From positions 144,057-208,056 of the forward strand of contig NMRA01000683.1 of the NCBI GenBank assembly GCA_002633005.1: 64,000 nt of DNA, in the 5' to 3' direction. Each line of letters starts with the position of its first letter. The stretch's first letter is position 1. The position numbers were made by a program, and so were the translations under genes. The notes below the pieces were generated by a model that was not told the origin of the DNA, did not search any database, and saw only the letters and a program-made list of their open reading frames with translations. The stretch comes from Phoronis australis (lineage: Eukaryota; Animalia; Phoronida). This document shows positions 1 through 64,000 of this stretch, piece by piece.

Positions 1-22
1 TGTACTCAATGGCTAGGGAAAG

Positions 23-177
23 CAGGGGCGGATCCAGGATTTTGAGTTGGGGGGGCAAGTCAGAGTATTAGCCAGGTTTTTGCTCGTCAGACGTTCCCGC
101 CTCCGAAATGCCAAATAGATCTAGGCGAAATTTAGGGAGGCCATGGCCCCCTTGGCCCACCTCTAAATCCACCACTG
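23..177. mobile_element. MITE with short TIRs and 4-bp TSD (AAAG)
   Basis: Ends CAGGGGCGGAT...ATCCACCACTG, flanked by AAAG at 19-22 and 178-181. The paralogous site at ~47177-47200 is empty. Confidence 0.75.
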
Positions 178-527
178 AAAGGGTCATCTACTGAATAGTT
201 CACTATTTCATAGTTACACTGTGGCGGACAAGTATCAGTCGCAGAACAATGCAATGAAATTACAAGTATATCTCTTTAAGTTAGAAAGCAAATTGTAATA
301 ACAATGCTTTTTACGAGATTTAACACGGTTGTGTGGTTTAAATTAATTGATAATGCGATTTGTGAAGGAAAACAGTTTCTAGTTTACGGTACGTAATAGT
401 GTAAACGCGGTTAATCTTTGCAGTCCAAGACACGGCACTGGGCGTGACACGTTTTATGCCTAAATTGTTCGTCAACCGGGATAACAAATACATCATGAGT
501 ATAGCTCATTCTTTTCTATCTTTACAG

Positions 528-675
528 CAAACCCTGTGGAGGCAAACCGAGATTCCGTTGCCGCAATCGCATACACGGGGTCGCTGTCAGACTTGTACGA
601 TGCGCGAAAGACCGTCGGAGATACATTCCGAAGATGATCCCATACCCGGATGGCTGTATTTGCGAAAAACGTTGA
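528..675 (+). CDS. Last coding exon of paralog A of the secreted cationic cystine-knot-like peptide (upstream exons lie outside the window)
   Basis: Acceptor tttacag ends at 527. Phase-2 reading KPCGGKPRFRCRNRIHGVAVRLVRCAKDRRRYIPKMIPYPDGCICEKR* aligns without gaps to exon 47531-47687. AATAAA at 797-802. Not in the ORF-track frame. Confidence 0.85.
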
Positions 676-2570
676 CTAAATGCTAGGGAATTTGAATTAT
701 GAGGATCGCTATGGCTTGCTTCAGATCGCTGTCTCGTCAATAAGTTAAAATTACAGTTTGATGTACTGAGATTAAAGAGAAGCAATTAAATTTAAAAATA
801 AAGCAAAATAAGCGCACTATAGATGTTTTACGAATACATTGGATGAGTTACGTAATTTTTTGCACGAAATAGTCGAGACATTCGACAAACACACTGTGAA
901 ATAGAAAATACAAAGACAATTAGCCAGTGCAATGTTTCTATTTGCCTTGGTTTGTTGTTACTTGAGGTCATTTATGTTAAACGTCAAATGACAAGATTTT
1001 TAGAGACACCAAAATCCTCAAGATCAGTCTGATACAGTAGGGACACGTCTGCTTTGTTTTGCTTCCGCTTAATCAACGCTGAACTCTTCAAGGTAGATCA
1101 CAATTCTCAAGTAAAATATTACCATTATCGCAAAAAGCTGACACCAAACAACGATAGACGGAGTCAAGAAACGCAGACAGCAGACGAACGTTTTGCTAAA
1201 AATAGGATCGATTATGGTTTTCAGTTTTCTTGAGATATCAAAGTTCTGAGCATAAATGTATACTGCACAATTATGGCAAAACGTTTTTCGCTTGATTTGA
1301 AACGGGTTTTGGCAGAGTTTTGATGGATACGTTATCGATGTAATTCACCTATTTCTGAAGGCCCAGATCAAATACAGCAGCCCTTTCACCGTGACCATAC
1401 GTAGGAATTTTCATCGGTAAATTTCTTGCCCTTAGTTTTCGGAACTTGCACATGATAATTTTTTCCATCAAAACACTGCACACGATTCCTGAACTGCAGC
1501 TCTACCGTGAATGCATTTGTGATATACTTTTCTGTATTACACTACATGTATGTGTTTTATGGCAATTCTCATGGCCTTACACAAACTCTATGGAATAAAT
1601 GTTATCACTGTAAGAACTGCGGGCACGGTGCTTCACATAATGTCGCAGTAACTCGTGTGCAGACACACCCATCAATACTTGCATGAAAACACAAACGTTA
1701 AACATCACAAAACAGCCAACAACCTTAAGTTTTGTTGTTTGCTATCCCTTATTTTACGATTTTAGTCTATTTTAACTGTTTGGATTAGAAAATAGGAGGC
1801 ACTTCGAGAGCCAGCGCAAAATGTTGAATATTTTCAAGAAACGCGTATGTTTTTAAAAATCGTCAAAATTAATATTTATTTTTGACACTTGAACTGAACA
1901 AAAATCGTGCGCAGCATGCTAGTTTCCAGCGACAGTTGATAATAGGTTATTTTTATGACTAGAGTCTTGTGGTACAACAAAATGTAAGAGAATAGTTAAA
2001 TAAAGGCACATGGATAACATCAGCCCATGGGAGCCGAGAGCAGTTCAAATTCAAGACTCGTGCGTGATAAGCCAATATAGAGGCTGCTAATAACTATAAC
2101 CTACGCATAAGAAATTAGGGACCAGGCCAAAAGTAAAAAGCTGGTATATGGTAGAAGAGGCCATTTACTCACATAAATGTATTGAACGAAAGAAACACCA
2201 TTTATGTTCGACACCTGGACTGAACAAAAATCATGCGTCGCAACTCGTTTCCAGTGATGAAAAGGAGACCGCAAGTTGGCGAAAATACATGTACAGTGTA
2301 GCTTCATTTATAGCTGGCAGACTATCAGGCGTCAAGTGAAAGCACGTGGTCCGAGAGGAATTTAAAGGGAACATTGACGGGTGTCGAACGGATTTAGAGA
2401 GATTAATTCGACGCTACTCTCTGGAAATTACCGAATGCCCAAAAGACCGCGCTGCAAATTGAGGGTGTTAAAGCTCTATCTGGCACACTACTGTGCGAAG
2501 CTCATACATTTATTTTGGCTATTTGACTAAATTGGCAATGCATTCCACCCGGTAGCTACTGGCTGCAAGC

Positions 2571-3423
2571 GATCGTTCTAAAACCCCCCTCGACCACCAC
2601 ATCCCAGGACCCCTTCGACTCACATCTCCCTGGCCCCACAACCCTCTCGACCCACGACCTTACGCTTCTTACACAATTCAGAATCATATTACTTCGCTGT
2701 ATGACTGTCCCATAAGACATTCCAACACGAGAATATGCTCTAGCTCAAGAATTGTTGCTTAAAACGGAAATTCGCGTAAGAACATACAGTATGACCTGAA
2801 TTAGCGATTTGTGAGCGTGTTGTCGTTGTCACGGAAATAGTTCCACGAGCGGCTCAGAATTACTATGTTCAATTAAACTTAGGGACATGGTACGTCAACG
2901 TGAATGGACATAATTTCACATTTTTATTATTTGTTTACCGTTCCATACTCGTTTACAATATACTCCACATAAAGTTTATGCAATATTTTAGTTAACAGTT
3001 TGTTTTTCAAACTTTATTTACTGAAGAAATTACATATTCGCCGGTTCCTCGAACGCTCCCAAAAACTTTGAATCTGCCATTCACTGAAGAGCAGACGAGA
3101 CACTTTGCCGGGAACGACAATTATACAGTGGGTATGTCTTTTGTTTTGCTGGCGTTGTTTCTTTTTCTGATTTTGACTTTCAAACTTGATGATTTGACGC
3201 TCTTAATTTTGCAAAAAATTAGGGAAAAAGCCAGCCGAACTCACGGGCAGATTAGTTGGACCTGCAGGTAAGCGCTTACTCCACGTTCAGATGAATTCGA
3301 GTTTTTATGTAGAATGAGTCGAGGGGTTGTGCGCTGTGGGTCGAGGAGACCCTGGATCGAGGGGGTGGTGAGGTGTGGGGTTTGAGGGGGGTAAGGGGGT
3401 CGTGGGGTTTTTAGCACAATCCC
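2571..3423. mobile_element. Non-autonomous TIR element with 9-bp TSD (Mutator-like)
   Basis: TIR of the form GATTGTTCTAAAACCCC...GGGGTTTTTAGCACAATC. Flanks GCTGCAAGC (2562-2570) and GCTTCAAGC (3424-3432). A shorter copy sits at the same site in duplicate B. Confidence 0.7.
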
Positions 3424-4413
3424 GCTTCAAGCTCCCCTCTCTGTCCAATCGTGACTCCTGGTAGTCTCGAATGTGGTACAGCAAGTCAGTAGACCGACCC
3501 TAATTCCCCCTGACGTTTCCTCCGGCATGAGCTTCCGTGTCAAGGTTCCTCGTCTTAGAATTGCAAATGCGTAAAGCATCAGTTAGGATCAGTGAAGGTA
3601 GTTATCATTCCGCTGACTGGCCGAGACACTTTTAAATTATTACTTGTTTGTTGAAAATGCTCTTTGGTCACGATGCAATTTAGAACTCGTTTAAAAACTA
3701 CACGGGTTTATTTTTCAGCGCTAAAAATTACCCTTGACGTCATTTGCACAAGGTACAAATTAATGTTACTCCAGTACCACTCTGCTATTGCTTACCGTAG
3801 AAATGCCTGTTGACCATTTAAGTATCATAAAAATGTCCATTGCCTCTTCAATATTTTCAAATGGTTCGGCGGGTCCGATAAAAATTGACACAAAATCAAA
3901 TAGCCGGGCGTCCGGTAAGGTAGCTCAAGTGGAGTTTTGAGTGTACTTGAATGCTGCAGCACGCCCTGGTGACCTCATCAATAATGACAGAGCTTTTTAT
4001 ATTCTTTGATTATTTTGAACATCACAGTCACCGATTAGAAAAATGAAGTATTTGTATTTGTAGTAAGACATTACCGGGCAAGGTCTAATATTTTGGCACA
4101 TTTGAACGTGCTTTCAAATGTATCTTCAAACATTCAGATTTGCATGGGACCGAGCGCTGTGATTTGAAGATGAAGTCTTCGCCTGCAAAATCACACTTCG
4201 GACTCGGCATATTGCATGTTAGTGGCACTGGGGTGGGTTGTTTCACCCCTACAACAGTCAACGCTTTTTAATATGTGACGCATACTTCTTAGAGTCTATC
4301 GATGAGTGTAAAATGTAACGCCGTGAATACAAAAAAGCACCGAGAGTGGAGAACATGAAGTAACATCTCACGAGACAATAATCCGCGGAATAATGTGTAG
4401 TGGGATATATATG

Positions 4414-4575
4414 TAGATTATTACATGGCGAAGTCGTTATCCCCCGTTATCTAGAGCCCGAGTGGATTTTGGAGAATTATCGCCCGAGGGGCGTTAGCCC
4501 CGAGGGTGATAATTCTCCAAAATCCACGAGGGCTCTAGATAAGGGGGATAACGGCTGAGAACATGTAATAATCTA
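4414..4575. repeat. Long imperfect palindrome (~160 bp hairpin), probably the end of a foldback-type element
   Basis: Arms tagattattacatg...gtggattttggagaattatc and gataattctccaaaatccac...catgtaataatcta around a 4-nt loop (gtta). Confidence 0.85.
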
Positions 4576-5121
4576 TTTATACCACATACTAAACGAGAAA
4601 TATTGCAATGAATCGATTTACCTTTTCTGACTCTCCACGGCTTTGTAACTACTTTCTATGTCAGAGGCCCGGGGTCGGAGGTCGTGACCTTTTAAGAAAA
4701 GCCCGGCTATTTTTGTCAAATAATGCTTTTACTCAAAACCAATTGAAAACTTAAATATTATATAAATAAATTGAATTTATAAATTAAGGTTTACCAACTA
4801 TTATAGCTTAAAACACGTTTTTTCACGCTAAGCTTTGACCGGGAAATTATCGTCTGCTAAAGTAGGTTACCCCTGGTAACTGAATATAATTCTCAAGTCA
4901 AAGATCCTGACGACACGATACCCGCATTCAAACTATAGATCGGTGATTTACAAGTAAGAGGACATGAGAGAAAAATTTCACCGAATTAAGATATCATTTT
5001 TATGGAAATTATGTGTCGTATTTTTCGTAGCGTATAAGTACAGTGCAATGTGGTTTGTTGAACGGGCGATTATTGCGCGTGCTCCTTTAAGTATTCTATT
5101 TTCACTCTTAATGACGTCAGT

Positions 5122-5192
5122 CGCTGCGTGGTGTAGTGGTAAAGTCGGCGACTAGCAATATTAGGGTCCCGGGTTCGACCCCGTCCTCGGTT
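5122..5192 (+). pseudogene. Degenerate tRNA-like sequence (tRNA pseudogene or SINE head)
   Basis: A-box TGGTGTAGTGGT (5129-5140) and B-box GGTTCGACCCC (5172-5182) at tRNA-like spacing. Acceptor and anticodon stems do not pair well. Confidence 0.55.
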
Positions 5193-5829
5193 TCCCGCCA
5201 AATCGTTATCTCACAAGTGAGATAACTTTATGGGTTATTACACGGTTGTATTTGCCATTTGACGCTAATATTGTGGTATAAAATAGGTTATCCCACATAT
5301 ACAGGAATACTACTGCCATATCCTGTCGAAAATTCATTTCATCTGGTAATGTCCCAACGAGACCGCAGTTCGAAATGGGGCATTCTTTAGGTGAAATGAA
5401 TTCGACTCACCAACGCCTGAATTGTGCACGTTTGTCTCATTTTTGTAAATTTTTGTGAATGTTTTGTACTGTATCTTATCTGTCGATCGTGTCCTCTAAC
5501 TGACATTGAATTAGACGTGTTACGTCATATCAATCACACCTACTTCCACGCCGGTTACACGATGCCTAGTCCTAAACAAAACGCAGGGGTGTCGAAGGAC
5601 GTAAGCAACAGAGGGACTTCCGACTTGATTAATGAAAAGTTTGAGAAGCTTACTTTTGCAATCGAGTCTTTACGGATCCAACACATTCAAGGTTCTAAAT
5701 AGTCTCAGCTGGAGCAAACTAGCAACTCGCAGTAAACTCCACCTGTTCGTGTACATATAGCATTGGAGTACTATCACGTTCCGGAGCATATCATTCGCAT
5801 GTTAACATATTATTTCCGAGGTCTAGTTG

Positions 5830-8690
5830 AAGTTTACTGCAGGTGCCGTCACTACAGACTGGATGAAGTTGGAAAGAGGGATAATAACTTGATGTAACAT
5901 TTCTCTTACTCTGTTCATCATGGCGATGATAAATTTTCCGATAAAGGCCGAAGAAAGAGAATGTAGGGATCCGAGACTACAGTCCGGTATCGTGGTGCAT
6001 TTAATGGGAGCATTTACGGACGGCTTGATAATAATTACGGTGATGCATGTGCAAGCTCGGTTGGTGTTGGCAGCACCAGCAGACAATGTAATATGGGTTC
6101 GTTTGAAGTACAAGTCGAGACTCCTGATAATGAGAGGCGAGAAAGTGGTCAACAGATTCACCTTGACCATTCAAGGCGAAGAAAGTCCACCAATTGTTAA
6201 CAACCCCATCAAGTGCCTAGTAGGCAAATGGTACGATGATCTCCTGTGCGACAAGAACAACACCAAGCAGATGGAGACTCAGGTCAAAGAGTGGCTGAAG
6301 AATATAGAGAAAAGCGGTCTTCCTGGCAAGTACAAGGCGTGGAGTTACCAGCAGGGCCTGTTACCTCGTGCAACATGGGGTCTTATGCTGTACGGCATCG
6401 TGATATCTGCAGCGGAGTGCCTTGAAAGAGCAGTAACCAAGTGGCTGGGAGCCCCAAGAAGCTTCACAGAGATTGGTCTTTACAGCACAACTGCAGAGCT
6501 TCAGCTGCCACTAGCGTCAATTACGAAGGAGTTTAAAGTAGCAAAGTGTAGGCTGGTACCAACATTACGCGACTCTAGAGATTCGAAGGTGAGGGAGGAA
6601 GGTGTCATGACGACATCAGGGAAACAGTGGTGAGTGGGCACATCTGTCAGCCAGACGGAGAGCTTGTTACAGAACAGAGATACAATTGATAGCACCTGCG
6701 TAGGACGTCAGGGGTTGGGGACATCCAAGTTCCAACAGTGGGAGAAGGCGAATGAGAGGCATCGGAGAGAGATGGTGTCAGATGTTTGACTGTGGGTTTG
6801 TTTAAAAGGTAGCTATGCTTTGAGATTGTGCGTAGATGGAGAGTGAATAATCAAATCCAGTAATTAATTTATTATATGATAACCCTTAATAATACAAATG
6901 AAACCAATTGTTAATTAAATAATCAAGTACAAAGAGAAACTACGCTAGCGCCCTCTTTAAAGATTACTTTAATCAAACAACCAAAACGGTCAAATGTCTT
7001 ATCTGCTATCCAAGCTAGGACTCTCCACTTGTTGGATGTCTGTCCTGTTGGTGAATCTTCGAACTACACACACACTGTATAGCGACAGTGTACTTGCTGG
7101 TCACCGTCTCTGGTGATGCAACACTTGCAGACAATTTCTTCTACCCGCGACTCTTCTTGCTGGTCACAGTCTCTGGCTGATGACACAACACTTCAGGTAG
7201 TATATTACTATCCACAATGCAAGTGACAAGCTCTTTGTTAACTTACTGTTCGTTAACCCTTGCCCTTGCCAAGATCCTTTCTAGGATCTTCCACGAGATG
7301 GCTCTGTCGTACAATTTCCTCTGTACACTGTAGCAAGTATTTATGCTTCAACTACTATAGCTCATCTAATTATCTTGTTGATTTCAGCCCATAATATAAC
7401 ATTCTACTTATTTAGTGATTGGCTAATAAAAACCACATGATCCTATCCACTCATATTATTGGCTGTTACAATTTGTTCTCAGAATTGTCTAGAATCTCTA
7501 GAGTACTTTGACCCCAGAACCCAAAGTTGTAAACACCATCTAAAAATAGATTTTGACGTTAAAATACATGTCAACAAGTGTGACCCCATGACTTAAAAGT
7601 ACATATGCACAAATTTTGGGCAACTTAAAATGGATCTATTCTTACTAATTACTTAATCAATATTTATTCTGACAGATGGTCCAAGCTGAGGTGAGAGCAT
7701 CAGCAGAGGAAGTGCGGAAAGCTAAATCAGTCCAACTGAGCCAGAGGGAACATGGACCAGGTGGAATTTTCCAGACAGGAAGATATTGTGTGGAGACATG
7801 TGGAGGATGGAGTCAATGCGTATTCAGTTTCTACTCCGCTCGGCTTACGACGTGTTACCATCGCCTGCGAACGTTCTACGTTTGGGCCTAGTGAATAACC
7901 CAGCCTGCCAGTTGTGTGGAGGAACAAGTACACTGGCCCACATCTTATCAGGGTGCAAGATGACACTTCAGCAGGGCCGATACAGATGGCATCACGACCA
8001 AGTACTGAAGACCCTAGCAGACATCATAGATGGAGAGCGTAAGGCAAGAGCAATACAGCCTAAGGCAAGTAGCCACATACAATTCGTTAGGGCAGGTGAG
8101 ATACGGAAGAAGTCACGTCAGCAGACTTGCATTCTGGGTGGAATAAGCTGGGAAATGAGAGTAGATCTTGGAATTAGAAAGCTTGTGTTCCCGAGTATTG
8201 TTGAAACATCACTGCGGCAAGACATCATTCTGTGGTCGGATATTCGTCAACGCATTGTGATTATAGAGCTCATAGTCCTTTGGGGGGGAAGTATGCGAAG
8301 AAGCCCATGAGAGGAAGTTATCTAAGTACAGCGAGCTGGCGGAGATATGCAGAGCTTGAGGCTGGCGGACTTGGTTGTTTCCTTTAGAGGTGGAATGTAG
8401 ATAATTCCCTCCAAGATCTGTACGGTGGTTGCTGGAGAAGATCGGTGTCCGAGGGGGAAGGAAGAAAGCTGCTGCAGTGAGAAGACTGGGTGAGACAGCT
8501 GAGAGGACATCTTGTTGGCTGCGGTAACATCAGAATGAAGGAAGTTGGAGGCCCCCGTCATGCACAGTGGGTTGGCCGCCTCTGTGAATTCACCAGTGGA
8601 GACCGTTATGATTCAGGGACGAAACCAGTCAAGGAATCTGGAGGCCATCTGACGATATCAAGCCAGGCTTTCAAGTACAAGTTAATGTAT
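5830..8690 (+). mobile_element. 5'-truncated, degenerate non-LTR retrotransposon with restriction-like endonuclease (R2 group, Hero-like)
   Basis: RT C-terminal half (AFTDGL for FxDD; KSGLPGKYKAWSYQQGLLPR), CCHC knuckle CQLCGGTSTLAHILSGC, RWHHDQVL and RLE motif RQDIILWS...IEL. Stops and frameshifts; split by a solo LTR. Confidence 0.85.
6776..7674. mobile_element. Solo LTR (899 bp) inserted in the Hero-like LINE
   Basis: Termini TGTCAGA...TCTGACA with perfect 5-bp TSD GATGG (6771-6775, 7675-7679). The LINE sequence resumes directly after it. Confidence 0.85.
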
Positions 8691-10635
8691 GACGGTTAAA
8701 AGAGGCTCTTGGTTCAGCTGTTACTACTGAAAAGGGGGCGACAAGACGTCAGACTGCATAGAAGCCTGCCAACTATTGAGGCAGATAACATCACTGTAAG
8801 TAAACATATCGTATTGAAAATTCTGTGGAACCACGTTAATTTAGTGTCCCAAAATTATTGCGTAGAACGTTTATCAAAACTCTCACCAACATTTCCACTG
8901 TCATGTCGTGAACGTTTGTGGCCTTAAGTCCATGGTTAACTTTTAATTATTATTGAATTTGTTGGAAACGGATTTGTGTATTACAAACCCAGTCATCGTG
9001 CAATGCCGCTATCAGTTTCTAATCAAAGATGATAGCGAAATCTTGACTAAAATCTAAAGCGTTCCACATTTCATTAATTTGCTGGTTATGGTTCACGATT
9101 CAGAACACAAAACTGTGGCTCAACCAGCTTGCAACTAGGTTGATTCAGTTCACAAAATTCAAAGCGGACGCAACTGAGCACAAGTGCACGAGGTTTAGAT
9201 AAAATGATAAAGAAATTCTCAATGCTTGTTTTTGGATAGTTTTCACAAAATGGCTCGTTCACTTTCGGGGCGTCAGTGTCGAGGTAACCTGTTGCGTTTA
9301 GGGTCGTTTTATTTAATTTCTGTGAAACATGGTGTTCGAACTTCAGCAAATCGGTGTACTTGCCCAATTTTCATTTTTCACACTTCCTAATTAAGGTACC
9401 GCAAACTAATGAGAATCTGCCACTTTCACGCTTTTTATTGATTCAAATACTAGGGTCGAAGAACATCTTCATTTCTGTAGAGAGGATAAAACACTTGTGT
9501 GGATGTTTGGCTACTGTAGCTTAATACAGATTCGCTCATATTCAACCTAGCTAACCATAAACAGCGTCGTACTTTCAGCAAGGTTTCTATGCACGAAGAG
9601 ATCCTTCCAATTTTTTAAGAGTTGCATAAGCAAAGCTCTTCGTTGCGTTAAGCAGTGAAAATCAGGCCTCAAACAACGGGGATCTTCATAATTCCTATTG
9701 TGTACCTTCATTTCTGCTTCGTCACGCTGCAAAGAACTTCGCTTTTGTGACTCTAATCCGGTTCAGTAGACCAACTATGCGATGCGACATAACGTACACA
9801 GTATTCCACCAAGCTGCACTGAGAAATGGAAGTTGTGCCTTGTAGATGTTGTTTATTTTTATAACTAGACTGTAACTGAATTTACTTTGTAGTAAGCACT
9901 TGTGCATGAATTCCGTATGACAACCCACTTTCAATGAAAACTAGTCCAAATCCCTCAGAAATATCAGACTGTGTTGTTTTAAGAATGTAGGGGCCTGTTC
10001 AACATAGAATTGTTGCGCTTTTTGTATGAGCGTTATAAGTTATTCTAATGATTCGGTGACCGCAGGTATAGCCGATTAGTCCCCAGTTCTCAAAAAAATA
10101 TTTCCCTAAGTTCAACATAACACAATTTAAGAACTTACACATCATTGTGGAAGGAGCCCCTGTTCTTTGAAATCGATAGGAATGTTTTCAATATGGGACA
10201 AAATGATATCACGGTGGGTATCCTCACGTTAAGATGTAAGTCGCAAGTAAAATTTTCCAGTCTGCAATCAGTTCTTCGTAACAAACCACAGATTGTTATA
10301 TTTACAAACAGTATTGTGTTTGTGGATAGATCAGAAATAATCGATTTTTGAAGTTGGTTTATGCGTAAACAAGATTTAACATCTCAACCTCCTCGTTTCC
10401 AAAAGTAGTCCTACTCTGCATCCACAGCTGTCAAGACGTTTCTCACATTATCGCAATGGTTGCATCTAGGGACGCCCTTGAAATACTTTTGAAACAGCAC
10501 TCGCTGTCCATTATGGGAAGCCTGGTGAAAGAGTTGAACCATAAATCAGGTGATTTTAAAACCCCATGGTGTATTAGCAATTTGCTAAATATCCATTGTG
10601 TACATTGCACTGTGTCCTCTTTAAATAAATTCACC

Positions 10636-10702
10636 AATAACAATCACAATAACAACAACAACAACAACAATAATAATAGTCATAGAAATAATGATAATGA
10701 TA
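10636..10702. repeat. (AAC)n/(AAT)n microsatellite
   Basis: Directly visible trinucleotide run. Confidence 0.9.
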
Positions 10703-11106
10703 AGCGTATTCCTTTAGAAGAGGTATACGAAAATTGTCGCCCAAAAGGTGCACTGGTCTTTCACCGCAAAAAATACTCTCCAAAATGGTGCCCTTCTTGA
10801 AAAAAACAACAGGTAAAAGGGTGCCACATTTTAATTTTTGGAACAAAAATGTGAAACTTAACACAAAATTTCTCTCTAAATGGGCCAATTTTTGTCCAAA
10901 GCTACTCCCTAAATGGGTACTTGGTACCCAAATTTTTGGGTGGCGACCCTCAACCAAAAATACTCGAGTACCAGTCGACGTGCCAGATACCACTTGTTTG
11001 TAGTTTTGGTCATGTACTTTGTGAAATGAGGTTGGTTTCGTAATTATTACATTTATCGCATTACAGAGTGCGGGTGTCACAAGATGTTAAATTACGTGAT
11101 ATTTAA

Positions 11107-12170
11107 AGGAGAATGCCACCCAAAAATCAACCTATTTTGAATCAATTAAGATCGACTAGTTCCATTCGATAACTGCAAGTACAGCTCTTTTACCTGACAC
11201 CTGACGGCAGACGGAGGTGTTGAAATTAACCAATGACGTCAGAGGTTCAAATGCAATTTGTTCAGCAGTTAACAACACGCTTACTGGTGTCAGGTTATCG
11301 CTTGTCTAAATATATCGTTTTACACCAATAAATCTTCAAAACTGGATGTAAAGCCCTTGCTAATAACCTGAGTTATTGAACAAATGAGTTATTTTATTTC
11401 GCGATTACTGATTTTTAGGTATTTGAACGTACAATAGGCCAATTTATCAAGGTCGGTCGCGGTAGTTTGGGCAGGGTGTGTTCGGTGAAATTATTCGTCC
11501 GTGAAATACAGACAGTTGAACATAGCTGCGTGCTATAATTTTAGACTAGTTTTTTTACAGTTCTAAACACACAAAACGCTTGCTATTCCGGGCCAGTGGC
11601 TCGTAATCTGATCAGGCCCACCACGGCCGGACTGAAGATGTCACGAACACAAACCAGCCAACGTTGGAAACTAAGCTTCGAGTCACGAAAAGACTATACT
11701 GGTGATCCAAAGAAAAAATGTGCACGTGGTTATTTTTGTGAATTAGTCGCAAAACTGAAAATTTACTTACTAGCTAGTAGGGGGGCGCGAAGGCAGGTTA
11801 CCCTTCCACATCGGAACCGTCAAGTTAAAAGTTGTACAGTACCAATGATTCGAATAATGTATATGAATGTCTAAGTAAAGATTACCCTAACATCCTGACA
11901 ATAGGGTGTAAAATGGAGGTGTTGTTTCACAACAGCTTTCTCTCAGAAAACATTGAATTAGCATGCGCTCACACGGCCTCGGAGCCCGGTCAATTATTTT
12001 ATTGCATCTAAAGCCCGTAACACAGTATCTGGCTTCTCAAAACATTTGCACTCACGAACACTTCAGGGCATTACAATCTGTATCTAATGAGACATACTTT
12101 GTTTCAGTTTTATATAAGCATTGGATACGATTTACATATTTCAATGAAGACGCGACTTAGATCTGTTTAT
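11107..12170. mobile_element. Kolobok-like DNA transposon, truncated copy (left end only)
   Basis: TTAA followed by AGGAGAATGCCACCC terminus; collinear with 35426-36470. Confidence 0.75.
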
Positions 12171-12468
12171 TCTAGTTCAATTCAGTTCTTTAAAACTCTC
12201 TAAATAACGAATATTGTCACTGGAGTTCATGAAAACATGGCTGACAAATTATCGTATTTTCATAAACATCGTTCCATTTTTTTAAATGCACTCCAGAATT
12301 GATTGTGCGAAGTTTCCAGAAAAAATCAAATGTGTAAGAATCACTAACATGACTGAATACTTGAAAATGACATTCAGTTGTCGTAGGTTTTGCTGCTGCA
12401 AAAAGAGAATTTGTAGCTTAGAAATTATCTCTATGCCATACGATAGACTATTATTAATTATTAATATA

Positions 12469-13767
12469 CGAAGGTCGTTCAATAAGTTCTCGGCCTCACC
12501 AAGAAAACAGAGAAGCAGGTTAAGTTTTTTCACCATAGTAAAATTTCATCTTTTAAAACAGCACTGCGTTCATGTTGAATTAGTACGGTCAACCGCCGCT
12601 GGGTGTCGCTGCTTCAAAAAGCAGAAGACAACACCTTTAGCAACATGGAGATAACGGAGACGAAAGCCGTCATGACGTATTTGGGTAAAAAAGGATGAAA
12701 CCAAAAGATATTCATGAAGAGATGCGAAAAACACTCGGAGCAGACTCCCCGAACTACTCCACTGTAAAAAAGTGGTCAGCTTGTTTCAAGAGGGTTAGAA
12801 AAATCGTTGAAGATGAACCTCGTCCAGGACGTCTCAGATTATCGACCTCCAGTGAAAATGTGCAGAAAATTCATGCTGTGTTATGAAAGACAGGCGAATG
12901 ACTATTCAACATTTGGCAAACACTGTTGGCATCAGCAATGGGTCCGTCTCTAACATTTTGAGTGAAGATTTGGGCATGAGGAAGCTGAGTGCACGATGAG
13001 TGCCAAGAATGTTAACTCAAGATCAGAAAATGACCAGAATGCAAATTTCAAAGGAACTTCTAGGAACATTCCAAGCAGATCCAGCCAAATTTTCCAGAAG
13101 ACTTGTAACCCAGGATGAGACATGGGTCCACCACTTTGACCTGGAATCAAAACAACAAAGTAAACAATGGAAGCATGTGGGTTCCCCAAGCCCGAGAAAG
13201 TTCAAGTTGGAGGCCTCTGCCAGCAAAGTTATGGCATTTGAGTTCTGGGACAGCGAAGGTACAGTGTATTCAGATGATCGACTACTTGCGACGAGGACAC
13301 ACTGCTACTGGGAATTACTATGCATCACTTTTGGAAAAACTAAAAAAAGCAAACAAGGAAAAGAAACGCGGGAGGTTTCGGGATGGAGTGCTGTTGCTTC
13401 CAGAAAACGCACCTGCCCAAACTACCCAAGTTGCGGTGACTGAAGCAACTAGATGTGGCTTTGAAATCCTTCTGCACCCCGCCTATTCTCCAGACCTGGC
13501 CCCATCTGATTTGATTTGTTTCCACATTTGAAGGCCAACATGCTGCGTGGACGCCAGTATATGAGCGATGGTGACGTCATGAGTGCAGTGGAGAAGTATT
13601 CTGAGGGGCTCGACAAAAGTTTCTTTTACGAAGGCATTGCAAAACTGAAGCACAGATGGAAAAAATGCTTTGATGTAACGGGAGATTATATTGAAAAATA
13701 AAAGTCAAAATTAGTTGCTATCGCGTTGTTTTCTGGGTGAGGCCGATAACTTATTCAACGACCCTCG
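12469..13767 (+). mobile_element. Full-length mariner element with pseudogenised transposase (12645-13701)
   Basis: ~40-bp TIRs CGAAGGTCGTTCAATAAGTT.../...AACTTATTCAACGACCCTCG flanked by TA. Motifs (W)VPRML, TQDETW and YSPDLAPSD. Stops and frameshifts. Confidence 0.95.
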
Positions 13768-14099
13768 TAGATAACGACCATGTAATGAAATACAAAAATC
13801 CAGAAAACATGTAAAAAAACAGGTGTTTATATTGCTGTTCCTTCGGGTTAGATTTAGCAACACGTAACTTAGAATAGAGTTATTTGTTGTATATTGGGTG
13901 TAGTGGCTATGTGCTAAACGCATGAACGCGTTAAGAGTGAAGAACGGCTCACAGCAGGCAAAAATGCCCAGAGGGGTGATAAACCCAATGTCACCGATTT
14001 GAACCATACTATGCATTTTAGTTACCTTTGGGATGATAAACAAAACAGTAAAGTACAATCTCATTTTACCTTGTTTAAGTGGGAGAAATCAGGGAGCCT

Positions 14100-17000
14100 C
14101 TATTTTGGGGGTATGCCGTGCAATGAACTCGCCGAAAATGCCTTATTTGCACTGCTCAATAAAAAATATCGGCGCACGAGATCATAATTTGTTTGTAATT
14201 TTTAAATAAAGCAAGTCTTCGACTTTACAAAGATGTTAAACAATACTCATTTACTCTGCCGCTAAGTTAAAAATTTCAGGCATAAAGTATCGAGGGGTCA
14301 GAGGTTAACAAATCATTGCAATTTCGCCACACTTTGAGCCCGTATATCTCAGCTGGCACAACACTGATCAACACCAGACTTTAACACAAGACGTTTTTAT
14401 CTTATTGCTGTTGATTAATACAATAAATTTTTCTGGCGCGGAACATTTTTCTATACAAATTGCAAGATTGCGACAACCACCTGAGTAGAAATTACCTTCA
14501 ATACCGATACCTGTTTGGAACACCAGTAAAGTGCATAGTTTTGATTCAAAAGTTGATTTATTAATATTTAGTTATGTGTCATTAAGTCAGGCCCAATTGT
14601 TTAAGGTATTTTTCCCTTTTAATTAAAATTCCGCGTTTTTCGTGAACCAAGTGTCCAACAACAGGTGTCACTTTAGGGGTGGCAAAATGGTTCCGGTTGG
14701 CGAATCCTGACTTGCTGTGTTATCTGCTAGTATGATGGAGTGTGATGAAGTGTATGGAACCTCAAAAGAATGTCCTCGGCACGTGTGTGAAATCTTGATG
14801 CGGCATATAGTGAGTAGCAAACCACCGCACCTACAGACTGTGCGGCAACTGATTTTGGCGAGAGTCGGACAATTTATATATGCGTGTTCACCGGACCCGT
14901 GTCACACCTGTGTGACTGCGTCCAAAGCAAGGGCAAGACACCGGGCTCATCTTGGAATTCTGTGGAAACCATATAGACCCTGCAAACACCCATTTCATTA
15001 GTGGTAGCTCGAGTGCCAAGCCTGAAGTGGGGATGCTGGTTGAAATGTCTAAAGTCAACTTACTTTCACAGGAACTCAACAATGTCAATGCATTTGTGTT
15101 CTTTCCTGTTGGATCTGGTGAGTACTACTACTGCTTTGTTTGAATTTGAGGTTATCACGATAGCATTGTGGCGATAATAGTCAGTTTTGTGGATACATGA
15201 TTCGAGAACCAGTTAGCAGCGCTAGAAACAACAGGTGTTATTCTAATACAGTACCCTGCAATGCAAGTTACTGGTTCCTCCTTTCAGGAAGATCAAAAAC
15301 TGTGTGACCATGCATGTACCACAAAAATGTAACAACAATACTTGTTTTTGAACATGTAGTATAGACAGAGCTTTTTATTGTACACACTGTTGAAATCTAG
15401 TAGTCCTATGCCTGCATCACTGTTAACAACTGATTAACAGTCTTGTGTTCCTAACGGCAAATCAGTGATATACCTGCCCTGTCGCCGTTGTTGGAGTCTA
15501 GGCTAGCCTAGAGCTATTCAGTCCACTTACTAGTAGCGTCTTGTGTTAGTTGTAAGTTTAGTCTGAGATTATGTGCACCTAGTGACCTGTACCTGTTTCA
15601 AGCGGAAAATGCAATATCTCGGACTTTCACTTTTCAACAACCGATATTGTTGTGATGCGTCTTCTTTTTAGTTCATTACAGGAAGTATTTTTTCTATAGA
15701 TATATTGATGAATGCTGTAGTTATAGCATAATAAATTCCAATTTTAACTGACAACCTGCGTGCTGGAATTTCTTTTCACTTCAGCTGTCAGTGAATTATG
15801 TTATTCTGGAAATCATAGCGTGTCGTTATGTTTTATGAGTACCACTATGTTGACATTTGTTGTCTGGATATGATATTCATTTGATGTCCAAAGGAATCCA
15901 ATCAAACTGACAAAAATAAATCAAGTACCCACATTGTTTTTTCTTGTTGTACTTATGGCCGTTTTACATATTACACTCCATGGGTCAAATGAATTATCTC
16001 AGCTAAAATCATTGGATCACTCAGCGGCAGTCACACATGTGTAGTGGCTGGGCTCTGCAAAGTTCTGCAAAAAGTGTATAATTCGAGAGTGTTACAACCT
16101 GACTGTCATTTTTCAGAATGTAGAGCAACAAAGCAGACCCCGCAAAAACTGCACAGGCGATGAAGACGGATGAGCAGTTTCGGGAGGAAGGCTGGCTGAC
16201 ACTACAACAGGATAAAGGTTTCTTCTCACGCTTGGCTGCCTTGAACCGCGCTGGAAAATGGTCAAATGAGGGAGATAATGAACTTGACAGTCAGTGATGT
16301 CCAGTAATACTCCGGATTTCATCTTTGTTCGAACATTATACAATCTTTTGGGTTGTCTGAGTGATTTAACCACTTGTTATTGATGTGATATTGTAGAAAC
16401 TGAGATAAATGCAAAATGCAATATAGCAACACTTGCTGTGATTTTGTCAGTAAAATTTAGGATGTTTAGTCATTGTTCTGGTTGAAACTTTGCTGTCCAA
16501 TTTATTTAAAGATGCTGGTATTTCAGTTTTCATCTTTCAAATTCATATTACACTCAGTCTCTCCTAACTAAAAAGCAAAGCCTTATCTGAGTGTTAACTT
16601 ATGTACAAGCTTCAGGAAGGGTAAAGACTTAGGCATACCTGAATTTATACAAACTACCATGGAAAACACGAGATGTCTAAATGTGCACACTGGCATTCAG
16701 ATCAAAGAACACACTTGCATGTCTCGTTTTTCCACGCTACTTTGTACCACTTAACTGGATGACCAGTGTTAAACCAAATTACAGTCACATTAAATATAAT
16801 TTTGACTTTAATCTGTTCCAACATTGTTTTTGCAGAATGAGAGATATTTATACGGTATGTGATGATGAGTTAAGGGTGTTGCCGAGATCACCTGTATTCT
16901 GAATTGTTAACTTCGGGAGTGTCATGTTTGAGCCAATTCACTGGTATTTAGATCTTTTAACACATTTAGACATCTCGTGTTTTCCATGGTAGTTTGTATA

Positions 17001-18870
17001 AATTAACCAGGCAATGAGTGTTAAACCAGATTCTGGTCGCATTAAATGTCACTTTTTACTTTAATGTGGTCCAACATTGTATATACAGACTGGGGAGTTA
17101 CGTGTACCGTATGGGATGAGGAGGTACATGTAAGCGAGATCACCTGTATTTTAAACAACTAACATAGGAGTCTCCTATTTGAGCCAGCCCATTATAATTA
17201 AGATCAAACACCACATTTAGATATCTCTGATGTGACTTTGCCTTAGAAAGTTGGTAGTCTTGCTATTAAAGCACCTCGAAGACTAATTAGCAGTTAGAAC
17301 CCAATGTGCATGAAGTTATATTTTGAACTGAGTTTCAAAGTTTATATGTTGTATATTGTTTGTCTGCTGAGAAGTCATGGGAAAACATGAGCTACATTAC
17401 AATACTTGTCGTGTTCTCATGGACTTTATACTGAAAGCAGTCTTTATCATCCTCACTTTTTTCACATGACCTCTGCACTGGATCATGCATCCAACATGAG
17501 GCATTTATATAGTCAAGTAACAGCTGATCACCTGGAACAGGATACATGTACGTTTGCCCTCTGGAGGACTGGGGAGTAATATGAATTCACTCTTTAGACT
17601 TCTCACAACTAGTCACACACACTTATTCAAGTACGTTCCTCTGTGCCTCCCACTGCTCAAGTGAAATATCTTCTCACTGGTAGCTGGTTCCATGTTGTAA
17701 GCCCCCATTGCTACTCCAAGTCTCCTATTTTTCACTTGTGTCAATCACAGCAAAATGCGCGCAGATAACAAAATGATAACGATAGCCAGCCATGCCACTT
17801 CAAAAGTGAAGTTATTATGACATTGGCGGCTATATAACGTCCACGGAATGACTCCGACCAGTGGTTTTGCATTTGCCTCTCCTGTAATTGCCAATGAATC
17901 TTTCACCTTGACACTGTCCTCCGCTTTCAACGCCCTGCATCAAAACCACTTGAAGATTCTTAAAGAAATGTTTGCTCAGACACACTCCACAGCTAACCCA
18001 CAGTAAAAGCATCTTTGTAAACAGGACAATCTCAGATAAAGCCATAAATAAATGATCTTGTTCATACAACACTGTAAGATTTGAAACGTCGCAAGTGGGG
18101 AGAGGGCATCACGATTTTTGAAGGAAAATGTTCTGAAAATGATGTGTCGGCGTTTTTTTCTTTTTAGCCTTGCAAATAAGATTACTGAGCTTTGTAAAAC
18201 CAGTGAGATTTGAATTTCGACTCTCGCAAAAGGTGTCCTGCCAAAACTACTGCTATTTGCGTAGTAAGTATCCTAATTCCATGACTACGAGCACTTTTAG
18301 AAATAATGTAGTGTACCCTCGTTGCCTAGAAAATACGAAATTTGATGAATGATAAATTGATTCGCCGTTTGCTGGCCAACTATTAACAAATGTTCACTTT
18401 TTGTTGACGTTTGTCGGCATTACTCATTGGGGTGAAATGGCGTAACCACCAGTCATTTTTAACTTCAAATGACATGAAATCCGTTCGCGCCAGGAAATTT
18501 TTTTTGTCTCATTTTGTAGACCTAAAATAGCTCAACACACTGGTTGGCACTAAAATGTTCTGAAACCTGTGCCAGCTGAGATATCGGGATACGAATTTAG
18601 CCAATTTTGACAGTTTCAAAAGTCACTTAAAGTACTCATCTTATGCGGCTCTAAAGACAGACAAAAATATCAAAATCGTTTAAATTTTCATGAATAAAGT
18701 AGTCGAAGGTCACACCTGATCAATAACACAGGTTCAATATTTCAATGTTACTTCCACTGCGTAACGTAACTGTCGGAATTTTACTTAAACTTAACTGCCG
18801 CCAGGCTGAAAACTTGTCGGAAACAAATAGTATCCATGCAAACCAAAAGGGGGCGTTTTGAAAAAAATAA
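14100..18870. mobile_element. Possible old large DNA transposon bounded by long, diverged inverted repeats
   Basis: Patchy inverted matches between ~14130-14445 and ~18480-18865, e.g. tatctcagctggcac/gtgccagctgagata and tttctggcgcg/cgcgccaggaa. No intact ORF inside. Confidence 0.35.
16690..17230. repeat. Diverged ~250-bp tandem repeat (about 2.1 units)
   Basis: agtgttaaacca...actttaat...ccaacattg...gagatcacctgtatt recurs at about a 250-bp period. Confidence 0.75.
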
Positions 18871-19319
18871 AGGTGTTCCGGAGTCAGTGGGGCCAGTGTC
18901 ATCTCACAGACAAAATATAAAGAGAATCTGTGACATAGCGTTTATGACCCTCTGCCTGGTCAATTCGCGAACATGCTCTTAAGTCGTGGAAAGTAAATCC
19001 ACTCTTTCAATCTTGTTGAACGTTTCATTGTTCTGTGGCATTTGATATTTGAAAACACCTCGCATTTTGACTTACGCAATTTTTGTATAGCAATTTTGAT
19101 CTCTTGTATGACATTATTTTGGAAGAGGAGACGCCATTAGGTGACTCTTTAGCCAGTCACAAGCTAAGAAACTGAGAATATTCACAATGTCGTATTCATT
19201 ACCTTAACAAATGATGCGAAAATGAAACTGATACTTTGGAAACCGTCAACTTTTTGTTTATATCCATTAAGTAAACAATGCAAGCATCAGCAAATATTGT
19301 TAAAATTTTAAATTTTAAG

Positions 19320-19915
19320 TAATTCTTTGCGACATAAATTAACTTTCAACTGCGTGAAGTAATTACTGGCGGCGTCAAATGATTATTTGCGGTGTTAAAA
19401 TTTAACTGTTCACCCCAAATAAATACTTTACACTGTTAAATGTTAATTTGCGGTGCTAAAGGTTAATTTACGCCGCAAATAATAACTTTACGCCGCAAAT
19501 AATTACTTTATGCCAATAAACGATAATTTACGTGGCAAATAATTATTTAACGCCGCTAATATTTAATTTGAGCTGTTAAAAGTGAATTGGCACACAGGTA
19601 CTTTAAGCCGCAAATAAATACTTTACGCTGCAAATAATTACTTCACGCCACAAATAAGAGTTTTACACAGCTAAAATTTAGTTTATGACATAAAATAATA
19701 CTTTAAGCCGCAAATCATTACTTTACGAAGTAAATACTTTCCTTACGCCAGTAAAAATTAGTTTACACCGCAAATAATTACTCTACGCCGCAATTAATTA
19801 CTTAACGCCCAAAAATACTTTACGTGGAAAACAAATACTTCACGCCTCAAATAATTTCTTTACTTAAAAATAATAGCTTTACGCCGTTAATGATTAATTT
19901 ACGTCACTAACAAAA
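19320..19915. repeat. AT-rich minisatellite, 20-21-bp unit (TTTACGCCGCAAATAATTAC)
   Basis: About 20 degenerate forward units from ~19468, preceded by units in the opposite orientation. Confidence 0.85.
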
Positions 19916-20679
19916 TTGATTTACACAGTCACGTAATTTTCTTGCGTAACGTTCACCCAACGATACAGGACTTGTTGCGAGAGTTTGCACTGTGAATATT
20001 CGACTGTCTGCTCAACTGAATTGTGATCGAGTGTTTGAATTATCAAATCAAGCCTTATTTCATTGCTTCATTTTCCTTTTCATTTTGTCGCGTTTGCTCT
20101 TCAAGCGAGACTTTGGACTACGTTTCTAGACAACCAGCGATTTCCTGGCAAAATTAGTCAACAAAACCGATAAATACGTTTAGCAATTCTTTATTCACCC
20201 CTACCTTTGGCCCTGGTCCCATACCAGGAATACTCCGGCCTATGAAATCTTTTCATCTCTTAGAACCACTTTTGACATCTTATCAAATTACATGCCAGGA
20301 GTTTTTCAACAAGTCGTTTTTGGTGTTAAAATTACGTTACTGTATTTTACTTAAAGAAGTGACATTTGGTACCTGAATGTTTGTTCTGCAGTTATAAATG
20401 AAAATTTTAGCCTCTACTAGCAGATGTGTTTACGTGACTTGCATAGCTAAATCTGTGTGTTTGTGTTTGGATGAATTATTTCTGTTTTCAATTGTTTCTA
20501 TAATAACTCATTTTTTCAATGTTTACCTGTTGTCCAGGCTTTTTTCCTTATTCAATTTTGAGCTATGAATGTTATCTGTTAACTTACACATTCCCGTGAA
20601 ATAAAATTCAAGAAAAGAAAATTAAAAAATTCCAATTCAATACTTTCTTTTGCTGACAGCGTACATTGTACTTGCCAAT

Positions 20680-23418
20680 GGGGCTATTCGGAGAATTCTC
20701 CTCGCGGTGTCACTGCTGTACTAGTGGTGATTGAATTGCGCATGCGTGGCTGTCTGCATGTAAACAACTGGTAAAAGATGGAATTTTTATCAAAATACGT
20801 CGTCGCGCTAAGCCTTATTACTGCTAATTTCCCTGGCTCAAGTCTTCGACAGGTGGCCACAAATTCCCAAAAGACCTAAGGTTACTATATTCGTGGACAA
20901 CTGCGGTCAACAGGGTCAACTAACTGACAAAAAAGTGTGTGGATGCTGAAGCCCCGTGTGTGCTCTATGTCTATGACTATGCAGTAATTCGGGGACTACA
21001 CAACATTACTTGGTAAGTTTTTAGCAATCAGTTTCTATCAACATCGTTCGGTGATGTTATCCCCACCATTTACCCCACTGAGTAACAGTTTTATTGAGTG
21101 GAACTAAGTGTTTCTTTTTGGAAACTCACCCGATGCCGAGTACGCTAGCAGCACATATTCATATTGTCCTGGGTGGGAGTGCTCCCAAAATAAGAGGTGT
21201 ATGGTACGTGATACACAGAAGTCAAGAGTGACTTTTTCACAGCAGTTTCTCTTCAAAACTATGCTCTTTCCAATAAAATTCTCTAGATGAGTGAGTTTCC
21301 TTATTTTATCGTGGACCCCACCCCCAGGCCCACCAGCTCAGTTATCGAATTAACATGAATAAGTCTAAATTCAGTAAATGTCGTAACATTGCATTGGAAA
21401 AAATTGACACCTAGAATGAATTTTACTTGTTGAGATCAGAAGCACATTTTAAGTGTCATGAAAAATACACATTGTTTAATCACTTTTAGCCTGTTTCACA
21501 TATTTTATGCAGTTATTAAATAAGACTTGGGTACAAAGATTATTAGTTTCTACATATAAACATGAAGATGAAACGTCAAGTATGTTCTGCCTTACTAAAG
21601 TAGTTTTGTCTTGTCTTTTCTTTTACAATTTGCTAATATTTCTATTCTGTTACACGCAAGGAAAAGCAACTGAAACCAACCGCCTGACCATCTATTTCAC
21701 CGTTGGACAAAGTGAAAAGCAATCCTTTAGCAATAACCTGAGAGAATTGAACGTAATTCAGTAATTCAGCACCTGGTGTGCCTGATTATGGACTCCCTCA
21801 CAATGTTGTTTCTTTCTGTGCTTTTTCAGTTTGCCATTTGTTTTTAAATACACTGATAATTGTTTATTCTCGAATCTTATGCATAGCAGCTAGCTACAAT
21901 TGAAAACATACAATAAGACAATCGATGCAGTCACTGAATGTCATTTCCCCATAATCTGTACCAAATTGAAAAGTTTTTACCAATAGTATAAAGCCTTTCT
22001 TCTGAAAGGAAAATTTAATGTCACTCAGCTTTTGGGTTTCATTTCAGTGGGTTCTAGTTTCAATGGCCTATAGAAGCGCTTGTAAAAAAGGTCCAGTTTC
22101 AACACGTGGCTTTCTTTCATGTAACCTCATTCAGCCTCAATAACATCCACAATTAGACCCTTGAAGGTAAACACAGCAACATATCACTTGAACCGTTTTG
22201 AGCCCAAAATCAGACTCTGAACTAGACCAGAGTGTGACTAGGTCTTCTTTAGCTTCAGTCCCTCATGTTTCTTCCAGGAAAGGATATAAGCTATTGTCCA
22301 CACATGACTCATTGCCTATGAAAGGGCATCCTCACCAACAAGGCTTATTTGTGTAGCAGTCAGATGTAGTTCGTCTGGATACACAGACACTCCACTGGCA
22401 CATTGTCTTATGGTAACTTAGTACTGCGATTCACATTTCTCCAGGGCCACTGACTTGCACATTGTGCTATGCAGCACTGCTGGTGTGTGGAAGTGCTGTG
22501 GGAAGAGAACGGAGTAACAAAGCTTGACTATGATACAGCTTGAAGTGGCCTTAAAATGTCACTGAACCTGGAACAAATATTGAAATATGAATAATTAAGT
22601 ACTCCAGATTGGATCAAAAATGTTATCTCTGTTTTTCAAAAATATATGGTGATTGGTCTACAGTTTCACATAAAAGTAAATAATTACTATTTTCAGAAAC
22701 CAAGGGTGTATATAATGAATATTGCATAAAACTGTGTCTTTATTTTTTATCCCTAGCCATAACAATTCTTTGAACGCATATCTTCTCTGCACGGTACAAG
22801 CCTTCAAACCTAAAAACCAAAGGTTACGTGAAAACGAACGTGCTAGATTTTCATTTTAACGTGTAGATTTCCAGAAGACATATGATAGGGAGTAAACAAA
22901 TAGTCTAATGCAATGGATATTTATCACTCACGTACCCTTTGCCATTGGGATTGGATTGTAATCTTAACTCATTAACCTGTATCGAGTTGACAGCATAAAC
23001 ATTCAGCATTGATTGATGTAACTGTCACTGATAAACTTCTAGAAATCATTCCAAAAAAAATAATGCTTTGATGTACGAAAAGATTCCGATTGCTACGTCA
23101 AGTATCGTATCACATATCACAACATACAAAGATTAACCAGACTCTGGCTGGCGACTGACTGCCGCGAAGTCGACATCGGCGAGTGCCTCAGTTAACAGGC
23201 ATCGGTAGAATAATCATGGAATAATCGTTTAAATAATCACAAACCTTACCTTTGTATGAGGTCGTGCTTACTTCCTTTTTACGCAATCTCAGATTCAGTT
23301 GGCACGACTGCAAGCCATTTCACCATGTATTTAAAGGGCTCGCGAAATCGAGGCTGTTAAACCATCACCACTAGTACACGCACGCCCTATAGTTATTGTA
23401 GATTTTCTGAATAGCCCC
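20680..23418. mobile_element. Degenerate ISL2EU-like (PIF/Harbinger group) DNA transposon
   Basis: TIRs GGGGCTATTC.GA / TC.GAATAGCCCC with AT duplicated on both sides; subterminal IR gtactagtggtgat/atcaccactagtac. THAP relic on + (HKFPKDLRLLYSWTTAVNR, ~20860-20920). YqaJ/lambda-exonuclease-like relic on - (~22120-22460). Confidence 0.7.
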
Positions 23419-23594
23419 ATTGACCTACCGCCAAGACCTACGACTGACGTCTTAACTGACCAATCACAACGCAGCATTATTGACACACCATCGTCTGCGT
23501 TTCCAAGCCGCCATTTTGCCCGACAAGTAACACGTTGTCGTGTAAAACGAATTTTAGTCTAAGGCTCAAGAAAATAAGCGATAATAAAGGCGAA

Positions 23595-23755
23595 ACGATG
23601 TTGACTTTACGTTTGTAATTCCGAAAGCCGTCATGTTGCTCAGGAAGAATATCCCGTCATTTTTAGGCATCTCCTAAACTGAAAACTGGTGTCGAAAATA
23701 ATAAACTATGGATCAAACTGTGTGAACGGCCACACGAGACGCTGAACTTGGCAAT
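23595..23755 (+). pseudogene. Degenerate THAP-domain fragment of another DNA transposon
   Basis: Broken reading with ...CNSESRH... and ...LWIKLCERPHETLN, similar to THAP C2CH domains. Confidence 0.4.
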
Positions 23756-26700
23756 GGTGCTTGATTTCTAGAAGGTTAAACAAAAATATATTTTATATTT
23801 GGTACTCACTTTTCATTTTGGTGGCTGGAGTGTAGGCCTACCTGATTTTGACTCCTTAGTTTTACTCGTCAGGCCGCTTTTGTCTCGGCACATGATTGAT
23901 CTCAGCACTAGCCCTAGTGGTCGTCCCCGGAAATTGTTTTAAAAGAAAGATATTTTTATTATTTATATTTCATTTATTTCGACCTAATGGACATCATTTC
24001 ACGGTTTCATAACAGAGGCATATCTTTTGTTATTTGTATATCCGTAGGGTGGAATTCAGCTGCTCAGGGAGAGGCACTGGAATACTGAACTCAAAGCCTT
24101 GTTCCAGCAGTTGTCACGAAAAAATATAAACTCCTGAATTAACTTTTGATAAGAACCTCTTGTATACAATTCGCTTGTAGAGTTAGTTGTAGAGTTAGAT
24201 AGAAATCATTCTGAAGTTTTTCAAATAGAATTAGAGTTAATTTTGTGAATAGCCATTTTTGTCGTTACACCAGACCTGTCATCCTTTGTAACCATACCAC
24301 ACTTAAGTGATCATGCTACTTTTGAAATTAATTGAAAGTTACCTTTATGCAATGAAACACAAACTTCGAAGTTCATTGGAAGGTAGGCCTAACTGAATGT
24401 CTTAATGGTGCAATTACGGCCGATTACATGCATTAATTTGACTTGGACACAGCCCTACACCTACCGGAGCTAACTTCTTGACTAGGACAAGATATCTGTG
24501 TACTTGAACTATGAACCTGATATTTTTATCACAATATTTCGTTAGAAAAGCGTAAACAGTTCTATAGACTGGACCTACTTTACTCTGGAAATTCCATTAG
24601 TTGTGACCTACTCTTATTTGGCGGAATTTAGCAGACGGCAGAATAACAATATTGGTGAATCTTCACGCTCCTTTTTCAATTCAGATGACTTAGACGCTTT
24701 CTGAGCCATCTAATGGCCATTTTATTATACTAAAACGCCAGTAGAAGCACACCGTTTGCGGTGCTATCGTGGGCGCATTTCAATGCTCCACGTTGTCTTT
24801 GTTTATGTTACTATTACACCCTGTTATTTTTCACATTTAGGTACACTATTAGATTTTAGAATCAAAAAATAATATTTTTAAACCTGTCGGCCATGCAAAA
24901 TTAGGATTCTTTACGAATTAAATTACTTAATTATTTTCATCTGCTGTAATCACGCAACATCAACAACTGATGAAGGGGTTTCTAATCATGCTATTCGGTT
25001 TAAAAACGGCGGACTTGCGAAAAGTTTTAGTGAGAGTAAATTTCATAGGAATAACAACACTGGAACAAACAAATACGCAAACAAATGCCACGCACGCACT
25101 GCGCAAACTCAGCAGATCGAAGTTGGCATGCCGGAGCTGGATCTCTATGCTACTAACCTACTTGATGACTATCTCTGCCACCTGGTGATGCGAAATACCA
25201 ACAAAAAGGCTAATTGTCCCTAATTGTTCTAGCCTGTGTGTCCTCTACGATCAATGGTTTTCTTTGGGCATATTGTGCAAAGCAACTTTTGAATAGGACC
25301 GTCTTAAAACCTGATTACGCACGATATGTTCTCCCTAAATCGTGTGTAATCGTGTACCCTGGTCATTGATGGGACTTTAAAGAGATTCTGCAATTTGTGA
25401 CATTCATGTATTGTTCAGCGTGAGAAAAAATTAATGCAAACTGGTTTGTGAGCAAAATTAAACGAGCGTGAGTATCTCATTGGTATCGTAACGATGCTGC
25501 TAACTGCGTTGACCATGACGGATACTCAACTACACAGACGTCATTTGTCACTTCGCTCGCAAACCCAAGGCGTGGGAAAATCAGAATAAGCCTAACAACC
25601 ACGTAAGGGGTCGCGGCAATTAGCATATTTTATGACTAAGATATTACAACGATCACTTTTTTTTAAAGTATTTTCTTTACGCACCAATTCTTTCGGCGAG
25701 GAGTCGCATTTACTGACATTTACTCCAATGCCAAACCCTAGACTGCATGCGTTGTTGGTTAACACAAGTGATTAAATCACAAATACTTTTTCAACATTAC
25801 TTTTCTAGTTGGAATGGGGGTGGATCCCAACACGGAAATTTTAGTCGAGCGTTATCAATGCGCCAACGTATCTAATCCACTCTCATCATTAATACATAAC
25901 GACAAAATATTGTTTTGACAAAATCACCAAAAGATATTTGTAGCACGGGCCTCATACAGTAGGGCACCTGGTGCAGAGTAATATACCCAAGGCTGAAACA
26001 ACACAAATTACTTCAATTTGTTGATAAAGGAGTAATTTTGTAGGGAATTAAATCGAAAAGGCGCATTTTCGTTATAATTTTTTCGTGGCATCCGTTTGCA
26101 GGGAAATGATCGTACTAAGTCACACATAGAGCGACGCGTCCAGTGCTGCAGTGGGGCGTAGGCGCACGTAGGCGCAGACAACCACCTTGTGGCTTTGAAT
26201 ATGGCACCTACGCACCGTAAGTTATGTTGAATGCTCAAGTTTATACGCTGGGCTTTGGGAGCCTACTTATCTCTAATTTTACCACTACGGCACTGGTCCT
26301 GTACGCCTCGTTTCTAGGTGAGTACCCCTCGATGTGAAACTAGTGATTTGGTTTTAAATGAAGTGTATTGTGACTTGGAAACTGATATGCATTACCATAT
26401 CCTTCTTAAGCCGAGCTTTATTTCTGAAGTATATTTACTACAATTCGCGTACCCGTGCAAATTCACGAGTGTTTTCCGAATCTTATAGAATTTGTGTCTG
26501 TAAGTCAGTTGATTCTTGAGTGTTAACAAAAATGTTGAACATGTTAAGAACATTGGTTTTGAACTATTGACAAAGCTGAATTGATATCGAATTGAATTTT
26601 AGTCGGTTAAAGTCAATGTAAGCTCTGCTCACATTCGTTATATGCTTGCAGCCATTCAAGGCGGGATCGGGACGTTCGTAAACTCTGTCGGGTTCAACCG

Positions 26701-27007
26701 AAACACTTCGGGTATTTGCGTAGTCTGAACTTCCCTAGGAAGTGAACTTTACTTTTAAAGACTGTGTACGAATTAACAGCTAATGTGTTTTGATAAAAAC
26801 GGATGGAAATTGTCCTCATGTAACAACAAATTTGAGTCACGAGTTTTGTAGTCACAGAACGTTTCCTCTACCATTTACAGAATGATTAGGTGTCAGTGCA
26901 TTTCTGAAAAGAAGTAAACGACAAGCCTGATTATCAACAATTACATTTACTTTAAATACCATTTCATCTTTCTCAAGCTATCATTTAGCTGCCAAAAGGA
27001 TGTTTAT

Positions 27008-27129
27008 TGACCATCGCCTCTGTTGACTTTGATGTTTTAGTCGGTGTGAGGCATAATTCGCCGAAAAGCTTCCGGCGAGTGGAGCGCCTATAGGAGCTGC
27101 TCTCGTCGGGCCAACAGAGGCGATGGTCA
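27008..27129. repeat. Short foldback element (18-bp perfect inverted repeat)
   Basis: tgaccatcgcctctgttg ... caacagaggcgatggtca. Confidence 0.7.
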
Positions 27130-28205
27130 TTGCCTATTTGTTTATAACACTTACATGTTCCTTAGCAATTAAGTGAGTCTGTGTGTCAAACACCATTTTA
27201 GTATACCAAGGTTCTTGTTTTGCGAAATCAACGGTTCGGCAAAGGTGACTGGCGTTGGACGCGATTACACGTACATGTACGTGTATGTGTGTGTGCCATA
27301 AGTCGGGCAGTCTGGCACTTAAAATCATGCTCATCACAAAACTTTGATCCGGATCTGATTAGCTTTGCTGTGTATTTAGTTTGACTAAACACGCCACCCG
27401 TTTAATACCTTACGTGTAGTTAGCCGGGATTTTTTTTCAAATCTTTAACTTAAAGACCTTCTCTTAAGGGGTTATTCTATGTCAAACTATAGGTCTGTCC
27501 CGGTGTACACGCAGATAATTTAAAAGCTCTCCTTTGTCCAGGAGGTGAGAAAGCGCTCTGATTTTATTGACTTAGTTTTAAAAGTTAGGCACATTTTCAC
27601 ATTGGTCGTGTCAGAAACCGCCGAGGTGTATGGCCGTAAAATATTCCGATTCCAACCGCTTAAAAATGCCGGTATCGAAAGGTATCCCAAAGAAAGGAGA
27701 TTCTGTTCGGTTCAGTATTGACCCGACGCACTTGGTTGAGAAAACTCGCTCAAGTTAAGAAACAATAACATCTAAATAAAGATTCCCCAAACATCTGACC
27801 GTAGCATATAAAATCGAGTTCTCGTTTCACAACAGCTTTCTGTCAGGAAACACTGAATTAGCATGCGCTCACACGGCCTCGGTGCCCGGTCACTTACATG
27901 TACCTCTTTTGCATCTAAAGCCGGTAACACAATGATTTATTCATTGCTGGCTTCTCCTAAAATTTGCTGTCACGAACACTCTAAAAGAATTACGAACTGT
28001 ATCTTATGAGACAGACTTTGTTTCAGTTTATTGGTTGGGGTGAGAATAATTCATTTTGAAACAGAACGCACAATAATAAACGTCAACATGGCAACTTGCA
28101 ATCCCGACTTAGACGAGATCTCATCCGACGAAGACTTTACAGGTTGATCGTTAGGTTTCACTGATTATCAGTTAGTACCAGAATACACTGATTAAGGAAT
28201 ACTAA

Positions 28206-28440
28206 TGTGACGGGACGTTCGTAAAATGTAACAGAGCAAGTCTCCACTGAGCATCAAAAATGTGTATTTCACTTCATCAGGTATACGCTCAGTTCAGTTA
28301 CACATGATAACGACCAGTTTCATGTTGGCAAAGGAAGGAAACACCCTTCTCCCAAGCCTGTCGCTAGCGAAGTGCCCGACACATACAGTCGCTCCGCATG
28401 CCCACGTAACAAAGGCGCACTGAGACGCAACAAAGACGTT
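28206..28440 (-). repeat. Rearranged 5' LTR: first 19 bp direct, then ~214 bp inverted
   Basis: 28206-28224 equals the start of the 3' LTR. 28227-28440 is the reverse complement of 32822-33035. Confidence 0.9.
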
Positions 28441-29128
28441 CATTGAGGGGCAGTGCCGCTGAATTGCTTGAATCTGATTTGTCTGTAAACGAATTGCTTG
28501 GTAAGTTAAAGTCTAGATACGGTGATGTGTTACCTGTTGGAAAAATTGTTGAAAAATTCTACAGTTCTAGACAGGATAAAAATGAAAGCGTTACCGAATG
28601 GGCTGCGCGCTTAGAGAAATTAGTAGTTCAAAAGAAAATGTCCAAATCATGCTCTATTCCGAAAGAGGCGCTGCCAGCTGTGCTAAAATCACATTTTGTG
28701 TCTGATTTGCTGTCGAATGACGTCAGCGTTGGTCGAAAGCATTTTGTGGAACGCAATAGTGAGGAATCATTTGACGAGCTACTGATTTGCGCCCGTCGTT
28801 TAGACACTGAGTTCAGCAGAAAATCGCAGTCACATCACTCTCTTGATAGTGGTGATAAAACTGGTAAAATGGTCACTATGATAGATGCTTTGGCTAAAAG
28901 AATAGAGAAACTTGAAGGTAGTTTCACTCGAAATAGGTCCAATGTAGTTTTCAACGCGAACTCTAAGTTCCGCGGACAACCCTATGGTAATGTGAACTGG
29001 CAACGTTCAGAACAACAAGGTATTGGCCAGTCTACTGATGTGCGGGCTGACAACTCTTTACCCAGATTTGACGGCGTTTGTTTCCGGTGGCATAAATACG
29101 GTCATAGGGTTGCCAATTGCACGGTTGC

Positions 29129-29191
29129 TTTAAACTTCAATCGGTCGTCGACGGGGGGGGGGGCTTCCGACCGAACGCATGGAAAGCCCCC
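29129..29191 (+). promoter_or_regulatory. -1 programmed ribosomal frameshift signal (slippery heptamer plus H-type pseudoknot) at the gag/pol junction
   Basis: T TTA AAC in the gag frame; 5-nt spacer; stem 1 TCGGTCG/CGACCGA; stem 2 GGGGGCTT/AAGCCCCC. The protease ORF is in the -1 frame. Confidence 0.8.
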
Positions 29192-32100
29192 TCAGTAGGC
29201 TTAGTAGGGGAGTCCTTTGAAAAGGAATTTATGATTGCAAATGTGAGATGTATATGTTTACTCGATACAGGTTCTAGAGTAAGTACGATCTCCGAGAGCT
29301 TGTGTCAGCATATTGGTTTGTCTGTGCTGCCTATTTCAGATATTACTGGACCTTTGTGTGTTGAGTGCGCTAACGGAAAAGTTTTGCCTGACAAGGGTTA
29401 TGTTAGTGTCACTGTTGGAGTACCCGATACCGATGAGTCAATTGATGTTTTGTTTTTGGTTGTTCCAAACAATTCTTATAATTTCAGTGTTAATGTTATA
29501 GTGGGTACTAATGCTTTGCGTGTTTTGATCGATCTCGTTGATAATGACGATCGCTCGGACTGGTTGCTGTTGTTGAAAAATGTTATGTTTAATCGTGAAA
29601 CCTCTCTTTCAGGCGTTGTTAAGACTGACATACCTGTTACCATTCCGTCTGGAATGTCCCATCGATGCTTGTATTTGTGTTAACCCATGTACATCTTGTA
29701 GTTTACAGGTTGTCACCGAAGAGTATGGTTCACTGTCACTTCCTAGTAACTTGCAGGTGTGGCCCACATTGCATGAGATTAACCCTGGGGATCATATGAT
29801 TCAGCTGAGAATTCTGAGGAGTTCATAATAAGCCCAGATTTAAGTATTGAGCAGCGCAGCCGAGCCGAATGATTTGGATCTTGGTCATGTTACTCAGGCT
29901 CAGCATAAGATACATTGACAAGGGATGCTCCTTTTAAACACCGACATCGCTCTATTCCTCCTAACATGTTGGATGAAGTTAGAGCTCACTTAAAGGATAT
30001 GTTGCAACTGGGGGTTATCAGACCGTCCACTAGTAAATATGCTTCTAGTATTGTCTTAGTACGTAAGAAGTCTGGAGAGTTGCGATTTTGCTTAGATTTT
30101 CGTAAATTGAACGAGATCACGGTAAAGGATGCTTATGCTTTGCCTAGTGCGACTGAAAATTTGCATACGCTCCATGGTTCTCAATATTTTGCAACTCTTG
30201 ACATGAAATCTGCTTATTTGCTAGTAGATATAGCAGAGGAAGACAAGCATATCGCGGCATTCACTGTAGGTCCACTCGGAGTGCAATAGACTTCAGTTTG
30301 ACTTAACCAATGCTCATGCAACGTTTCAACGAGTGATGGAGATGTGTATGGGGGACTTGTATTTGTCTGAGTGTTTGATATTGTTGGATGATATTTTGGT
30401 GTTTAGTGATACATTTGAGAATCATCTAACCCGATTGAGAAATGTGTTTCAACGCGTATGTGAGTTTGGTATGAAACTTAAACCGTCAAAATGTGAGTTC
30501 TTTAAGCAGCGAACTGTGTATTTGGGTCACGTGATTTCTCAACAACGGGTCGAATGTGATCCCGATGAGATAGAGGTTGTGTTGGATTGGCCTAATCCAA
30601 AGTGTGTGAAAGACTTGCAAAGTTTTTTAGTTTTCGTTGGGTTTTATTCAAGACATTGCATCAATTGCTCAGCCTCTTCATGCACTTACAAAGGGAGTAA
30701 CGGGTCGTAAACGTAATTCTTCTGATACCTCAAATGGACTGTTTGTTTGGGGTGATAAAGAAGAGTATGCTTTTGAAGAACTTAAACTCAGGTGCACGAG
30801 TAGCCCTGTACTGGCATTTGCGGATTTTACGCAGCCATTTTCTGTGACGCCAGCATGACGTTGTTAGGTGCGGTATTATATCAGGAGTCGGGGGGATTGA
30901 ATAGACCCATTGCCTTTGCGAGTCGTTGTTTGAGTGAAGCCGAGAAACGTTATCCTGTACATAAACTTGAGTTTCTGGCTCTTAAGTGGTCCATAACGTC
31001 TAAGTTTCACGATTACCTATACGGCGGTTTGCCGTTTGTAGTGTACACTGACAATAACCCTGTTACATATGCATTGTCTACAGCTACTCTGGATACAGGC
31101 TCTCAGAGGTGGGTTTCTGAGTAAGCGAATTATAATTTTCAGATTGTGTACAAGACTGGTAAGTCGAACTTAGACGCTGACGAGCTGTCAAGAATAGTGT
31201 GGCCTGATCACGGCCAGGCTTTGCTTTGTGGTGTTACGACACGTAGTGGGTTGGACTTTTCGTCGTCATTCCCTACTCTAACAAACGCCGAATTAGTGAA
31301 TTTACAACGTAATGATATTATTCTTGGTGGGGTGATGGAATGCTTGCGAGCAAAACGTAAGCCTGATGACACCGCAAATAGCGGTGTACGGAAATATTTG
31401 AAGTATTGGAGTGATCTGTACTTAGATCGGGAATGCTGTTCATAAACAGGGTCTCTTCAGTTGATAATGAAGTTGTTAGTATGTTAGTTGTGCCACAGTC
31501 GCTACGAAGTGAGATTATGGTGTCTCTGCGCACGATGCAGCTGGGCACCAAGGGTATGAGAGAAAATTTTCTTTGATTAGCAATCGCTACTTTTGGGTAG
31601 GCATGCAAAAAGATGTGGCAGACTATTGCAAATCATGTGCGAGGTGTCAAATTTCTAAGGGTCCATACAAGAAACCGAGGACTACCATGAGTCACTTGAC
31701 TGCATGTAGACCCAATAAAGTGTTAGTCGTTGATTTTACTGTTCTAGAGCCGTACAGTGACGGTAGGGAAAACGTCTTCTTGGTGATGACTGACGTATTC
31801 ACGAAGTTTACGCAGGTTGTTGTGACACGCAATCAAACTGCCCTAACTGTTGCCAAGGCTCTGACTGAGCAATGGCTCAATAAGTTCGGTATTCCGGACA
31901 GGATTCATCATATAGCGATCAGGGTCGCAATTTTGAAAGCGATTTGGTTAAACAGTTGTGCAAATTATATGACATTCAGAAATCCCGTACAACCCCATAT
32001 CATCCTGAGGGAAATTCACAGTGTGAGCGTTTTAATCGCACATTGCATAATCTGTTGAAAACTTTGCCAATTGATCACAAGCGTAAATGGCCGCAGTTTG

Positions 32101-32747
32101 TGCATGATCTGGTGATGTCGTATAATTCTACTCCACACAGCACTACTAAGTACTCTCCGTTTTTCTTGTTCTTTGGCAGGGAACCGAAATTTCCTTTGGA
32201 TTTTCCCCTGCGGTTTGATGCAGCAAATCCGGCATACTGTTGCACAGATGAGTATGTAAAGTTAGAGCAGATAAAATGAAAGACACTTGGCAGCGTGCTC
32301 GGTATTTTACTGACACTTCGAATGATAGAAATAAAGCTAGAAATGATACACGTGCGTTCGCCCAATCACTTCCGGTTGGTGCAACGGTATTTCTGAGAGA
32401 ACTCAGTATCATAGGGAGGAATAAAATTCAGAATGCATTTGGTTCAGTTCCTTATTGTATTGTCTCTCGGAGAAATAATGTGTATTCTGTGCGGGCGGCA
32501 GATGGTGCCGGACCGATTAAAACTGTAAATAGGTCGGACATCTTGAATGGTAGGGACTTGGTAGGTCTCTAGTATTTGGAGTTTTGCTGCTGTTGAGAGC
32601 GCGCCAGGCGTTGTCGTGCTGAAAGTGGAATGTGCGTTGTGATGTCTGTAGCCAGCGAGGAGTCTGAATGATTTCCATTTCACTGCGTTTTGTTTTCATA
32701 TTGTATGTTAATGATGTCGGGACGACATTTTTTGTTAGTGGGGAGAT

Positions 32748-33035
32748 TGTGACGGGACGTTCGTAACTTTACGCTTATTGTTATTCTTATTTATTTGCAA
32801 ATGTTCAGTTATTCCTATGCTAATGTCTTTGTTGCGTCTTAGTGCGCCTTTGTTACGTGGGCATGCGGGGCGACTGTATGTGTCGGGCACTTCGCTAGCG
32901 ACAGGCTTAGGAGAAGGGTGTTCCCTTCCTTTGCTTACATGAAATTGATCGTTATCATGTATAACTGAACTGAACGTATGCCTGATGAGGTGAAATACAC
33001 ATTTTTGATGCTCAGTGGAGACTTGCTCTGTTACA
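32748..33035 (+). repeat. 3' LTR (288 bp) of the Gypsy element
   Basis: TGTGAC...GTTACA immediately after the polypurine tract. Confidence 0.92.
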
Positions 33036-33244
33036 CTAGAGAGGCGCTATGAACGTACACTGACAGGGGAACGCATGGATATTTACGAAAACCGTTTGGA
33101 TGACGTGTCATGGTTGTTAGTGCGCTAACTGCACAATAATGGAAACGACTGACGCTTGCGTCTGCTGTCACGAAATTCTGCAAGTAAAACGCCTGTTTGG
33201 AGAAGCGCAGGTGTTTCTCACGGACCATCCTGATTTTTTGGGCG

Positions 33245-35330
33245 GCGAAAGCAAAGAAATCAATAAATGTACAAGTTTACAAAGCCTCAAAGATTTCACG
33301 ACAGATATTTTGCCAAGAGGAGTTAGAATTCTCCTGTTCCACGAATTTATACTATTTTGTCCTCAAGTTTTTCTTCATAACTTTAGTGAAAACATCCGAG
33401 AAAGGTCTAAACTAAATGCAACTCCCGGTGTTGTAAAAGGTTTTCTGCTCCATTTTAAGTTTCTCTCGGGACACAAGCGTCTGTCGCTAAACTTCATAGG
33501 CATTCAAGCCCGAAAACATGGAATTGATGAAGTAAATTAAGAGTATTTTTCAGAGATTCCCTAGAACCATGGAGTATAATTTCGGTATTATCGACATATT
33601 GGATTATTTTATGAGATCCGCCACCTACCTTGATTCCTTTAATTACAAAATTTTGCCTATAGTAAACAAGATACTCATAATCACCGCATACATGGTGAAC
33701 AAGTAATGAGAAATTGGAATCCTCTGCCACCACGAAAAATTTCAAATTTGTCTGAAGGCAAAGTGTGTTGGATCACAGAAAGCCGAGATTACGTATTGAG
33801 TAGACAAATTCACAAAAAAAATATTTTCCAAAATTGAAAAATAGGCACGATATATACAAATTTCCAGTACACAGAATCAACGCCTTTTCAAAATAAATCT
33901 ACCAACGTTAATAGCCAAGTAATATTTTCGTGTTCAGTATGTTAAATTAATCATAAATGTTTCTAATATATCTGCTCTTGAGAAATCTCTTGATTTCCAT
34001 GTATGAGGTGACCAGTTACCAATTTCAGGCGCTGCGCAAAGCATCTAGACAAAATTTGATAGCTGTTGTTGCAGAGTGAAATAGGAAATCAGTTGCTGAT
34101 ATAGTATCTACATTTGTTACCTTTTGGTAAGGGCGAAATTATAACATAATTTTGAGTGGGAGGTAAACCTCCATCAACATTCATGTAACTATTGTTAAGC
34201 GAATGAGTCAGAAAAGGGAAAATGTCTTGACAGAAAATCTTATAAAACTTAATTGAAAAGCCCTCGGATCCTGGTAAATTGTCATGCTTCATATTTTTAT
34301 CACAACTGAAGCCTCCGTAAAAAATATTGGCCCGTAGAGATTGGATCTATTTACATTTTCAGAAAGTGACTTTGGGTTTGTTTAAAAGGTAGCTGGGCTT
34401 TGAGATTGCGCGTGGATGGAGAGAAAGTGATCAAATCCAGTTAATGATTAATTATGTGATAACCACTAATTAAAATGAGTGGAACATGTTGTTAACTAAG
34501 TAATCTAACCATGACGAATAGCAACTACGCGAGCACCCTCAACTAACTATAAATAATAAGCTACCCAAGCTTAAGGACTCGACACTTGTTGGATGACAGT
34601 CATGTTGGTGAATTTTTGAACTACAATGCACTGTACTGCGACAGTGTACTTACTGTTCACAGACCCTTCGTGACACAACCCAACGACACGCGTAGGCAGT
34701 ATCCTACTACCCACGATCCAAGTGACAAGCTCTTAGTTAACTTCCTGTTCGTTAAACCCTTGCCCTTGCCAAGATCCTCTTTAGAATCTTCTGAGAGATG
34801 GCTCTGCTGTACAATTTCTTCTGTACAATGTAGCAAATTATCTATTCTCAACTACTAAATCTCACGTAAGTATTTTGAAAATGTCTGGCCAAATTATAAT
34901 AATGTACTAATTTAATGATTGCCTAATAAAACCACGTGATCTTATCCAATCATTTCATTGGCTGTTACTATTTGCTCTTTAGAGTGCCTTGACCCCAGAA
35001 CCAAAATGATGAACATCATCTAAAAATAGATCTTGACGTCAGAATACTAGTGAATGATGGTTTAAGAGTACATAGGCACACATTTTGGGCAACTGAAATG
35101 AAACTTTCTCTACTAATAACTTAATTAATATTTATTCTGACAGACATTACTCAGTTTTGATATTTCATTTTCATTAATAACAGTTCCTACGCCCATACCT
35201 TCTAAAAACCATATCATATTGAATAAAAATCTTTGTAAAAGTAAGTGGTTCACAAAGGCTTCGATTAAAATTTGCATATCACCAGTAGCTTTCGTTTCTT
35301 CATGGTCATTCGGATTCCGTTTTCTTTGAA
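33245..35330 (-). mobile_element. L1/Tx1-like LINE relic (RT region)
   Basis: LPGSEGFSIKFYKIF...IISPLPKGNKCRYYISN and IIQYVDNT (degenerate QYADDT) on the - strand; heavily decayed. Confidence 0.75.
34357..35142. mobile_element. Second solo LTR of the family at 6776-7674
   Basis: Collinear similarity to 6776-7674; ends TTTCAGA...TCTGACA; near-perfect 5-bp TSD TACAT/GACAT. Confidence 0.8.
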
Positions 35331-35425
35331 AAAAAATGAAGTAATTTTCTTCATTGCGCAGTGAAGCAGACGACGGAATTGGAATGGTAGTGCGCAGTGC
35401 CACTGTCGGTTGCCTGGGATATTAA

Positions 35426-37037
35426 AGGAGCATGCCACCCAAAAAACAACCTAATTTGTACCAATTCAGATCGAGTAGTTCTACTCCTTAACATCACATA
35501 CGGTTGCGTTACCTGATACCTGACGGCAGACGGAGGTGTTGAAATTATCCAATGACGTTATCGGTTTCACACGCAGTCTGTTCAGCAGTTCACAACACGG
35601 GTTACTGGTGTCAGCTTATCGCTTGAAGTCATCGTTTAACATCAATAAATCATCAAACTTCGATGTAACACCCGTAAAAAGACACCGAGTTCTTATAAAA
35701 ATGTGTTGTTTTATTTTGCTGTTACCGATTCATTGGTATTTAGACACACCGTAGCCTACAAAGTTCGGCAGACCAGTAAGGTCCGTAGCAGGAGTTTGGG
35801 GACTGTTCGAAGATAATTTCGAAGTATTTTCCGTGAAATACAGACAGGAGAACCTAGATTTCTGTTGTTTAGACTTGTGATTTTTTGAGTTCTAAACACA
35901 AAACGCTTGTTAGCCTGGCCAGTGTATGATCAGACATCACGAACATAAACCAGCCAAATTTCAGTGGAAACTAAACTTCTAGTCAAGAAAATACTATACT
36001 AGTGAGCCAAAGTAATGTGCACCTGATTATGTTGGTGAATTAGCCACGAAAATGCAAATCTACTTACTCGTTAGGGCCGTCGCGAATTCAGGTTCCGCTT
36101 TGGCCACAGCACCGTTAGGGCAGAAGTTGTACATTGACAATCATTATTTGAGTAATGTAAATGTAAATAAAGAGTCCCCTAACACCTAGCTGTGGGATGA
36201 AAATCGAGTTGCTTCACAACAGTTTCTGCCAGCAAACACTAAATTAGCATGAGTTCACACGGCCTAGGTGCCCCGTCAATTAGTTTTATGGCACCTAAAG
36301 CCGGTAACGCAGTGATTTATTCATTGCTGGCTTCTCAAATCATTTGCAATCACGAACGCGCCAAAGGCATTACAAATTGCATCTAATGAGACAGACTTTG
36401 TTTCAGTTTTATATAAGTATTGGTTAGGGTGAGAATAATTCATTTTGAAGCAGAACGCTCAGTAATAAACGCCAACATGGCAACTCGGAATCCCGACTTA
36501 GGACGAGCTAGATCTCATCAGTCCCAACTTCGCAGGTGAATCGTTAAGTTGTGCAGGCTATCAATTCGAACAGGAATACAGTGATGAAGAAATACTAGAG
36601 AGGTGCCGTGAACAAACTCAGACAACGGGACGTATGGAGTTATTTGGTAAGCCGGCATTCGTCAGACACTGTCGACGTCTGCAGGCCACAGACACGGAAA
36701 TGTTTCACGGCCTCATACTTGCTATTTACAGCGTACATTTCATTCTTCACTAACATGAGCCACTTCCTAAGCATTCCTGACTCTTGAGGAAGTAATAAAA
36801 AACGATATACCCGCTTTCCTCGCAGCTGCTTGGTTCGGACAAGCGGGAACGATGCACGGCAACGTAGCGGCATTCATTCTGCATATGAACCACTGACGTC
36901 GCCAGCGTCGTTTCTCACCTTCCTCACAGGTTAACGCGACACCTCTTGGCAAGGTAAGGTCGATCGTATGCGAGGTGATGTGGATATAGACCGATTAAGA
37001 TGGCAAAAAGACTAAGTAAATCGGGTGGCATTCTCCT
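35426..37037. mobile_element. Internally deleted Kolobok-like element with both ends
   Basis: TIR AGGAGCATGCCACCC / GGGTGGCATTCTCCT, with TTAA on both sides. THAP relic on - (CIVPACPN...GISFF...LRKW...RVCG) and start of a second ORF on + (GYQFEQEYSDEE). Confidence 0.85.
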
Positions 37038-40000
37038 TTAAGCACGTATCCCCCGAGAGCGCCATTACTTAGCCATAGTTCCGTTATGATTGCTCCGGTT
37101 GTCTGAATCAGACACTTGAAATGGGGTCTGAGTCCCCCCGCTCCTCACGCACACACGCACACACAAACTAAAACTGCACCCATTGTTGAATCTTGTTTCA
37201 GCCGTATAATGTAAATTACCGGGGTTAATTGATAACCTCAATATTTCCTCACGCTCTTGGTGTTTTATACTCGCGGCAGAAAAAGGGGAGGGGTCGCGGG
37301 CCCACTGGGCACCCTAAATCCGCCTGTGTTCCTTGTCGACTAATTTTGTAATACCTTTGCTAACGAAGTTTCTTTTTTATGTATTACTGAAATATTTTGT
37401 CGTCTTTTAGTCTCGGTCAATCCATACAGCACGACTACTAATCATGGCAACTCTCATGCGTTCCTCGTGCAAAATAATCAATTCAGGAGACATCTGTTTC
37501 AAAGTCACATCAAAAGCGGAAGATTTCGTTATTTGCAATTATTTGAAATTGAATGGCAGTGTAATTATGTAGTTTTGTTTTTGTTTGGCTTGACTTCGCT
37601 AGTTTTTTGCTAGCTTCGTGTACATTTCCACCCCAAGAGATTTTCAAGGTGGCTATGAAGGTTACTTTTAACCTTATTCGTAAACGTTGTGCATGGTTTT
37701 TAAGCATTTTATTGCTATGTCGTTTATGTAAATTGCGCGGTTTTTGTAAGTACCTGGTATAACGTTTAGTTTGTATATATATTGCATCTTTGTGAATGTT
37801 TTGTCCGTGTTGCGCCGTTAGTGTTTTCCTTTTTTGAGTTTACGTTATCGATAAACAGGCATTTTGCACATGATATTGCACTATGTAAAATCCTCTTTCG
37901 TTAAAGTCACCAAGGTATAAGCTTTTGAAAAATATCCTAGAGTACACCACCAATTCATTGAATTCGCAATAAATGTTCTATTCCTTACCTTATCCTAAAG
38001 CTCATAATATATGAACATGAACATAACCGATTCAGGGAACTTGAACGATCTTAGTGTTTAAAAACACGAAGATAGCGCATGGAATGTGACAAAAATGATA
38101 TGAAAGAAAACAGGCGCAAGTATTTAGAGGGAATGGTGACATCTTTCAAAACTGACTGCTGGCATTGACCATGTAATTGTTTATGATGAGGAACAGCACC
38201 TGGACGGCAGTAGCTGGGGTCAAATATGAGCTATATCGACCCAAGAGATAACGGCACAAAACATTTGTGGCATGGGTAATTCATTTACACACTGTAGTTC
38301 ATCCAGGTGTCGTATTTTTTCAGTTTACAGAGATCAGATTGCAAATGCTCTGTTGTGTAAAACGGACTGAAAAGAATGCCGCACGCCTGTCGAAACACGG
38401 TCCACCGCGCACAGTATGTGGGTTGAGTGTCCGGACGAGATACAGACGAGTTGAAAAGCTGATATGAGCGATCACCATTTTCGGGAAACCGTAAACATGT
38501 TAAAAAAGTGAAAATGCACCCACCTGCACAACTTTTAAGTAGTGCTTTTACATGAATCACTTTTTGGAGTTAGAAAAAAGGATAGGATGGAATATTTGTT
38601 TAGCATAAAATAGAATTGTCTGGTTCAGGTGGAAATTGTTTCAGTTTATGTTTTGCGTTTGAAATAGATCTTTTAAAAAGTACGAGAAAATGTTTTCTTT
38701 AGCTTTAGTTTTGGCTTGCGTATACTAATCATTTGATACCGCGCGAATCTTTCGAGTTTCACGGCCGTTTTGTCACACAATTTTTAACAAATAAGTATAT
38801 GTTAAATAACACGTCTTTTTATCTGGGTTAGTTTTTAGCCATGTGAGTATTTCGGCCACTATTTTCATGAGGCCGAAAGATTATTGCACGGACAAATGGC
38901 GCGGTTATTGTACGGTCTTGTCAACATGCAAGTAATGTAAAATAAGTTACCAGAAGGTCCAATCAACCGAATAATCATCCCTTTGGTTTGAGTTCGTATT
39001 GCAATAAATTACCAAACTCACCGTGCGTGAAAGTAAATTACTCCGCCATGTACTATTCAAACCCTCCAGAGCAAAACGTCGCGCTATTTATAATACCGAT
39101 ACTTGATGAATACATGAATGATCAACATATTAAGACGTTAGTGCTGCATGTACCCTTAAAATCATATCGAGTTTTATAAAGCCAATAGAAGGGCAATACA
39201 TCCGTACAGGGTGTCCAAAAATGTACTTTCACCACTTCAATAACTGCACCAATTATTTATTGAATACCAGACAAAACATAATTAGTTTAAATTCTCAAAA
39301 TTTTAAAGCAAAATAGTTGTATTGTAGATTAACTCGGGAAGAAAGTCGAGGGTATATATATTTGCATTTTATTGTCCTTTTTTAAGTCAATAGTTCTGAA
39401 ATATTGTCGCCTGATTGACATTCCCGTGTATACGTATACAGAGCAGGGGAAGACTCACGCCCCTAAGTTCACTAGAGCGTCGGCACGGATTGCAAAAGGC
39501 TCTGGGTTGAAGCCCCGGTTGTGGCAGCAATCTTTCCAGACGTGTATACTAGGGCACGTAATGCGACCACTTATGACTCTGCAGGCTGCCTTCTCTGTGC
39601 AAATGTGGTTATCGCCACTGGAAGTGTGGGTACATTTGGATACACGCTGTATAGATAAGTGAAAATAGAGACCCCAAACTTTGGTCTGTTAAGAGAATAG
39701 CGAAGTACATGTACTTGCATAGTTCACTTATTCGTAAAAATGGTGTTCGCGCAAGAATCGTAGTGAGAAACAGGTCACACATTGGAGAAAGCCAGTGAGA
39801 AGATCTACATGTATACCAAATTTGAAAATGTTGGGTTCAAGGATAGCGTAGCTTGAGCTTGAGAAAATTGATTAATGGAAACATCACAGTGCCATTTTGA
39901 GTCTCATTGCGCACAAAAACAAAGTTCATCGAGGTATTGATTATATATCTATAAATTTCATGTCGATCAGAAGAAAAATGCTATCTCTAGCACGAACATG

Positions 40001-41434
40001 TTAGGCCAACAAATTGAAGATAAAAATAAGTAAATCTCGAAAACGGTGAGTCAGACCAAGAAACGGGTTTCACGATGCATAAAACGATCTATCACCAGCA
40101 TACAAAATTTCTGACAAAACCGCCAGCGTACGCCGAAGATGCGACGCTAAAACTCATTGGAGAGCAGTCATCAAAAATCTCGTATTACACGAGAACGGCA
40201 ACTCTTAGAGCAAAAGACATGGCACAAGACCGATAGCCTGTGAAATGATCCATCCATAGAAAAACAAAACATTATAAAAATCTCTTCAGAGACAGGGCAC
40301 TTTGGCTTCGCAAACCAATTCAGTGAAAAATGGCCACCACAACTCCATCTTGATTATATTTTAAACCAAAAGCAACAGGCTTCGAACCAACCACGAGACT
40401 GGTGTTGTGTGTGAATTTCGTGTTAATCGAGAGCAAAATGCTACATGTTGCGTTCGAACAGAAAATAAAAACAAAACGGCAATAAATACACAGCCTCGGG
40501 TGATATTTTTTCTATCTCTTTCCCCATAATACGTTTAATATCCCCCGAACCATTCAATAACCTATTCATCTCTCACTTTTCTGTTATATAAGTAATATTC
40601 GCCATCTGGTAGAAACCTTCAGCTCCTTCATGTTGATGCTTTTGGGGCTACTTGGATGACGCCATTGGTTATCAGGTCAACAATAATGGCAACAAAAATG
40701 GGAATGATTGTCGTGTGATCTTTTAAATGGTTGCTAAATTCAGTGAAGAAAGTTCCCAAGATTTGATGTTATTTAAAGCAGGAGACGGACAAAAGATACG
40801 GTCCTTTGATGAAGTTGGAAGACGAGCAGGGGTTAGTTCAGTGGAAGAAAAGTACAAAGACGTAAAGTAAAGCAAAGTACGATGTTAATGACCTTCGAAA
40901 TGTGGCTCTTGGCAATCCGACCACATGTTGAAAAAAATTGTGGTAGTTCTCTACGAAATTGATAAGATGGCCTTAAAAGTATCCCCCTTCCACGAGTGTC
41001 TACCAACTTAGGAATTGGTAGGAATTGGGAGATCCCGTGCAAACCTATTGTTAATACGAAACTCTTTGACTGTCACTAATGTAGGATTACAACCGAGCAG
41101 GCCCGTAGCCAGGGGTGGTTCGGGGGCTCGATCGACCCCCCACGCGGGAAAGGTGCAGCCCCGACCTATCCGTTAAAATGGGATATAGATGGACAACAAC
41201 AACAAAATTGTTGCAGTTACTGGTACTACTCATTACAATGATAACTAAGTCACTAATAGTTTTAAATTCAATTCGCGTAACTTTCGGGCCGTACCCGGTC
41301 AACTTCGTGCGAATGGTGCTTGATGGTAGGATCGTGCAGAGGAGGCTTTATGTTATTCATCGGCATTGAACGCGCGTGATGGTTACAGCATAGGGTAACA
41401 CGGGAGTCTAGAAGTAAATGTATACACCTAGATA

Positions 41435-41690
41435 CATGTGCGCATCCAGGGGGGGGGGGCTCAAAGGAACCCCCCTCATTTGGCCAAGTGGGCAAAAACG
41501 TCCGCCTCAGACAAACAAAAAGCTCGAGAAAACGAGACAAAAGTCCGCTAAAAAGCATGAACGCACAATTCAAAGCTCCGAACGTGGTGCCCGTTTTTTT
41601 TTAGTTTTAGTCCTCACGCTTTTTTGTTCGTTAAAGGTCCACATCGTCGGAAATTCGGGACCCCCATCTTACAGGCTGGGTGCGCACATG
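41435..41690. mobile_element. MITE with 6-bp TSD
   Basis: CATGTGCGCA...TGCGCACATG flanked by TAGATA at 41429-41434 and 41691-41696. Confidence 0.75.
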
Positions 41691-42224
41691 TAGATAGGAT
41701 ATATAGCAGCGAGAGAGCGCCCAAAAAGTAGTGCCGTGTGAATGTCTTAAAATCGACCAGGAAACAAAATAGTAGAAAGTAAGTTTATCTGCTATTTTTA
41801 TAGTGGCAGAGTACAGTAAATTGCAGACGACATTTTCAAATTTACACGTTGGTTGTGGATTGAAGGATGACATGCATACCGTGTACACGTGTGTGCGTTT
41901 CCATTCTTTTAAACTCAGTACACGCCGATGATAATTTAATTCACTACAGGCAGTCCTCCGTCCGTCGTCAAAAATCCAACATTTAACTACATGGGCGGCG
42001 CAGGGGCTATAGTCCCCACTTTTTTCAGTGCTGCACCCTCCATTACATACCTATTTTATTGTACTAAGAAAACCCCAACGAGCAACTTCATATTTTTGGG
42101 AAAAGTTGGTCTAGAACTAATAAAAAGTTTTGTCAATGAAGAAAGTCTTCTCTTGTCATTCAGTGCAGATGGCGCACAGCCTCGCAGGCGTCATATGAGC
42201 TTAAAACTTGATGGAAAAGATTTC

Positions 42225-43090
42225 CAAGGTTACATATCACTATTCTGAAGGTTGGTCACTCCGAAAGTCCACTACTCCGAAGTTACTGCGAAGGTTCGCT
42301 ACCTTCGAAAGTTCACTACTTCGAATGTCCACAATTCCGAAACCAGAACTCCGACAGTTCATTACTCTGATTGTCTGCTAACGAGTCAGAACTGACATGA
42401 GAAAAGTATTGGATTTGTGCCCATTTAGTAACTATTTAAAGGGTGTACAAAAGTTGAATAGTTCTTAGAACATTGATTACATTGTTTACAAATGAGCTCA
42501 GTTCCAATCACTGCCAATCGTGAATATTCAATCTAACTAACGACTCATTCAGCCTGAAGCAGAACAACATCGGGTCAGGACTTCAGCGACCAATAGCGGC
42601 GGTTTTAAATTTAAGAAGACTGAATGAGACTCTCCGACTTCGTGAAGACTGGCAGGGGCAGGGTAGCCTACTGACTACGTTTAGTTTTGACCCGGCCATG
42701 CGCATAGTTCCGATGGGTGAGTTTGAGGGGCAGCAGCCCCAAACTAGCTCAGTCACGCTGTGAAATGATGCGACCTTGCATGGATTTGAGGAATGTATCA
42801 TGGTTGATAAGTCATTAAGAGTCCTACTTCATAATTCATTTTTTAAAAATTGAAGAACGTATTCGAAAAACATGCGGACAATTTCGCATGCGCATAAAAT
42901 CCTGGTGTTGTTTGATCATAGGTACACCACCTAGATTGTCTAATAACCGAAGTGTCGTTTATTTTTGCAGGTAAAATGGGAAATCTGATACACCCAACTT
43001 CGAAATCTTAGATCTTTTCGGAGTAATGAACCTTTGGAATAGTGAACCTTCAAAGTCAGTGAACCTTTGGAATACTAGGCTGTTCGCATT
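42225..43090. mobile_element. Foldback-type element with inverted arrays of short subterminal repeats
   Basis: (aaggttcactactccg)-like units at ~42225-42370 and their reverse complement at ~43015-43080. Confidence 0.55.
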
Positions 43091-44076
43091 TCCAGCGATG
43101 TAAGCAAGTTAAGTAACTCACAAAATACAACCGGATCAAAATATTCCAAGTTGACCATGCATCGATTAAATATTTACGTCCGAGTATGTATTGAGGTGTA
43201 ATCACTCATTTAAGCACGCCCGGTTTTAAAGTTTGGCACGGGTTAACGCGGCAACATCCCCTTTCAGGAAAACATTACATCCGAATTGGGTCTGGTTCTT
43301 TTTGAGCAACCGTCAGGGCATCGTCATTCCTGGTATTACCAGGCCGTCTGATCTTGGGAACATAGAGTTGTGTATATAGATCCCCCCCACGCAATGCTGG
43401 CAATGGGCCTGACCGAGTGTTTAATAGATTTCGAATCAGTTACAGAATTAAGTCATCGAAGAGTTTTGAACAATCATGATCCTGTTCAAAGCTTTTCTCT
43501 CGGATTCCCGAACACTAAATATCGCACGCCTTGAGAAGTACATGTAAATACGACGTTTTTAAATACACTGTATGTCGTTTCTCATTACTTAGTTGCAAAC
43601 AATTAGAAATAAATTATGCAATTAGTGCCGCAATGTCCCGTATCACAATATAGCTTTACCTACAAGAGCATCAAAACCAACAGCGACCTGAGAAAACCAT
43701 AGTTGGCTAACCATTAGCCAACTGCCTGTGACTTGTTTAATGACTTATTTGGCAACAACTTAGGATGAGTGTGAAATTGTTTAAACCCCCAAATGCTTTG
43801 GTGTGGAATTCATTATCAACAATTTAACAGTACATAAGTGCGTCCTTATGCATAGGCAAACTTTTTGTTACGATTCATGGGCTTCCTAGTCCCTGTGGAA
43901 AGGGTAGGCAAGTCTCTTTACGTCGTGATCTTGATCACGCCACGCCAACAAACTCGGAATTTTCCACGCCTCATTTTTAAAGCTGACAATGAACAAGGCG
44001 TGTTTTCGCAATGAATTGTATTCTTTCCCACGACGTGGCAATTTTGCCGAGACTGTTTTCACAGCCGACGATTACC

Positions 44077-44083
44077 TATAAAA
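44077..44083 (+). promoter_or_regulatory. TATA box of the secreted peptide gene
   Basis: CCTATAAAAA about 70 bp upstream of the ATG (caacATG, A at -3). Confidence 0.7.
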
Positions 44084-44147
44084 ACCCTGTATAAGCAGTA
44101 GGTGCACACAGTTGACAACAACCCCTTGTTGTGAATACCTGAGCAAC

Positions 44148-47100
44148 ATGAAGCGTTTGGTAAGATTAGCTGGCTGCTTAAAGTCATTAGTGAAGATTTT
44201 GAGAGTGCAGTGCAACCGTTTTTGTAATGCCATCAACATTTTGTTTTTAAGAAAATATCTTAATTGGCGTAGGTGGTCATTTAGTAAAGGTTCCGTTTTT
44301 ATAGACAGTTTCTGCCTTCATGTTTGTGTTTTGTTATTGAGTGATTTGTAAGAAATTTTATTTATGCCTACTGGGAGTTATCAGTTTCACGTTAAAATGT
44401 GAAAATATACCGGAACACAGAGCTAATCACCCTGTAAACGTAGACAGTTTTAAAGAGATCGCTCGGTGTTTTAAACTAAGTTGATGTCTCTCTAATAGTT
44501 AGTGACATTCCAACTTCTTCGTCTGTGTTCTCGTGCAGATTAGACAGACAAAATAAAATTGTCTCTCTCTCTTTACCAAGACCTACCTAGTGATAAATTG
44601 AACACCACAGTAATGTTTTAATGAGTAGGCTAGTTTTTCCAATCTAAGTTGCCTCTCAAACCAAATGTTAAAGAGCAGAGCCCAAATTCATGAAAATTCA
44701 AGTTTGCCATCTGTTTCACCATCAGCTGTGATTTTCAACTAAGTCACAAAAACAAAATTACCTGCAATTAACGAGACTCAAGCCCAAACCACTTCCCAAC
44801 CTATTTTTCTTGTTAAGGGATGTAAACCTATCTGTACATTCATTTCCGTAATATCAGTCCCCTACATTTAGGTTCTAGCATGTGTGTTCCTCGCCGTGTG
44901 CGGGACACTGGTGTTTGCAGTGGATGACAACCTCGAGGAAGAAATCGAGTACACGGACGACAACTCCGTCGACGAAAAAGAGCTCACAGACGACAATTCG
45001 ATAGAGGAAAAAGAATTCACAGACGAAACCGACGGTGATGAAGCGGAACAGCAAGTGGACGAAAAGGAAGAAGAGCCTGATTTGGAGGTGGAATCTAAAG
45101 GCGTCCGCTGCCGCACGAGAAGGATCACTATTCGGAGGTTCAACTGTTACGTAATTCGCGGCCGACCTATCCGTGGTAGAATTTGCACTCGTCTTACCAA
45201 TGGGTAAGTACGTTCGTATTTCTTTCGTCATGCTCATGTTGCAGTTTTGTAAAATGATGGAAATCCAAGGACCTTCAAATCTTATAGCTTTTTCTGATGA
45301 TTTAAAAGCTAATGTTTACAACGCTAACATTTCACAGAAACTTTAGAACAAATCACTTTAGTTCAAAATGACGTATTCACGAAAAAGTTGAAGAATAACA
45401 ATATGGGACGGTGGTGTACCTCGAGGTACATAAGTTAATAAGTCCACGAATCAAAGATTGGATAGATTTGAAATAACCTCAAGCGTATACCTAAAAAAGG
45501 TCTAAAGCCACTGTTCGGGCCTGTAAGTCCCTCAAAATGAGGCGAGTCCTAGTAGAAATAATGGCGGTTAATTACCGGCGGACAACTGGGGCTGGGGGTA
45601 TATAGCCCTCCTTTTTTCAGTGCTGCATCGCCCAGCTATTAAGAAAGTATTTGGAGTTGCTTTGAGTAGAGTCCACTCTTCTGGCTTCTGTTGTTTTACT
45701 TTAAAGATTTTGCTTCAAATACTCGTGACCATCAGACAAATGGGAATTGTCAAAATTCTGTTTCGCAACGGCATAGTTTAGTCAAAATTTCTCGTCTTCA
45801 GAGGACACGAGCCTTTGGAGTCGTGTATTCACTCTGGGACCGAGATAGTCGTGAATACGTGACTTTGGGAAGAAGATTTCAATCCATTTTCGGTCATTTT
45901 AGAACCCGGAAATTTATTCAGAACCAAAACAATGGCTTCGTTGAGTTTCTTCATTAGTGAAAAACCCACTGAGTGTACTTTCTGGAACGTATGTATTTTT
46001 GTCATGTTCTGAGCTTTTCTTGGACCAGTTTGTGACTTAGACGAGAGCAGCCAGTAAAACTGTGGCCTTAGCACAAGAATTTTAAAAGTAAAGTAGAAGC
46101 GTTAGTAAACTGAGAAGTAACCCAACACCGGCTAATGAAGTTGGCACCTCATTTCAGTTCTCTCCTTGAATTGAGCAGTCTACTGAGATGTCCCTCCTTT
46201 TCTGATCTTCGTGTCGCATAGACTATTTCCAACGACGTCGACACTCGGATCCATCAGGCGACGCGCAATTGCAAGATTATTGCTTTAAAATGCCGAGTTT
46301 TCGCGTACCAAGTGATATACGAATAAGACCACTGTGAAAGTACCTGTACCGTTCTTGATGCACGTGAAAATTTGACTTAAAACATGGTCACGTGACAAAA
46401 ATAAAGACACAGGAGTAAGAAGCATATTTTTAGAATCCTCAATCTTTTTACTTTCAGCAAGTATATAATTTAATGGTTAAAAAAACGTTAGTTCATTTGA
46501 GCTCCAACTGTTTTGATTTCTGGTCTCTCCCTCACAATGCATTTCGACGTCTATCCGCGCAGTCTGTTCTCCACCTGTGTTACCCGACTGGAATATTGTG
46601 GATATTTGTCTTGCGAATGGTTTGGTGACAATAAACCGAAACGTCGATTGATATAATGCATTTTTACATATGCGCTGATTTTGCAGTTCGTTCCCAATTT
46701 TTGGCATAAAACAAATGTAAAAGATAACTGGTCGTTCACTTTTGTAATTTTATTAGCGGTTACCGGTATGTGGACACCGATAATGTAAACCACAATACTC
46801 CTGATGGTTGATACTCTAAATACGGTTTGCGTATCTTTTAACATACGGAAATTTCAGAGGAACGAAACGTCAGTGGGTCAAATGATAAAACAAATATTGA
46901 CCAATCCCTTAGGCGTATGAGATCACGTAGACCTCAGTAGGATAACTTTGCTCTATCTTGGCTCATGCCTGATATGACCTTCGATATAGGTTCGGTGACA
47001 TGATACCATGGTATCATGTCACCGTCACGGTCGAGATCGGTCCTTTTGTACATCATCATTTTTAGTACATTGGATTAAAGTGAACCTCAGGATTATACTG

Positions 47101-47687
47101 AACCAGTGACGTGAAAATGATATAGGAACACAAAATCCCATTGTACCAGAATACATTTTGCAAGAGTGTCTTCAAAGGCTAGAGAAAGGGCCATCTACTG
47201 ATCAGATCACTACTTTGCTGTTACGGTGTGACGGACAAGTATCGGTTGCAAAACAATGCATGAAATTACAAGTACATTTCTCAGCAAACAAATTGTGGTA
47301 GCAACACTTTTTCTACTAGACTTAACACGGTTGTGTGGTTTAAAAAACTTAATGATGCGATTTGTGAAGGAAAGCGATTATTTAGTTTACCGTAGACGCG
47401 GTTAATCTTTTCAGTCCAAGACGCGGCACAGTGCGTGACACGTATTACACATGTACTGTATGTCTAAATCGTTCGTCAACCAGGGTAACAAATACAACAT
47501 GACTATACCTCATTTTTTTCTTTTTTACAGCAAAAGCTGTGGAATCAACCCACTGTACCGATGCCGCACTCTGTTAAGGGGGTTCGCCACCAGACGTGTA
47601 CAATGCTTGAGAAAAGGTTGCAGATCCATTACTGCGAGAATCCCGATTCCGGTCGGCTGTGCGTGCCGAAGATTCTTCAAAGGCTAG
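44148..47687 (+). CDS. Secreted prepropeptide, 166 aa: signal peptide, acidic pro-piece, Arg-rich Spaetzle/neurotrophin-like cystine-knot domain. Exons 44148-44159, 44872-45203, 47531-47687
   Basis: GT-AG introns with matching phases (0 and 2); 12+332+157=501 nt. MKRLVLACVFLAVCGTLVFA|VDDNLEEE...EVESK|GVRCRTRRITIRRFNCYVIRGRPIRGRICTRLTNGKSCGINPLYRCRTLLRGFATRRVQCLRKGCRSITARIPIPVGCACRRFFKG*. TATA upstream; AATAAA at 47791-47796. The fold call rests on Cys spacing only. Confidence 0.9.
46993..47024. repeat. Perfect 32-bp palindrome in intron 2
   Basis: cggtgacatgataccatggtatcatgtcaccg is its own reverse complement. Confidence 0.95.
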
Positions 47688-49197
47688 GGAAGTTAGAATT
47701 ATGAGAATCACCATGGCTTGCTTCAGATCGTTGTCACTTCAATAAGTTTATTTTAGTTGCCAGTTGGATGTTCTGAGATTAAAGAGAAGCAATAAAATAT
47801 GATATCAAAAGAAAATAAAGTCACTTTTGATTTTTTAAGAATGCATGTGCTAAGTTACGTAAGTATCTTCATCAAGTAATGGAGACATTTGATTCGTCGA
47901 CAAACACGCTGAAAAATTGAAAACGCAAAGACAATTAGACAATACGAATGTTTCCATTTGTTTTGGTTTGTTTTTACATGAAGTCATTTATATTAAACGT
48001 ACCCGTGGTGGTCATATGACGAGATTTTTAGAGACGCCAAAATCATCAATATCACTGTCTGATACAGTAGGGACACATATGTTTTGTTTCGCTTCCATTG
48101 AACCAACCCTAGACACTTCGAAGTCGATTTCAAATCCCAAGTAAAATATTGCTTTTATCACAAAAACCCGACACCAAACAACGATAGAGGGATTCAAGAA
48201 ACGCAAACAGCAGACAATCGTTTTGCTAAAAAAAACATCGATTTTAGGTTTCAATTTTCCAGACACATCTTAGTTTTGAGTATAAATGTATTGCGCAATT
48301 ATGGCAACACGTTTTTCGCTTGATTTGAAATGGGTTTTGGCAGGGTTTTGATGGGGACGTTGTCGATGTAATTCACATATTTCTGAACACCCAGATTACA
48401 TATAGCATCCCGATCACTGTGACCATGCGCAGCAATGTATATCGGTAAATTTTGGCCCTTAGTTTTTAGAAGTGAGAATTTTTTTTCCATTAAAACACTG
48501 TACACGATCGTGAAATACAGTTCTTCCGACCTACTCTTCTGTATTACACTACATGTAAGTATTTCATGGCAACTCTCATGCCCTTATACAAACATTATGA
48601 AATAAATGTTATCACTGCATGACCTGCGGTCACGGTGCTTCACATAATGTGGCAGTAACTCGTATGCAGCTATACAACTATACTTCCATGAAAACACAAA
48701 CGTTAAACGTCAGAAAACAGCCAACAATCCTACGTTTTGATGTTCATTAGCCCTTATTTTACGATTTTAGAATAAACAATTGTTTGGAATAGAAACTGTG
48801 AGCTACTTCAGGATTCATCACACAATGTTGATTTTCAACAAACACTTATATTTTTGAATATGCATGTTAGACGATTTGAAAATCGTCAAAATTAATACTT
48901 ATGCTTGACACTTGGACTAAACAAAAGTCGTGGGTCGCTTGCTTGTTTCCGGAGATGGAACTGAGACCATAGGTGATAGCAGGCTATCCATTATGACTAA
49001 ACTAGTGGTACAACACAATGTAAGAGAATAGATAAATAATAATGAAATCATATTATCTTTGGAAAGATAGCTAATAAAAAGTTCAAAGCAGAGGAACGAG
49101 AAAACCATAAGATAAGGGGTGGAATGGGGCTAAATGTTTGAGAGAATTCGCACGTCATGTTACATGATCAACGAATTATGCAGTGGAACAAGTTGTA

Positions 49198-50442
49198 ACT
49201 AGAAAGATTATTGTCACGGCGTGAGAATAACGGACTCTGCGCGTGCGAATCACTGGAATTATTATGGGAAGTTAAGGACAGCAGCCCATTTATCAATATG
49301 AAAAGGAATTCTTGAAAATTGTAGGAGATATTACATATTAATTTTTTGATGACCTTTCCACCAATTGACCTCTTCCGGTGCATTATGAGACACGATGAAG
49401 GAGTAATTGTTAACTCGATTAAAAGTGTGGTTAATGCTAATAATCACAGATGTTTTACTTTAAGCACTTGAGAATACAAGATGAATGAAGTGGTCAAACT
49501 TTCAGAAGAAAAATGCACCTAATGACCCCATGGGTGCATCAAATGACCTGAAAATTTAGAATTCAAACTCAATCGCACTTAGTAAACAGATATGTAATTT
49601 TGAAGTCTCTAGGTCAAAATTTTAGTTTGCACTCAATGACCTTTGATCTATTTTTTCTGATTGGTTAAGCCTATTGCGAAGTAAAGTAGGGTATTCAATT
49701 GGCATGTTGACTTACAGCAGTGCGCTGAATTTGAAAAGAATTCCTTGAAAAACGTAAGAGATATAACAATTTAAACGTTACATGACCTTTCCACTAATTG
49801 ACCCTATCCGGTGCATTATAAGCGTCTTTAGGAGAATTACTGCAAAGCCCATCAAAAATGTGTTTAATGCTGAGAATCACAGCTGTCTAACGGTTGACGC
49901 ATCAAAATACTTCCTGATTGAAAGGGTCAAATTTTCAGAAAGAAAAATGCACCCAATGACCCCATGTTTGCACTAAATGACCTTAAACTTTGGATTCCGA
50001 TTTGATTTACCTGTGGCAATCAGACCTGTCAATTTGAAGTGTCTAGCTCAAAATTTTAGTTTGCACCTAATGACCTTCGACCTATTTCACCTGATTGGAT
50101 GACCCGATTACTTAGAAAAGTAATTTTTTAAATTGTCATGTTCACTTATACCTGTGCACCGAATTTGAAAAAGATAGCTTTAAAACTGAATTAAGAGTAG
50201 CATTTTGAAAATTATATGACCTTTGCACCAAACGACCTCTTCCGGTGCAATATGGAATATGATTACATAACTAATCAAAATTTATATACTGTCATATGCT
50301 AAATTTAAAGACCGTACCTGCACCCAATGTGGAGTTATTAAGTCTCAAAGTTGGTCGGAAGAAGAATAAGAATAAGAAGAAGAATACAATTGAAGAAAAC
50401 CAGGAACAACAATACTCTGCGTTTACACGCGCAGAGTAATAA
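49198..50442 (-). mobile_element. Helentron/HINE-like non-autonomous repeat, copy 1
   Basis: On the - strand: hairpin tactctgcg...cgcagagta, (TTATTC/TTC)n microsatellite, ~440-bp internal subrepeats and a CTAGT end. Absent from duplicate A. Confidence 0.55.
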
Positions 50443-50562
50443 TACCAAAAAACTCCTAAGTGCACGTGACAAACATCAACCTATGGGAGCCTAGAGAAGA
50501 CCAAATTCAAGACCCGTTGGCGGCAAGCCAATAGAGAGAACGGTAATAACTATAGCCTTCAA

Positions 50563-51840
50563 ACTAGAAAGATTATTGTCACGGCGTGACATTAACGGAC
50601 TCTGCGCGTGCGTATTACTAGAATTATTATGGGAAGTTACTGACAGCAACCCGTTTACCAATATGAAAAGGGATTCTTTAAAATTGTAGGAAAAATTACA
50701 TATTAATTTTTTGATGACCTTTCCACTAATGGACCTCTTCCGGTGCATTATGAGCGCCGATGAGGGAGTAATTGTTAACTCGATTAAAACTGTGGTTAAT
50801 GCTAATAATCACAGATGTTTTACTTTAAGCATTTCAGAATACAAGATGAATGAAATGGTCAAACTTTCAGAAGAAAAGTGCATTTAATGACCCCATGGGT
50901 GCACCAAATGACCTGAAAATTTAGAATTCAAACTCAATCGCATTTAGTAAACAGATACGTAATTCTGAAGTCTCTAGCTCAAAATTTTAGTTTGCACTCA
51001 ATGACCTTTGACCTATTTTTCTGATTGGTTAGGCTTATTGCGAAGTAAAGTAGGGCATTCAATTGGTATTTTGACTTACACCAGTATGCTGAAATTGAAA
51101 AGAATTCCTTGAAAAACGTAAGACATATAACATTTTGAACGTTACATGACCTTTGCACTAATTGACCTTATCCGTTGCATTTTAAGCATCTTTAGGAGAA
51201 TTATTGCAAAGCCCATGGAAAATGTGTTTGACGCTGAGAATCACAGTTGTCTAACGGTTGACACATCAGAATACTTGCTGATTAAAAAGGTCAAATATTC
51301 AGAAGAAAATGCACCTAATGACCCCATGTTAGCACTAAATGATCTGAAACTTTGGATTCCGATTTGGTTTACCTCTGGCAATCAGACCCGGCAATTTGAA
51401 GTGTCTAGCTCAAAATTTTAGTTTGCACCTAATGACCTTTGACCAATTTCACCTGATTGGATGACCCGATTACTTAGAAAAGTAATTTTTTAAATTTTCA
51501 TGTTGACTTGTACCTGTGCATCGTATTTGAAAGAGATAGCTTTGAAACTGAAGGAGTAGCATTTTGAAAATTATATGACCTTTGCACCAAACGACCTCTT
51601 CCGGTGCAATATGGAATATGATTATATAACCAATAAAAATTTATATACTGTCAAAAGTCATATGCTGAATTTAAAGACCGTACCTACACCAAGAATAAGA
51701 AGAATAAGAAGAATAAAATTGAAGAAAACCCAGGAACAACAGTACTCTGCGCTTACACGCGCAGAGTAATAACAAGAATAAGAATAAGAATAAGAATAAG
51801 AATAAAATTGAAGAAACAACAGTACTACGCGCAGAGTAAT
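50563..51840 (-). mobile_element. Helentron/HINE-like non-autonomous repeat, copy 2
   Basis: Highly similar to 49198-50442 with the same actagaaagattattgtcacggcgtga end; (AAGAAT)n at ~51775-51805. Confidence 0.55.
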
Positions 51841-52304
51841 AAGAAATTGGGGACCAGGCCAAAAGTAAAAAGTGATGTTGGGTAGGAAGAGTCCCAGTTA
51901 CTCACATGAATGTACTGAACAACTGAAACACCATTTATGTTCGACACTTGGACTGAACAAAAATAGTGCATCGCAGCTCGTTTCCAGAGATGAAAAGGAG
52001 ACCGCAGGTTGGCGTAAATGCAAGTACAGTGTAGGTCATTTATTATGGGCAGATTATCAGGCGTCAGGGGAAGACACGAGGACCCTGAGCGAACAAAATG
52101 GAAAATTGATGGGTTACGAACAGATTTGTTCGGAGTAATTTGACGGTAGTCACAGGAAATTACTGAATGCCCAAGGGGCGCTGCAAATTGAGGGGCTACA
52201 TGATCTGTCTCCAGCTCCCTTTGGCAGACTACTGTGTGAAGCTCAGATATGGCTATTTGACTAAATTGACAATGCATTCCACCCGGTAGCTACTGGCTGC
52301 AAGC

Positions 52305-52505
52305 CATTGTTCTAAAACCCCCTCAACCCCCACATCCCAGGACCCCTCGACTCACAAATCCCACGACCTACACCCCCTCGACCAACTTGAAAGACCTGTG
52401 GCAATAGATGTGACTGCGCTTTTTGCACATTTCATAATCATATTTCGTTACGTGGGTCGAGGGGATCGTGGGGTGTGGGTGTCTAGGGGTTTTTAGAACA
52501 ATCCC
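52305..52505. mobile_element. Internally deleted counterpart of the 9-bp-TSD element at 2571-3423
   Basis: ATTGTTCTAAAACCCC...GGGGTTTTTAGAACAAT with perfect GCTGCAAGC repeats at 52296-52304 and 52506-52514. Confidence 0.75.
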
Positions 52506-52849
52506 GCTGCAAGCTCCTCTCTCTGTGCATTCGTGACTGATGGTAGTCTCGACAGTCGTACTGCAAATCAGTAGACCTACCCTAATGCATCCTAAACGTT
52601 TCCTCCGGCATGAGCATCCTTATCAAGATTCTTCGTCTTAGAATTGCAAACAGGTAAAGCATGAGTTAGGATCAGTTAAGGGAGTTATCATTCCGCTGGC
52701 TGACTGAGACACTTTTAAATTATTACTTGTCTGTTGAAAATGCTCATTAATTAACATCCTTTTCACGGGGTACAGACTTAATGTTACACCAGTACCACTA
52801 TGCTTTAGTACTAATTTGCTTACAGTAGCACTGCCTGTTAACCATGTAA

Positions 52850-54350
52850 AGGCGATTGCCACCTAAAGAGCAACCTGTTTTGTATCAATTTAGATCAATA
52901 ACAGCAACTTCAGTTGTTTAACCTGACACCTAACGGCAGACGGAGGTGTTGAAATTAACCAATGACATATTCGGTTCTAACGCAGTCTGTTCAGCCGTTC
53001 ACAACACGCTTACTGGTGTCAACTTATCGCTTGAGTTCATCGTTGTACATCAATAAATCATCAAAATTCGATGACACCCCTTACAAATACATCGACTTCT
53101 TGAACAAACGTGTTGTTTTATCTCACTGTCATTTGAACGTACCGTAGCCTACAGAGTTCGGCAGGCCAATTTCCCGTGGTTGATCGCGGGAGTTTTTATG
53201 TTAGGGGATAAATTCGAATCATTCTTCCGTGAAATACAGACGGGGGAACATAGCTGTGATTTTTTTCAGTTCTAAACACACCTAACGCTTGTTACTCTCC
53301 GCCAGTGGCTCGGAACCCGATCAGGCCTGTCGCGCCGCCGGGACTGTACGTCACAAACAGAAACCAGCCTTAGTTAAAAACTAAACCTCCAGTAACGATA
53401 AAACTATAATAGTGAGCCAAAAAATAATGTGCACGTAATTATTTAGGTGAATTTTCCACCAAACTTAAAATCTACTCACTGGTCGGGGGCCGCGAAGTCA
53501 GGTTCCCCTTCCACCGAACCGTCAGGGCAAAGGTTGTACAGTAACAATGATTTGAATAATGCATTTGTATATCTAAATAAAGATTCCCCTAACATGTGAC
53601 CACATCATATAAAAACCAGTTATTAATTGTTTCACAACAGCTTTCTGTCAGCAAACACTGAATTAGCATGCGCTCACACGGCCTCGCTGCCCGGTCAATT
53701 ACTTTTCATGCATCTAAAGCCGGTAACGCAGTGGTTTATTATTGCTGGCTTTTCAAAACATTTCCACTCTGGAATACTCCAAAAGCATTCCAAATTGTAT
53801 ATAATGAAACGAACTTTGTTTCAGTTTTATATAATGAAACGGACTTTGTTTCAGTTTTACATAAGCATTGGTTAGGGTGAGAATAATTTATTTTGAAAAA
53901 GAACGCAGAATAATAAGCGTCTACATGGCACAGGCAACAGAAGATATGGATAGTTCTTTGGTAAGACGGAATTCGTCAGAGAAATCACTGTCGACGAAAT
54001 GCCGGCCACTGACACGGAGATGTTGCATGGCCTCATACTTGCTATTAACAGCGCACTTTTCATTATTCACTACCGCGAGCCACTTCCTAAGCATTTCAGG
54101 CTCTCGAGGAAGAGAAAAAAAACGATATACCCGCTTTCTTCGCAGCTTCATAGTTCGGACAAGCGGGAAGGATGCACCCCAATATAGAGCAGCATTCACT
54201 CTGCAGATGAACACTGACGTCGTTTCTCACCTTCCTCACAGGTTAACGCGACACCTCTCGGCAAGGTGAGGTCGACCGTATCAGAGCACGATGTGAATAT
54301 AGACCGATTAAGACGGTAAAAAGACTAATTAAATCGGGTGGCATTCTCCT
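52850..54350. mobile_element. Internally deleted Kolobok-like element with THAP relic
   Basis: Ends AGGCGATTGCCACC / GGGTGGCATTCTCCT. THAP-like FFSLPREPEMLRKWL...LRVSGRHF on -. The paralogous position in copy A is an empty TTAA at ~3819-3822. Confidence 0.8.
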
Positions 54351-55285
54351 TTTATGAAGTTCTTCACATCTGTCATTATGTCAGAAGAACCCCATAGCAC
54401 GTAATAAGTTTAAGACAAAACTATTAATAAAAAGTAAACGAGGTTACATTACATGAGGAAAGCGTGTTTTTTCAAATGTTGCGTCACGAGGTTGAAAGTT
54501 TTTGATACGTCGCGCTTTTAGGCAAAAAGGTCGTTTTTACAGTTCATGAGAGAGCCCAAATCGGCAAGCCTCCGGATTTTGACATGGGACTCGTATAGGA
54601 TTCTCTGTTTATCGCAGTGAGATATCAGTTCCCTAAAAACAATAGAGGATGTTGCATGGCTCTTATCATATATGATGAGGCAAATATAGTTCGGCCCACT
54701 CAATTTCAGCAGCCACATCATTCGTAAAATGTTTGGTAGCGGTTGATGTGATACGGTGGGTATAGTGTAAAATACATGCTCTGGAACGTTATCCGTTCTG
54801 TTTACCTTGAAACAGGGTTCAATCCACTGAGCTTGCCCCTAATTCTACGTGGCTGTATATTATTCCTGGGAGTTTTTCCAAGAAGCTCTGCGATATTTTT
54901 TGCTATATTTTCAGACATTTATGACAGATTTTTGTTTTTAGATTGAACGACTTTACATTTTATGCGAGCGTGTTATGATTTCTACGAACTCTTTATGAAA
55001 AACAGAACGGTCAATTAACTAGTTTGCCGACATTTTTGTCTTTAGGATACTGGAAAGGGAGTCCAGCGTTGCTTGCGTGTTTGAGCAATTTTCGCACCTA
55101 CTCCGATGTACCGTGGCAGAAAACCAACAACATTTGTCCTGGCACCTTCCAATTAGCTGTTATGGAATGCTGGTTTGCCTTGTGGGGAATATTTGTGTTC
55201 CCAAACATCACGTTACGAGGCCAAAGGTCAATCTTTAGGGGATTGTTTTTATTATGGATTTGAAACAATGTCAGTCAAACTCACG

Positions 55286-55291
55286 TTTATT
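55286..55291 (-). terminator. Putative polyadenylation signal of the GMC-phosphatase gene
   Basis: AATAAA on - about 140 nt downstream of the stop codon. Confidence 0.5.
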
Positions 55292-55428
55292 AGGAAAAGA
55301 TACATCACAGTGACACCACCTTGTAGGACTTTGCAATTTAAGGTTAAGAATGATGCAAACGTTGGTGAGAAATCCTTAGTCACAGTTGTTGCTCAATCAC
55401 GGCGTTCTCCCTTATAATCAGTGTCTTT

Positions 55429-57630
55429 CTAAAGTTCACTAAAGTACTCCTCAGGAGTGTGGAAAGTGATGCCAACTTTCTCGGCGAACAATTTGTCCGA
55501 GTTGCTAAGATCTCCGGGTCTCCCTGCGGCGTCTCCAACATACACCGCAGTGGACGGGTCAATGGTCTTGAACTGATTCAGTCTGCAGCTGTAAGAATAT
55601 TTTGTGTATGTTAATGGTGTGTAGCACTTTATCGACTGGTCTAGGTATTTCTAGGTATCAAACAAAATATCTGAAAAACTATATATTTTAATACAAAAAG
55701 TATACAGTTTCCGAAAATAGAAAGCCTGTGGAACTTGCTTTTTGAATTTACATGTACATCAATCTGTCATTACTTGGGTCACGTGAATACAAACAACATT
55801 ATCAACTACAATATCAAAACTCATTTGACTTAAATGTTTCTGATAAAATCTCAAAACGGTGTGACAGTTTTCTTAATTGTCATTTCGTTTTCGTTTTATA
55901 CATCTGTTGATTTTTTTTCTTAACCATCTGTAAAAGTCATAATCGGAATATCCCATCTTGCAAAAGTGAAGAATTTTAAAGCCAATCAAATACCGTGTTA
56001 GAGAACAGCGTAAATACGATCAGCTATTTCTGTGATATGATGTTTCGACATTTGCCAAATTTGGACATTTTCTATTGCCCTACATAATCGTAAGCCACGT
56101 AGGACATTTATTTTCTATTTACATAACTGTGGATGTAGGTATGGAATTCAACCATGTAAAAGTACACATTTTCTGAAAGTAGAAAACTTTTAGAATTTGA
56201 TATTTTACGTAATGTTAATATGCTCTTAATTGGACCGCATCTTTTTACTGATATTTACAAAAGGTGAAAATACTTTTATATCAAAAAACCCATAACGAAC
56301 AAAGAAACTTCCGTCAATATAAATATTCGATGTGAAATCACCAAAACACCAATACAGCTATCTAAACAGTCTTACCGTTTTCGTCTTATTTTGATTTCAT
56401 TTTGCTTCCTAAACATTTTGAATGTCCCAATTTTGATGATCTTTCAAGGCAAAATATAATGCATAAAAATAATTTGTAACAGAATTTTAGAGAACAGTGC
56501 AGAATCCGATTTGAATTCGATCAGTCATCTTTGAGATATGATGTACGACGTTAGCCACTTTATCTAATGCCTCACGTGACCTTAATATTCAATGGATGAA
56601 ACGGGATATTTAAAGGTTCATAGTCTCATTAAATTGTGAATATGGAAGTGAAATGCCAATCGCAATCAACCACGGTCCTCCTCCATCATCAGAGATCCAG
56701 TTACTATTACACTGTACAATCTTGCGAATTTCATTATCAAATAACGATTGCGTGATAATTGGAATTGCTAGTTTTCAATATGTGCACAGTTAGTTATTTT
56801 TAACGTGTATCAGTTGAAGTGTTTTCTATAACAAAGCAATTTTTACAAATTGTTTCTTTTTTGGATTTAGCTGTACACACAGTTCTCCAGGACGTCATTA
56901 GGTGGTGCTTGATACAAATTCAAATATTCGTGGTTTTAAAGAGACAGGGCATCTGTAAGTTAACTATGAACTATTCTTCCAGACGATCCTCAATAAGATG
57001 AGACATATTTAAGCACACTCGCTGTGTAGCATTATCATGAAAGTGGTTGCAAAATGCTATACTGTACAGTAGTTATCAGTATAACATATTCCATGTGTTT
57101 GTTAGTCAAAATTTAACGGAAACGCCGTCCAGTAGACAGCAAATGGGCCAAAAAAGGCCTGCACAAGATAACATTTTCCATGCCTGTAATATGTCCACAT
57201 CCCGGTGTCAGGCTTACGAAGATCGTTGTACTCTGTGGCGCCTAGGACAAACATGGGTACACCCAGTTCATTCGTGATGGCTTCAATCTTTGACATCCAC
57301 TCGTCTTTATTCTGAGAGCCGCTCCCGATTCCGGCCTGCAACAAATACGTAAGAGAATGATCAACAACCTACAAATCTTTGAACAATCTCCGGCTTGAAT
57401 TTACTGCAAAATCGTTTAATTCCGTACTTAGGCGTTACATGGTGGTACTGTGCGTAATAGCGAAGGAAAGGCCCGAAAGGCATTTAATTCAGCCATTGAA
57501 TGCGACCCCTACGTGAATCGTTTATAGCAAAAAACCCATCCGGAAATGGAATACGCACATTTGAAACGGCCACGTAGGGGACTCTTAAACTTAAAAAAAT
57601 CCGTTTGGCTTCGGCCTAATATAGATATAT

Positions 57631-57669
<39 letters not shown>

Positions 57670-60600
57670 CATTGAAAAGTAAATGTACAGTGTTTTATTT
57701 ACTATTTCAACTGCCATCTGAAGAAAGACATTTATGTAGACAATACGAAAGTTTGTTGAACAAGCTATCTAATGCCAAGAACAGCTTACTTACAATGAAA
57801 CATGTATAAAAGAAGGTCTGCTACCCAAATACAAAGATTTTTGTATATCTATATGCATATATGGTTCTAACAATCATATTCTTTTGCAAATTACAGAGTC
57901 GCTTGAATATAGCGTGGAAATGAACGTACGTCTGAATGTTTTACCTGGTTGCTCATAATAACGTTACTGATGCCTCTCTTGTGATTGTCTTGTATTTTGA
58001 GTTTGACATTTTCGGATGTGAATGTCCAGTCTTTTTCATCGACAGGGAAATCTCTTCCACTTTTCGTCTTACTAATGGTATTGTCCAGATCAAAAGACAC
58101 CACGTGCTCATTTGAATAAATCCGCCTATTCGTTTCGTAGTAGAGAAGACCGTTGGAGAGCTGTGTCCACCAGCCAGGGAGGGTGTTGAGCGGGGGATAT
58201 TCACGAGAGAAGCGACGACCTGAGCTCCAAAACACAGTCTCGAGGAGAAATCCGGCCAGCTCCTCATACCAGTCAGTGTCTGGGTTGGCAATCATCGAGC
58301 CCGTGCGGAAGAATGCCGAAGATCCCGGGTGGCGGGCGACCACTTTTTTTGTCGCGTAGTAGTCCACCAATGGAAGTGCTAGGTCAGGCTCTTTGTAAAT
58401 CCACTCACGTTTGGAGTCATCCACATATACAAGTATGGAGCATATCTCCGGCTGACAGTTCAGGGTGAAGCAGTGCTCAGACCCACGAACCCTGTTATGT
58501 ACGCACAAGTTGGTATTAAGCAACAGCTGGCAGTCAGAGACACAGTAACATTCTTAGCTATTTGGCATTATCTTTTAATTATTGGAATACAGTGGCTTAT
58601 TGAATATAATTTTCTCTTTTTCTTGGCAAATCACATGCGGAACGTTAGAAAGTTTAGTTAGCAATAGCTTGCAGGAGGGGAAATAACGTGCCCAAAGTAT
58701 TGAACGCACGAAACTTTGTTTCTCAAAGCACACTCTTGACTGAAAATCGTGTTTAATTCCTGTTTTCTACATCAGGTGTCACAAGCTTTTCAAGATTATG
58801 CAACGAGCATCTCAAAACACAACAGATGAAAGTATGTGCATGATATGTTCGTGTCTACTAAAACAGCATACGATTTGTCCACTTAGTTTAACTCCCAAAT
58901 GACGATCTACCTGAGTTTGTCCGAACTATCTTATTATACCATGCTTTTCCATATTTAGCCTGCTCATGTAAAAGAGCTGCGAACATACCTGCCGCCTTCT
59001 CCCTTCCATGAACCAGCTTTCGCCCATAATGCATCGGGATCGACACCTGAGAAAGCTTGGCACCACACGGCAAAAACGTAGGGGGATACCTTATGCTTTG
59101 GAGTCGGCTCTTTTGGATCGGGAGTTGCTTCTGGTCTGTTGAACTTGGGGTAACCTTCAGCATTGCAACCGTCTTTTGGATCAGTTCCCAATGTAGCCAC
59201 AGCTGCTAAGTCTGCAATTTCACGCTCATTGGTGCCTTCGTCGCAAACAAAGGACCATTTAACAATCAAAGCTGAAGTATCTTTCCCTGTTGAAATCCAT
59301 TCAGAGGACACCGACACATTCATGCAATTTGAAGCTGATTTCACAGAGCCCATGTCTATAGTTGCATGACCAGGAGGTAGTTCGGACTCGAAGGCAGTTT
59401 TTTCTCTTGGAATTGTTAAGTCTTTACGAACTGCCACGTTTACGTATTTCAGATATTGGAACTTGAGCATGTCTGCCAGTTTTTCACCCATAGCGAAAAG
59501 AGTAGCGGATGGATTTCCGTCGGTTTGTGTTGCGAAGGCTGAGGCATCACATACTCTGAGATTAGAAACTCCTCTCACTTGTAGAAACTCATCAGCACAG
59601 TCTGGCATTTTGCATGTACCGACAGGGTGAAGTGCAGACACCAGCATTCCACGCAACCATGTGTTCAGCTTGTCGTCCGTATCTATATCCATTCCCGGCT
59701 CAATTTCCCCCAAAATCAGGTCTTTCAACTCTTTCCTAACATTTTTTCCAAAGAACATACTGCGCAACACGTGAATTTGATCTCGATAAAACTTAGAGAC
59801 CTTCTTGAACGATTCTGTTGGTACTCCATCATTAGTGTATTCCCAACCATACTCTACCTCCGGCTTGTCGAATATGTTTGAAGTAAGTGCTTTGACATGG
59901 CCGCGGTACTCAGGCCACTGATCGATGACACGAATAGTACCTAAAGCAGTCAAAGTAATGTTTTTTCTCAGAGGTATACATCATGATTAAATCACTTAAA
60001 TCACAATGTGAAGCAGCACTGTCTTTCATTTTGCTATCAAAATCAATTTCCAATAAATATATGCATATACATATTTAAAGATGTATTTTTATGCTTCTAA
60101 TCATGCTTATGTTAAGAAAGAACTACGTTAATTAAAATGCAGTTGTATTTACTGAAAACTTGTAAATGTGAAAACCAAAAATCCTGCAAATAGGTAACCC
60201 GTGCAGTAATTACGTATATCGGTGGCTCACTGACATAGCCCGTAGCATGTAGTGTTATTCCCCAGCACCATGTCATGAAATTTAATCACTGGACGAGGCT
60301 AGGTGAATTGAGGTGGATGATTTTCGTCGAAAAACTCGTTCTTAAACACATTTGGAAATTTCTAACCTACGTCATATTCAAGTTGTCACTGCAAGTTGTG
60401 TTTCTAACTAGATTGGCCAATTATTACAAAGATAAGGACTTAAGCTATCAGTTCCACTTTACGTACTTGGTTTGAACACAGAATTTTGTCAAATACACTT
60501 TGGTGGAGACACACACGTCTAAATTTCGGCGTATTTCTCAGTCCGCCAAAGAGCAAAAATACAGCAGACGACCAAGAGACATTGAATTGATACATGGAAA

Positions 60601-60762
60601 GAATGTTAAATTCGAGACAGGTCTTCACTTCATCTGTTTGTGAATGATCTTCATCCGAAAAGCGAAGTGCATTATGAATAATTTTACCGTGTGTAAACTC
60701 CTCCTCTTGATAGTTCTTCGCATCATCGTACTGATTAGGACGATCTTTTAAACATAACGGAC
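55429..60762 (-). CDS. 5'-incomplete gene: GMC oxidoreductase C-terminal domain + unrecognised region + PNKP-type polynucleotide 3'-phosphatase (HAD) domain. Exons 60762-60463, 59940-58989, 58491-57945, 57335-57184, 55588-55429
   Basis: GMC motifs PEYRGHV, EIEPG, SALHPVGTCKM, LRVCDAS, GNPSAT...EKLADML. HAD/PNK3P motifs FDLDNTISKTKSG..FP...DW, SNQ, RKPDTGMW, YVGDAAGRPGDLSNSD, FHTPEEYF, then stop. Splice phases 1/2/0/2 are consistent with no internal stops over ~700 codons. The first exon's donor is less certain; the last intron is GC-AG. Confidence 0.82.
57633..57667. repeat. (TG)n microsatellite, intronic
   Basis: Directly visible. Confidence 0.95.
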
Positions 60763-61249
60763 CTGTGGAAAGGAAATAATGAAAGAAAAAAATGGTGTTA
60801 ATCATGCTGACTGTTAGCCAGTCAGCAAACACTATGAACACTAACGTCAAAATACAACTAGGACTTGAGCATTAAGTTCATAGAACTCAAAATTTCACTG
60901 TCCGGGTATTTCTGCTCGTCACCTCATCTTGAAACTTACATCAACGTGTTGAGCCCGGTGATGGGGGTTCATGCAAAATTTGGGAAGCCAACCGGCACTG
61001 ACTGACCGTGCCCGTTACAACCGTTTAAGTGGAAAGCCATTTAATGAAAGTCATTTTCTAGCGTCACTCTCCGTTTTCGTCAACTTGAAAACTGTATGCT
61101 CATGAAATGCGCATCCGTCATTTGCTAACTTAGTAAGATATCTTTTTGGAAATGATGGCAGCTTTGATGAAGCAAAATTGATAAGAAGTTCGGTTTGCTG
61201 GTACTAAAATACTAAGTACTTTTACTGAAGTGAGAACAGCTACCATAAT

Positions 61250-63950
61250 ATGGTACTCTGCGCATACTAGCGCTGAGTGTAGTCATTCTCGGGTTTTTAT
61301 CTTTTTCTTTTTATGACTCCCCGTACAAGAACAGATTCTTTTAGTCCTGGTTTTTTAAATCTTTTTTCTTCTTATTACCCTGCGCGTACAAGCGCTGAGT
61401 CTTGTTATTCTCGGGTCTTTACTTTTTTGTATTATTATTATGCGCGTCCTAGTGCAGATTCTTGTATCTCTTGAGTTTTTATCTTGTTTCTTATTATTTT
61501 TCATGTTTATTGTGATATAGTCAATACAATAAATATACAGACCCAGAAAGGGTGAAGAGGCATTGTATCTGGGCTAAACAGTTCAATACAATGAAATCTT
61601 TATACAATTACGAACATGTGTGCTCCCATCTTAGAAGATGATGGGGCTCGAATTTTTTAGAGTGTTGAGTTTTTAATAAAGAAATAAAAAACGGAGTACG
61701 TTCAGAGCTATGAATTGCTCTTAACTTCATAGTGGACTTTTGTCGTATTTTCTACTGTATCTCTGTGGCAAACCTATTTGCCCACATAGCCAAATGGATG
61801 ACTCATTCGAGCTCCCGAGCTCCCCTCCACCCTTAATGCGCGTATGATACACACATAAATTAATTGATAAACTAAGATTAAGATTACAATGCTATGTTCT
61901 AAATGTAAACATTAGTACGAATATAATGGAATCATTTTTTTCGTACTACTCTGCGCGCACCAGTTTTAGAGAATATCGGGTCATCTAATCAGATTAAATA
62001 GGTTAAAGGCCATTGAGTGCGAAGTAAGGTTTTGAACTAGACATTTTAAATTCACAAGTTTGAAACGTACATGCAATTCTCAAGTTTTAGATCATTTGGT
62101 GTCACCATGGGGTTATTAACAGCATTTGTCTTCTAAAATTCCTACTTCTTCATTCAACACGTAATCTGATTTGTCAACAGTTAGACAATTGGGATTCTCA
62201 GCATTAATAACTCATTCGCGGATACTTCTAGTGAAAGTGTTTACATGTAAGATGTAGAATATGCCAGAAATTGCAAATGTCATCTCAACTTAAATTTTAA
62301 AATAGACACTTCAGATTTGTTCTTGAATGCTGATTCCGAAGCTTCGTGTCATTTGGTGCAATCATGCGGTCATTAAGTGCATTGTTTTACAGAAATTATA
62401 GCCCATTCATTCAAAATGTATTCTAAATTGCCAACAGTTAGACACTGTGGTTCTCAGCATTAACAACGCTTTTACATTCATGAACTTCACATTTATTTTG
62501 CAAGTGGGCCTCATAATCTGCCAGAATGGGTCAAAAACGTATACTACCAAAATATTTAATTTCATTCAGCCTGTATTCTTTTTTACACAATTCCCATTCT
62601 ACTGTGCCAACATTTAAGCATGTGTGACTCATCATGATTCACATTTATGCTTTCTTCCATAGTTCTGCTATGACACGCAAGCTACGTCAAAGGTTGTAGA
62701 CTTCCAAACACAATGTAGTTTCGTTCACACAGAGTCAATAATGTCACTTTCTGAATGTAATATTTCAGGTTATTGTTATTATTTTACTTTTTGACCTTTT
62801 CTGGAGCTTACGTCTTTCAAACGACTCAACTTTCAAATTTGAACTTTTGCAAGTATTTTTGAGCTATCCATAAATTTTATATATGTCATGGCTTGACTCG
62901 TAATGCACCGGAAGTGGTAAATGGGTGAAAAGGTCATCTAATCTTCAAAGTTTCAGCTTATTTGGTGCAACCATCGGATCATTAGGCGCATTTTCTTCTG
63001 AAACTTTGTAATTTTCATTCAAGATGCGTATGTATTCTGATGTGTCAACAATTACAATAATGTGGTTCCCAGCGTTAAACACACTTTTCCCGCACTTAGC
63101 AATGATTCTAGCAAAAGGGGTTATAATGTACCCGAAAGGGCCAGTTAGTGCAAAGTCATTTAATTTTGGAAATGTTATTTCTCCTACAATTTTTAAGGAA
63201 TTCGCTTCAATTTCAGCAAACTGCATAATGCCAATCAAACACAATACTTTACTAAGCAATCGCGCTATCCAATCAGATGAATTAGGTCAAAGGAAATTGA
63301 GTGCAAACTTAAATCGTGAACTAGACACATCATATTTACATATGTAGTTGACACATGTACTTGAGTTCTAATGCGAACACTTCACGCAAATTCGTGCAAC
63401 CATGGGTCATTAAGTGCAATTTTCTTCTGAAATTGTTACCTTTTCATACCACATGTATTCTGATGTGTCGGCACTAAACACACTTTTCACGGGCTTTACA
63501 ATAACTTCTCTCCAAAGCCTCATAACGCACCGGGAATTGGCAATTAGTGCAAAGGTCATTTCATTTTCAAAATGTCATTTCTCGTACTTTTTTCAAGGAA
63601 TGCTCTTCAATTTGAGCATACATGAGCAAGCATACATATCAATCAAAATAGACTATTTTTTCTAAGCAATAAAGCTATCCAATCAGACAAAATGAGGTCA
63701 TTGAGGTCAAATTTTAATTTTGTGCTAGACACTCCTGTATGCTTGATGCATGTGATTGAATTCAATTTCAAAACTTAAGGTCATTTGACTCAATCATGGG
63801 GTCATTAAGTACATTTCCTTGTGAAAAAAATTTGTTTTTATTCACCACGTAAACTACTGTGATTCTCAATGTTAACCACACTTTTCAAGGAATTTTACAT
63901 AATTCCAGTACAAGAGCAGAGCTCATAATGAGATTTATGGCACTCTGACA
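61250..63950 (+). repeat. Diverged, oppositely oriented relatives of the 49198-51840 repeat family (probably intronic)
   Basis: tactctgcgc...gcgctgagt hairpin motifs at ~61255-61470. Reverse complements of the subrepeat (catggggtcattaagtgca, ttctcagcattaa, tgcaccggaag) recur at ~62100, 62370, 62900-63150, 63400 and 63800. Confidence 0.7.
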
Positions 63951-64000
63951 TAAATCCTATTATTTGGGCAAATACCATTATGGAGCCCTTCATGCTTCAT

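Follow-up and report, generated by a model that had tools for sequence, protein, structure and literature searches.

Gene structure and expression

The window, by which we mean the whole 64,000-nt stretch of Phoronis australis DNA analysed here, is repeat-rich and gene-poor, and its genes bear introns. Three coding exons on its forward strand (44148-44159, 44872-45203 and 47531-47687; Table 1) join in frame to give 166 codons and a stop, and the encoded 166-aa precursor consists of a hydrophobic leader, an acidic pro-piece and an 86-aa cationic domain. An earlier sequence-only reading of this DNA had proposed just such a three-exon gene with a first exon of four codons, and the joined exons and RNA junction reads agree with that model. 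The RNA data comprised three raw runs with the same species label (X1, X2 and X3), together with contigs from a fourth, older run (X4). The spliced transcript for which the sequence-only reading suggested looking is present, as both introns are skipped in all three raw runs, and intron 2 is also spanned by a contig of X4. In the raw runs the reads of the focal gene all derive from one strand, with 5' ends that cluster at 44116/44119 in 3/3 runs, 39-42 nt downstream of TATAAA (44077), and 3' ends that cluster at 47789 in two of the three, beside AATAAA at 47791. Exonic read density was approximately 58, 125 and 243 per kb per million in the three raw runs, computed after subtraction of reads of 90-95% likeness, which were taken to come from intron repeats; intron 2 carries repeat fragments near 45600 and 46370-46650, with reads on both strands and 90-95% likeness. 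The focal gene is transcribed in 4/4 RNA runs. A chance ORF or a pseudogene is ruled out by the spliced, single-stranded reads. This is a real, spliced and expressed gene, and its product is likely to be secreted.

Table 1. Features of the focal gene, its paralog and the surrounding DNA (positions in the window)
Feature	Position	Strand	Evidence or details
TATA box	44077..44082	+	TATAAA, 39-42 nt 5' of read starts
Exon 1: 5' UTR and 4 codons (ATG 44148)	44116..44159	+	5' read ends; splice to 44872
Intron 1, 712 nt, phase 0, GT..AG	44160..44871	+	junction reads 94/158/273
Exon 2, remaining predicted signal peptide (aa 5-20)	44872..44919	+	hydropathy <=3.3 over 7 residues
Exon 2, acidic pro-piece (aa 21-80), single Lys at end	44920..45099	+	sequence, charge computation
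33-nt tandem repeat within pro-piece, 2.3 copies, 80% match	44952..45026	+	TRF
Exon 2, start of predicted mature domain (Cys 4, 16, 29)	45100..45203	+	sequence, RNA reads
Intron 2, 2327 nt, phase 2, GT..AG	45204..47530	+	junction reads 54/142/360, one contig
Exon 3, coding: remainder of predicted mature domain (Cys 38, 46, 60, 65, 78, 80) and stop	47531..47687	+	sequence, RNA reads
3' UTR, AATAAA at 47791 and 47814	47688..47819	+	3' read ends 47789; contig reaches 47809
Paralog last coding exon, 48 aa with 15 Arg/Lys, 3 Asp/Glu	528..675	+	tblastn; splice at 528
Duplicated block: intron end, last exon, 3' UTR, downstream DNA	177..2003 vs 47184-49039	+	75% overall match
Non-LTR retrotransposon fragment	5893..8310	+	by eye
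Mariner-type transposase fragment	13000..13531	+	by eye
Broken gypsy-type LTR retrotransposon: gag, protease, RT, RNase H, integrase-like ORFs, several frames	28410..32572	+	by eye
Inverted match at the gypsy-type element, 214 nt	28227..28440 / 32822..33035
Degenerate tandem units of ~430 nt	49197..51845 and 61975..63827		67-89% alike; opposite orientation at the two places
THAP domain fragment	53921..54226	-	Pfam E 3e-6
GMC oxidoreductase exons fused to polynucleotide-kinase 3'-phosphatase (PNK3P) domain	57100..59980	-	Pfam E 7e-18, 3e-12

The non-LTR, mariner-type and THAP fragments sit between and around the two paralogs, and the one ORF tested from the ~430-nt tandem units had no Pfam match. 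The fusion of GMC oxidoreductase and PNK3P recurs in 9/10 relatives found (968-1110 aa, all uncharacterised), among which the named ones are from a soft coral (52%) and a mussel (51%); this is an odd domain pairing.

Precursor layout and charge

Residues 1-20 form a hydrophobic leader by hydropathy, and we infer that it is cleaved after Ala20. The following segment (aa 22-80) contains 30 Asp/Glu and has a charge of -26, and the pro-piece has been partly built and lengthened by the 33-nt tandem repeat. The 86 residues after Lys80 contain 21 Arg, 3 Lys, no Asp/Glu and nine Cys (mature-domain positions 4, 16, 29, 38, 46, 60, 65, 78 and 80), with a charge of +24 and a pI of 11.9, and the precursor as a whole is almost neutral (charge -0.6). 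Our recount of this domain, which ends in Gly, is identical to the composition given in the earlier reading. The predicted start of the mature domain after Lys80 is placed by the switch in charge; the junction has this single Lys only, without a convertase (furin) site. The precursor has a single R-x-R/K-R site, at aa 85-88, which falls among the cysteines of the predicted knot and is missing from the variant represented by the X4 contigs. This internal R-T-R-R was rejected as a processing site. The suggestion that the terminal Gly is an amidation donor is possible for the focal member, but amidation was rejected as a family trait, as each of the three members has its stop at another position and the Lys-Gly end of the focal one has no counterpart in the others.

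A fast-diverging gene family

A tblastn search of the window identified a paralogous last exon on the same strand 47 kb upstream, with 44% aa identity, the upstream exons of which fall before the window start. This paralog keeps Cys 38, 46, 60, 78 and 80 at identical spacing and retains the cationic character, and lacks Cys65; Cys29 is also kept according to a loose-end read, and the position of Cys4 is outside the window. It is spliced at 528 and expressed in X3, with a coding depth of 23-31, and has a depth of 0-1 in X1 and X2. Expression in X3 alone may be a tissue effect, or may reflect presence or absence of the gene between individuals. X1 and X2 have a second focal-gene allele (a shared allele set) that is missing from X3. 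A third family member appears in loose read ends in all three raw runs (7, 8 and 9 reads), and there is thus a small family of at least three members.

Within the duplicated block the coding exon has the lowest identity, with 92/143 nt identical (64%) compared to 932/1125 in the flanks (Fisher p=8e-7). Identity is 84% in the intron end, 80% in the 3' UTR and 83% downstream, and the two coding bins rank lowest among 26 bins of the block. The coding differences are distributed 16/20/15 by codon position, with dN of 0.53, dS of 0.40 and a flank distance of 0.19; the dN/dS of 1.31 is not different from 1 (p=0.43; 47 codons, one pair), and dS is raised too. The coding DNA changes faster than its own flanks, and the family is fast-diverging. 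Between the X1/X2 alleles, both changes in the mature region (2/2) are silent. The X4 contigs at 44970-45202 and 47530-47809 represent a variant approximately 94-95% alike, which alters 4/9 of the mature codons shown and no cysteine (seven further differences were not displayed), and which could belong to another population or a sister species, or be a fourth member. The picture suggested by these comparisons is of a burst of divergence after duplication, followed by constraint.

A predicted growth-factor cystine knot

In the growth-factor cystine knot, bond I-IV passes through the ring formed by bonds II-V and III-VI (PMC4079206). Cys 4, 29, 38, 46, 78 and 80 of the mature domain fit the six-cysteine order of this fold, with its C-x-C end (gaps of 24, 8, 7, 31 and 1), and the paralog keeps five of the six within view. 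When the mature region was shuffled 20,000 times the order arose in 517 cases (2.6%), with spacing ranges that were set post hoc and so flatter the fit; the order plus a fingertip pair (Cys16 and Cys60) arose in 26/20,000, with ranges likewise set post hoc. As Cys65 would not be needed by a knot and the paralog loses precisely Cys65, Cys60 needs another partner, which is likely to be Cys16. A Cys60-Cys65 bond was rejected as a family trait because of the paralog; it is possible in the focal member, and would then leave Cys16 free.

Searches of the ESM Atlas with exon 3 alone matched NGF/Spaetzle (0.80), Cys_knot (0.79), IL-17 (0.79), Spaetzle/IL-17 (0.78), an unnamed cluster (0.76) and DAN (0.76). 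The best family matches were 10/10 in one clan and every named row was a knot family, with scores of 0.76-0.80 that serve as a lead only, as a third of shuffled proteins score as well according to the tool. An AlphaFold2 model of exon 3 placed strands at 44-48, 58-61, 64-67 and 78-82 (pLDDT 65, pTM 0.38; 2/5 models above 60). The structure check proposed in the earlier reading yielded one hairpin, long and interrupted, in the best half-domain model, with a turn at mature 62-63 as expected of a second knot finger, but a fold search of this half model against the PDB found no match. The model was weaker when the paralog was added, and the two exon-encoded halves folded as two chains scored 0.03. 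Beta-type alternation was dominant in 7/10 hand-chosen windows. Overall, we predict that the mature domain probably adopts a growth-factor cystine knot fold.

Searches for homologues all used single exons as queries, which lowers their sensitivity. A word search using residues 68-111 of exon 2 found no homologue, phmmer with exon 3 returned nothing at E<=0.001 among 1.84 billion representatives, a two-sequence exon-3 profile supported 0/9 candidates, and 0/94 pattern matches in metagenome contigs were confirmed. Pfam assigned no family to the single exons, and the ESM Atlas with exon 2 gave no usable match (recognition 1694). Sequence searches of the PDB with single-exon queries returned only three rows, all of the Tie2 receptor (E 2.8-6.2), in a cysteine-rich stretch that we take to be EGF-like. 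An EGF-like reading was rejected, as the EGF-like tail is without its last Cys and is missing in the other two members. Searches of the open-access literature turned up no account of such a family, which is apparently undescribed. The absence of a close match to a described family, on which the earlier reading depended, therefore holds for Pfam, PDB sequences and phmmer with single-exon queries.

An alternative is a cationic, disulfide-rich defence peptide of a different fold, which would resemble growth-factor knots only through the chance spacing of its cysteines. Such a peptide would be consistent with the outcome of the profile and structure searches, which retrieved no knot protein with single exons and a half-domain model, with the frequency of the six-cysteine order among shuffles, judged by post hoc ranges, and with Tie2 being the only PDB sequence match. 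The focal protein, however, contains neither CC nor CxxxC. CC is typical of inhibitor knots and beta-defensins, and CxxxC of CS-alpha-beta defensins and macins; membership of the defensins, macins and inhibitor knots was rejected on this basis. The one cysteine lost in the paralog is also one that a knot could dispense with, and the Atlas matches agree on a single clan. We regard a different fold as unlikely.

Relation to named knot families

The diagnostic residues reported for Spaetzle are Pro13 after Cys1, an aromatic at 133, an extra Cys beside Cys5, and Pro136 near Cys5 (PMC2772990). At the first three of these sites the focal protein has Arg, Ile and Gly, with presumed offsets from the cysteines, and the mature region is without Pro before position 23. 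Pro136 is matched, again with a presumed offset, by Pro75 at Cys5 minus 3, which is kept in the paralog. Membership of Spaetzle was rejected for want of Pro13, the aromatic 133 and the Cys beside Cys5. The neurotrophins are reported to have Trp130, and to share Gln44 with Spaetzle (PMC2772990). The focal protein has no Trp, its only mature Gln is at 59, outside finger 1, and in place of a basic convertase site before the knot there is the single Lys80; neurotrophin membership was rejected on these three counts. The CPW/SPW motif diagnostic of IL-17 (PMC8353272) was not found in the focal protein, nor was any Trp. DAN, hormone and TGF-beta knots are described as having an eight-membered ring with C-x-G-x-C (PMC6154108, PMC4079206). 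This motif is absent here, and the C2-C3 gap of 8 residues would make a ring of 13. Of the Spaetzle/neurotrophin-like scaffold originally proposed, the cysteine order and the knot families among the Atlas look-alikes stand, but the diagnostic residues of Spaetzle and neurotrophins do not. The focal protein falls outside all of these named families, though a knot scaffold is itself likely.

A candidate defence effector

Secreted defence peptides usually combine a charge-balancing pro-piece, a disulfide-locked polycation, high expression, tandem copies that are unevenly expressed and rapid coding change, as observed for the focal gene. We consider it possible, at a little below an even chance, that the product is a knot-fold cationic defence effector which, after its release, attaches to polyanionic surfaces of microbes; in support are the pro-piece that balances the charge, the tandem copies and the fast coding divergence. 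The leader would send the precursor into the secretory path, where the acidic pro-piece would neutralise and shield the Arg-rich domain during storage, until a trypsin-like cut after Lys80 released a domain of ~10 kDa. The released domain would be knotted by bonds Cys4-46, 29-78 and 38-80, with Cys16-60 probably joining its two beta-fingers and Cys65 left over, perhaps for dimers. The freed fingers would attach to polyanionic surfaces such as microbial walls, membranes or sulfated mucus, and the bound protein may kill, agglutinate or trap microbes. Changing targets would push duplicates to diverge in exposed residues.

The earlier reading had left a cationic effector and a Toll-type ligand side by side. 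Pro-piece, family and divergence favour the effector, to which we give slightly less than half the weight, and nothing observed speaks for the Toll ligand. More broadly, the product could be a divergent cystine-knot signalling ligand or antagonist of Toll, Trk/p75, IL-17R or BMP type, with Arg-rich fingers that would tether it to heparan sulfate and a pro-piece that would keep it inactive until cut. The layout of signal, pro-piece and knot is that of Spaetzle and neurotrophins, and the Spaetzle pro-domain is reported to inhibit signalling (PMC2586362). The named Atlas neighbours are all signalling families, and both copies retain the Pro three residues before Cys5 as well as two hydrophobic core sites. 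Heparin binding through basic residues is known for gremlin, sclerostin, neurturin and artemin (PMC6154108), and invertebrate tandem expansion is also described for IL-17 (PMC8353272) and for the Spz7/8 genes (PMC2772990). However, for every ligand family compared the diagnostic residues are missing here, and exon 3 had no homologue in the 1.84 billion representatives, whereas true Spaetzle, neurotrophin, IL-17 and DAN orthologues are found by sequence across phyla. The lack of any acidic residue in 86 aa, the 44% identity of young duplicates and the high transcript level also appear to fit an effector better, and we consider a signalling ligand unlikely.

The same polycation on a knot might instead be structural or serve in recognition, cross-linking cement, tube or acidic mucus, or acting as a gamete-surface protein changing fast under sexual or substrate selection. 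High expression, a spare Cys for cross-links and the extreme charge are consistent with this, and expression of the paralog in 1/3 runs could reflect tissue or sex; the proteins by which marine invertebrates recognise gametes evolve fast and are cationic. The focal gene is, however, transcribed in 4/4 RNA runs, with no visible restriction to a single tissue, and cement proteins have a repetitive composition rich in Tyr or Ser that the focal protein does not show. We view a structural or gamete role as improbable. To return to the defence effector, we propose, more tentatively than the effector role itself, that the family is an undescribed branch of the growth-factor knots, turned from signal into a cationic antimicrobial shielded by its pro-piece, and diversifying as a family.

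The known cysteine-rich antimicrobial peptides have defensin, inhibitor-knot or hairpin folds. To our knowledge, growth-factor knots act as signals, with coagulogen and some venom growth factors as exceptions. A knot family with a defensin-like precursor would, if confirmed, be a new effector scaffold, in which a cytokine fold has become a weapon. If the product were a ligand instead, it would represent a new class of knot that mixes traits of Spaetzle/NGF, IL-17 and DAN; a 2009 search of three lophotrochozoan genomes recovered no Spaetzle (PMC2772990).

Comparison with known systems

Like Spaetzle (PF16077) and the neurotrophins (PF00243), the focal precursor has a signal, a pro-piece and a C-terminal six-Cys order with a C-x-C end, and its domain has a similarly widened C2-C3 loop of 8 residues and hydrophobic residues at two core sites before Cys5 in both copies; these families were also the top Atlas match of exon 3. 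It differs in its shorter first finger, in three extra Cys placed elsewhere, and in the lack of a Pfam or HMMER match. With invertebrate IL-17 (PF06083; Atlas 0.79) it shares the six knot Cys, an additional Cys close to the end of the second finger and tandem copies, and also a V-G-C-x-C end that we take to resemble that of IL-17, but it has a long acidic pro-piece and no Pfam match. The DAN/CAN and glycoprotein-hormone/bursicon knots (PF03045, PF00007; Atlas 0.76-0.79) are alike in that gremlin and sclerostin also have a second finger of basic character, and the extra Cys 12 after Cys1 and 14 after Cys4 presumably correspond to their finger-to-finger bond sites. In contrast to these knots, the focal protein has a short heel loop (7 residues) and an acidic pro-piece.

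Horseshoe-crab coagulogen is a defence effector in clotting that is activated by proteolysis; it is larger than the focal protein, has many more disulfides and forms a clot. The trait that the two would share is the Spaetzle-like knot, which in coagulogen is reported to act outside signalling (PMC2586362), and PDB searches with single-exon queries gave no sequence match to it. The marine pre-pro antimicrobial peptides, centrocins and strongylocins, likewise consist of a signal, a pro-piece and a cationic mature part, and form a small gene family. Arminins and alpha-defensins are further pre-pro antimicrobial peptides of comparable layout. In the sea-urchin centrocins the mature part is reported to change faster than the pre-pro regions (PMC4805251). 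In contrast to centrocins and strongylocins, the focal mature part is without their cysteine motifs, is approximately twice as long, and has nine Cys in growth-factor order.

Follow-up and report, generated by a model that had tools for sequence, protein, structure and literature searches.

PNKP-type phosphatases are known as nuclear and viral enzymes of DNA or RNA end repair, and SRPBCC/START folds commonly bind hydrophobic ligands. For the GMC flavoenzyme choline oxidase, the catalytic pair H466/N510 is named in PMC3541233, and the title of a study cited there gives Glu312 the role of positioning the substrate. A stand-alone PNK3P protein of stony corals was proposed to be horizontally acquired and was presented as a DNA-repair gene in PMC4878875, with 0 occurrences of GMC in the text searched; PMC9298759 places a GMC gene next to dinoflagellate sunscreen genes. 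We describe a gene of the phoronid Phoronis australis in which a GMC flavoenzyme is joined through a linker to a PNKP-type phosphatase. The fusion in this gene is confirmed as real, and it is almost certain that one gene encodes GMC domain, linker and phosphatase as a single chain.

Structure and splicing of the gene

The window, which is the whole 64,000-nucleotide stretch that was analysed, contains the following features of the gene.

Exon A: 60762-60688, minus strand; 75 nt with AG/GT ends; a variable loop of the GMC substrate-binding region, and the first in-window exon of the gene.
Exon B: 59940-58989, minus strand; 952 nt; holds the C-terminal domain of GMC, then linker domain X1 (from about 59446) and the beginning of linker domain X2 (from about 59080).
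Intron B/C: 58988-58492, minus strand; GT-AG, phase 2; splits X2 at codon 342.
Exon C: 58491-57945, minus strand; 547 nt; remainder of X2 (to about 58212) and first part of PNK3P.
Exon D: 57335-57184, minus strand; 152 nt; middle of the phosphatase, with RKP.
Intron D/E: 57183-55589, minus strand; GC-AG, with a non-canonical GC donor.
Exon E, coding part: 55588-55429, minus strand; GDAAGR, C-terminal FSEL and stop.
Likely 3' untranslated region: 55428-55248, minus strand; AATAAA hexamers from 55291 and 55253.

A sequence-only reading of this DNA had joined five minus-strand exons in frame, and a script bears this out: exons A to E together give 627 codons with 0 internal stops. Introns A/B, B/C and C/D are all GT-AG. 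At D/E the length of the homologues was matched solely with the GC donor; because the frame stays open in 10 of 10 donor/acceptor pairs tried, an open frame is weak proof of this joint. Exon A aligns to homologue P0215 starting at residue 433 of the latter, and by comparison with full-length homologues about 430-450 N-terminal residues are absent from the part of the gene inside the window. A tblastn search with 8 homologues gave no credible match to the missing N-terminus anywhere in the window, and the N-terminal exons therefore lie beyond 64000, as the earlier reading had supposed for the FAD-binding N-terminus. In full-length homologues this outlying region holds an N-terminal FAD-binding domain with a GxGxxG-type motif.

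Splicing was examined in three raw RNA runs bearing the same species label (RNA runs X1-X3, about 18% of each) and one contig set, with reads compared at 95% and at 88% likeness and 3 reads needed to list a joint. Reads on one strand cover all five exons, and low same-strand depth in the 55150-55345 bin marks the likely 3' untranslated region, the end position of which is approximate. Reads show three of the four joints: A/B (59937/60685) has 2, 4 and 0 reads in RNA runs X1, X2 and X3, C/D (57334/57944) has 2, 6 and 2, and D/E (55588/57184, ends CT..GC) has 3, 2 and 19 at 88% likeness, these being mostly from a diverged copy, with the joint unlisted at 95%. The fourth joint, B/C (58989/58491), is unlisted at either likeness in these portions of the three runs, at a local depth of about 1-5.

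This leaves room for the suggestion that exon B is unspliced to exon C in this species, so that a GMC transcript ends past the stop at 58964 reached by reading through intron B/C, and the phosphatase exons are transcribed separately. The unlisted joint would agree with such an arrangement, as would a trace of intronic reads (in RNA run X1, a depth of 0.64 in the 58678-58873 bin), the uneven depth of exon B relative to exons C-E among runs, and the GMC-only genes of Acropora. However, the splice sites at B/C are canonical and in phase, the flanks of the intron align gap-free to animal homologues, and both halves of X2 (codons 309-434, with the intron inside) are conserved and stand in the same order as in homologues with an unsplit X2; the low depth, set against a listing that requires 3 reads, also speaks against it. 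We consider separate transcripts highly improbable. Read from its homologues, the B/C joint is probably spliced in this species as placed here, and a minor read-through isoform may accompany it.

Domains and probable secretory signals

The catalytic His and Asn of the GMC domain and the four HAD motifs, all noted in the earlier reading, are present and could be positioned in the window. Pfam GMC_oxred_C (PF05199) matches exon B with E 6.1e-18 and 66.2 bits (cut-off 24.6), and the exon is 59-72% identical to animal homologues (tblastn). The His motif HPVGT lies at 59629-59615 and the Asn motif DGNP at 59521-59510, both on the minus strand; in homologue P0215, which shares these motifs, the two residues align with H466 and N510 of choline oxidase. 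The pair looks intact, and the domain would be expected to carry out FAD-dependent alcohol oxidation. GMC domains of this family form their own clade in the GMC tree and have, family-wide, a Tyr in place of the usual Asn of the GGSSxIN motif; the GMC match to Mimivirus R135 is no more than a distant one.

Among solved GMCs, choline dehydrogenase and choline oxidase come nearest and share the His/Asn pair, and on that ground the protein might synthesize the osmolyte glycine betaine by dephosphorylating phosphocholine and oxidising the choline. Such a role is very unlikely: the site of choline oxidase Glu312 is Ser in P0215 and either Ser or Ala in all 16 rows of alignment A3, and scores of 150-193 bits against the betA equivalog fall far under its cut-off of 732.

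The linker between GMC and phosphatase is about 250 residues long and structured in a predicted model, which was made with AlphaFold for X1, X2 and the phosphatase of homologue P0001 (68% identical; pLDDT 87, pTM 0.85). X2 is predicted to have a START/SRPBCC helix-grip fold. Residues 115-250 of the P0001 model match XoxI with a Z of 12.4 and an rmsd of 2.5 (128 aligned) and PYL9 with a Z of 11.6, and Foldseek matches the X2 model to SRPBCC proteins at E ~1e-6. Pfam has no match to X2 in the window exons or the homologues, and hhalign of X2 against the family's own Polyketide_cyc2 copies gave E 0.00094 but a probability of 22%. For X1 the best Z is 6.1, from a poor model (pLDDT 35, 9-row alignment) in which SRPBCC and ferredoxin-like folds tie; X1 against X2 gave E 0.0028 and a probability of 11% (hhalign). 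The ESM Atlas had no usable match to the linker. The SRPBCC-fold domain predicted in the linker is new here, having been overlooked in the sequence-only reading.

A START-type pocket might hold a lipid-like phosphate (of an isoprenoid, sterol or long-chain alcohol) that the enzyme would dephosphorylate and then oxidise at the ER membrane. The hydrophobic ligands common for such folds favour this idea, as do the fold matches of X2 to ABA receptors, Bet v 1 and aromatase/cyclases and the best GMC structure matches, with alcohol oxidases and fatty acid photodecarboxylase among them. However, likeness of fold shows no ligand, and the phosphatase is clearly of PNKP type (Z 27, above the TIGR01664 cut-off), with no lipid phosphatase fold, so that we think a lipid substrate unlikely.

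Pfam PNK3P (PF08645) matches exons C, D and E with E values of 1.7e-11, 6.8e-9 and 1.7e-13 over profile positions 2-54, 58-105 and 112-161, and exon C is 60-70% identical to 9 of 9 database matches. The HAD motifs on the minus strand are DLDNT (58091-58077), SNQ (57953-57945), RKP (57218-57210) and GDAAGR (55536-55519). Motifs I-III are intact in animal rows (motif I in 20 of 21, one being unparsed), whereas P0006 and the Mytilus rows have a changed motif IV. The phosphatase of the P0001 model matches mouse PNKP with a Z of 27.3 and an rmsd of 2.0. Three homologues score 148-162 bits against TIGR01664 (DNA 3'-phosphatase; cut-off 107.65), and homologues score 118-141 bits against TIGR01663, where the cut-off is 502.8; no FHA or kinase domain was found in the homologues, and the frame in the window ends after the phosphatase. 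The net charge of the domain has a median of -6 in the fusions (n = 16) versus +6 in PNKP-like proteins (n = 33), with overlapping ranges (-11 to +6 and -3 to +22). The loop after GDAAGR has two residues in each of the 13 fusions that could be parsed (3 could not), and a short loop also occurs in about 9-10 of the 33 PNKP-like controls. In the phosphatase tree, from which 5 long or partial control rows were excluded, the phosphatases of the animal fusions group in a clade of their own (99), which excludes the sampled arthropod PNKPs.

The protein encoded in the window ends in FSEL (55443-55432, minus strand). KDEL-like tails were scored by the extended KDEL rule of PMC2140024; FSEL satisfies the rule, and is itself absent from the main text of that paper. 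Such tails are present in 18 of 21 animal fusions, the window's among them (13 have E at -2, and 5 near-identical Mytilus rows have the weaker HDDL), versus 0 of 39 PNKP-like controls and 2 of 141 controls that are other GMC proteins. GMC-only relatives have them in 8 of 15 cases, and they are missing from 3 of the 21 animal fusions and from the protist and rotifer fusions. A hydrophobic stretch precedes the FAD motif in Dendronephthya X1, Anneissia, Antedon, Mytilus galloprovincialis and Amphiura, with an 11-residue hydropathy of 2.7-3.2, an in-house score applied to complete N-termini only and distinct from a signal-peptide prediction. From these homologues, the gene of this species would also encode a leader peptide. 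The protein very probably enters the secretory pathway, and its tail makes retention in the ER lumen likely.

The earlier reading had proposed that an H2O2-making oxidase is coupled to 3'-phosphate removal at DNA strand breaks. Passing the TIGR01664 cut-off is consistent with that proposal, as is mouse PNKP being the best match. DNA repair is nevertheless made unlikely by the leader peptides, by the KDEL-like tails (18 of 21) and by an acidic phosphatase that is without the PNKP basic loop; the missing FHA and kinase domains and the separate clade (99) point the same way. We therefore set strand-break coupling aside as highly unlikely. The substrate is probably a small molecule rather than DNA.

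Distribution and origin of the fusion

In database searches, 21 of 45 strong matches to the family profile have GMC and PNK3P combined in one chain. Fused chains occur in Dendronephthya, crinoids, Mytilus, Amphiura, Diplonema and bdelloids. The same fusion is found in marine protists as well as in soft corals, crinoids and mussels; across Euglenozoa, Amoebozoa and no fewer than four animal phyla the phosphatase has stayed joined to a distinct GMC clade. Of nine matches to exon C, eight have GMC_N, GMC_C and PNK3P, and the 627 window residues align with 16 full-length animal homologues over about 600-635 columns at 54-69% identity. RefSeq/GenBank gene models of several phyla carry the fusion, only as 'uncharacterized' or under automatic names. 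A search of the literature outside subscription journals found no description of a GMC-PNK3P fusion, which agrees with the earlier view of an unrecognised enzyme, but the architecture is shared across phyla and not confined to this genome.

Domain content varies among relatives. GMC-only members exist (Acropora millepora), and those with KDEL-like tails occupy three branches of the GMC tree. Protist and rotifer relatives have a recognisable Polyketide_cyc2 copy. Rotifer-type fusions have the order GMC-phosphatase-SRPBCC-X2; motif IV is lost in 6 of 6, and the second Asp of motif I is also lost in 4. Because GMC-only members exist and rotifer-type motifs are lost, the GMC domain can evidently do without an active phosphatase. 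These tailed GMC-only branches and reordered, degenerate forms would suit a GMC domain that is a stand-alone alcohol or sugar oxidoreductase of the ER lumen, with the SRPBCC and phosphatase domains either accessory, for ligand binding or regulation, or serving a separate reaction, and the fusion mere co-placement. Against this, the HAD motifs are kept intact in octocoral, echinoderm and Diplonema forms, X1, X2 and phosphatase are modelled as a single packed unit (pTM 0.85), and the fusion looks ancestral because most members of the closest protist sister group are fused (FastTree). We give mere co-placement perhaps one chance in four.

Scans for a prokaryotic or viral source used two short patterns each, which a distant donor could escape. 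They found no prokaryotic relative among 321 and 112 GTDB candidate stretches; viral scans gave 1 phosphatase-only match among 59 and 0 among 37, and metagenomes (7 of 64 parts scanned) gave 7 partial matches and 0 fusions. The patchy spread and the conflict among trees make gene transfer between eukaryotes a candidate explanation.

Proposed function and described systems

We infer that both sites are active and coupled in a protein of about 1,070 residues, made up of a GMC flavoenzyme, linker domains X1 and X2 and a HAD phosphatase of PNKP type, which would reside, likely retained, in the ER lumen. The phosphatase would take the phosphate off a small sugar-type molecule, with a nucleotide as the most plausible candidate, and the GMC domain would then oxidise one hydroxyl of the dephosphorylated product with FAD. 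Of the two functions suggested in the earlier reading, dephosphorylation followed by oxidation of a sugar or nucleotide is thus the one kept as the best guess. That the two catalytic sites serve one pathway is slightly favoured. The whole account, in which the product of one spliced gene dephosphorylates and then oxidises a small molecule in the ER lumen, has about an even chance of being right, and nucleotides as the substrate class are a tentative choice.

An N-terminal non-specific endonuclease domain (PF01223, E ~1e-25) is added in 2 of 15 proteins scanned, and this domain, together with a phosphatase above the TIGR01664 cut-off, gives a hint of nucleotides. Such non-specific nucleases leave 5'-phosphates, which a 3'-phosphatase would not need. 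A broader scenario would be an ER-lumen nucleotide-degrading multienzyme (a nuclease in some protists, a 3'-phosphatase, a pocket of purine-binding type and a nucleoside oxidase), derived from a repair phosphatase repurposed for the secretory pathway and moved between marine protists and suspension-feeding animals, perhaps between animal phyla; taken whole, it is improbable.

A PNKP-type phosphatase with secretory-pathway signals, kept across phyla, points towards a luminal pathway of marine invertebrates that has so far gone unrecognised. The labels 'PNKP', 'ecdysone oxidase-like' and 'choline dehydrogenase-like' on such gene models are misleading. With a soluble protein and two sites open to assay, the substrate should be directly findable.

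With His/Asn-type GMC enzymes (choline oxidase 2JBV/3LJP, BetA 9LQ0, alcohol oxidases) the family shares GMC_N, GMC_C, the FAD motif of the homologues and the catalytic His and Asn. It differs from them in the Ser at the Glu312 site, the Tyr for the GGSSxIN Asn, scores far below betA cut-offs, a GMC clade of its own and the joining of GMC to three further domains. X2 shares its modelled helix-grip fold (Z 10-12) with SRPBCC proteins such as XoxI (3CNW), PYL receptors, norcoclaurine synthase and the di-domain aromatase/cyclases StfQ and BexL, whereas its identity to them is 6-22% and Pfam misses it. A 68-member cluster of the ESM Atlas, 'GMC/GMC/HAD-like hydrolase' (about 970 residues; members of known origin are mostly from nematodes), also combines GMC with a HAD-superfamily domain, but that domain is PF00702/PF13242, not PNK3P, and the score of 0.86 makes the cluster a lead only. 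The alga-derived stand-alone PNK3P of stony corals (PMC4878875), compared here by its description in that paper, is likewise an anthozoan PNK3P that is not animal PNKP. Animal PNKP (mouse 3ZVL/1YJ5) has the same HAD-IIIA 3'-phosphatase fold and motifs, at 36% identity and a Z of 27.3; in contrast to it, the fusion is without FHA, kinase or the 9-residue basic loop of PNKP, is net acidic, falls in a separate clade and bears secretory signals.

Gene structure and transcripts

The joining of GMC and PNK3P domains in one chain (the fusion) is a real, conserved architecture with known domains as its parts. In the window it is carried by five exons:

60762-60688, minus strand: exon A, joined frame
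59940-58989, minus strand: exon B, GMC_oxred_C (Pfam)
58491-57945, minus strand: exon C, first of three consecutive PNK3P thirds (Pfam)
57335-57184, minus strand: exon D, middle PNK3P third (Pfam)
55588-55429, minus strand: exon E, last PNK3P third (Pfam)

As the sequence-only reading had proposed, these join in frame, giving 627 codons with no internal stop, and each of its GMC and HAD motifs was located in the window sequence. Its placing of the FAD-binding N-terminus beyond the window also holds: about 430-450 N-terminal residues, the FAD-binding part included, are absent from the 64 kb. For agreement with homologues the D/E intron requires a GC donor. This intron (55589-57183, minus strand) is of the GC-AG type and read-supported; its donor deviates from the common GC-donor consensus.

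Three RNA runs labelled Phoronis australis (runs X1 to X3) were sampled at about 18% each and mapped twice, with splice joints listed from three reads upward. Read depth in the coding bins was nearly confined to first-mate-plus columns, which fits a minus-strand transcript, as most stranded libraries would show. Joint A/B had 2, 4 and 0 reads in runs X1, X2 and X3, and joint C/D had 2, 6 and 2. Joint D/E, with CT..GC ends, had 3, 2 and 19 reads at 88% likeness only; because the majority of these carry 7-14 further differences each, most are attributed to a second, diverged copy, and support from the window locus itself is thin. Reads over 55429-59940 reveal a second expressed gene copy, which has roughly 88-95% DNA likeness to the window gene, shares its D/E and C/D exon boundaries and is most prominent in run X3. 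Joint B/C (58989/58491), for which the sequence-only reading had sought spanning reads, was unlisted in both mappings, at low depth and with the three-read threshold; the fusion in Phoronis australis is therefore inferred from homologues. Run X1 showed a trace of reads within the B/C intron.

The window has a GC content of 35-44% and is rich in repeats, with transposon remnants. Other features of the window are:

5893-8310, plus strand: non-LTR reverse-transcriptase remnant
13000-13531, plus strand: mariner-type transposase fragment
28410-32279, plus strand: frameshifted remnant of a Ty3/Gypsy-type retrotransposon, with gag-like, protease, reverse transcriptase and integrase parts
44872-45204, plus strand: exon-like frame, AG before and GTAAGT after
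53921-54226, minus strand: THAP-domain fragment

The frame at 44872-45204 had no match in Pfam. Its predicted product has a hydrophobic leader, then a long stretch rich in Asp and Glu, and a tail rich in Arg that contains three Cys; it resembles the precursor of a secreted cationic peptide, which may be antimicrobial.

Homologues and domain architecture

Comparison with homologous proteins settles the architecture. Eight of nine matches to exon C (661 candidates) combine GMC_N, GMC_C and PNK3P in a single chain, and a family profile gave 45 matches at E<=1e-40 among 7,998 candidates, 21 with both domains, bearing out the proposed fusion. The fused proteins with a named source come from Dendronephthya gigantea, Anneissia japonica, Antedon mediterranea, Amphiura filiformis, five species of Mytilus, Diplonema papillatum and the bdelloids Adineta and Rotaria; a partial one comes from Paramoeba aestuarina. 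Across about 600-635 columns the window protein shows 54-69% identity with 16 animal forms of full length; with the four protist-type forms its identity is 31-34%. The B/C intron lies at codon 342, within a conserved domain (309-434), and its flanks align without gaps to most animal homologues. The family is small: exon B, run in full with HMMER against 1.84 billion representatives, had only 3 matches at E<=1e-30. GMC-only relatives occur, for example in Acropora millepora.

Protist-type relatives end in an extra domain, a clear Polyketide_cyc2, and two begin with an extra non-specific endonuclease. Three relatives (P0187, P0188 and P0258) reach 1,570-1,880 residues; the domains of P0187 and P0188 are endonuclease NS, GMC, X1, X2, PNK3P and Polyketide_cyc2, and P0258, which is longer, clusters with P0187. 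In the rotifer-type forms (P0189-P0192, P0033, P0198) domain order is changed and the phosphatase is degenerate; the five long ones scored have 15-19 N-glycosylation sequons.

A model of homologue P0001 covering linker domains X1 and X2 and the phosphatase (pLDDT 87, pTM 0.85) predicts that the linker between GMC and phosphatase is structured. Modelled domain X2 matches SRPBCC/START/Bet v 1 proteins (XoxI, Z 12.4, rmsd 2.5 over 128 residues; PYL receptors and norcoclaurine synthase, Z 10-12), and X1 may be a reduced copy of that fold. The modelled phosphatase matches mouse PNKP at Z 27.3.

Cellular location and candidate reactions

By hydropathy, the named animal homologues with complete N-termini have a hydrophobic stretch immediately before the FAD motif. 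A KDEL-like C-terminal tetrapeptide, as used for ER retention, ends 18 of 21 animal fusions, five of the 18 being Mytilus rows that are almost identical and have D, a weaker residue, at -2, versus 0/39 PNKP-like and 2/141 other GMC rows. The forms are HSEL, HIEL, HNEL, HTEL, HAEL, RQEL, RDEL, KVEL and HDDL; the window protein ends in FSEL. PMC2140024 reports that F at -4 equals K, R, H and N in effect, and that -3 tolerates every residue except Pro. The fusion phosphatase is net acidic (median charge -6, versus +6 for PNKP-like controls) and does not have animal PNKP's basic loop, which is also missing from about 9-10 of 33 PNKP-like controls. Leader, tails and acidic, loop-less phosphatase together argue for work in the ER lumen and against the suggested coupling to DNA strand-break repair.

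We propose a luminal enzyme of two steps. The phosphatase would remove the phosphate from a small phosphorylated sugar-type molecule, the START-type pocket of X2 would hold the product, and the GMC domain would then oxidise one of its hydroxyl groups. The substrate is most plausibly a nucleotide, a guess that draws on the domain's descent from 3'-phosphatases, on the fused endonuclease of two relatives and on known parallels: nucleoside oxidases exist, some PR-10 proteins bind purines, and a 3'-nucleotidase is present in the Golgi lumen. The main rival is that GMC acts by itself and the remaining domains are accessory, which GMC-only members and members with a dead phosphatase permit.

Origin and comparison with known systems

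In a FastTree analysis the family GMC domains form a separate clade. Within it the animal fusions (99) have Acropora-type GMC-only proteins as their sister group, and the two together are sister to the Diplonema-type group (97). In the phosphatase tree, the domains of the animal fusions make up one clade (99), separate from the sampled arthropod PNKPs. The full-length tree groups the window protein with Dendronephthya and five further rows (99%), and Amphiura with Mytilus (99), not with crinoids. Echinoderm monophyly was rejected (p-AU 0.015), for a group chosen after viewing the GMC tree and with both branches longish; hidden paralogy explains the conflict as well as transfer does. Pattern scans of limited sensitivity found no prokaryotic or viral family members.

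Public databases name the chain "uncharacterized protein" or, automatically, PNKP, ecdysone oxidase-like or L-sorbose 1-dehydrogenase. No paper describing a GMC-PNK3P fusion was found in the open-access literature searched, and the architecture is apparently undescribed so far. In the ESM Atlas, a cluster of 68 proteins, mostly from nematodes, combines GMC with a HAD-hydrolase (score 0.86); it is possibly an independent oxidase-phosphatase fusion, and a lead only. The closest paper, PMC4878875, describes a stand-alone PNK3P of algal origin in stony corals and nowhere mentions GMC.

The family GMC domain scores far under the betA cut-off. It retains choline oxidase's His/Asn pair, whereas Ser or Ala stands at the site of choline oxidase Glu312, and throughout the family Tyr takes the place of the usual Asn on the flavin side.
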